Part shown: one piece after another, positions 1-32,000 of the stretch
Layout of the letters: every line of letters begins with the position of its first letter
Numbering within the stretch: the stretch's first letter is position 1
DNA from: Candidatus Electrothrix yaqonensis
GTDB taxonomy: Bacteria > Desulfobacterota > Desulfobulbia > Desulfobulbales > Desulfobulbaceae
Assembly (NCBI GenBank): GCA_047651235.1
Contig: CP178758.1
Location: 2,220,001-2,252,000 of the forward strand
Direction of reading: 5' to 3'
Length of the DNA stretch: 32,000 bases
Position numbers and translations under genes: made by a program
The notes under the pieces: model-generated
Seen by the model: the letters and a program-made list of their open reading frames with translations, nothing else
Database searches by the model: none
What the model was told of the DNA's origin: nothing

Positions 1-5
1 ATAAT

Positions 6-356
6 CTACTGGTTCTGAAACATATCTATGGCGGTGCATTCATAGTTAGTGGCAGGGCAAAGTCTGGAGCTGTCAGTTTGCCAAGTAGATGAACAATACA
101 GTTCCACTGAAAGATTATTTGCTAAAGCATCACTAAGCTGATCACGCAAGTCATCATCATAGACTCTGCAATAATAATAAGTAGACCCCGCAGTGGTATA
201 GCTCTTCAGCTGCCCGTATACCCATGCATATGACGTATTCGAGTACATTCTGGTGATTTTAAGCTGTGATGTCCAACCTGCTTCTGCCCTCCCCGCACTC
301 ATCATTGCTGTTGCTGCAACCAGAAAACATCCAACTAATAATTGAACTTTCTTCAT
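6..356 (-). CDS. small secreted Cys-containing protein (hypothetical)
   Basis: ORF 6..371. I start it at MKKVQLLVGCFLVAATAMMSAGRAEA (ATG at 356) because GGAGG lies 7 nt upstream. It has a clear signal-peptide-like N-terminus and 4 Cys in the mature part. Confidence 0.55.
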   Translation of the reverse strand: MKKVQLLVGCFLVAATAMMSAGRAEAGWTSQLKITRMYSNTSYAWVYGQLKSYTTAGSTYYYCRVYDDDLRDQLSDALANNLSVELYCSSTWQTDSSRLCPATNYECTAIDMFQNQ

Positions 357-606
357 GATATTAGCCTCCATCCTAAAAAATACTTAACAGTGATTACATT
401 ACCTATATTCAGGTATACAGTATATTTTAGAGAAAGGTCAAGTTTTTTTTGTGAGTATAATTCCTATGCACATAGTTCAAACATCACAGAGTGGCACCAG
501 TTGCCCTTTTGACAAAAAAACGATAAAAGGCCGATAAAATAAATAAACAATGCATTCTCTTTTTTGAGAGGATGTGCAGCATAATGTATGCTACAGTTAC
601 AGTATT

Positions 607-620
607 CTGCTGTTCAGCAG
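607..620. promoter_or_regulatory. inverted repeat CTGCT-N4-AGCAG upstream of the LysR-type gene (possible LTTR box)
   Basis: The dyad ctgctgttcagcag lies ~55 nt upstream of the ATG at 673. LTTRs commonly autoregulate through a T-N11-A dyad. This is positional inference only. Confidence 0.2.
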
Positions 621-672
621 GACAATAAACGGTACGGACCCACGCTTCCGGCGTATCGGACAAGGAGCGATC

Positions 673-1659
673 ATGGCGATCACACTCAGACAATTTGAAA
701 TATTTATTGCTGTTGCTGAGACCAGACAGGTGACCAGAGCCAGCAAAAAACTCTTTCTGACCCAGTCGGCCGTGAGCATGGCCCTGGCCGAGCTGGAAAA
801 TCAGCTGGGCGGCCCGTTGTTTGACCGGCACGGCCGCAGCCTCCTGCTCAATGACCGGGGCCGTTACCTGCTGCCCATGGCGAAGGAAATAACCTGTCAG
901 GTCAGCAATATAGAAGATTTACTGACGGAAGAGAAAGAATCTGTTGCCGGATCACTGGAGATTATTGCCAGCTCCACGATCGGTAATTACGTCCTGCCCT
1001 ATCCTGTCGCCTTTTTCATGCGGATGTATCCGGAGGCGCATATTAATATGCTGGTGTCCAATACCAAGGACTCGGAACGTCTTGTTGCCCAGGGCGTCAT
1101 GGATCTCGGCTTTGTCGAAGGCGGCATCACGGACGAAGCTGTCCGCCTGATTCCCTGGATCGAGGACGAACTGCGGATTATTGTCAGTGCAGCGCATCCG
1201 CTTGCCCGGCACGATTTCTTCAGCCTGCCGGATGATCTTGTCAGAACAGCCTGGGTTCTGCGCGAAGACGGCTCCGGCACAGCGGAAATTTTCAAAAATA
1301 AACTGGGCGAACATGCTCCGCTGCTCAAGGTCGTCACCCGGATCGGCCACACCGAGGCCATCAAAAAGGCGGTGGAGGCCGGTGTGGGCGCAGCCTGTCT
1401 TTCCGAGCTGACCATCTGCCGGGAAGAGGAACAGGGCTGGCTGAAAAGTCTGGCCATCAAAGACGTCAACATGCGGCGCCAACTCTCTATTATTCAGCAC
1501 CGGGATAAAGCCATGACGCGACTGATGGACGAATTTCTGCGCTTCTGCTCCGTGATGGCCGAATGCGGTCTCGGCAGAGAATGCCTGTCGTCCCCGGAAA
1601 AGCTCAATGAGCTGCTGAAGCAGACCTGCAGCAGGCAGGATGCCGAAAAAACAATGTAA
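673..1659 (+). CDS. LysR-family transcriptional regulator
   Basis: N-terminal HTH MAITLRQFEIFIAVAETRQVTRASKKLFLTQSAVSMALAELE is typical of LTTRs (YeiE-like). AAGGAG lies at 662-667. The upstream extension of ORF 574..1659 is rejected. Confidence 0.9.
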   Translation: MAITLRQFEIFIAVAETRQVTRASKKLFLTQSAVSMALAELENQLGGPLFDRHGRSLLLNDRGRYLLPMAKEITCQVSNIEDLLTEEKESVAGSLEIIASSTIGNYVLPYPVAFFMRMYPEAHINMLVSNTKDSERLVAQGVMDLGFVEGGITDEAVRLIPWIEDELRIIVSAAHPLARHDFFSLPDDLVRTAWVLREDGSGTAEIFKNKLGEHAPLLKVVTRIGHTEAIKKAVEAGVGAACLSELTICREEEQGWLKSLAIKDVNMRRQLSIIQHRDKAMTRLMDEFLRFCSVMAECGLGRECLSSPEKLNELLKQTCSRQDAEKTM

Positions 1660-2046
1660 TGCGATAGACTGTGCGTCCTCCTTTGCCCGGCTTATACTGC
1701 AGAAAAACTCAAGGATATTTTCTGCTCTCAGGGTAAAATTTGCTCATACCTTTTCACGACAGATATAGCATCAAGTATACCTGTTTGATTGTTCAGATAA
1801 ATCTTCACCCAATGAACATCGGGGATAGGGTGCCACCGCGTAGGTGGCGGGTATGCCGCCACAGAGATGATCTTTCCGGCAGGAATCACCTGTTGGAGTT
1901 GGGTGCGATTACAAGTGCGGTTTTATCAATTACGGGATGCATGAGAGCGTATTTTTCTGTTACTTTGATTTCTTTGAGAAAGAAACAGCAAGTAATCAGG
2001 ATGCTGTGTTGTCCGTTCGTATAATATTATCCCGGAGAAGATATTT

Positions 2047-2716
2047 ATGTCCTCACTGTCACAGGAAGATAAGGAATTGCTCAATCAATTGAACCGTCAG
2101 CCAAATCTGAAAACGCGTATTCAAGCTATTCTTTCTATAGCCGGTGATGACGGAGACGGGATTGTAAAAGCTGATGAGGCCGAAAGTAGGGTCATTGAGG
2201 AAGTTCGCCGGATGGGTAATGAGGTGCTCAGCGGATGGGCGGAGAGTCGAATTGAAAAATCCGGGGCAGCTCTTCCGACGGACGGTAATTGTACCCGTAG
2301 CGGTAAAAAAAACACATTGGCACACGACGTTCGGGATAATTCACGTAGTTGAGCAGGAGTACAGACAGCCGGGAAAACGGTACCGGCCGTTCAGCCGAAG
2401 TGCCGGAATAACCTGCCGATGCTGCTCGCTGCCTCTGCAGCGTGCCGTAACAGATTTCGGGGCAGACCATTCCTTTGGTCGGGTTCCTGAAAAACTGAAG
2501 GAACATTATGGGATAACATTACCGGTAAGTACTGTCCGAAATATCACGGAGACTCACGCCCGACACATACATGAAAGACGTCGACAGGAGAGAATTGAAG
2601 AATATCCGTCTATAAAGGGACGGGACTTCGTTATTGCCGAGACGGACGGCAGCATGGTTCCGATTGTCCTGACGGATACAAATGCCAAGGACCGGCGCAA
2701 ACTCCACCCCCAGTAA
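2047..2716 (+). mobile_element. ISKra4-like transposase gene fragment (frameshifted and 3'-truncated)
   Basis: Two overlapping ORFs (2047..2352 and 2174..2716) join across an A8 run at 2305-2312: ...SGKK / KTHWHTTFG.... The following segment HSFGRVPEKLKEHYGITLPVSTVRNITE matches my recollection of ISKra4-type transposases. Only the N-terminal ~225 aa are present. Confidence 0.6.
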
Positions 2717-2755
2717 TTCCGCAACCTGTTCGATGGTGACACGTTCTTCCGGCAT
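2706..2755 (-). pseudogene. 5' stub of a small HTH (excisionase/MerR-like) gene cut off by the IS fragment
   Basis: GGGAGG plus ATG at 2755 gives MPEERVTIEQVAELLGV. The sequence then runs into the end of the IS-derived segment and loses sense. Confidence 0.4.
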
Positions 2756-2898
2756 TGCATGTCCTCCCTGTAAGGATTTATAGATATGAGGAATTACGTT
2801 AAAACTTTGGATTTTGGTTGTCAAGGGAAAAGAGGGTGATGAGGTGCTGAAAAGGGCAGGGCGGGGTAAAGTTAGGCGGATTCTGGGTTGGAGGGAGG
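2742..2898. repeat. copy 1 of a ~157-bp duplicated promoter/leader cassette
   Basis: Aligns with 3168..3324 at a constant 426-bp offset and roughly 80% identity. On the minus strand it contains TTGACA (2819-2824), a 17-bp spacer and TAACGT (2796-2801), then an SD and ATG. Confidence 0.8.
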
Positions 2899-2944
2899 AA
2901 ATGCTGTATTTGCGAACGGCAATGCAGAGATCAACAGAGCCGCG

Positions 2945-3106
2945 TTATTTTTTTTTCTGCGATTGTGACTTTTTTTGGCGTTTCTGCATGGCATCTGTTC
3001 GATGCCGCCAGAATTCCAGCTGTTCCTGCACTGACTTGCCCTCAATTAACTGCCTGATATGTTCAGCACCGCGCCGCTTTAAAAGGACACATTCAGGCTC
3101 ACGCAT
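2945..3106 (-). CDS. 53-aa small basic protein (antitoxin-like, hypothetical)
   Basis: Below the ORF-track cutoff. Sequence MREPECVLLKRRGAEHIRQLIEGKSVQEQLEFWRHRTDAMQKRQKKSQSQKKK. Its ATG overlaps the TGA of the 24-codon ORF upstream (ATGCGTGA). Confidence 0.4.
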   Translation of the reverse strand: MREPECVLLKRRGAEHIRQLIEGKSVQEQLEFWRHRTDAMQKRQKKSQSQKKK

Positions 3107-3173
3107 TCTTGCTCTGTTTCCAAGAGTTATCCTTCATTGCCTGATAGCCGGGCTGGGCCTTGTCGTTGGGCAT
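3099..3173 (-). CDS. 24-codon leader-like ORF driven by cassette copy 2
   Basis: Sequence MPNDKAQPGYQAMKDNSWKQSKNA*. The start codon sits at the position equivalent to the ATG of the copy-1 stub. It could instead be the frameshifted 5' part of the 53-aa ORF. Confidence 0.25.
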   Translation of the reverse strand: MPNDKAQPGYQAMKDNSWKQSKNA

Positions 3174-3324
3174 TGCACGTCCCTCATGTGAGAATTTTAT
3201 AGACAAGAGGAATTACGTTAAAACGTTGGTTCTTGCTTGTCAAGGGAAAAAACGGGTGGTGAGGTGCTGAAAAAGGAAGGGTTGGCCTGGGTAAAGCTGG
3301 GCGGCGTCTGGGTTGGAGGGAGAG
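3168..3324. repeat. copy 2 of the ~157-bp duplicated promoter/leader cassette
   Basis: See copy 1. TTGACA (3238-3243) and TAACGT (3215-3220) are conserved on the minus strand. Confidence 0.8.
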
Positions 3325-3378
3325 GCGGGCTGGGTAAAGCCAGGAAGTTTTTGGGTAGAGGCAGGGCTTGTCTGTCTT

Positions 3379-5349
3379 TTATGAGTCAGGTTTTTGCTGA
3401 ACAGAGTGGGTTCGGGCCAAGTATTCCAGGAGTTGTTTATGGATGAAGTGGTAGCTCCCGCCGACCCGTTGCAGGATTTTGCGGTGATGGAGGAATTCTA
3501 GCCAGTTGATGAGGCGGAGAGGGAGTTGGTCCTCTTGCCAGAGGAATAATCTTACTAAATAATGTCTAATAATGGTAATACTTCCGTAAGAGACGATGCT
3601 AACAAAAAGCATAAGGAAAAATACCGCATAAACAGATGGTTCCTGCATGTTGTTCACTATTTGACATCCAGTGTATTTAGCAGATTCTATAGCTTTAAAA
3701 TAAACAAATGCTGCGGTTAAGCTAGTAAGTGGAACAAGAAAACAACCATTAAGGCCAGCATAAAAAAGCGTTTGATAAGGGCTTACTGTTTCTGGAATGG
3801 AAACGTTAAGGTTTCTGCTGGCACGGATTAATGCGAAAATTACTACGCAAGACAACCCGTAGGCTAATGAACCAAAGGCTATAAGTCCAACCAGTCCGCC
3901 AATAATCAAACCAAAAATTATTCCCTCCAATAGTCCCGATAAAACTTTTTTCCAATCATAGAGAGTAGAAGGATAGCCTAATCGTATTATTTCATCCTGC
4001 TTTACAACTTGCTCATCTCTTAGGAGGACATATGCCATCCAGAGTGGTATAATCCTTAAACCAAATGCTGAGTTTAAAAACGACATAATAATCAAGCCGA
4101 GTGGAATCCCGCTTAATAAGCCGTAACTTACCTTGAATTTCCAAATATGATATAGACAGTCTGGATGTAATTCATCAAGACGAAATTCTACTTTTCCCTC
4201 CGTCTTTATCCTGTTTGCTAAACAATACAGCCAACGAATTGAATGGTCTTTGCTATACTGTTTCCAGTATTTCTCCGATCCATTCTTCTTAGATGGTGTT
4301 TTTTTCTTCAGACAATAATCAAGATAAAGCTCCCATAACCGATTTTCCGCCTGTTTTCCCCTTCGCAACCCTTCATCTTGGCTCAGACTTCTTTCGTTTT
4401 CCAGCGTCAGCATAATATTGAGAAAAAGAGGCCGCCGAGCAAGCTCAAACAGACTGCTTTTCTTTCCCTGCTTTTGCGACTGCTGCAAAAAAATCCATAA
4501 GCCGTAAAGCTGCAACCGCTTGAGATAACCCTCTAGCTTCTTTTCCGAGATATCCTGCAAAATGACCGCATGATTCAAGTCTACTTTTTTCTGCAAGCGC
4601 CGATACTCCTCAAGCCGGCAGCAGACCACCAAGGAACGACCCGTCTGAAACTTATTAAAGGCTTGGACAAATTTATCCTGCCTACTTTGTAGTAATTCAT
4701 CTAAGCCGTCAAAAAGCGGAAAGATGACCTCGTCCCGCACAAGTTCTTTAGCCAGCTCTTCTTGCAAGCCTCGGTAGTTTTTACTGAGTTGACGGCCCAT
4801 CCAATCAACCAAGTCCTTATCGTCCCACTCTGAACACTCAAAAATCACCGGCAAGGATTCTTGTTCTTCTTCCTCGGCCCGCTTTAGCAAATGGTCATGT
4901 AGCTGTAAAAGAGAGATAGTCTTACCGCTTCCCGGTTTTCCCAGGATAGCCAAACGCTCGCCGCTTTCTTTGTCTTGGAAAATGTCGATAATACTAAGGT
5001 CGGTGACTTGGGGAGCACGGCCTTCCTGCTCATAAAGAATATCCCGCAGGGAATGGGGCCGATCAACTTCATGGGGAGAGAGTTTCTTTTCTAAATCTAA
5101 TGGGGTACGTTCATCCAGGAGGGAGGACAGGCGAAGGTCTAGGTCATTACGGAAACGTTTGAGGAGCTGCTGACGAAGCCTTGGCGGGCAAACAGAGAGA
5201 TCATTATCGGTTTCTTTTTGGGAGGAGGTAGTGTTTTTTCGGGAACGGAAAAGAAGCCAGCCCAGTATAGGAAGCCCGACACCGCTAAGAATCCACTCCC
5301 ACGGTTTAGCTTCCACAAACGATTGCCAAAATTGTCCAAGCAGCTCCAT
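3379..5349 (-). CDS. NACHT-domain STAND NTPase with 1 N-terminal and ~6 C-terminal transmembrane helices
   Basis: Walker A is LAILGKPGSGKTISLL and Walker B is VIFPLFDGLDEL. The tail GGSYHFIHKQLLEYLA resembles a NACHT winged-helix ending. Hydrophobic stretches include WILSGVGLPILGWLLF and GIIFGLIIGGLVGLIAFGSLAYGL. The gene is visibly more AT-rich than its neighbours. Confidence 0.85.
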   Translation of the reverse strand: MELLGQFWQSFVEAKPWEWILSGVGLPILGWLLFRSRKNTTSSQKETDNDLSVCPPRLRQQLLKRFRNDLDLRLSSLLDERTPLDLEKKLSPHEVDRPHSLRDILYEQEGRAPQVTDLSIIDIFQDKESGERLAILGKPGSGKTISLLQLHDHLLKRAEEEEQESLPVIFECSEWDDKDLVDWMGRQLSKNYRGLQEELAKELVRDEVIFPLFDGLDELLQSRQDKFVQAFNKFQTGRSLVVCCRLEEYRRLQKKVDLNHAVILQDISEKKLEGYLKRLQLYGLWIFLQQSQKQGKKSSLFELARRPLFLNIMLTLENERSLSQDEGLRRGKQAENRLWELYLDYCLKKKTPSKKNGSEKYWKQYSKDHSIRWLYCLANRIKTEGKVEFRLDELHPDCLYHIWKFKVSYGLLSGIPLGLIIMSFLNSAFGLRIIPLWMAYVLLRDEQVVKQDEIIRLGYPSTLYDWKKVLSGLLEGIIFGLIIGGLVGLIAFGSLAYGLSCVVIFALIRASRNLNVSIPETVSPYQTLFYAGLNGCFLVPLTSLTAAFVYFKAIESAKYTGCQIVNNMQEPSVYAVFFLMLFVSIVSYGSITIIRHYLVRLFLWQEDQLPLRLINWLEFLHHRKILQRVGGSYHFIHKQLLEYLARTHSVQQKPDS

Positions 5350-5457
5350 AAACTCCTCTCTGTTTTACGATGCCAACTTAAAAAACATACCTTTTATCCA
5401 AGCCAGCTCCAGATCAACCAACAGAAAACCCAGCTCTTTGCTTTTCCGCACCTTTCA

Positions 5458-5486
5458 TTGACAGCAACCTGAACCCACTGTACAAT
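5458..5486 (+). promoter_or_regulatory. sigma70-type promoter for the higA-like gene
   Basis: TTGACA (5458-5463), an exact 17-bp spacer, then TACAAT (5481-5486), 28 nt before the ATG at 5514. Confidence 0.5.
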
Positions 5487-5513
5487 GAGAACGCAATTAC
5501 AGTCAGGAGAAAT

Positions 5514-5804
5514 ATGCGACCAATCCACCCCGGAGAAATCATTAAAGAAGAGTACCTTGAACCTTTAGGCATGAGTGTTAATGCTCTGGCTGTTGCCCTG
5601 CGCGTTCCAGCTCCCAGAATCAATGATGTGGTACGGCAAAAGCGTGGTATCAGCATTGATACTGCTCTCAGGTTAGCCAGGTATTTCAATACAACCGCAC
5701 AATTTTGGATGAATCTGCAAGTCAGTTATGACCTTAAAATCGCCAAACAACATATAGAAAAAATTAAGAATGAGGTTATACCGTTGCAAACCACAGCCGC
5801 CTGA
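5514..5804 (+). CDS. higA: HigA-family (XRE HTH) antitoxin-like regulator, no adjacent higB
   Basis: MRPIHPGEIIKEEYLEPLGMSVNALAVALRVPAPRINDVVRQKRGISIDTALRLARYF is the canonical HigA/VapI N-terminus. The 164 nt upstream contain no HigB-like frame. Confidence 0.8.
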   Translation: MRPIHPGEIIKEEYLEPLGMSVNALAVALRVPAPRINDVVRQKRGISIDTALRLARYFNTTAQFWMNLQVSYDLKIAKQHIEKIKNEVIPLQTTAA

Positions 5805-5860
5805 TAGAGTGGATGGATAACGGACAATTATAACATGGAACAATTGATGGCTATTGCACT

Positions 5861-7840
5861 TTACTTCTCCGACTCAATCTCCTCAATCCGCCCCTGCGCT
5901 TCCTCCCAAACCGCAAACTGACGCTTCAGCGTTTGCTCTACCTCATTATACTCCTTGCTGACTTTCAGCCAGCGGGGTTGGTTCGCATACAGATCAGGAT
6001 CAGCCATTAAGGTCTCCAGCTCCCCTTTACGCTCCTCCAGGACATCAATTTGTTTCTCTGCGGTAGCTGATTTTTTCTTCCAGGGTTTCAGTTGACCACT
6101 GAGTTGCTGCCGTTGTTGGGCCCGTTTCCTCCGTTCTTCCTTGCGATCACCCGAACCAGCAGCATCCTGTTCCGTTTTCGCAGGAGCGCTCTTTTGCTGC
6201 TTCTCCTGTTTTTTTACCGCAAGCTGCTCTTCGTCCAGTTGCTGGCGGGCCGCAAGATAATCATCAATATTGCCTTCATGGAGAATCGCCCGACCATCCC
6301 GGATTTCCAGTACCTTATTGACAAAAGAATTGACAAAGGTCCGGTTATGAGAAACCACGATGATGCTGCCCTCGTACTGGGCCATTGCCTCCTGAAGCAC
6401 CTCCTGGGAGGTAATGTCCAGATGGTTGGTGGGCTCGTCCAACAGCATGAGATTGGCAGGCTTGACCAGCATTTTTGCCAGGGCCACCCGGCTCTTTTCC
6501 CCACCGGACAGCACCTGCACATGCTTGTCCACCTCGTCGCCAGTAAAGAGAAAGGCCCCGAGCAGCGAGCGCACCTTGGTCACGGTCATGTCCTGGGCTG
6601 CGTGGTACACTGTGTCCAAAATGCTGGACTCGCCATAGAGTTCCTGGGCCTGATGCTGGCCAAAATAGGTCAGGATGACGTTATGCCCCAGACTGATCTC
6701 GCCTTCAGCGGGTTCCAGACTCGCCATAATCTTCATCAGAGTGGTTTTACCAGCCCCGTTGACTCCGACCACAGCCAGTTTATCCCCTCGTTGCAGGTTC
6801 AGATGGACATCTTTAAAGATTTGCTTGCCATCAAAGGATTTATTGACCTTATCCAGCTGCAAGATGTCCCGTCCTGAGGGCATGGCTGGCGGGAAAGAAA
6901 AGTGGATGGTGCGCTCGGTCTCAGAGAGCTCCAGGCGCTCCAGCTTTTCCAGCTGCTTGACTCGGCTCTGGACCTGCTTGGCCTTGGTGGACTTGGCCCG
7001 AAAACGGGTAATGAACTGCTCTGCCTGCTTGATCATGGCCTGCTGATTCTCATAGGCAGCCCGCTCCAGCTCCATGCGCTGTTCCTTATCCACCAGATAC
7101 TTGGAGTAATTGCCCTTATAAACGGTTAAGCGGCCAAGACTGAGTTCCCAGGTTTTAGTGGTGACCCGATCAAGAAAAGAGCGGTCATGGGAGATAATCA
7201 TCATGGCGCCCTGGTATTGTTGCAGGAAGTCTTCCAGCCAGGTCAGGGAATCCAGATCAAGATGGTTGGTCGGCTCATCCAGCAGAAGCAGGGCAGGCTT
7301 GCGCAGGAGCAGCTTTGCCAGGAGCAGACGCATGATCCATCCGCCGGAGAACTCGGCTACGGGCCGGTCCAGGTCTTCTTTGGAAAACCCTAGACCAAAG
7401 AGGATGCGCTCAATCTGGGGACGGATACGAAAGATATCATGGCCCTCCAGCAGGTGCTGGAGCTCGCCCTGCCGTTCCAGCAGGGACTCCAGCTCCGGGC
7501 TGTCCTGGTCCAGTCCGGCCATGCGCTGGTTGATCTCGTCAAACTCCTGCTGCTGCTGCAAGGCCTCATCAAAGGCATGTTCGGCCTCTTCAAAGAGCGA
7601 GCGCTGGCCCAGTTCAATGGAGATCTCCTGGGGAAGATAGGCCACGGTGAACCATGAGGCCCTGCTGATGACGCCGGGATCAGTCTCCAGGGACCCGCTG
7701 ATAATCTTCATCAGGGTGGATTTTCCTGTGCCGTTGACACCTGCCAGCCCGATGCGGTCATCTGCATGGATCTGGGAGGTGACTTCACGAAAGAGGTGCT
7801 TAGAGCCGTATTGCAGGCTGAGGTTATTTATGGTGAGCAT
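5861..7840 (-). CDS. ABC-F family ATPase (two ABC domains plus a charged coiled-coil tail)
   Basis: Two Walker A motifs (GVNGTGKST and GVNGAGKTT) and two LSGG signatures. No TM domain. Lys/Glu/Gln-rich C-terminus as in Uup/YheS-type proteins. Confidence 0.9.
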   Translation of the reverse strand: MLTINNLSLQYGSKHLFREVTSQIHADDRIGLAGVNGTGKSTLMKIISGSLETDPGVISRASWFTVAYLPQEISIELGQRSLFEEAEHAFDEALQQQQEFDEINQRMAGLDQDSPELESLLERQGELQHLLEGHDIFRIRPQIERILFGLGFSKEDLDRPVAEFSGGWIMRLLLAKLLLRKPALLLLDEPTNHLDLDSLTWLEDFLQQYQGAMMIISHDRSFLDRVTTKTWELSLGRLTVYKGNYSKYLVDKEQRMELERAAYENQQAMIKQAEQFITRFRAKSTKAKQVQSRVKQLEKLERLELSETERTIHFSFPPAMPSGRDILQLDKVNKSFDGKQIFKDVHLNLQRGDKLAVVGVNGAGKTTLMKIMASLEPAEGEISLGHNVILTYFGQHQAQELYGESSILDTVYHAAQDMTVTKVRSLLGAFLFTGDEVDKHVQVLSGGEKSRVALAKMLVKPANLMLLDEPTNHLDITSQEVLQEAMAQYEGSIIVVSHNRTFVNSFVNKVLEIRDGRAILHEGNIDDYLAARQQLDEEQLAVKKQEKQQKSAPAKTEQDAAGSGDRKEERRKRAQQRQQLSGQLKPWKKKSATAEKQIDVLEERKGELETLMADPDLYANQPRWLKVSKEYNEVEQTLKRQFAVWEEAQGRIEEIESEK

Positions 7841-7924
7841 AGGGTAAATTTATATAATTTTTTCTGGTAATAGATAGCTGAAGGGAGAGCTTATTTAGCT
7901 GTTAATCCATCTGTACATAATCAA

Positions 7925-8560
7925 TACCACAACACTAAACGACTCACCGCCTGAAAGTCGGTGGGTTTATAATTGCGGACTGAAAGTCCAGCTGTACCGG
8001 CAGGCTTCGCAGCCGGTTGGTGTTATCGTTCAACCTCAAATCTGTCATTCGGATTACGTTCAAAATGATGAGCCGGATATTCATCAATCATGGCACGCGG
8101 CAATTCACCGGCAGTGACGCAAAAATATCCACATGCCCAAAAATGACGGCCCCAATACCGCTTTCGCACATGAGGAAATTCCTCGAATATCTTTCGGGAC
8201 GTTCTCCCTTTCACCCGTCTCATAATATCCGGTGGTGCCGAAACCAAAATATGCACATGATCTTTATTGACTACGCCCCGCAAAATTTGGATCTCGAAAT
8301 ACTCACAGGTTTGACGAGCAATATCACGTGCCCGCTCGGCAAGATCACCACGTAGAATATGATAACGATACTTCGTTACCCAAACAAAATAATACTCTAT
8401 TTTATACTTGGGAACGGGAATTAATTCTACTTTGGCGATCATAAACATAACTAGCTTATTTTTATTAAGTATTTAAAAACCCCTGTTTTTAGCATTGTTA
8501 ATATTATTAAATAGTTAATGGTATGGTCACCAAAGTAGAATTACTTTGAGGGTGATCCCG
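7925..8560 (-). mobile_element. IS200-type element (tnpA only) with subterminal hairpins
   Basis: tnpA is flanked by three hairpins at ~7935-8010 and a long hairpin at 8526-8557 (TCACC-CAAAGTA gaat TACTTTG-A-GGGTGA). The element ends are approximate. Confidence 0.6.
8023..8448 (-). CDS. tnpA: IS200/IS605-family Y1 (HUH) transposase TnpA
   Basis: Carries YYFVWVTKYRYHIL, the HUH motif DHVHILVSAPP, and the Tyr region RHFWACGYFCVTAG. Appears intact. Confidence 0.85.
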   Translation of the reverse strand: MFMIAKVELIPVPKYKIEYYFVWVTKYRYHILRGDLAERARDIARQTCEYFEIQILRGVVNKDHVHILVSAPPDIMRRVKGRTSRKIFEEFPHVRKRYWGRHFWACGYFCVTAGELPRAMIDEYPAHHFERNPNDRFEVER

Positions 8561-8709
8561 TCAGCAACAAGGAGAACAACCTTTACAAATTTTTCAACGC
8601 CGCCTTGAATGGTGAGCGGGCTGAAAAACATCTGCATTATGTTGTGTCGTCGAAAACATGGCAGCCATGATTCGGTTGTGAGCAAGGGCTATTCAATTCC
8701 GGAAAATCG

Positions 8710-8726
8710 CGCCTGACGAACAGGCG
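8710..8726 (-). terminator. weak intrinsic-terminator-like hairpin after the ABC/OMP operon
   Basis: The minus-strand RNA reads CGCCUG-UUCGU-CAGGCG followed by CGAUUUUCC, ~70 nt after the stop at 8797. Confidence 0.3.
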
Positions 8727-8796
8727 GTCTATGTTTGTGCTTGTTCTTAAAAAGTTCCGCACCGACATTATTCCTCCTGTTCGATACAATTCTGCT

Positions 8797-9768
8797 TCAA
8801 AAATGCACAAACCAGCGCAAATAATAGCGATCAGCAGCCACGCCAAAGATATCCTCCTCATCTCCGTAATAGATGAAGGCTCCGGCACCGAGGGTCATCT
8901 CATTGCTCAGGCTGTATTCCACAGATGGGGCGAGAAAGCCTGATTTGTCGTCGAAACTGGTGACCGTGAGCAGGCTGCATGTCCAGAGCATGGCGGGCTG
9001 ATAGCTCACTATGCCGCCCAGAGAATCGCCCTCGTCCTCATCGAAAAATCTGTATTCAGCGAGCAGGTTCAGGGAGTTGGCAAAGCCGTACTCCGCGCCG
9101 ACAATAAACTCGGTGTGCCGTTCGCCGCTGAAGCGGTCGTGGAAACTGCCGCCTTCGCTGCGCAGCTCGATCCCGGTGTCCATAAGCTGGCCTTCCAGCT
9201 CCCAGCCGATAATATCCCGGTCATGGTCTTCATCCCACAGCCCAACCAGAGCGGCATCACCGTATTCCAGAAAGCCCTTGAGCCGCACTGCCGCTTTATC
9301 GCGGGCCAGGGTGGCATCCAGATTGGACAGCCCGCTCAGGGCGTATTCGTAGCGGAGGGATTCCGTGCCGACCCGTTCGTCCGGTTCGACGGCCTCGGAA
9401 TCCACCGGATTGAACAGATCAATGGGATTCCAGATCCGGCCCACGCCCAGCGGGATACGCTGTCTGCCAGCGGACCAGAAATGCTCTGCCCCCCTGTACT
9501 GGACATAGGCCCGATAGACGGAGGTTTTGTTCCGCAGGCTGTCCGGGCTGGCAGTGTAGCGGGTTTTGTTGTCCACAATGACCTTGCCGATAACGTCCGG
9601 ATATTTTTCGTGAGATAGCGAGAGGTCTGCCCGCAGCCGGTTGAAATCGGCGGTATACTGCGCCTGATCATAGCTGAGGATATTAGTGTTTTCCAGGCCA
9701 AGCTCCGGGCTGATCCCCAGCAGACCCACCGCCAGCAGCTTATGGAACCTGTCAATGAATGCGCTCAT
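8797..9768 (-). CDS. putative outer-membrane beta-barrel protein linked to the ABC transporter
   Basis: Alternating beta-strand-like pattern and an OMP-style C-terminus ...YYLRWFVHF. Overlaps the upstream ATPase gene by 17 nt, which suggests an operon. The N-terminal signal is weak. Confidence 0.5.
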   Translation of the reverse strand: MSAFIDRFHKLLAVGLLGISPELGLENTNILSYDQAQYTADFNRLRADLSLSHEKYPDVIGKVIVDNKTRYTASPDSLRNKTSVYRAYVQYRGAEHFWSAGRQRIPLGVGRIWNPIDLFNPVDSEAVEPDERVGTESLRYEYALSGLSNLDATLARDKAAVRLKGFLEYGDAALVGLWDEDHDRDIIGWELEGQLMDTGIELRSEGGSFHDRFSGERHTEFIVGAEYGFANSLNLLAEYRFFDEDEGDSLGGIVSYQPAMLWTCSLLTVTSFDDKSGFLAPSVEYSLSNEMTLGAGAFIYYGDEEDIFGVAADRYYLRWFVHF

Positions 9769-10444
9769 CAGAAATAACTTCCCCGTCTTTCAGAACGATT
9801 GAATGCCTAGCCTTGCCGATGACCAGCGGGTCATGCGAGGAAAAGATGATGGTCACGCCCTCATCTTCGTTGAGCCGTTCCATCATGTCCATGAGCGAGG
9901 CCGCAGTTTTGGAATCCAGATTGGCGGTCGGTTCATCGGCGAGAATCAGCTTGGGCGTTGCCGCCACGGCACGGGCCACGGCCACCCGCTGCTGCTGACC
10001 GCCGCTGAGCTGACCGGGTAGTTTTTCAAGCAGGGTATCGATCTCCAGTTTGCGGGCTACCTCCGTCACCCGGGTATCGCATTCTTCCCGGCTTCGCCCC
10101 TGCAGTTGCATGATGTATTCGATGTTCTCCCTGGCCGTGAGCACCGGGATGAGGTTATAGGCCTGAAAGACAAAGCCGATCTGATCACGGCGGATTACAG
10201 AAAGCTTTTTTTCCGCTCTGCCGGTCAGCTGCTCCCCGGTCAGGAAGACCTGTCCTTCAGTGGCGTCATCCAGGCAACCGATGATGTTGAGCAGGGTAGT
10301 CTTACCGCTACCTGAGGGGCCGGAGAGCACGGCGAAATCCCCTTCCCTGATCGTCAGGTTGATATTGCGCAAAGCCGCTACCTCCACCTCCTTGTCAGGG
10401 CGGAAGGTCTTGCTGACCTGTTGCACTTGAAGAAAATTGGACAT
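9752..10444 (-). CDS. ABC transporter ATP-binding protein (LolD/MacB-type)
   Basis: Walker A GPSGSGKTT, signature LSGGQQQRVAVARA, Walker B LILADEPT. Confidence 0.9.
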   Translation of the reverse strand: MSNFLQVQQVSKTFRPDKEVEVAALRNINLTIREGDFAVLSGPSGSGKTTLLNIIGCLDDATEGQVFLTGEQLTGRAEKKLSVIRRDQIGFVFQAYNLIPVLTARENIEYIMQLQGRSREECDTRVTEVARKLEIDTLLEKLPGQLSGGQQQRVAVARAVAATPKLILADEPTANLDSKTAASLMDMMERLNEDEGVTIIFSSHDPLVIGKARHSIVLKDGEVISDERIH

Positions 10445-10481
10445 ATGCCTGTTCCTCTGTAATATTTGCTGATTTTGCTAA

Positions 10482-10724
10482 ACAGCGATTTCTTGCCTTT
10501 GTCCAGCAACCGTTGCACGAAATGTCCCGCTCTGGATCGACAGGGCCGGATTCCAGCCGCTTGCTGTGAGCCCGGAACATGCCCAGCTTACCGGAGAATG
10601 GAAAATGGCGTATCGTGACCCCTTTGACCGGATGCTTACTGCCCAGGCAAAACTGGAACAGCTTGTCCTGGCAACTGTTGACCGTGCTCTGTCTGACTTT
10701 CCTGTCCGGATCATGAAAGAATAA
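10482..10724 (+). pseudogene. 3' remnant of a PIN-domain (VapC-like) toxin gene
   Basis: Not in the ORF track because it has no start codon. Frame 3 reads ...NVPLWIDRAGFQPLAVSPEHAQLTGEWKMAYRDPFDRMLTAQAKLEQLVLATVDRALSDFPVRIMKE*. The RDPFDR..AQA...L.T.D pattern is the typical C-terminus of PIN toxins. Confidence 0.55.
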
Positions 10725-10740
10725 GCAGAGCCTACCCGGA

Positions 10741-10794
10741 TTTTCTCTACCTTTTTAATTTTCTCTACCTTTTTAATTTTCTCTACCTTTTTAT
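10741..10794. repeat. 3 x 18-bp tandem repeat (ttttctctacctttttaa)
   Basis: Two perfect copies and a third matching 17/18. The third copy overlaps the stop codon of the permease gene. Confidence 0.9.
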
Positions 10795-12029
10795 ATACTG
10801 TTGATCGCCTCGATCGGTTTTGCCTTTTTCAGAATCCGCAGCGGAATGACTATGCTCAACAAAGTGGCCAGGATCACCGCGACCAAGGCAGTGGTAAAAT
10901 AACTGGGCCGAATCAGGGCATAGGTGACCGCATCCATGCCGAATTCCTCAAATGCCTCGTTGAACATGGTCAGGTCAAGGCCATACACCTTAAAGTACAA
11001 CAGGGTGCAGAAACCGGCCAGCCCGCCTGCGCTGAAACCGATAAAACCGAGGAAAAAAGATTCTGCCAGGATAATACTGCCGATTTGCCGGAAAGGGGTG
11101 CCGATGGCCAGCATGATGCCGAATTCCCGCAGCCGCTCCAGGACCGAGACCAGCATAACCCCAAAAATCCCCAGTGCAGCCACGCAGAAGATGAGCAGGT
11201 TGGTGACCAAATTAAATCCCTTCATGATCACCCGTGACTGGAGCAGGGCCGGGTAGAGTTCATCCCAGCGCAGTACGTCAAGGTCGGGGAATCTGCGGCG
11301 CAACTCCTTCTGGAGCGCTGCAATCTGTCCGTCATCGCGGACTATGACTGCAACCTGACTGACCCCCTCCTCCACAGCCAGCATCTTACGCATCTGCTGT
11401 TCACTGAGCAGAACCGCGTTTTCATCCAGAGCTAAATTATTGGTCTTGAGGATTCCGTTTACCCGAAGGGCTGCTGAGGCAACCTCGCCCCGGCTATCTT
11501 GGGCTGAGACAATAATCTTGCTGCCCGGCTGCACCTGGAGTTTTTCGGCCAGTTTATAGCCGATGATTGCCCTGCGTCCGCCTTTGCCGAGGCTGAAATC
11601 CCCCTCATACAGATAGTCCCCAAGCTGACCGTGCCGGTTTTCGGCCTCCAGGTCAAGCCCCAGCAGCGTCGTACCCCGGGAATAATGGGCTGTGGCAACC
11701 AGCCCGTCCTGCATGAGCCGCTGCACAGAGCTTTTCACCCGTGGGTCTTTGCTCAGAAAGCTGTCCAGGCCCGGAGCTGTGACCCGCCTGGAAAGATCCG
11801 GATCAGGACGGTAGCCTTTGGCAAAAATCGAGATATGACCGCTGTCGCTGCGGATGGCATTGCCGATCATCTGCTCGGTCATGCCGTCATAAATCCCTTC
11901 CATAAAGAGCAGGCCCCAGAGGCTGACCGCGATCATCAGCACCAGCAGCACGGAACGAGAGCGGCGGCGGACCAGCGAGGCCCAGGCGATTCTGGCGGTC
12001 ATTTGCAGCATGGTGTGCAGGTTCTCCAT
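10791..12029 (-). CDS. ABC transporter permease (FtsX/LolE-like)
   Basis: I start it at MENLHTMLQMTARIAWASLVRRRSRSVLLVLMIAVSLW (ATG 12029). It has the typical topology of one TM helix, a large periplasmic loop and three C-terminal TM helices. The 59-codon upstream extension is rejected. Confidence 0.85.
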   Translation of the reverse strand: MENLHTMLQMTARIAWASLVRRRSRSVLLVLMIAVSLWGLLFMEGIYDGMTEQMIGNAIRSDSGHISIFAKGYRPDPDLSRRVTAPGLDSFLSKDPRVKSSVQRLMQDGLVATAHYSRGTTLLGLDLEAENRHGQLGDYLYEGDFSLGKGGRRAIIGYKLAEKLQVQPGSKIIVSAQDSRGEVASAALRVNGILKTNNLALDENAVLLSEQQMRKMLAVEEGVSQVAVIVRDDGQIAALQKELRRRFPDLDVLRWDELYPALLQSRVIMKGFNLVTNLLIFCVAALGIFGVMLVSVLERLREFGIMLAIGTPFRQIGSIILAESFFLGFIGFSAGGLAGFCTLLYFKVYGLDLTMFNEAFEEFGMDAVTYALIRPSYFTTALVAVILATLLSIVIPLRILKKAKPIEAINSI

Positions 12030-12240
12030 ATTTTTATACCTATTCAGCCTGACGAAAAAAGCCGCTTTCGCAAAAAACGGCAGTGACCTTGCTTGAACTG
12101 CATAACAACAGAGTAATCTTAATCCGTTGCTTATGTCAAGAGTTGGAGAATGGGGGGCAGGCAGGGAAGGGGGAAGGAATGTCGTAACCCAAGAAATAAT
12201 TGTCATTCCGGCATCGGGCAGGGCGTGTCCTTACGGGTTC

Positions 12241-12399
12241 TCATGATTCCTGGCTGAACAGTTTGTTTAGCTGTTCATATAACCTGCTGGATGTTGTTTT
12301 CGATAATATCTCAGACTATCTCGTCATCAATACCAAAATATTCATGAATCAGTCTATTGCGGAATCCAGGATGTCGTTTATTTTTTTATTGACTGCCAT
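12241..12399 (-). pseudogene. HepT/DUF86 (HEPN) toxin relic with internal deletion, in-frame TGA and frameshift
   Basis: The N-terminus MAVNKKINDILDSAI abuts RNRLIHEYFGIDDEIV(TGA)DIIENNIQQ. That carries the Rx4H HEPN motif at 12338-12361. TGA at 12311-12313 sits where Trp is usual. The tail LYEQLNKLFSQES is in another frame. Confidence 0.5.
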
Positions 12400-12655
12400 T
12401 TGCTCTGATTCCCTGCGTCTCGACAAAGGAGGGGCGTCATAACCCAGGGCGCCCCGGAGTGTCATTGTGACTCTGCCTCTTTTCTTTCTTTTTTCTCATT
12501 TTTCCCCGAAAATCCCTTTTCAGCCCCTCAAAAGGGCAAAAACGGTCCGAAATTTGACCCAGGTTTCCAGAATATCACCCAAGACCTCGGGACAACAAAG
12601 AATACGTTCAATTTTTTGGTGACTGCAGGGGCAATTCCCGGTGCTCTCTTATCAC

Positions 12656-12820
12656 CTATTCTGCCGGTTTCCGTTGAACAGGCAGAGCAACAAATTTTCT
12701 CCCGCTTTTTTCTTCCTGCTGCTTCAGATCCGCAAATATCTTCCGGAGATCGTGCCCGAACATCCGAGCATATTTCCGGCGTATTTTATGCAATTCTTCA
12801 ATAATTGAATCCTTCCGCAT
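12656..12820 (-). CDS. 54-aa small protein (antitoxin-like, hypothetical)
   Basis: Sequence MRKDSIIEELHKIRRKYARMFGHDLRKIFADLKQQEEKSGRKFVALPVQRKPAE. An AAGGA-type SD precedes it. The start overlaps the end of the upstream small ORF by 23 nt. Confidence 0.5.
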   Translation of the reverse strand: MRKDSIIEELHKIRRKYARMFGHDLRKIFADLKQQEEKSGRKFVALPVQRKPAE

Positions 12821-12953
12821 CGTCCTGTCCTTCCATAAGTTCTTCCGGAGTACAGATTGTCGGCAGTTCATAGCCCTCATCGGCGCAGATGTTCTTTATC
12901 CGTTTCTGGATTTCCGCGTTGGCAAGATGTCTGCAGTTCCCGTCATAAGATAA
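12798..12953 (-). pseudogene. 5'-interrupted small ORF, partner of the 54-aa gene
   Basis: Reads LSYDGNCRHLANAEIQKRIKNICADEGYELPTICTPEELMEGQDDAEGFNY*. There is no start codon and a stop lies immediately upstream at the junction with the low-GC segment. Confidence 0.35.
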
Positions 12954-13241
12954 TCAAGCCCGTATATGCAGCAAGAGCGATATGGAGCGCATTCTTTTCT
13001 CTTTTTCATCTTGTCTCTTGTTCGACTTTTCTTCAATATGTCCACCGCAATACGATAAAAAGTCAGCTGACAGGTTGAACTCGAAAGAAAAATAAGATGC
13101 TGAAAGATGAAATAGTGACATGATAACAACATGTAATATTGAGAAAACGGATATTACCGCAGAAAGCAAGGCGAGATGAGCAAGATTCTCATTGTAAACT
13201 GCAATGAAGAATAAGAAAGCATACGACTGAGCTGAATGCAT
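12954..13241 (-). CDS. small hydrophobic protein (possibly the frameshifted continuation of 13189..13527)
   Basis: Contains 2-3 hydrophobic helices (FLFFIAVY..., ALLSAVISVFSILHVVIMSLF) and a charged tail. AT-rich. Overlaps the upstream ORF by 53 nt. Confidence 0.3.
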   Translation of the reverse strand: MHSAQSYAFLFFIAVYNENLAHLALLSAVISVFSILHVVIMSLFHLSASYFSFEFNLSADFLSYCGGHIEEKSNKRQDEKEKRMRSISLLLHIRA

Positions 13242-13527
13242 AAGAAAAATAATCTATTATAATTCCGAGTGCAAGGAATAAAGGGAATAGAATTGGGAAT
13301 AGTAAAATGCGAAAAATCCAATATACAATATCTGACATGTCTCTATCATCCTGATAAATCTCTTCAATATGTGAATACGGCCTTTTTTCATGATCTCTTT
13401 TGGCTGCAAGAAGTAGTTCATCATCGATGGTTTGTTTTTTTTCAACGTACCTGAGATGTACCTTTTCAGACGAAAATTTAATGTACACTGTATTTTGAAG
13501 AAATTTTCTTATAAACTTGAAGGGCAT
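13189..13527 (-). CDS. 112-aa protein with a soluble N-terminus and C-terminal TM helices (hypothetical)
   Basis: Starts MPFKFIRKFLQNTVYIKFSSEKVHLRYVEKK and continues to ...IVYWIFRILLFPILFPLFLALGIII. Lies in the AT-rich island. I recognise no family. Confidence 0.4.
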   Translation of the reverse strand: MPFKFIRKFLQNTVYIKFSSEKVHLRYVEKKQTIDDELLLAAKRDHEKRPYSHIEEIYQDDRDMSDIVYWIFRILLFPILFPLFLALGIIIDYFSYAFSSVVCFLILHCSLQ

Positions 13528-13671
13528 TTATTGTTTTCCGGCTGTTACGTTTTTGTTTTTAGGGAATCAGGGTCGGCAAGAGGGGATTTCAGGAGATATG
13601 ACGGGACGATATATACTTCTCTGTCCCGTTGTTATCTGTGGATCGGGTGCAGCGGCTGTATTGTACGAAAG

Positions 13672-14592
13672 TTAATTTGTTAGCTCCAACGGCTTTGAAA
13701 CAGTTGAGATAAGCAGTTCAGCAGTTGATGGCGGAAATACTCCTTGCTTAACTTTTCTGTTGAGATAGTTAGGGAAATGTTTAGGAACATAATGCTCATA
13801 AAACCATATTCTGAATTCGCCAAGAGCTTTTATAGGATACACCCACACATCGACTGGATTAACAACAGATTGAGGGAACCAGTCAGGATAAAGATGCGGG
13901 TGTTTTTGACGCGCTCCATACTCTTCGGAAAAATTATTCGCATTCCAGAATTTACCCCATATCTGGCCTACGCTTATGTCAGGTACGGTATGATCATCTA
14001 TCGGGATACCACCTTGAATCATATGGATAACAAGATCGGCCAGTTCTCTAAAAATTGAAAAATATCCAACTGGTACTTGGTCATTTAAAAGCACTCTTTC
14101 ATGAAAATTCTTCCACGAATCAGGTATAAATTTATTCGGATCGTAACCGCACCGGTTGTAAATGAAAGTGCGAAATGAAGTTCTTGCAAGTAGTCTGTAG
14201 TTCAATAAAGCAGTTTCGTTTGCACCTTGTTCTGTTTCAAATGCGTAATATTCGAGTATAGCCATGCAGACAGAATCTGTATAAGCATGTACCTCTGTAC
14301 CCTTTTGGGTTATTTGTATATACAGAGAATCGTTATTATGCCCTTGCGCGCTTAAAAGCTCAGATATCTTTTTCCCACGAGGTTTTCTTTTTTCTGAAGG
14401 CCAATTTTTCGCCAGTGACTGAAGTGTGGCGTTATGTATGCCACATATTTTTGCAAGCCCTCGCATTGTTAGATATGGTGTCCCGTCGCTTAAAACCCCC
14501 ATAGGAATCCCGTCAACTTCAGCCTCCTTTACCGGGAAAAGGTTAAGCTGTATGGGGTGCTGATCATTCTTGCCTATTGCTTTAGTATTCAT
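13672..14592 (-). CDS. 306-aa hypothetical protein with an N-terminal HTH-like segment (low-GC island cargo)
   Basis: Long clean ORF in an AT-rich segment. GTPYLTMRGLAKICGIHNATLQSLAKNW looks like a phage antirepressor-type or HTH N-terminal module. I cannot assign the Trp/Tyr/Pro-rich C-terminal half. Confidence 0.7.
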   Translation of the reverse strand: MNTKAIGKNDQHPIQLNLFPVKEAEVDGIPMGVLSDGTPYLTMRGLAKICGIHNATLQSLAKNWPSEKRKPRGKKISELLSAQGHNNDSLYIQITQKGTEVHAYTDSVCMAILEYYAFETEQGANETALLNYRLLARTSFRTFIYNRCGYDPNKFIPDSWKNFHERVLLNDQVPVGYFSIFRELADLVIHMIQGGIPIDDHTVPDISVGQIWGKFWNANNFSEEYGARQKHPHLYPDWFPQSVVNPVDVWVYPIKALGEFRIWFYEHYVPKHFPNYLNRKVKQGVFPPSTAELLISTVSKPLELTN

Positions 14593-14657
14593 TTTCCTTT
14601 AAGATAAGTTACTTGATATAATCTGTTTGTCCACCACTTTTCTTGGAAAGTAAGTCC

Positions 14658-15008
14658 CTACTCCTCCACCTTAACCTTCCTCACCCTCTTCTTCCGCTGA
14701 CTCGCCCTTGTCCCGCCGGTCATCTCGTATTCAGAAGAGTCCGGCCCGTAGGCCACCTTGACCGCCAGCCGAATCTGGACAATATAATCACTCAGCAGCT
14801 GAGCCTGTTCCCTTTTCATATTGACCAGCCGCGTCCGTTCCGCATTCAGGGCGTCCAGCTCACTGACCGCTGTATCCAGGGCAGTAATCTTTGCCTCAAG
14901 CTCGGTCACCGAGGCCCCGGCAGGCAGCCCGTCTCCGATCTTCTCCAGGGCTTCTTTCACCCTGCCTGCTTCCTGCAGCAGTTTGGGAATACTTCCGGTC
15001 AGCATCAT
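14658..15008 (-). CDS. 116-aa coiled-coil protein (hypothetical)
   Basis: Start ATGATG at 15008 is preceded by AAGGAG. Sequence MMLTGSIPKLLQEAGRVKEALEK...GPDSSEYEMTGGTRASQRKKR. The TTG-initiated 199-aa version is rejected. Confidence 0.65.
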   Translation of the reverse strand: MMLTGSIPKLLQEAGRVKEALEKIGDGLPAGASVTELEAKITALDTAVSELDALNAERTRLVNMKREQAQLLSDYIVQIRLAVKVAYGPDSSEYEMTGGTRASQRKKRVRKVKVEE

Positions 15009-15015
15009 GCGCTCC

Positions 15016-15295
15016 TTTTTCCTGTCCGCTCCGGCCCTTTGCCCGAAAGTACCGGGATATTTCTTCTTCCGCGTCCTGCATTGCTGAAAAGGCCAGCTCC
15101 TTTGTACAAACGTGCTGCTGCTTTGTTCAATCAGATAGCTGTTTTTGCTCAACGCGGCTGTCCTTTGCAGAAAATTACCTGTGCTTTTTGAAAAACAGGA
15201 CAGACTTTCAGGAAATGAAGACCTGCTTTGCCTGAAAGCCCTTGTCTGCTTGTTCAACCGGGCTGAGTAATTGCCTCAGTTTGCCGGTTCTTCGC
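15016..15295. repeat. array of ~13 degenerate 21-bp phased repeats
   Basis: Exact CTTTG occurs at 15037, 15100, 15121, 15163 and 15226, with spacings of 63, 21, 42 and 63. One-mismatch variants fill most intervening registers. Many units contain a small dyad such as TTTGTACAAA, TTTTTGAAAAA or TTTGCCTGAAA. Confidence 0.8.
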
Positions 15296-15709
15296 CCGAA
15301 TCCTGCAGCTGAAAACTGTTCTGCCTGCTGTATCTTCTATGCGAAAATCATGCCGTTTTTCCGTGTTGTTATATAAACAAGACGAATACAAAGTAACTCC
15401 GCAATTCACCGATGCGAGATATATCTTACTGATAATAATTCATATTCTCTTTCTGGGTAAACGGAAAAATAGCGGGAATTTTTTACCCGATTCTGTCCAC
15501 TGCAGTCGAAGATTTTTTACTTGATGCGATACCCGGAGAAACCCGGAATTTCAGAGGATGGGCGAGGAGAATGGGGAGAATACAGCCCGAACTTCCCGAA
15601 GCCGGGGCAGGAACAAGGCGGCAAGGAAAGTTTCCCTGTTCTCTGATCCGTTAAATGAGCGGCTCAAAGAACAGGACAGCAGAACGATTTACCGGAACAA
15701 ATTTACGGG

Positions 15710-17095
15710 TTAGAGGCAGGGCTGCGGCACCTGTATTTCTTCATCATCCAGCTTGTTGAGCAGCAGACCGGTCATGATCTTGGGATAGAAATAGGTGGAT
15801 TTATGCGGCATGATGGTGTTGCTGTCCGCCACCCTGAGCACCTGTTCAACCTGGGTGGGATTGAGGAGAAAGAGCAGCGGCGTGTGGGTATCCTGGAGCG
15901 CATTTTCCTTGACGACCGCATCAAGGGCTGCATCTGTATCGCTCAGATAGCGGACCAGCTCTTCCCGGACGCATTGCTCGTGGCTCAGGCCGAGATAGTC
16001 GTCAATGAGCAGGTCGGACAGGACAACCACATCAAGGTCTCTGAGTACTTCAGGTTGCTCCGCCAGGGCCTGGGCAGCGTTGACCGCCTGTCCGTCCACG
16101 GCAAGGAGAAAGGCCCGGTCTTCTCCGGCGTGATAGACCCCGAAGGTCAGAACACCGGCACCGCCTTCCGCCTCCTGCATCTGCTCCAGGGTTTCGGCAA
16201 TCAGGGTTTCTCTACTTCCCTGGCTGACCTCGGTGACGTGTATCCCCAAAGCCAATTTCTCCTGCAGCTGATCCGCTGTCATCACTCCCGGCCAGCGCAC
16301 CAGCCGGTGAGTGGGCAGCACGGACAGACCCTGATCCTCGCAGGCGCAGAGGTACATCATGATGTAGTTGCAGGGATGCTCCTCCGGCAGCTCGGGATTA
16401 CGGGCCAGAGCGCGTCTGCGGCAGTCCAGAGCCGTGGTGTAGCGGTGATGGCCGTCAGCGATATAAACCGATTTTTCTTTAAAAAACTGATGCACTGCAC
16501 AGAGCGCCTCTGCATCGGTTGCCCGCCAGAGGGTATGGAGATTGGCATTCTGATCCTCAATCCGGAGCAGCGGTTCCGGCTCTCGAACCTTTTCCAGTTT
16601 GCTGATCACCTCCTGTTCAGGGTCCGAGTAAATGGAAAAAACCTGACTGAACTGGGCTCTGCAGGTTTCCATGAGCTGCAGCCGGTCACTGATCACTCCG
16701 GAAAAGGTCTTTTCATGCGGCCTGACAATGCCTTCGGCAAATTCAGCCAGCCCGACCAGCCCGACAATCCCCTTGCGGGTCAGGCGGTGCCCGCCTGGAT
16801 GATTATATTCAATATAATACAGATAGATGGCAGGATGCTGGTCGCGAATCAGCACGGCTTCATCCTGCCAGGCCTCAAAGCGGGCACGGGCCTGTTCGTA
16901 GCGACCGTTATCTTCAGTCTCTCCCTGGGAAATGTTGCACAGGTCCAAGTTAATCATGGAATAGGGATTCTTTTTGACCAAGTTTTCCGCATCATCAGGT
17001 GAAATAACATCATAGGGCGGGGTAACAACGTCTTCCAGGCGGGTGATTTTCTCCAGGTTGTAACGCACACCTCGAAACGGGGCAACAACGGCCAT
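15710..17095 (-). CDS. DUF1015 family protein
   Basis: N-terminus MAVVAPFRGVRYN...VTPPYDVIS is the family signature as I recall it. GGAGAG SD upstream. Confidence 0.9.
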   Translation of the reverse strand: MAVVAPFRGVRYNLEKITRLEDVVTPPYDVISPDDAENLVKKNPYSMINLDLCNISQGETEDNGRYEQARARFEAWQDEAVLIRDQHPAIYLYYIEYNHPGGHRLTRKGIVGLVGLAEFAEGIVRPHEKTFSGVISDRLQLMETCRAQFSQVFSIYSDPEQEVISKLEKVREPEPLLRIEDQNANLHTLWRATDAEALCAVHQFFKEKSVYIADGHHRYTTALDCRRRALARNPELPEEHPCNYIMMYLCACEDQGLSVLPTHRLVRWPGVMTADQLQEKLALGIHVTEVSQGSRETLIAETLEQMQEAEGGAGVLTFGVYHAGEDRAFLLAVDGQAVNAAQALAEQPEVLRDLDVVVLSDLLIDDYLGLSHEQCVREELVRYLSDTDAALDAVVKENALQDTHTPLLFLLNPTQVEQVLRVADSNTIMPHKSTYFYPKIMTGLLLNKLDDEEIQVPQPCL

Positions 17096-17346
17096 GGGAT
17101 TCTCTCCGGATTAGGTTGGGATGTAAATGAAAATGAAAAAATATCTGCTGTTTTCCGGGCAGCCCGGAAAGCGGTCGTGGAGTGTTCCGTCATCGTCATT
17201 CAGGCGGTACTGCCTTGTTCAGGCATTGTTTACCATTATCCGGTCATGAGATGCAAGCAGGTTTTGGGGCTTTTATCTTGCGCCGGGCTGAACAGGGCCG
17301 GAAGGCCGGGAATATCAGCCTGCCGGAAATGCTGTTGGAAGGCATA

Positions 17347-17870
17347 GGAACGGGAATTAAATAACTACGGGATTCAAAGCCGTCCTGACGGAACAGCGGC
17401 ATAATTCCACTTCGGCAGAAACTCGTCGAATTGAATTTTCATATTTTCTTTAAAACCGTCAGCCGTTTTGCGGCCTGTCTCGAAGAGGAATTCAGATTTT
17501 CCATGTGTCGTCCACCAGTTCCGAATACAGGCGCACCCGAACTCGGAGGTGTCACCGCTTGTCCCTAATGTGATATAACCGATATTACTGTATATATCAT
17601 ACAGTCCATAGGCGAACCCGCCGTGTGTTTTTTCAGCACTGCGAAAAATGCGTCATCAAGATCGACGGCGGTCGAGAGGACGGATTTACGTCCCCCGCCC
17701 GGTTTGCGAATTCGTTCTTCTTTTTCAGACAGGCTGCCGTAAAAATTACGCATTCGCGTTTCTATCTCAGGAGAATATGTCTTTATCTTCATAACCGGAT
17801 GAGAATAAACGCAACTATGAAATTGTCAATGACCTGTCAGCAAGTTCCGTTGTTATTAAATTTTCATTCC
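17347..17870 (-). mobile_element. non-autonomous ISAzo13-derived element, copy A (524 bp)
   Basis: The imperfect terminal inverted repeats GGAACGGGAATTAAATAACTACGG and GGAATGAAAATTTAATAACAACGG match at 19/24. Internal relics of an ISAzo13-type transposase are present (ERIRKPGGGRK..., CACIRNWW..., ...FLPKWNYAAVP), with large internal deletions. Confidence 0.8.
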
Positions 17871-18057
17871 TAAGCACCACCTCGGCAGCAGGTTTGATCC
17901 GGGCTACCGCATCAACAAAACGGGACTCGGCCTGCTCCGGTTCATCCTCCCTGCCCCGCGCGATACGCTCCATGCCCTGCTGTTCGCTTATCTCTGTTTC
18001 GACATATACTGGCTGACCGTCCAGCTCAAATTCAACGAGTTTTTTCATGTTGTTCAT
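17815..18057 (-). pseudogene. Trypco1-like (CU044_2847-like) small protein, 3'-truncated by element copy A
   Basis: AGGAGG SD precedes MNNMKKLVEFELDGQPVYVETEISEQQGMERIARGREDEPEQAESRFVDAVARIKPAAEVVL. This matches my recollection of the N-terminal half of trypsin-co-occurring domain 1 proteins. From 17870 downward the frame reads IS sequence. Confidence 0.5.
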
Positions 18058-18094
18058 GGTATTCCTCCTAGTCTGGATTGACGGATGCATCTGA

Positions 18095-18427
18095 TCAGAC
18101 AGTGATATATTCTTCTTTTATCATGGTATCAATAAAATCAAGGACAAACTGCCGTTGGTTGGGTGTGGCCCAGTCAATGCACGAACAGCGGATGTTATTG
18201 GAACTGCGCACGAGGAACTCAATACGGATTTCTGTCTTTTCCAAGAGAACGGTAAAATAGAACGGCCCGCAGTCCGGGTGATTCAGCTGGGCCAGAGCCA
18301 GCAGCTCCCGGGGCACCTCAAGCCAAAAAACACCGTCCATAGGTCCGGGCTTCAGGGTTCGTTTGAGATAATTGTCCAAGTTGTCATGTTCCAAAAAAGA
18401 AAGTTCATCGATTACATACTGGCGCAT
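18095..18427 (-). CDS. 110-aa hypothetical protein (cargo gene 1)
   Basis: Starts MRQYVIDELSFLEHDNLDNYLKRTLKPGPMDGVFWLEVP and ends ...IRCSCIDWATPNQRQFVLDFIDTMIKEEYITV. It stops 37 nt before the next gene's start. No family recognised. Confidence 0.55.
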   Translation of the reverse strand: MRQYVIDELSFLEHDNLDNYLKRTLKPGPMDGVFWLEVPRELLALAQLNHPDCGPFYFTVLLEKTEIRIEFLVRSSNNIRCSCIDWATPNQRQFVLDFIDTMIKEEYITV

Positions 18428-18557
18428 AGTCGGATATCCTGTGGCAAGCTGATAAAAAAAGAAAAAAAATAGGCCAGAACGGAGTGTGACCTTCTCAAGT
18501 TGCATTATGGTACATTATGATATCATGAAGCCCTGTATCTGTTTATGCAACAAGTAA

Positions 18558-19088
18558 GGAACGGGAATTAAATAACTACGGGATTCAAAGCCGTCCTGAC
18601 GGAACAGCGGCATAATTCCACTTCGGCAGAAACTCGTCGAATTGAATTTTCATATTTCATATTTTCTTTAAAACCGTCAGCCGTTTTGCGGCCTGTCTCG
18701 AAGAGGAATTCAGATTTTCCATGTGTCGTCCACCAGTTCCGAATACAGGCGCACCCGAACTCGGAGGTGTCACCGCTTGCCCCTAACGTGATATAACCGA
18801 TATTACTGTATATATCATACAGTCCATAGGCGAACCCGCCGTGTGATTTTTCAGCACTGCGAAAAATGCGTCATCAAGGCCGACGGCGGTCGAGAGGACG
18901 GATTTACGTCCCCCGCCCGGTTTGCGAATTCGTTCTTCTTTTTCAGACAGGCTGCCGTAAAAATTACGCATTCGCGTTTCTATCTCAGGAGAATATGTTT
19001 TTATCTTCATAACCGGATGAGAATAAACGCAACTATGAAATTGTCAATGACCTGTCAGCAAGTTCCGTTGTTATTAAATTTTCATTCC
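18558..19088 (-). mobile_element. non-autonomous ISAzo13-derived element, copy B (531 bp)
   Basis: Direct repeat of copy A with 6 substitutions and one 7-bp internal duplication. Confidence 0.8.
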
Positions 19089-20318
19089 ATAGTATTGAAA
19101 CATGGGGACATCCGACCATTGCTGCACAGCCTTTTTCGCGTATGTATGCAGGAGGGCAAATTCAAGCATGCGCTGCCAGATCTGGCAGAGCATGACCAAC
19201 TCATCTTTATGAAAAGCAAGACCACTGCCTTTTTTCAGATACGGCAGCAGAGCGGCACGTACCCCTTTCCAGGCCGGAAGTTTGTTGCCGTTACTGTCTA
19301 TAAGACTGGTAGCGATCTGCAACAACTCGTCTTTTTCCGGTTTATTTGTGACAGCCGCCTTCAGGTCGGCCGTGAATTTCTTTTTCCATGACTGCGGCAT
19401 CGGCAGCAGTTCAGCGTCCATACAGACCTGAAAGCGGGCAACAGCCTGATGTTCATACCGTTCCGATCCTTTCTCCAGCAGGGCCTGCCCTTCTTTTTCC
19501 TCATCCTGGATCAGTTTGATCAGCCCCTGGTTGATCTCTATCCTGCCCTGATCGGCACCTCCCCGGGCAAAGGCGGATGCATGATCACATTCTTTGCAGG
19601 CCAAGGCGTATTTCTCCTGATTGACCAGTTTCTGCGCATGATTGATATGCGCCCCGATAAGCAGTTCCCGTACCTTTGTGTTGATAGGATCAATTTTAAG
19701 GAGATCCCGGGCAAGACGGCTCGCCTTTTTAAAGGCGCCGCGCCTGACTGCCGCTTCAGCGCCGAGAAAGAGAATATCCGGTTCTTTCGGGAAATGCTCC
19801 AGCATTCTGTTCACCCAGCGGTACTGCTCGGCAGGAGCCATATGCAGCAGCTGATGCATTCTGAGCCAGGTCGCCTTGTCGTCCGGATCATAGCTCAGAC
19901 TCTTTTCCAGCTCTTCCCGCTGCTCCCGCCAACCGTATTCATCACCCTGTATCATGCTGATCAGCGCAGCAGTATGCCGATGGATCATGGCGATCTTCAG
20001 CGCATCAGCCGGATTTTTTCTCTTGGCAAGTATCCGGCAGGCCCGTTGCCACATTTCCGGAATCTGATACGACTCATCGTCTATCTCCAGAGCAAGGGCC
20101 TGCAGGTGGGCATTTTCAAATTCGTCCTCAATCGGGCCGAATCGTTTTGCATATATCCGGTAATACGAAGGATCATGAACAAGGAGCTGGCAGCATAAGC
20201 GCTTGAGTCGGTTAGGGGCAAGGCAGTTGCCCGCATTGAGCAGGCTTCGTAAAAAACCAACCGGGGTGGCTGCATTTTTTTCCAGCAGGCTGATCAGCTT
20301 ACCTTTCTCCTTATCCAT
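19074..20318 (-). CDS. 414-aa helical-repeat (TPR-like) protein, 3' end replaced by IS sequence
   Basis: Long ORF. The last codons (...YY GMKI*) are encoded by the end of element copy B. Confidence 0.65.
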   Translation of the reverse strand: MDKEKGKLISLLEKNAATPVGFLRSLLNAGNCLAPNRLKRLCCQLLVHDPSYYRIYAKRFGPIEDEFENAHLQALALEIDDESYQIPEMWQRACRILAKRKNPADALKIAMIHRHTAALISMIQGDEYGWREQREELEKSLSYDPDDKATWLRMHQLLHMAPAEQYRWVNRMLEHFPKEPDILFLGAEAAVRRGAFKKASRLARDLLKIDPINTKVRELLIGAHINHAQKLVNQEKYALACKECDHASAFARGGADQGRIEINQGLIKLIQDEEKEGQALLEKGSERYEHQAVARFQVCMDAELLPMPQSWKKKFTADLKAAVTNKPEKDELLQIATSLIDSNGNKLPAWKGVRAALLPYLKKGSGLAFHKDELVMLCQIWQRMLEFALLHTYAKKAVQQWSDVPMFQYYGMKI

Positions 20319-20761
20319 CCCCTGCAGAAGCTGAAAAACTTTTTTTCCGTTATGCTGATATCCCTCGTTTCATCCCTCTTGCCCTTTTTCCTTCCCCCGG
20401 CATCTTCCAGCACATGAAGATACGGTGAAATCAGGGTGAAAAACGGAGAATCCGCCTCAACCTTGGCAAAGAAGGGCCGGGCCTTGCCCTGTCCCTTATG
20501 AAAAGCAACCATGCCTTTCAGGGCCATGCGGAAATTCTTGTACGGTGAGCGGAAGGGGATATGCTGCAGGGATTCCAATACTTCGCTGCCCTGTGCATAA
20601 CAACGCAGGGCCTTTTGTGCATGGACGAGCTGGCAACGTACAGGGGCATCAGGCGCGAATTGTTTTTCAAGCACAGTATTGCCGCTGAGCAGCAGGGCGG
20701 CAAAGGCTTCCTCAACCCGCTGTTTCTCCTGCCCGGTCAGGGTATCTTTTGTTTTTTTCAT
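20294..20761 (-). CDS. 155-aa hypothetical protein (possibly the 5' part of 19074..20318)
   Basis: GGGAG SD upstream. Overlaps the next ORF by 25 nt next to an A7 tract (20340-20346). Confidence 0.5.
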   Translation of the reverse strand: MKKTKDTLTGQEKQRVEEAFAALLLSGNTVLEKQFAPDAPVRCQLVHAQKALRCYAQGSEVLESLQHIPFRSPYKNFRMALKGMVAFHKGQGKARPFFAKVEADSPFFTLISPYLHVLEDAGGRKKGKRDETRDISITEKKFFSFCRGWIRRKVS

Positions 20762-20783
20762 AGATCTCCCGAGCCTTGTCCGC

Positions 20784-21122
20784 CTATTCGGCCTGCATCA
20801 GCAGGAGAATGTGCATACCCTGCAGGGTTGCTGTTTGCTCAGGCAGCTGCGCCTCCATGTTATGAAAAATAACAAGGGCTTCTTTATACATGCCTTTGAC
20901 TGCCAGCTGGTTGATGCGCCCCTGAAAAGAAGAGCGCAGCGGTTCTTCCCATTGTTGCTCTTTGCTTTCCTGCAGCAATCGACGAAACACCTTGATCGCA
21001 TCGGCAAATTTTTCCTGATCGAGATAGGCCTGCCCGGCGTTCGGCAGCTCATTCATCGGCAGATGAGATATGGATGTGGTTTTGTTTTTTCTTCTTTTTT
21101 CCTGAGATCGTTTCTTTGCCAT
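20784..21122 (-). CDS. 112-aa TPR-like hypothetical protein
   Basis: I start it at MAKKRSQEKRRKNK... (ATG 21122). A single TPR-like unit is visible: AGQAYLDQEKFADAIKVFRRLL. Confidence 0.5.
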   Translation of the reverse strand: MAKKRSQEKRRKNKTTSISHLPMNELPNAGQAYLDQEKFADAIKVFRRLLQESKEQQWEEPLRSSFQGRINQLAVKGMYKEALVIFHNMEAQLPEQTATLQGMHILLLMQAE

Positions 21123-21327
21123 GTTCCTGTTGCACCGTGTACGGAAGGGGTGACTCAAGAAATGTCGTTTTTTCTGTTTGTCCCGTTATAACCTGCTGTT
21201 CCTGCTCTGGCAAGGGGACAGAATTCATCCCGGCCCGCAAATGGCATCTGATGATCTTCAACAGGCAGGGTGGATGGCAGCAGGGCACAGAGAGTACAGG
21301 TAAAATTGAAAAAGGATGTGCTTTTGC

Positions 21328-22272
21328 TCAGTTCTTCTTTTCCTGAAAAATATCCGGAAAACGCTGCCGGAAATCCTCCTGCAGGGGAATCATCACTTCC
21401 CGCATGGACGGCTCTGCGGCTCTGGTTGTGCGCAGACTGAAAATATGCCGCCATTCCTCCAGATTGGCGTAGACGATCAGTTCGGTCTTGCAGGAGTTGG
21501 GCAGGACAGTGCGGGCCGCCTGTGGGGTGGAGGTCTCCAGCAGCTTGAGGTAGAGCTGTTCTGTCTCCAGCATGGCCTTTTCCCAGAGCGCATATTCCGG
21601 GCTGCCCTGGGTAAAGAACATGGGCCGGATAAAGGTGACCTCGCTGCCGAATTTATCGTCGCTATACCTGCAATAACGTTGTGATTCCTGGAGGAAGCTG
21701 CATATCCTGTGGCGCACGATCTCATGCGTCACTGCCCGGTTGACAATAAACTTGACTGCGATGTATCGGTGAATCGCCAGCCTGTCCGGCGGAAGCCGAT
21801 CTACCTCGTCCAGTTCCACCTTGCGGATACGGATTGCCGGGTCCCGGGTCAGTCCTGCTTCCGGCAGAACGCTGCTGAAAAAATATGGATGCCGGTCATT
21901 GAGCAGAGCACAGGCAGATCGGACAAGCGCATTTTCTGGATGCCGGACAAGCAGCTCCCGGAAGGTACGGATACTGCCGGTGAGCAGCAGCCTGCTTTCC
22001 TCCCGGTCGATATACAGATGTTTTGGCTGGCAGAGAAATAATTCAGTGACTGCGCTTTCCTCGGTGCGCTCCGCCTCCAGGGTGACCACACCCATCTCCA
22101 GAACCGAGTTATGGCCGTGCTCGGCTATCTTGCGGACAAAGGGAATAGCGGAATCCCGGTCAATCCGGTCTTCACTTTTATAACAGACCCGACCGCAGCG
22201 CTCGATGCGGACGGCAAGGCTTTTCCGGTCAAGGGAATCAAGGATTTCGTATGAAGGGTCGATAATTATCAT
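21328..22272 (-). CDS. thyX: FAD-dependent thymidylate synthase
   Basis: Carries the ThyX motif RHRICSFLQESQRY (RHRxxSxxxxSxR) and a downstream ARTVLPNS...WRHIFSLR region. Confidence 0.9.
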   Translation of the reverse strand: MIIIDPSYEILDSLDRKSLAVRIERCGRVCYKSEDRIDRDSAIPFVRKIAEHGHNSVLEMGVVTLEAERTEESAVTELFLCQPKHLYIDREESRLLLTGSIRTFRELLVRHPENALVRSACALLNDRHPYFFSSVLPEAGLTRDPAIRIRKVELDEVDRLPPDRLAIHRYIAVKFIVNRAVTHEIVRHRICSFLQESQRYCRYSDDKFGSEVTFIRPMFFTQGSPEYALWEKAMLETEQLYLKLLETSTPQAARTVLPNSCKTELIVYANLEEWRHIFSLRTTRAAEPSMREVMIPLQEDFRQRFPDIFQEKKN

Positions 22273-22291
22273 AGACTTTTATCATAGACTT
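22266..22291. repeat. perfect 13-bp tandem duplication spanning the thyX start codon
   Basis: ttatcatagactt occurs at 22266-22278 and again at 22279-22291. On the minus strand this duplicates AAGTCTATGATAA, including the ATG. Confidence 0.9.
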
Positions 22292-22569
22292 GGAAGTTTT
22301 GCAGCCCCCCTGTCGGGTGTTGTTTCTCTGTTGTTTTTCTATACCGACCGCTCTGAAAAGCTCCTGCGGGCGTGCGGCTGTTCTTTCAGTTCGCAGGACC
22401 AAACTTCAAACGAATATCTTATGTGGCAGAAAATTTCAAGAGGAAACAGCATGATTTTTCTTTTCATTCCTTACAGACCCGGTGAACAGAAGAAAACTTG
22501 CCGGAGCGCGATGAATTGTTTATCCTGCAGCAGCACAGCGTATGCAACTGAACCAGTATCCGTACAATT

Positions 22570-23448
22570 ATGCCTACAAACCACAAACCGCAGAAGTTAT
22601 TTTCTTCCCCGCAACAGGTCATTCGGGATATCGGGCTGCTCTGCCTCGGCGGCGTCCTTTGTGCTGTCGGGATCAACAGTATTCTGGTTCCCCAGAATTT
22701 TTTGACCGGAGGGGTCAGCGGCATTGCGTTGATCATCCATAAGTTCGTCCCTTCTCTCAACTTGGGGCTGACTTATCTTCTCCTGAATCTGCCACTTTTT
22801 GTCCTGGCCTGGATGGTGGTGGGACGGCGTTTTTTCTTTTACAGCATTCTAGGAGCCCTTGCTCTGACGGTTTCCCTGATGTTTCTTCACGTTGATTTCC
22901 AGGTGGAGGACAAGATGCTCAATGCCCTGCTGGCCGGGATCATTCTCGGTACAGGTGCAGGGCTCTGCCTGAAGACCTCCGGATCACAGGGCGGCACGGA
23001 TATCCTTTCCGTCATGCTGCTGAAACGCTTTTCCGTCAAAATAGGAACTACTACTCTGGTGATCAACGGCCTCATTCTGCTGCTCATTTCAGTGTACTAT
23101 TCCATCGAGGCAGTGCTGTACACCATGATTGTAGTTTTTGTCAGCTCCAAAGTGGTCAACCTGGTGGTGGTCGGTCTCAGTCAGCGGAAAGTGGTCTTTA
23201 TCATTTCAAAACAATGGGAAACCATTTCGCAGGAAATACTGAAAGATATCCGGCGCGGAGTAACGATTATCAAAGGAGAGGGCGGATACAGCCGCAGGGA
23301 GGAAAAAATTCTCTACGCTGTTGTGCAGCTGAGAGAAATCGGCCTGCTGAAACGGATCGTCCACAGAATCGATCCTGACGCCTTTGTGGTGATCAGCGAC
23401 ACCCAGGAGGTAATCAACTACAGGATCGGCAATCAACCGCACTGGTAA
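22570..23448 (+). CDS. YitT-family membrane protein (DUF161/DUF2179)
   Basis: Multi-TM N-terminal part with FLTGGVSGIALII, plus a soluble C-terminal domain (GVTIIKGEGGYS...DPDAFVVISD) typical of YitT. Confidence 0.85.
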   Translation: MPTNHKPQKLFSSPQQVIRDIGLLCLGGVLCAVGINSILVPQNFLTGGVSGIALIIHKFVPSLNLGLTYLLLNLPLFVLAWMVVGRRFFFYSILGALALTVSLMFLHVDFQVEDKMLNALLAGIILGTGAGLCLKTSGSQGGTDILSVMLLKRFSVKIGTTTLVINGLILLLISVYYSIEAVLYTMIVVFVSSKVVNLVVVGLSQRKVVFIISKQWETISQEILKDIRRGVTIIKGEGGYSRREEKILYAVVQLREIGLLKRIVHRIDPDAFVVISDTQEVINYRIGNQPHW

Positions 23449-23488
23449 ACGTAAGCCGTCAGTTGTAAAACATAAACCGGAAAGAAAG

Positions 23489-23935
23489 ATGGACAGCAGG
23501 GACCCGTTTGATCTGCAGCGTTTTGTCAGAGCGCAGAATTCTGTTTGGCGACAGGTTGTCCGGGAGCTGCGGCAGGGCCGGAAACAGACGCACTGGATGT
23601 GGTTTGTCTTTCCCCAGGTGCAGGGGCTGGGCCGCAGTGCAGTTGCAGAACAATACGCCATAAGGTCAATGGAGGAGGCAGAAGCCTATCTGGCCCATAC
23701 TGTGCTGGGTAGCAGGCTGCAGGAATGCGTGCAGCTGACTTTGGCGGTAAAAGGGCGCAGTGCCGGGGAACTCTTCGGTTACCCGGATGAACTGAAATTC
23801 AGATCCTGCCTGACTCTGTTCCGGGAGACGGTCGGAGAGAACAGCCTGTTCACGCACGCCCTTGACAGATATTTTTCCGGCCGGGGAGATTGGCTGACTG
23901 TTGACATCATCAAAAGATGGCGGAACAGGGTCTAA
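23489..23935 (+). CDS. DUF1810 family protein
   Basis: DPFDLQRFVRAQ...GRKQTHWMWFVFPQVQGLGRS matches the DUF1810 signature as I recall it. Confidence 0.85.
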   Translation: MDSRDPFDLQRFVRAQNSVWRQVVRELRQGRKQTHWMWFVFPQVQGLGRSAVAEQYAIRSMEEAEAYLAHTVLGSRLQECVQLTLAVKGRSAGELFGYPDELKFRSCLTLFRETVGENSLFTHALDRYFSGRGDWLTVDIIKRWRNRV

Positions 23936-23967
23936 AGCGAGATAGATGTCGCGTCCCGTGTGATATA

Positions 23968-24864
23968 TCAGGCGCATTCCTCCTTGTTTTGTTTTGCCGG
24001 ACGGTAGACAATAACCTGCGGCAGCTGGACGGCAAACAGGGCGTTGACGGTTTTGATCAGGAAAAAGAAGGTCAGCAGGGGCAGCAGGACAACCTGGATG
24101 ACCAGAATTCCCACGTAGAGAAAGGTGAGCCTGAGAAGATTTTCAATAATGTTCCCCATATTGTCTGCCGCTACGGTAAGAGCCTTTCTGAAATCACCAG
24201 ACTTCCGTTTGAGAAAGGCCGCCGTACCCAGCAGACTTTTTTCCGGCAGGGAAAAATCCTTCAGCTTATCCAGATCAGCTGAGTGAACAGCCAGCTCTTT
24301 GTTGACCTCTTCAATCTGTCCGTTGAAGAAATGACGGTTGATCAGCTCGTTGATCGCTGATGAGACCGGAAGGCAGAAGCGGGCGATGAGAATGAGCAGA
24401 GCAAAGCGCGTCATGGTCTTCTGCAGAAACTCCATTCTTTCCCCGCTGAACCATACCAGCAGAGAAAGGACGACCATAAGAACAGCAAATACGGGCGGCA
24501 GGAGGGAAACACCGATTTCGTACATCAGTTTCTGCACGCCTAATGAGGTAACTGCTGTGACCAGTACATCAGCGACCCGCTCGGTCATGTCGTCCACAGG
24601 ATCCACTGCCTGGCCCACAGCCAGCGAGATGCCAATGCCTGCGGGCTGCAGGTGCATGCTGGATTCCTCGATAATGGAGACAGATGCATTGATCACCCGG
24701 CAGATAGCATAGGAAACGCTGCCTCTGGTGATTGCTTCGGTAAAGTAAGTCTCTGCTGTTTGATCGATTACCGGCAGCTTTAGGCCGGGAGACAGGAAGA
24801 GCAGGACTGCGATAAGAATGCCGAGGACGGACAGCACGGCTTTCTGCAGGATAACGTTTTTCAT
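23968..24864 (-). CDS. 298-aa multi-pass membrane protein (hypothetical)
   Basis: AAGGAGAG SD upstream and several TM helices. No family recognised. Confidence 0.65.
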   Translation of the reverse strand: MKNVILQKAVLSVLGILIAVLLFLSPGLKLPVIDQTAETYFTEAITRGSVSYAICRVINASVSIIEESSMHLQPAGIGISLAVGQAVDPVDDMTERVADVLVTAVTSLGVQKLMYEIGVSLLPPVFAVLMVVLSLLVWFSGERMEFLQKTMTRFALLILIARFCLPVSSAINELINRHFFNGQIEEVNKELAVHSADLDKLKDFSLPEKSLLGTAAFLKRKSGDFRKALTVAADNMGNIIENLLRLTFLYVGILVIQVVLLPLLTFFFLIKTVNALFAVQLPQVIVYRPAKQNKEECA

Positions 24865-24934
24865 GGTCTCTCCTTTTCAGTTGTGTTCTGTCGGGCAGCT
24901 CACCAGGTTGTCCTGCAGTCGTCCTGCAGGACAT

Positions 24935-25138
24935 TTATTCCATCAGGTGAATGCGTTCACAGTCAGGGCAGACCCAGGTGGGGCCGTTGCTGATTCCCCA
25001 TTTGTTTTCCTCAAAACACTCCGGGCAGATGGCAAAACCGCAGGTGCAGCTCCAGCAGAATGGCTGCCGTTCTTTGCAGCAGTGACAGATATTCTTATTT
25101 TTCCGCCGTTGACGGCGTTTTTCCGTTGCTGTTGTCAT
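24935..25138 (-). CDS. 67-aa Cys-rich zinc-ribbon-like protein
   Basis: Cys pattern CHCC...CWSCTC...CPEC...CPDC. Basic N-terminus. No clear SD. Confidence 0.45.
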   Translation of the reverse strand: MTTATEKRRQRRKNKNICHCCKERQPFCWSCTCGFAICPECFEENKWGISNGPTWVCPDCERIHLME

Positions 25139-25184
25139 ATTCTATCATAGAACAGCATCTGCTGTCTGCTTTGGATAGGTGGAT

Positions 25185-25925
25185 TCAGATTTCAGGGCAG
25201 AGCCTGTGGTCATGGGGGTGCTCACCGCAGGTATGGGCATGCCGGTGGAGATGGAGACGTTCCGTGCCGCTGTGGACGACCCGGCCCTGATTCAGCGTGT
25301 ACAGGTCAGTGCAGGTGGCGCTGAGAAAATCCCAGTCATGGGAGATAATCAGATAACTGATATCGAGTTTGTTGAGCAGGGCAATCAGGCGTTCCCGGAT
25401 TGCCGGATCCAGATTATTGGTCGGCTCGTCCAGCAGAATGGCTTCCGGCTGCATGGACAGGACCGTAGCAATAGAAACCAGTTTTTTCTCGCCGCCGGAC
25501 AGTCGGTGGGTGACCTGATCCTTCAAGCCGCCAAGACCCAATTTTTCCAGGGTAGTGACAGAAATCTGTATAGCCTCTTCCGGTGTTTTGCCGAGATTCA
25601 ACGGACCAAAGGCCACATCTTCCAGCACGGTTGCCGAGAAAAGCTGATCGTCGGCATCCTGAAAAACCAGTCCGATATTCCTGCGCAATTGCCTGAACCC
25701 GTCTTTATCCGTGAGCTCGTCGCCTTTGAACAGCAGCTTGCCTTCTGCGGGCCGGTGCAGTCCCATGATGAGATGGAGCAGGGTGGTCTTGCCGCTGCCG
25801 TTGGGGCCGATCAGACCGATTTTCTGCCTGTACCCGATGGACATGTCGATGCGGCCCAGAATCTGACGGCCGTCAGGATAGGAAAAGGAGACCTGCTGCA
25901 GCTGAACGAGGGGAGGGGTGGTCAT
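25185..25925 (-). CDS. ECF/CbiO-type ABC ATPase with a His/Cys-rich tail
   Basis: Walker A GPNGSGKTT, signature LSGGEKKLVSIA, Walker B ILLDEPTNNLD. The tail is HLHRHAHTCGEHPHDHRLCPEI. Confidence 0.9.
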   Translation of the reverse strand: MTTPPLVQLQQVSFSYPDGRQILGRIDMSIGYRQKIGLIGPNGSGKTTLLHLIMGLHRPAEGKLLFKGDELTDKDGFRQLRRNIGLVFQDADDQLFSATVLEDVAFGPLNLGKTPEEAIQISVTTLEKLGLGGLKDQVTHRLSGGEKKLVSIATVLSMQPEAILLDEPTNNLDPAIRERLIALLNKLDISYLIISHDWDFLSATCTDLYTLNQGRVVHSGTERLHLHRHAHTCGEHPHDHRLCPEI

Positions 25926-26079
25926 GGAAATGGAAATTTTCCGGGAGTTCTCCAGCTATTTTGGCGATATATCGAGCGATAAGCGATCCAAACAAGATCG
26001 TCGGGAGAAACAGAAGCTCCTGCAGGAAGGCCAGCGCCGAGAACGTGTCCTCCTGCAGGATTGAAGCGTTTACTTCTGT

Positions 26080-26571
26080 TTATTTCTCTTTTTCCTCTGC
26101 CTCGCAGGCATGCCGGTACGGATTGATGGTCATCACCGGACAGCAGGCGTTTTTCACCACTTTGTCCGCTACACTGCCGAACATGATCCGCTCAAGTCCT
26201 TTGTAACCGTGGGTACCCATGACAATCAGGTCGCAGGACACTCCCTGGGCATAGGCAAGGATCTCCTCGCCCACATCGCCGCTCACCACGCTGCTGTGGA
26301 CAGCGGCTGCTCCGGCTTTCATCATGTCCTCCTTTTTGCCGTCAACAAATTCATCCATCCTCTCCTGAGCCGACTTGAACAGCTCCTCTTCCAGATTGGG
26401 CAGATTGACCGGCGGAACAAAAAAACCGGAATAGTCCTCAAACGTCTGGACCACAAAGACCAGATGCAGTTCCGCGCCGAATTTTCCGGCAACATAACCT
26501 GCTGATTCTGCTATCATGTCGGCATTATCCGAAAAGTCAACAGGTGTGATGATGGTTTGAATTTCCCGCAT
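26080..26571 (-). CDS. universal stress protein (UspA family)
   Basis: AAGGAG SD upstream. Contains the motif DLIVMGTHGYKGLERIMFGSVADKVV. Confidence 0.9.
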   Translation of the reverse strand: MREIQTIITPVDFSDNADMIAESAGYVAGKFGAELHLVFVVQTFEDYSGFFVPPVNLPNLEEELFKSAQERMDEFVDGKKEDMMKAGAAAVHSSVVSGDVGEEILAYAQGVSCDLIVMGTHGYKGLERIMFGSVADKVVKNACCPVMTINPYRHACEAEEKEK

Positions 26572-26655
26572 AATGTTCTCCTTGTTTTGACAATATCTTT
26601 CTCCTCCCGGTTGCTGCCGGGATGCATATCGGTAGCGATTAGTGGCGATTAGAAA

Positions 26656-27762
26656 TTAGAAATCAACCAGCTCCACATCAAAGACCAGCCAGGCATTCGG
26701 CGGAATCACACCGCCTGCTCCCTGGGAGCCGTAGGCCAGTTTCGGCGGGATGATCAGGGTCCGTTTTTCCCCTTTCCGCATATTGGAAAGCGCTTGGTCC
26801 CAGCCCTTGATCACCCGACCGATACCCACCTCAAACTGCAGCGGTTTGCCACGGTCATAGGAGCTGTCAAATTTCTGATTATTGGAAAGCAGGCGTCCTG
26901 TGTAATGGGCACTGATCAGAGTACCAGGTGCTGGCTTCTCGCCTGTTCCTTCCTGATTGACGACCCAGTACAGCCCGGAATCACTGAAATGGGCATCAGG
27001 CCACCGTTCTTTAATCATTTTGATAATTTCTTTTTCTTCTTCTGCAGCGGAATCCTTCTCAGTCCCGGCCAGCCCTGCCTGCGCCCGGTCAAAGGCGGTT
27101 TGATCCGCCTGAAAACTTTCCGCCTCTTTGCCGACCCGGACGATTTCAATGCTGTTGATCACGTCGTTCTGGGCAATGGCATTCACGACATCCTGTCCCT
27201 CCACCACGTGACCGAAAATAGTATGTTTACCGTTCAGGTGCGGGGTGGCGACATGGGTAATAAAAAATTGGGAACCATTGGTTGCCGGACCGGCATTGGC
27301 CATGGCCAGGACACCCGGACCTGTAAAGCGGAGTTCCGGGACAATTTCATCGGCAAAGGTGTATCCGGGGCCGCCTGTTCCTGTGCCAAGCGGACACCCA
27401 CCCTGAATCATAAAGTTTTTAATCACCCGGTGAAATTTCAGACCGTCGTAGAAATGAATGCCTGTGGGCTTGTCCGCACCGCCGAATTTCAGCGTTCCTT
27501 CTGCCAGACCAACAAAGTTGATCACGGTCAGCGGCGTTTTGTCATAGTACAGATTCAGGAGAATATCCCCTTTGGCGGTTTTGATTTTTGCGTATAATCC
27601 GTCGTCCATTGTTTTTTCCTTGCTTTCTTGCGTTTCCTGAAGTTCCTGATCTGCGGCAGGTTGTTCGGTTATTGCCGAAGCAGGCCGGTGTGCAGAAACA
27701 AACAGTGCCGCCAGCATAACAGAAAGAAGAACAGGACGATGATGTGGGAGCAGTTTGCCCAT
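26656..27762 (-). CDS. periplasmic peptidyl-prolyl isomerase, cyclophilin-FKBP fusion
   Basis: I start it at MGKLLPHHRPVLLSVMLAALFVSA (GGAGG SD, signal peptide). Cyclophilin block FHRVIKNFMIQGG...NGSQFFIT. C-terminal FKBP block GWDQALSNMRKGEKRTLIIPPKLAYG. The 105-codon upstream extension is rejected. Confidence 0.9.
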   Translation of the reverse strand: MGKLLPHHRPVLLSVMLAALFVSAHRPASAITEQPAADQELQETQESKEKTMDDGLYAKIKTAKGDILLNLYYDKTPLTVINFVGLAEGTLKFGGADKPTGIHFYDGLKFHRVIKNFMIQGGCPLGTGTGGPGYTFADEIVPELRFTGPGVLAMANAGPATNGSQFFITHVATPHLNGKHTIFGHVVEGQDVVNAIAQNDVINSIEIVRVGKEAESFQADQTAFDRAQAGLAGTEKDSAAEEEKEIIKMIKERWPDAHFSDSGLYWVVNQEGTGEKPAPGTLISAHYTGRLLSNNQKFDSSYDRGKPLQFEVGIGRVIKGWDQALSNMRKGEKRTLIIPPKLAYGSQGAGGVIPPNAWLVFDVELVDF

Positions 27763-28104
27763 AGAAGCCTCCAACAGCAGATATAAGGGTTTTAAAATAA
27801 GGGTTGAATAAGGTTGTGAATGTTGGGCCGAAAAAATATCAGGCCAAGCTTTCTCCGCCTGCCTCGAAGCAGACCGGGACAGAGAAAACAATTCACGTAT
27901 AACCGGGTACAGCAACGGGTACAACAGCCCTAGGGTTGCTGGAAGACCATGATACCAGTTATCAGAAAAAAGCGAAGCATTTCTTTTACAGGTCGGCGCG
28001 TCCTTCCCCGTCCTTCCCTGTTGACGGCCTGCCGGAATCCTGTTTAACTGAGCAGCCCAGTGGACAGGCGGAAACAATACTCAATCGGCCCTGAGGAGCA
28101 AAGC

Positions 28105-29466
28105 ATGCATGGAGATACAGCACTGTACAGCCTGTATCGGACAATCGGAGCTGTTCTGCATCCTCTGCTCAGCCGTGTCGCACCCCTGCTTGACCGGTGG
28201 CAGCCGGGCTGGCAGCTTTCCCGGCGCTTCAGCGGCTACTCCGGGATGGACCTCTCAGGCAGGACCCGCCTGATCTGGATTCATGCCGCCTCAGTCGGCG
28301 AGGTACAGGCGGCCCGCGCCCTGATTGCCGTCCTTGAAGATGCAGATGCTCCTCATGCTCTGTCTGCGGACGACCAGATTTTGCTCACCACCATGACCCG
28401 GCAGGGAAGGGAACTTGCTTTGTCCCTGCTGCCCGCCCATGTGCATTGTGAACTACGTTGTGAACTGGCGCCGCCGGACACGCCGCAGGCAGTGCAGAAG
28501 GCCCTGCAACACCTGCAGCCAGCCCTGTATATCTGCCTGGAAACAGAGATCTGGCCTGTCCTGCTGACCGAAATGCGCAGAGCCGGAGTTCCCATGCTGC
28601 TGCTTAACGGCCGGATGTCCGAACGTTCATTCAACCGATATCAACGGATACAGGGCACAATGGCCGCCGTGCTTTCCGGTCTGACAGCAGTCGGCGTTAT
28701 CCGGGAACAGGACGGTGAACGGTATCGCGCTCTCGGCGTCCCTGCTGAGAGGATTCAGGTCTGCGGCAATATGAAATATGCTCTGCAGCCAGCCGATCAT
28801 GAACCGATGCAGAAAAAATACAGACAGCAGCTCACACTGAACCGGGAAACCGTTTTTCTCTGCGGCTCAACCCGCAGCGGTGAAGAAAAACTCCTGCTGC
28901 CTGTCTATGAACATCTGCAGAAAGAACAGGCCGCCGAACTGATCTGGATTATCGCGCCCCGGCATCTTTATCGTCTGCCGGAAATTCAGGCCCTGCTGGA
29001 GCAGGCAGGCCACCGGTATGACTTGTTCTCCCGCTGTGCGGACAGAGGGCGACAACATAATATTATCCTGCTCGACTGCATGGGCGAACTGGCTGATCTC
29101 TATGCCGTCGGTGATTTGATTTTCTGCGGCGGCAGCCTAGTCAATAAGGGCGGCCATAATATTATGGAGCCGGTCAGCCGGGGCAGACCGGTTTTCTTCG
29201 GCCTGTTTATGCAGGATTTTCAGGATGCGGTAGAACTTGTTCTTGCAGAAGGTGCAGGATTTCAGGTCAGCAGTGCGCAGGAACTGACCGATTGCTTGAC
29301 GCAGCTTCAGCCGGACTCGCCCGTATACCGGCAGGCCAAGGCAGCGGCAGCCCGACTTGCCCGCACCCAGCAGGGAGCTGTCCAACGGCAGGCGGAGATG
29401 GTGATGCAGGTGCTGCAGGAAGACACCAACGTTGGACACCAACAGTTTTCACGGTTTCCTTTTTAA
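28105..29466 (+). CDS. waaA: 3-deoxy-D-manno-octulosonic acid (Kdo) transferase
   Basis: LIWIHAASVGEVQAARALI is the WaaA/KdtA hallmark. GAGGAG SD lies before the ATG at 28105. Confidence 0.9.
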   Translation: MHGDTALYSLYRTIGAVLHPLLSRVAPLLDRWQPGWQLSRRFSGYSGMDLSGRTRLIWIHAASVGEVQAARALIAVLEDADAPHALSADDQILLTTMTRQGRELALSLLPAHVHCELRCELAPPDTPQAVQKALQHLQPALYICLETEIWPVLLTEMRRAGVPMLLLNGRMSERSFNRYQRIQGTMAAVLSGLTAVGVIREQDGERYRALGVPAERIQVCGNMKYALQPADHEPMQKKYRQQLTLNRETVFLCGSTRSGEEKLLLPVYEHLQKEQAAELIWIIAPRHLYRLPEIQALLEQAGHRYDLFSRCADRGRQHNIILLDCMGELADLYAVGDLIFCGGSLVNKGGHNIMEPVSRGRPVFFGLFMQDFQDAVELVLAEGAGFQVSSAQELTDCLTQLQPDSPVYRQAKAAAARLARTQQGAVQRQAEMVMQVLQEDTNVGHQQFSRFPF

Positions 29467-29661
29467 TGCCTCGGTCCGCTCCTGTTCGTACTTTTCGTAC
29501 GGTATCCTGGCCCGCTCCAGGCATTCGTTGCGCTCCTGCCCGTGCAGCGGCTCACATGCGGCAACGCGGCCATTTTCCATGAGATCATACCATGTTGCGC
29601 TACAGCCTGTGAGGTTCAACGTAAGGAGGATGCTCAGGATGTACAACAGACTGACTTGCAT
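29449..29661 (-). CDS. 70-aa lipoprotein (hypothetical)
   Basis: MQVSLLYILSILLTLNLTGC contains a lipobox (LTGC). It converges on waaA and overlaps it by 18 nt. Confidence 0.55.
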   Translation of the reverse strand: MQVSLLYILSILLTLNLTGCSATWYDLMENGRVAACEPLHGQERNECLERARIPYEKYEQERTEALKRKP

Positions 29662-29699
29662 AGTTTTTCCGGTGTTAAAATGCCGATCTGTTCTCGTAT

Positions 29700-29900
29700 T
29701 GTCCTTGGCGGGACGCTTTATTTCGATATTGAGTGAGTGTACCATAAATTACAGATTGACTCTTCTTTATTTCTGCAGAGCATCCATAATATTTTCCCAT
29801 AGTTTCTCCTTCGACTATTTCCTGAAGTCTCCGCAGACTGTATTCCACGGACCGAACTCCTTCGGGAGCATCCTCCACTGACAACCTGTTCTGTATACGC
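29700..29900 (-). pseudogene. IS5-family (DUF4096-type) transposase N-terminal fragment, multiply frameshifted
   Basis: [25 protein letters not shown] in one frame is followed by LWENIMDALQK in another. Together these match the conserved N-terminal motif of IS5-group transposases. Confidence 0.55.
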
Positions 29901-30165
29901 GGCAGTGACCCGGACGGGGCCTGTTACTGGCTGAGCCGGATGCTCGCTGGCGGGGAAGATCCGCACATTGCCCGGCGCCTGATCCGTTTTGCCAGTGAGG
30001 GGGTTGGAAGTGGCGATCAGCTGTCGACATGCCTATACGATGCTCGGTTCCCCGGAGGGAGAACTGGCCCTGTATCAGGCAATCGTGTATCTTGCCACGG
30101 CACCGAGAAGCAATACCTTGCATAATGCCTTGTATGTAACGAAAAAAAAGGTTAAGAAAGAGGTA
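29897..30165 (+). pseudogene. rarA: internal remnant of rarA/mgsA (recombination-associated AAA+ ATPase)
   Basis: [38 protein letters not shown] is followed after a frameshift by [24 protein letters not shown]. These are conserved MgsA C-terminal blocks. The AAA+ domain and the C-terminus are absent. Confidence 0.65.
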
Positions 30166-30230
30166 CGGTGCTCACACATCGATACAACTGACCAATAACA
30201 GAATCAACAGAAAATACCGGTGAGAATACA

Positions 30231-31811
30231 ATGAAAATATACCGCACAAAAAAGATGTTGCTTCCCCTGCTCCTGCTGCTGACTGTGGTACCGTCATTGC
30301 AAGCAAAGGAGTTCCTCCTGTTTTACGCCAATGATCAGCGTGGAGAGGTCGCCCCCTGCGGTTGAAAGCGTCGTCAGCTGGGCGGGCTGTCCAGAAAAGC
30401 ATTACAGATAACACGACTTGCTGAACAGGAAAAACTGCCGTCACTGTTTCTTGACAGCGGCGCACTACTCTTTCCCGGAAAAAATTTGCAGGACAGAAAA
30501 AAAGCAGCAGCAACGGTCAATGCCGAAGGTATTGTCACGGCTATGCAGGCCATGAACTGCCAGGCTGCGGGGATCTCCTCCTATGATCTGGCCGGAGGGA
30601 TCGGTCTGCTTGAGGAACTGCAGGAGCAGGGTCGGGTGACCTGGTTATCCGGAAACCTAGTTGACAGCAAGAAAAAAGAACCTGTCTTTACACCGTCTCT
30701 TTTCACGGAAGTCAACGGAATCAAAATCGCCATCCTGGGGATTACGGGCGAACAGGCAGGAGAGGCGACAGGAATCAAGGAAGCCGGATACACTATTCTG
30801 CCCTGGCAGGAAACCCTGCCGAAAATGGCGGCAGCAGCAGGAAAAAAAGCCGATATGACGATTCTGCTGTCCAGTTATCCTTACCTGGTCAATAAAGAAA
30901 TCGCCGAGTCTGTTGCCGGGGTTCACCTGATTCTTGCCTCCGGCCATGCCGTTTCTTCTTCCCATCCGTATCAAGCTGAAAATACGGTCATCGCGCAGAC
31001 CGGGGCACGCGGGAAATATCTCGGCATGATGCGAATCAACTGGACAGAAACGCAACAGTGGAGCGAAAATTTCTCCAGCCAGATCCAACAGGCCCGGAAG
31101 CAGCTGAAACAGGTTAACAGTCAGCTCGCGCGGCTGGAAAAACAAGGGGACAAGGATAAGCTGAAGAAAAATAAGCGCTATCAGAATATGCTGGCAAAAA
31201 AGAAGCAGATCAGCAAACAGATCAAAAAATTACAGGAGGACAAAGCTGCTGCGCCGGAATCGGAAACGCTCTGCAGCTTCAGCAACAAGTTTATCCCGCT
31301 GGAGACCTCGTTGCCGGAAGACCCGCAGGTGAAGAAAATAATTGATCAGACCATTCAGCAGGTGAATATGGTTAATCAGAAACATGCTCCGGTGGCTACG
31401 AAGCAGCCGACAGCCACCCTGCAGGATTTGGCTGGCTGGCAGGCCTGTCAGAAATGTCACCAGAAACAGGTGGAGTTCTGGCAGGGAACCAAACATGCAG
31501 CGGCGTGGTCCACCCTGGAGAAAAAGAACCAGCAGTTTAACGAAGAGTGTCTGATCTGTCACGTCACGCTGCCCTACTATGATGATGCACGGGTGAAAAG
31601 TGAAAACCTGCTCCTGATGTTGCCCGGCACCTTGAAAAATGTCGGCTGCGAAACCTGCCACGGCCCGGCAGCAGACCACAGCACCAAGCAGATGCCCATT
31701 CCTGTCCCTCATCCGGATGAGAAAGTATGCGCAGGATGCCATACGACAGAGCATGATGATAATTTTGTCTTTGCCGACAAGATGAAAAAAATACGCTGCC
31801 CGGAGAAATAA
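30231..31811 (+). CDS. exported tetrahaem c-type cytochrome with a 5'-nucleotidase-like N-terminal region and an in-frame TGA at codon 45
   Basis: The signal peptide MKIYRTKKMLLPLLLLLTVVPSLQA is in the same frame as ORF 30486..31811. The single stop is TGA at 30363-30365 (...EVAPCG*KRRQLGGLSRKA). Four CxxCH motifs are present: CQKCH, CLICH, CETCH, CAGCH. Confidence 0.7.
30378..30394 (+). other. hairpin 13 nt after the in-frame TGA (candidate bacterial SECIS)
   Basis: CUGGGC-GGGCU-GUCCAG forms a 6-bp stem including one G-U pair. The 5-nt loop contains G and U and starts 18 nt after the UGA. Confidence 0.3.
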
Positions 31812-32000
31812 TGCACACAAAGATCGAGCATGTTACCCGCCGGATTATCGACCGCAGCCGGACAACCCGCACCGCCTACCTAGCGCGGATGGCGGCAGCC
31901 GGCGGCACGCAGAGCAATGGCCCGTTCCGTAAACGACTGCCGTGCAGCAACTTGGCCCATGATCTGGCCGGATGCCCTTCCTGCCGTCCGGCCCTGCTTG
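31811..32000 (+). CDS. edd: phosphogluconate dehydratase, 5' partial
   Basis: MHTKIEHVTRRIIDRSRTTRTAYLARM...LPCSNLAHDLAGC parallels the E. coli Edd N-terminus (..VTNRIIERSRETRSAYLARI...LACGNLAHGFAAC). The start overlaps the cytochrome stop (TAATG). It runs off the window. Confidence 0.8.
   Translation, partial: MHTKIEHVTRRIIDRSRTTRTAYLARMAAAGGTQSNGPFRKRLPCSNLAHDLAGCPSCRPALL

Follow-up and report, generated by a model that had tools for sequence, protein, structure and literature searches.

The window, a stretch of 32,000 nucleotides from the genome of Candidatus Electrothrix yaqonensis, contains two short copies of an insertion sequence (IS) that lie between a DUF1015-family gene and a truncated gene for a TPR-like protein and enclose 687 bp of cargo DNA (Table 1). 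Read along the window, the order is ATA, copy A, TAA, cargo, TAA, copy B, ATA.

Table 1. Features of the IS-bounded locus, with positions in the window; strand is left empty where none applies.
Feature	Position	Strand	Remarks
DUF1015-family gene	15710-17095	-	left neighbour of the unit; PF06245, E=2.3e-87
Conserved block upstream of DUF1015	17220-17267	-	overlaps the last codons and stop of the 35-codon tail
Outer left flank ATA	17344-17346		non-canonical triplet for this ISAzo13 group
Mini-ISAzo13 copy A	17347-17870	-	524 bp; transposase relics on the minus strand
Cargo between copies A and B	17871-18557		687 bp; TAA triplets at both edges
Inner flanks TAA	17871-17873 and 18555-18557		canonical targets; bound the cargo
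Trypco1-like gene, 5' fragment	17871-18057	-	about 63 codons; RBS AGGAGG at 18064-69; cut by copy A at a TAA site
110-aa gene, complete	18095-18427	-	conserved Desulfobulbaceae chromosomal gene
Mini-ISAzo13 copy B	18558-19088	-	531 bp; 7-bp TTTCATA duplication and 4 derived substitutions
Outer right flank ATA	19089-19091		native TAT codon of the TPR gene; TAC TAT in 3/3 orthologues
TPR-like gene, 3'-truncated	19089-21158	-	about 678 of about 775 codons; three ORFs through frameshifts at A7/A8 runs (about 20345 and 20765)

The anatomy given in a preliminary description of the sequence was recovered in full. The copies are direct repeats that differ by six substitutions (corresponding to window positions 17562, 17569, 17628, 17661, 17662 and 17781) and one 7-bp indel, the TTTCATA duplication; both end in 24-bp imperfect terminal inverted repeats (GGAACGGGAATTAAATAACTACGG and GGAATGAAAATTTAATAACAACGG, identical at 19/24 positions), and the outer ATA and inner TAA triplets stand where they had been placed. 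By the ISfinder convention, the IRL of copy A is the end at 17870. The 24-bp ends occur in the window only at the four element termini (0 expected by chance), all four junctions show clean IS ends, and searches with the ends and with the element found no further IS copy in the window, nor a third IS end close to the start of the TPR gene (21150-21330). A boundary shifted by one base, with the A…T pair counted within the ends, was incompatible with the flanks of two relatives (L003 and L025). Copy A has two private derived changes and copy B four plus the 7-bp duplication; by this comparison the copies have diverged on both lineages. No matching 3-bp duplication surrounds either copy singly, with ATA/TAA around A and TAA/ATA around B. 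Where the two flanks of a single IS copy differ, this usually points to an exchange of flanks or to movement of copies as a pair.

The transposase relics match the ISAzo13 family (PF07592, E=3.9e-17; NF033519, E=7e-18 and 4e-8), with profile scores that miss the whole-protein cut-off solely through the fragmentary state of the gene, and all reading frames across the element are closed. Two full-length relatives of 1322 bp (L003 and L031), whose one transposase measures about 405 aa (L031), align with the mini-copies at 84-94% over four blocks; relative to L003 these are set apart by three internal deletions, and the window copies are short of about 790 bp and encode no transposase. The profile matches and the deletions support the earlier identification of the copies as mini-ISAzo13 elements with a shredded transposase. 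They derive by deletion from an ISAzo13-family element of 1.3 kb and are non-autonomous, being presumably moved in trans. They share with the family the transposase relics, the terminal inverted repeats and the 3-bp duplications seen in complete relatives, but differ in having no transposase and in that neither is singly flanked by a matching duplication. Intact ends, lack of a functional transposase and a length of 524-531 bp likewise recall MITEs and other non-autonomous IS derivatives. Unlike classic MITEs, however, the copies still hold recognisable transposase fragments, and are thus better described as internally deleted ISs. Scans for relatives returned 4 loci in genomes, 20 in metagenomes and 0 in viral sequences, among them a 157-bp element on a metagenome contig (L025) flanked by a TTA duplication; the YB6 mini-element itself was not among these loci. 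The exact-protein look-up held no record of the 75-aa relic ORF, and Rfam gave no match in the window.

Complete relatives determine how the flanking triplets are to be read. Their target duplication is 3 bp long (TAA/TAA in L003, TTA/TTA in L025), as reported for the ISAzo13 family (PMC10045372), so the duplication length assumed in the preliminary description is the right one. The same terminal repeats recur at 26 other loci, and at 26 other, independent ends of this IS group position -4 is Y in 26/26, -3 is T in 26/26, -2 is W in 26/26 and -1 is A in 24/26. Insertions of the Electrothrix ISAzo13 subgroup fall at Y-TWA-R, where the middle 3 bp (TWA) are duplicated; the ISAzo13 papers searched make no mention of this strong preference. 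Since TAA or TTA adjoins 24/26 of these ends, the match of the inner TAA triplets is what target bias would produce, and the cointegrate or translocatable unit to which it had been taken to point is not needed. The outer triplets are a different matter: A at position -3 occurs at 0/26 other ends and a target of the non-canonical ATA type at 1/26, so the outer match is unlikely to be due to chance. Joined, the outer flanks read C-ATA-G (CATAG), one mismatch from the C-TWA-G consensus. Target bias alone, named beforehand as the alternative to a duplication, hence accounts for the inner flanks but hardly for the outer ones.

The preliminary description had further proposed that the whole unit splits the TPR-like gene. 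When 17347-19091 is deleted, the ORF indeed runs on for 35 codons beyond ...FQYY and stops at 17236-38, as had been noted. Nevertheless, in the orthologous proteins (773-775 aa) ...YY is followed by about 95 conserved residues (IVVGKSxxGKKRLT...FFELFGD), and protein comparison revealed no similarity between this C-terminus and the 35-residue tail, the outcome that had been named in advance as speaking against a restored gene end. Shuffling of the flank gave at least 35 open codons in 25% of cases, and the flank itself has another frame that runs without a stop over 32 codons; an open frame of this length is not above chance expectation. DNA homology to three orthologous TPR loci ends exactly at 19089, the bases beyond TAT being unrelated (GCCTTC here; CTCATT, CTTGTT or ATCGTT in the orthologues), and in the comparison with these loci none reappears to the left of copy A. 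A continuation there was tried directly and rejected: in a local DNA alignment of 17096-17346 with the 3' ends of the orthologues and the DNA that follows them, the score lay no higher than for shuffled sequence, and protein comparison gave no similarity. Downstream of the orthologous TPR genes lies a conserved DnaJ-GrpE-Hsp70 operon, whose genes are absent from the 32-kb window, as are the missing 3' remainders of the TPR and Trypco1-like genes. Copy B thus truncates the gene, as proposed, but the gene is not simply split, because the flanks are non-contiguous.

To the left, the unit borders on a DUF1015-family gene, unrelated to the TPR gene, whose protein is 100% identical to an NCBI entry of Ca. 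Electrothrix sp. YB6 (P0131). The upstream block at 17220-17267 is 85-88% identical to DNA (L037 7866-7907 and L039 7876-7923) that in Electrothrix Rat3 and GW3-4 precedes DUF1015 by about 100 nt, which identifies the DNA left of copy A as the native DUF1015 5' region. The junction of this upstream region with ATA and the IS end recurs in L005 and L006, two independent contigs assembled from short reads, with 100% identity; exact-protein look-ups returned only two short-read contigs, both ending in the IS.

The cargo is a gene scrap of ordinary DNA in which no selectable function is obvious. Its Trypco1-like fragment matches PF19493 (E=2.9e-5) over profile positions 5-53 of 98. Its complete 110-aa gene has 403 homologues, nearly all of 110 aa, and no Pfam or NCBIfam match; one source labels a homologue as a PilZ-domain protein. 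In relatives, this gene is accompanied by genes for LysM/293-aa, PilZ, GyrB-like and PriA proteins, none of which lies within the window. The closest relative of the cargo gene (L040, 95% at the amino-acid level) has neither an IS nor homologous flanks, and the exact-protein look-ups held no record of the 110-aa and 136-aa cargo ORFs. A continuation of the Trypco1-like gene across copy A through a 2-bp TA duplication (…VVLMPSNSISGRL…) was rejected because the duplication is 3 bp (L003, L025). This frame is open and, by inspection only, unlike the rest of the Trypco1 domain.

Three segments thus meet at the locus that are not neighbours in any relative, namely DUF1015 with its upstream DNA, the 687-bp scrap and the first approximately 678 TPR codons, and none of the native neighbours of the TPR, 110-aa and DUF1015 genes is present at the junctions. 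As the outer flanks are non-contiguous in relatives, copies A and B mark synteny breakpoints; this synteny argument rests on distant relatives, with no more than 68-73% identity to the nearest TPR orthologues. On balance, we lean towards reading the mini-IS pair as an IS-mediated mosaic at the joints of three chromosome segments, and we infer that it arose in several steps. First, a full-length element would have mobilised mini-IS copies in trans, and these would have entered the Trypco1-like gene, the DNA upstream of the 110-aa gene and, at its native TAT, the TPR gene. One or more IS-mediated rearrangements, in which dispersed copies recombined homologously or DNA next to an IS was deleted, would then have exchanged or deleted flanks, removing the 3' end of the TPR gene and setting the DUF1015 region beside copy A. 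The left ATA would be a second non-canonical target, and its match with the right ATA coincidental. The need for several events is a weakness of this model. Moreover, the probability that two non-canonical insertions independently hit the same triplet in matching orientation can be put, roughly, near 1e-3. For a single duplication it would be about 0.04, which gives a likelihood ratio of some 25-50 against the rearrangement.

This improbable outer match keeps alive the movement of a compound transposon into an already rearranged junction, which we regard as a serious but distinctly less probable origin. Here, two mini-IS copies would first have entered TAA sites to the left and right of the cargo at a donor locus, independently of each other; a trans-acting ISAzo13 transposase would then have moved the 1742-bp block by the outer ends of A and B into a C-ATA-G site at an existing junction of the truncated TPR gene with the DNA upstream of DUF1015, leaving ATA/ATA as a genuine 3-bp duplication. 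Such a duplication is typical of the family, and the rare ATA stands at both outer ends, where it makes up with the -4 and +4 bases one near-consensus target, CATAG. The truncated genes at the cargo edges are expected from construction by two insertions, and the divergence of the copies fits two independent founders. As in Tn5, Tn9 and Tn10, a passenger is enclosed by two IS copies with intact outer ends, and the same triplet stands on either side of the whole unit; the block has compound-transposon anatomy and could move as one. It did not, however, simply interrupt an intact TPR gene: in contrast to those transposons, removal of the unit restores no sequence contiguous in relatives, the passenger is a gene scrap and there is no sign of the block elsewhere, neither a second copy nor an empty site (...TTGGAAGGCATAGTATTGAAAC...) having been found in the scans. 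Furthermore, an earlier, unrelated TPR breakpoint would have to lie within about 3 nt of the later insertion, for which a rough estimate is at most 1e-3.

Matched outer ATA and inner TAA triplets around copies in direct orientation are formally also the structure expected from a cointegrate or translocatable unit, in which the chromosome is joined at ATA, by replicative fusion, to a circle of one IS plus cargo, or else a cargo circle is attacked at TAA by an IS that sits at ATA in the chromosome; in both cases the IS is duplicated. This would be IS26-like behaviour new for ISAzo13, and we consider it improbable. The inner triplets are already expected from target bias (24/26 ends), a 684-bp circle is not a replicon, and the non-contiguous outer flanks pose the same problem as for the compound transposon. 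Replicative duplication starts with identical copies, so the private derived changes in each of A and B argue against a recent replicative origin. The IS26/IS6 pseudo-compound transposons (PMC7986276) share the direct IS copies around a passenger, but they belong to another IS family, whereas here the copies are non-identical and target preference explains the inner flanks; the papers found describe no replicative or translocatable-unit behaviour of ISAzo13. Block movement of ISAzo13 in the IS26 manner, or a transposition-coupled rearrangement that leaves identical triplets on non-contiguous flanks, is similarly hard to credit. If the IS26-like route were true, ATA/ATA would be a real duplication and TAA/TAA a scar of circle formation, and even defective ISAzo13 mini-copies would build and move IS-passenger-IS blocks. 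Least credible is an assembly or polishing artefact, with a multi-copy repeat mis-joined or mis-polished so that the arrangement or some A/B differences are false. The genome was assembled from Nanopore reads with Flye and polished with Racon and Pilon, with one short-read polish (PMC12093952); short reads used for polishing map ambiguously in repeats, and the adjacent TPR gene has frameshifts at A7/A8 runs. However, the repeats of approximately 0.5 kb are far below Nanopore read length, the left junction is exact in two short-read contigs and the IS ends are clean at all four junctions.

Read as the rearrangement mosaic towards which we lean, the locus represents routine transposon-driven scrambling, not a clean single-gene insertion or a new transposition mechanism, and it leaves knowledge of transposition unchanged. 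It provides a worked example of how matching 3-bp flanks and a short open frame can mimic a clean compound-transposon insertion, where orthologue and synteny checks instead reveal an IS-scrambled junction in a cable-bacterium genome. Reusable beyond the locus are the target rule of the Electrothrix ISAzo13 subgroup, Y-TWA-R with TWA duplicated, and the fact that it has given rise to non-autonomous derivatives, which measure 524-531 bp at this locus and 157 bp on a metagenome contig. For strain YB6 itself, the finding would mean that a conserved TPR-DnaJ-GrpE-Hsp70 cluster has been broken by IS activity.

The copies A and B, the two direct mini-ISAzo13 elements that bracket the cargo, differ end to end by six substitutions and one 7-bp indel, in agreement with the preliminary description. 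Their 24-bp termini (GGAACGGGAATTAAATAACTACGG and the reverse complement of GGAATGAAAATTTAATAACAACGG; identity 19/24) were present at four element ends only in the 32-kb window, where none is expected by chance, and direct reading of the sequence likewise gave the order ATA, copy A, TAA, 681 bp, TAA, copy B, ATA. No open reading frame runs through the element; the ISAzo13 transposase is recognisable in two relic frames (PF07592, E=3.9e-17; NF033519, E=7e-18 and 4e-8). With the related elements at L003 and L031 as outgroups, four sites and the 7-bp duplication are derived in B and two sites in A. Since a recent replicative event would yield identical copies, A and B are not fresh duplicates, with the caveat that short-read polishing within repeats may produce a few false differences (PMC12093952).

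Coordinates of features in the window and at compared database loci
Sequence	Feature	Coordinates	Length
Window	copy A	17347-17870	524 bp
Window	copy B	18558-19088	531 bp
Window	DUF1015 gene (minus strand)	15710-17095	
Window	block upstream of DUF1015	17220-17267	~45 nt
Window	three ORFs of the TPR gene (minus strand)	21158-20784, 20761-20294, 20318-19089	
Window	direct-repeat families	2777-3365	60, 46 and 37 nt
Window	imperfect inverted repeat	8419-8546	35 nt, 58-nt spacer
Window	NACHT-domain NTPase gene	3379-5349	
Window	gene of 306-aa protein	13672-14592	306 aa
L003	complete relative	97-1418	1322 bp
L031	full-length element	559-1881	
L025	MITE-like element	1749-1905	157 bp
L007	TPR and chaperone genes	10001-14722	
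L008	TPR and chaperone genes	10001-15312	
L009	TPR and chaperone genes	3420-7477	

Deletion of 17347-19091 does extend the 410-codon TPR frame, as had been proposed, adding 35 codons before a stop at 17236-38, but the resulting tail (AFQQHFRQADIPGLP...) is unlike that of the orthologues. Used as query, the reconstructed 445-aa protein recovered orthologues of 773-775 aa (68-73% identity), all of which continue past the common ...F(Q/K/T)YY with ~95 conserved residues (I/L-V-VGKS..GKKRLT...AMRQKDSATE.LID.FL...FFELFGD) that share no similarity with the predicted tail, the very result that the preliminary description had named as speaking against its claim. Among shuffles of the left flank 25% give a 35-codon open frame, and the flank itself has a second frame with 32 open codons. 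Three orthologous loci match the window at the DNA level from 21149 to 19089, where homology stops precisely and is not resumed; in sensitive local alignment with the 3' ends of the orthologues and the DNA downstream of them, 17096-17346 scored no better than shuffles. DnaJ-like, GrpE and Hsp70 genes follow the TPR gene in all three loci and were found nowhere in the window. At L007, L008 and L009 (Electrothrix and related loci) genes for a small J-domain protein, GrpE and a 597-aa Hsp70 come in each case after that of the ~775-aa TPR protein, an arrangement suggestive of a dedicated, conserved chaperone cluster, which in the window genome is interrupted at TPR codon ~678. The TPR gene also carries two frameshifts (at about 20340-20360 and 20760-20770, in A7/A8 coding-strand homopolymer runs), which may reflect true pseudogenisation or Nanopore errors left in the assembly, indistinguishable here.

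The predicted tail ends with a stop codon inside a block that has an 85-88% identical counterpart in Electrothrix Rat3 and GW3-4; there it lies ~100 nt from DUF1015 on the upstream side, and no TPR gene is close by. This block, CCAAAACCTGCTTGCATC...CCGGATAATGGTAAACAA, is conserved in these two genomes while the remaining intergenic DNA is not; it had no Rfam match and could serve as a promoter or regulatory element. Elsewhere in the window, the direct repeats (83-87% identical, ~420 bp spacing) suggest a tandemly duplicated ~420-bp intergenic unit, and an 80% complementary inverted repeat lies between ORFs. The NACHT-domain NTPase and the 306-aa protein, whose genes lie a few kb to the left of the two IS copies, may point to a chromosome region that is variable or rich in defence genes; the latter has a precomputed BstA_C match on contig L005 and gave none at E<=1e-4 in our own Pfam scan.

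A degenerate end pattern, applied in one genome and one metagenome scan, retrieved 24 loci with matching ends, mainly in Electrothrix and Desulfobulbaceae assemblies. The window element aligns with the L003 element in four blocks (positions 1-140, 444-551, 918-1038 and 1177-1322) and has thus lost ~790 bp through three internal deletions. The L031 element, 99% identical to that of L003, has an intact transposase frame of ~405 aa, and one of its ends lacks the final 11 bp; in L003 both ends are present, with the reading frame shifted in an A-run (A9 vs A10). No full-length copy was found within the window, whose copies appear to be non-autonomous derivatives that would need transposase in trans. 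The L025 element, with inverted ends as in the window copies, indicates that this group has yielded very short non-autonomous derivatives.

Perfect 3-bp duplications flank the L003 (TAA/TAA) and L025 (TTA/TTA) elements, consistent with the length reported for the ISAzo13 family (PMC10045372). The window elements belong to this family by transposase homology and ends, and by duplication length in complete relatives, yet A and B singly lack a matching duplication, the usual signature of flank exchange or paired movement. Across 26 independent ends, read inward toward the IS, position -4 was C/T (26/26), -3 T (26/26), -2 A/T (26/26) and -1 A (24/26), with triplets TTA (14), TAA (10), TAT (1) and TAG (1). 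The target is thus the near-palindrome Y-TWA-R, with TWA duplicated. Given this bias, inner TAA/TAA is expected about half the time from two ordinary insertions and is uninformative as the cointegrate sign for which it had been taken. Targets of the outer ATA type are rare (1/26 other ends).

The cargo holds two minus-strand features. One is the start (~63 codons, with the ribosome-binding site) of a Trypco1-like gene that copy A cuts; the other is a complete gene for a 110-aa protein, which has 403 homologues within the Desulfobulbaceae, almost all of that exact length. In Electrothrix GW3-4 and other genomes this second gene is flanked by LysM/293-aa genes on one side and by PilZ, GyrB-like and PriA genes on the other, none of which is in the window. 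Thus the 687-bp cargo is an ordinary chromosome scrap rather than an accessory module.

Any account of the locus has to reconcile canonical inner flanks with rare, identical outer flanks and outer sequences contiguous in no relative. The DUF1015 protein of the window shows 100% identity with an NCBI entry of Ca. Electrothrix sp. YB6, which has a closed genome (Nanopore/Illumina; PMC12093952). That the arrangement is an assembly artefact is barely credible; the left junction is exactly reproduced in two short-read contigs, both ending inside the IS, as expected for a multi-copy repeat. Every one-step route to ATA/ATA, whether compound transposon, cointegrate or translocatable unit entering a resident IS, needs DUF1015 upstream DNA and TPR codon 678 to have been adjacent beforehand, and hence an earlier breakpoint within ~3 nt of the later insertion site (estimated at 1e-3 or less). 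Insertion of the whole unit into such a pre-rearranged junction would account for the outer ATA/ATA, since two independent matching-orientation ATA events were roughly estimated at ~1e-3 against ~0.04 for one, a likelihood ratio of ~25-50 for a single duplication; burdened with that breakpoint, it is nevertheless a doubtful explanation. The IS-cargo-IS block is built like a compound transposon but failed the empty-site test against orthologues, and resembles the IS26 pseudo-compound transposon (PMC7986276) in geometry only. A cointegrate or translocatable-unit origin is very improbable: the same prior adjacency is required, the matching inner flanks are explained by target bias, and A and B are not identical, as recent replication would leave them.

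We therefore lean, with modest confidence, towards a mosaic produced by flank exchange. A mini-IS would have inserted into the intact TPR gene at a native TAT, IS-mediated flank exchange or deletion would have followed, and the replacing flank would carry ATA by coincidence (roughly 0.02-0.04). Multiplying these estimates puts the flank-exchange mosaic ahead few-fold, not decisively. Overall the locus is an ordinary case of IS-driven scrambling in the genome of a cable bacterium that carries ISs, with one coincidence, the outer ATA/ATA, remaining, and the Y-TWA-R target preference of this IS group is a modest new detail.

Follow-up and report, generated by a model that had tools for sequence, protein, structure and literature searches.

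The locus at 30231-31811 in a 32,000-nucleotide stretch of the Candidatus Electrothrix yaqonensis genome (contig CP178758.1; hereafter the window) raises the question of whether the in-frame TGA that parts a signal peptide from a haem-binding reading frame encodes selenocysteine (Sec) or is a very recent nonsense mutation. The leading reading of an earlier note on this DNA, namely a Sec codon with Cys at the same place in homologues and a SECIS hairpin downstream, is supported by the family model, the Cys pairing, the TGA-containing relatives and the hairpin. The locus is very probably one intact gene for a periplasmic UshA-like "PCGU" selenoprotein (NF041198), and the TGA is almost certainly a genuine Sec codon.

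The sequence and its translation gave a single frame of 526 codons on the forward strand whose sole interruption is the TGA at 30363-65; the placing of the signal peptide and the 441-codon ORF in one frame, parted only by this codon, was thus confirmed to the coordinate. The TGA stands in the context PCG-TGA-KRRQLGGL (A-P-C-G-TGA at 30351-65) and is followed by 481 further open codons up to the TAA at 31809-11; the last part of this frame is the 441-aa ORF that the mechanical ORF list gives at 30486-31811 with a TTG start. Neither extra stops nor frameshifts nor a truncation were found, the frame holding a single TGA in 526 codons and its product matching the family model over the full length. 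The N-terminus was judged by eye to be a typical signal peptide with a positive N region, a hydrophobic core and an LQA cleavage-type end, and relatives were found by alignment to have an equivalent hydrophobic leader in frame 5' of their TGA or TGC. A promoter/terminator scan returned no convincing promoter or terminator for the gene. The features of the locus are listed in Table 1.

Table 1. Features of the putative selenoprotein gene, in window positions.
Feature	Position	Strand	Basis
Shine-Dalgarno-like GGTGAG	30219..30224	+	read from sequence; 6 nt before ATG 30231
Complete selenoprotein CDS (very probable), UGA45 read as Sec, TAA stop	30231..31811	+	translation and NF041198 match
Signal peptide, codons 1-25, MKIYRTKKMLLPLLLLLTVVPSLQA	30231..30305	+	sequence inspection; leader equivalent in relatives
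Cys43-Gly44-Sec45 (TGC GGT TGA), CxU/PCGU motif naming the family	30357..30365	+	translation, profile, homologues
UGA decoded as selenocysteine (inferred)	30363..30365	+	family model, Cys/TGA pairing across loci
SECIS-type stem-loop CUGGGC-GGGCU-GUCCAG, 17 nt	30378..30394	+	fold and comparative conservation/covariation
UshA/5'-nucleotidase-like (calcineurin-fold) domain, ~residues 26-275, degenerate metal-ligand motifs	30306..31055	+	PDB profiles, Foldseek
Lys/Gln-rich helical linker, probably coiled coil, ~residues 276-346, boundaries approximate	31056..31270	+	P0004 model
Haem motif 1 CQKCH, residues 406-410	31446..31460	+	translation; invariant in 69 homologues
Haem motif 2 CLICH, residues 440-444	31548..31562	+	translation; 69-homologue alignment
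Haem motif 3 CETCH, residues 473-477	31647..31661	+	translation; 69-homologue alignment
Haem motif 4 CAGCH, residues 500-504	31728..31742	+	translation; 69-homologue alignment

The read-through protein was assigned to the equivalog family NF041198 ("UshA_like_PCGU, UshA-like (seleno)protein") with a score of 593.3 bits (cutoff 275; E = 3.7e-178); residues 13-514 align to positions 9-518 of the 519 in the profile, in a single segment that spans the TGA. Besides a score above the curated cutoff, the protein has the P-C-G-U/C motif and the combination of a 5'-nucleotidase-like domain with a multihaem c-type cytochrome domain, and it retains all columns that are invariant across the 69 homologues, including the four CXXCH motifs. 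NF041198 corresponds to the family of UshA-like CxU selenoproteins (COG0737) that Zhang & Gladyshev described in 2008 from the GOS selenoproteome (PMC2398784); reviews of 2022 and 2026 list the family, and the one of 2026 cites NF041198. With this family the window gene shares PCGU with the UGA where the family has Sec, the signal peptide, the 5'-nucleotidase-like domain, the helical linker and the C-terminal four-haem c554-like domain. The family also occurs in the clade of the window gene (Desulfobulbia, relatives of cable bacteria) and is annotated there by NCBI, where the orthologue from E. aestuarii bears the name "UshA-like (seleno)protein". The window protein differs from its nearest database members in that it is only 59-64% identical to them and ends without the low-complexity tail that the Electrothrix proteins carry at the C-terminus, and no functional difference from the family is in evidence. 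The distantly related family 2 of the UshA-like selenoproteins (NF049981) was rejected as an assignment, with a score of 35.7 bits where the cutoff is 140 and a CxxU motif in place of the CxU of the window protein.

Homologous loci were collected by scanning a genome collection with the full alignment, which gave distant relatives among the matches listed, and by scanning metagenomes with an alignment of the post-Sec region in order to avoid a TGY bias, which gave 17 loci; a metagenome scan with a single protein gave no match. The earlier note had stated that related proteins read PCGC...QLGGL, and full-length homologues indeed read EPCGC[KRS]..QLGGL. The codon aligned with the TGA is TGC or TGT in 37 of the 37 Cys-form loci, so that the stop stands in place of a conserved Cys as proposed, and it is TGA in 22 other loci, among them every close relative recovered. 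These 22 comprise all five Desulfobulbia genomes (L001-L005), the complete genome of Ca. Electrothrix aestuarii (L082), ten contigs from metagenomes (L087-L096), four bacteria that are more distant, a distant Eisenbacteria locus (L057) and another contig carrying the window gene itself (L081). The frame is open on both sides of the codon, as in a selenoprotein gene whose in-frame UGA is aligned with Cys. No stop was found in the 230 codons after the TGA in 19 TGA loci (the window and 18 others), and the alignment of the window with six other TGA loci showed protein-level conservation of the 44 preceding codons, with the leader followed by FLLFY.ND.RGE..PCG.

In a neighbor-joining tree the window gene fell inside the TGA clade, grouped with the E. 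aestuarii locus and three of the metagenome contigs (L087-L089; 59-62% identity), and the Cys clade of Ca. Electronema (47-55%) was recovered as a derived sister within an otherwise all-TGA Desulfobulbia group. The TGA is therefore inherited and not recent. The Sec or Cys form appears to be linked to genus, with Sec in Electrothrix-like lineages including that of the window, and Cys with a decaying SECIS in Ca. Electronema.

The 6-bp hairpin with a GGGCU loop that had been noted downstream of the TGA was confirmed at its coordinates and proved to be conserved, covarying and specific to TGA forms. It consists of CUGGGC (30378-83), the loop (30384-88) and GUCCAG (30389-94), with six pairs of which one is G-U; counted from the UGA, the stem begins 12 nt after its A and the loop 21 nt after its U. 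All six pairs are present in the window and in 20 of the 22 other TGA loci, compared with a mean of ~2.7 of six in the Cys loci (n=37), only one of which has all six, and the hairpin is absent even from Cys loci that encode the identical LGGLS/D peptide (L017, L040, L084). Compensatory changes were found at two pairs (C-G to U-A in three sequences, U-A to G-C in one). Although the hairpin overlaps the codons for L50-G-G-L-S-R55, a conserved peptide to which part of its sequence conservation is due, 99.1% of cells are paired in the TGA loci against 24-56% in slid controls, and only 2.7% of the synonymous encodings of LGGLSR under the codon usage of the window give six pairs. The hairpin also contains AGA, a rare Arg codon here (~9% of the Arg codons in the window). 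When the 68-nt stretch 30363-30430 was folded alone, as the earlier note had suggested for this region, the hairpin formed, though with an energy no better than that of shuffled sequences (z = +0.55). A search of 30200-30600 against Rfam with a permissive E-value gave two chance matches only and no SECIS family; Rfam is not known to include a general model for bacterial SECIS elements, and this would limit the weight of the negative result. Taken across the aligned loci, the comparative evidence is decisive for the hairpin over chance, and a stem-loop at SECIS distance that Sec forms keep and Cys forms can do without is what a selenoprotein gene would be expected to carry. Two findings that the earlier note would have counted against Sec, a lack of conserved Cys at the TGA position and close relatives with TGC/TGT and no conserved hairpin, came out the other way.

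The SECIS of E. coli fdhF has an 11-nt spacer and a minimal upper stem-loop of 17 nt. The window hairpin resembles it as a short stem-loop that lies within the reading frame just 3' of the UGA, with a spacer of 12 nt and a hairpin of 17 nt, and its apical loop starts with G residues (GGNCU) like the bSECIS consensus; it differs from the fdhF element in sequence, a bulged U is not evident and no Rfam model matches.

The genetic code of the window is standard, with no reassignment of UGA, because TGA terminates three of 14 confident window genes and occurs internally in none of the others. By segment layout no candidate stood out among the other window ORF pairs joined by an in-frame TGA. Genes for selA, selB, selC or selD were not found within the window, where a tRNA scan detected no tRNA genes and thus no selC, and tblastn with E. 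coli SelD (an approximate query) found no SelD-like sequence in the window and 103 loci (624 kb). The LysR regulator at 574-1659 was considered as a selenium link and rejected, as it scored 206.7 bits against a cutoff of 250 for "selenium metabolism-associated LysR" and its neighbours are unrelated to selenium.

We propose that the ribosome would start at ATG 30231 and that the 17-nt stem-loop, 12 nt past the UGA, would recruit SelB-GTP with Sec-tRNA(Sec), such that Sec would be inserted as residue 45, where the Cys-form homologues carry Cys, and translation would go on to the TAA ending at 31811. The signal peptide would then export the 526-residue precursor, and four haems would be attached in the periplasm to the C-terminal cytochrome c554-like domain. 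The SelB-dependent decoding in the source organism as well as the export and haem attachment are thereby predicted from the gene and its relatives.

A young pseudogene was the alternative that the earlier note had set beside Sec, i.e., that a Cys codon (TGC or TGT) became TGA in this lineage by nonsense mutation. It needs a single substitution, and the gene would resemble its immediate upstream neighbour, the decayed remnant of rarA at 29892-30123. The way the TGA is distributed over the phylogeny nevertheless contradicts this alternative, as the closest relatives all have TGA at this codon and the window gene is nested in their clade. The TGA-specific hairpin is moreover intact in the window with six of six pairs, no further stop or frameshift occurs in 526 codons that match the family model over their full length, and none of the family-invariant residues or of the four CXXCH motifs has been lost. 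We consider a recent nonsense mutation very unlikely because of the TGA in relatives, the TGA-specific hairpin, the conserved upstream codons and the use of TGA as an ordinary stop elsewhere. It is also improbable that the gene is a relic, in which the TGA and SECIS are ancestral, the Sec machinery has been lost and the full-length protein is no longer expressed. Gene decay is visible next door, and the switch of the sister lineage Ca. Electronema to Cys shows Sec use to be evolutionarily labile here, but frame, hairpin and conserved residues have stayed intact despite ~40% protein divergence from the nearest relative, which argues for continued purifying selection on read-through and would make any loss very recent. 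As to the decay itself, the rarA remnant is a real pseudogene; the earlier description of the window as full of pseudogenes stands for this one case, the only one verified.

Gene callers split the locus, with calls of 44 aa and 441 aa on the other contig carrying the gene (L081), and many homologues in databases start with "MGGLSR...", as might be expected if a 44-residue peptide and a re-initiated cytoplasmic protein were made as two products, or if the UGA were suppressed by a near-cognate tRNA without Sec. We regard this as extremely improbable. A c-type haem domain requires export, as cytochrome c maturation is periplasmic, and a re-initiated product would be without the leader; this point, already made in the earlier note, is sound and is backed by the protein-level conservation of the 44 upstream codons, kept across the alignment with six further TGA loci as the N-terminal strand of the domain that continues past the TGA. 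The conserved hairpin would also be left without explanation. The "MGGLSR" entries are truncations caused by the Sec codon, that is, annotation artefacts, because they start exactly after the TGA and inside the profile of the family model.

The domain architecture of the product was compared with known enzymes. The N-terminal domain matched PDB profiles of 5'-nucleotidase, UshA and SoxB (E = 1e-9 to 1e-14), and Foldseek with the model of a homologue (P0004, 53% identical to the window protein) returned UshA and CD73 (E ~1e-15). The fold is thus common to E. coli UshA/5'-nucleotidase (CD73) and the SoxB thiosulfohydrolase, which are calcineurin-like dimetal phosphoesterases, and the window protein retains the Asp of motif I (D35) as well as the GG[LV][AS]R element of such enzymes. 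A C-terminal nucleotide-binding domain is lacking and is replaced by a coiled coil and the tetrahaem domain. The linker forms two long helices in the P0004 model (287-311 and 322-343) and gave weak FapA and SMC-like matches. The C-terminal ~120 residues with the four CXXCH matched Pfam Cytochrome_C554 (E = 4e-13), cytochrome c554 of Nitrosomonas europaea (PDB 1bvb/1ft5) and multihaem domains (PDB 6i5b); what differs from cytochrome c554 is the fusion to a UshA-like domain that contains Sec.

The canonical set of dimetal phosphoesterase ligands (I DxH, II GD, III GNH(E/D), IV H, V GH) was found to be incomplete. In alignments to PDB 3jyf, 2z1a and 3ivd the His of motif I is R37, motif II is G77-A78, motif III (GNHE) is S-S-Y118-D119, the motif IV His is S214/S215 and motif V is ambiguous, these assignments being provisional since the alignments are of single sequences and their E-values are weak (4e-4 to 0.02). 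According to the homologue consensus such substitutions are typical of the whole family. The window protein is probably not a nucleotidase, because several metal and catalytic residues are replaced and the nucleotide-binding domain is missing. The Cys43-x-Sec45 pair is located in the loop just after motif I and is probably the active site, for redox chemistry or chalcogen binding, with wiring to the haems, with redox rather than phosphoesterase chemistry as the likely activity; because the loop carrying C-x-C has a pLDDT below 50 in the P0004 model, we infer the position of Sec relative to the former metal site. For the family as a whole we tentatively suggest, with a little less than even confidence, a periplasmic selenoenzyme that is not a nucleotidase, in which a Cys-x-Sec centre replaces the dimetal site of a calcineurin fold, a coiled coil links it to four haems, and the Sec or Cys form is linked to genus.

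The gene is a member of an already catalogued family, known since 2008 and with a curated NCBI model, and adds nothing biologically new in kind; a literature search on selenoproteins or selenocysteine in cable bacteria, Electrothrix and Desulfobulbaceae found nothing relevant. For annotation, the calls of 44 aa and 441 aa should become one selenoprotein of 526 residues. In the relatives of cable bacteria, which carry this Sec- and haem-containing pseudo-nucleotidase or its Cys form, the genus pattern of Sec versus Cys could reflect selenium availability or differing periplasmic sulfur or electron-transfer chemistry.

The UshA-like gene of the window is laid out in the table below, and the sequence agrees with the earlier note on its frame, TGA position, signal peptide, haem ORF and hairpin coordinates. 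Codons 1-25 look like a classical signal peptide, 481 open codons follow the TGA, and the mechanically listed 441-aa ORF, which has its TTG at 30486, is merely the tail of this open stretch. The same gene was also found on a 7.5-kb Logan contig from run SRR31704081. The TGA very probably is a functional selenocysteine (Sec) codon, as the earlier note had proposed, given the family profile match, the Cys pairing, the TGA-carrying relatives and the hairpin comparisons described here.

Features of the UshA-like gene and its product (motif I-IV assignments are provisional)
Feature	Position	Strand	Remarks
Start ATG	30231	+	GGTGAG ahead of ATG at 30219-24
Reading frame	30231 to TAA 31809-11	+	Sole interruption is TGA 30363-65
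Signal-peptide-like leader	codons 1-25, MKIYRTKKMLLPLLLLLTVVPSLQA	+	Classical appearance
TGC-GGT-TGA	codons 43-45	+	Context EVAPCG-TGA-KRRQLGGL
Four CXXCH motifs	residues 406, 440, 473, 500	+	From translation
Hairpin CUGGGC-GGGCU-GUCCAG	30378-30394	+	Stem begins 12 nt past UGA
Motif I (canonical DxH)	D35-x-R37		Alignment to solved 5'-nucleotidases
Motif II (canonical GD)	G77-A78		Alignment to solved 5'-nucleotidases
Motif III (canonical GNHE)	S-S-Y118-D119		Alignment to solved 5'-nucleotidases
Motif IV (canonical His)	S214/S215		Alignment to solved 5'-nucleotidases

With Cys substituted at residue 45 for the searches, the read-through protein matched the NCBIfam equivalog NF041198 ("UshA_like_PCGU, UshA-like (seleno)protein") at an E-value of 3.7e-178 and 593 bits (curated cutoff: 275 bits), residues 13-514 covering profile positions 9-518 of 519 in one stretch across the TGA. 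The Pfam match was confined to the C-terminal cytochrome c554-type haem domain. The literature confirms UshA-like PCGU as an already catalogued selenoprotein family: "COG0737, UshA-like" with the motif CxU is present in the 2008 Global Ocean Sampling selenoproteome (PMC2398784), and the UshA-like CxU family is included in a 2022 review (PMC9312934) and in a 2026 review citing NF041198 explicitly (PMC13188914). The find correctly re-discovers a known family, for which the closest named relative already carries an annotation.

Among the 214 homologues from the protein search, the full-length ones, including those of Ca. Electronema sp. JM and Ca. Electronema halotolerans, have the sequence ETEPCGC[KRS]..Q[LR]GG[LM], and Cys therefore aligns with the window TGA, in line with the PCGC...QLGGL that the earlier note gave for related proteins. 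Many others are N-terminally truncated and start with "MGGLSR..." exactly past the Sec/Cys position, which is the expected product of a gene caller halted by TGA; the Candidatus Electrothrix aestuarii protein, named "UshA-like (seleno)protein" at NCBI, is one of these. At the DNA level the survey covered 80 loci from genomes, 6 retrieved through the exact protein and 17 from metagenomes. TGA-containing orthologues exist: besides the window, 22 loci have TGA at the aligned codon (a count that takes in L081, another contig with this same gene). They come from all five Desulfobulbia genomes (L001-L005), the complete genome of E. aestuarii (L082), ten contigs from metagenomes (L087-L096), and MAGs classified as Cognaticolwellia, Enterobacterales, Myxococcota, Oligoflexia and Eisenbacteria. 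TGC or TGT was found in 37 loci, which are mostly of Myxococcota, Planctomycetota and Verrucomicrobiota and include those of the Electronema-type proteins.

In a neighbour-joining tree of the 230 residues downstream of the Sec/Cys codon, the window clusters with the TGA loci L082 and L087-L089, to which it is 59-62% identical. A Cys-form clade (L083-L085, 47-55% identity) is sister to this group, and the remaining Desulfobulbia members all have TGA. Among cable-bacteria relatives an apparent split by genus was observed between TGA (L082, L087-L089) and TGC (L083-L085): Electrothrix-type genes have Sec, or truncated gene calls consistent with Sec (proteins P0008, P0013, P0014, P0044), and Ca. 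Electronema genes have Cys with the hairpin weakened or lost (P0017, P0048). This distribution suggests a single Sec-to-Cys conversion in the Electronema lineage from an ancestral Sec codon, which would be the simplest history. No stop occurs in the 230 codons past the TGA in any of the 19 TGA loci examined, and the 44 codons ahead of it encode a conserved protein segment in the window and the six further TGA loci aligned (a hydrophobic leader followed by [EK]FLLFY.ND.RGE..PCG), the Cys forms being alike; both UGA flanks are therefore selected as one reading frame.

The hairpin overlies the L-G-G-L-S-R codons, so that its raw conservation could derive from the protein. Three results, namely TGA specificity, covariation and codon choice, separate RNA from protein constraint. 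All 6 pairs form in 20 of the 22 TGA loci and 5 in one more, whereas the 37 Cys loci average ~2.7 pairs and reach 6 only in the high-GC L053; Cys loci with the same LGGL[SD] peptide (L017, L040, L084) do not form the hairpin, and the nearest Cys forms have only a weakened one left (5/6 in L083). Among 19 aligned TGA sequences, pairing extends to 99.1% of cells, and sliding the 3' arm lowers this to 24-56%. Double changes were seen at two pairs: three sequences have U-A in place of C-G, and one has G-C in place of U-A, with Leu-to-Arg in the 5' arm coupled to a synonymous change of AGA to CGA in the 3' arm. Under the window's own codon usage just 2.7% of synonymous LGGLSR encodings give 6/6 pairs; the stem requires AGA, a rare Arg codon in the window (~9% of Arg codons), and the window has it. 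The loop is GGNCU in 21 of the 22 TGA loci, i.e., every one forming the hairpin, the variable base being a Gly wobble position; the distant L057 differs. The E. coli fdhF element is a 17-nt stem-loop ~11 nt past UGA whose loop opens with G, and the geometry of the window hairpin fits (17 nt, 12 nt past UGA, loop starting with G). Folded alone the window stretch was not statistically unusual, and no Rfam family matched the hairpin; the case for this candidate SECIS element rests on the comparative data, under which the earlier note's 6-bp GGGCU hairpin at SECIS distance held up.

Two loci depart from this pattern. L057 2176 (a Candidatus Eisenbacteria MAG) has TGA at the PCG_ position without the standard hairpin (3/6 pairs), and a different G+C-rich structure may be its SECIS. 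L053 2134 (a Planctomycetia MAG) has TGC and a 6/6 hairpin, CGCGGC-GGGCU-GCCGCG, at the equivalent position, likely by chance in a high-GC genome or through a recent Sec-to-Cys conversion.

That the organism recently lost its Sec machinery and the gene is a relic appears improbable: none of selA, selB, selC and selD lies within the window, but the SECIS and open frame are intact after ~40% protein divergence, which speaks against a long-standing loss. A recent nonsense mutation, the earlier note's alternative, is together with all other readings less probable still, since the window is nested among TGA relatives that make it superfluous, and it would require exact coincidence with the family's Sec position. 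Decay does happen at this locus, as the gene adjoins a true pseudogene in conserved synteny: a rarA/mgsA remnant (29892-30123, +) holds only RarA/MgsA residues 266-351 of ~452, split over two frames, and shares 72-81% identity with the rarA of E. aestuarii (L082 1381-2739), which is intact and lies directly upstream of the UshA-like orthologue in the matching position. The UshA-like gene, however, is without frameshift or second stop, has lost none of the residues that are invariant in 69 homologues, and still has its four haem motifs. TGA ends 3 of 14 confident window genes and is internal to no other, so the genetic code is standard.

Elsewhere in the window, a LysR-family regulator (574-1659, +; best match YeiE-like) reached 206.7 bits against NF040786 ([quoted passage not shown]), whose cutoff is 250, and no selenium link was seen in the genes beside it, which encode a small secreted protein (6-371, -) and unassigned ORFs (2047-3191). 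A NACHT-domain protein is encoded at 3379-5349 (-), and an ilvD/edd-family dehydratase gene starting at 31811 precedes nSTAND1 and WD40-propeller genes just past the window's right end (L081 3856-6805), placing STAND-type NTPases on both flanks. Long opposite-strand ORFs at 25179-25982 (+) and 25185-25925 (-) overlap almost completely; family matches (ECF/cobalt-type ABC transporter ATPase) were obtained for the minus-strand ORF only, and the other is presumably a shadow ORF.

The fold of the N-terminal domain is that of 5'-nucleotidase, UshA and SoxB (E-values of 1e-9 to 1e-14 in a profile search of PDB sequences), and Foldseek with the AlphaFold model of the homologue P0004 (pLDDT 85.6, pTM 0.81) found UshA and CD73 at E ~1e-15. 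While the fold is shared with UshA, the alignments of the dimetal motifs, weak as they are (E = 4e-4 to 0.02), and the same substitutions in the family consensus indicate that several canonical phosphoesterase metal ligands of this domain (30306-31055, residues 26-275) are probably replaced; the name "UshA-like" would therefore reflect fold and probably not nucleotidase activity. Cys43-x-Sec45 follows the motif I Asp by nine to ten residues and should be at the edge of what was once the metal site, a region where the P0004 model is unreliable (pLDDT < 50 exactly there) because the N-terminus is present in few database sequences. A Lys/Gln-rich helical linker joins the domain to the c554-like tetrahaem domain. 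Gene neighbourhoods differ between relatives and gave no operon clue. In the annotation, one 526-residue selenoprotein should replace the 44-aa and 441-aa ORFs; we infer that it is a periplasmic redox enzyme, probably not a phosphoesterase, in which the selenol/thiol pair would be the catalytic centre and the haems would carry electrons.
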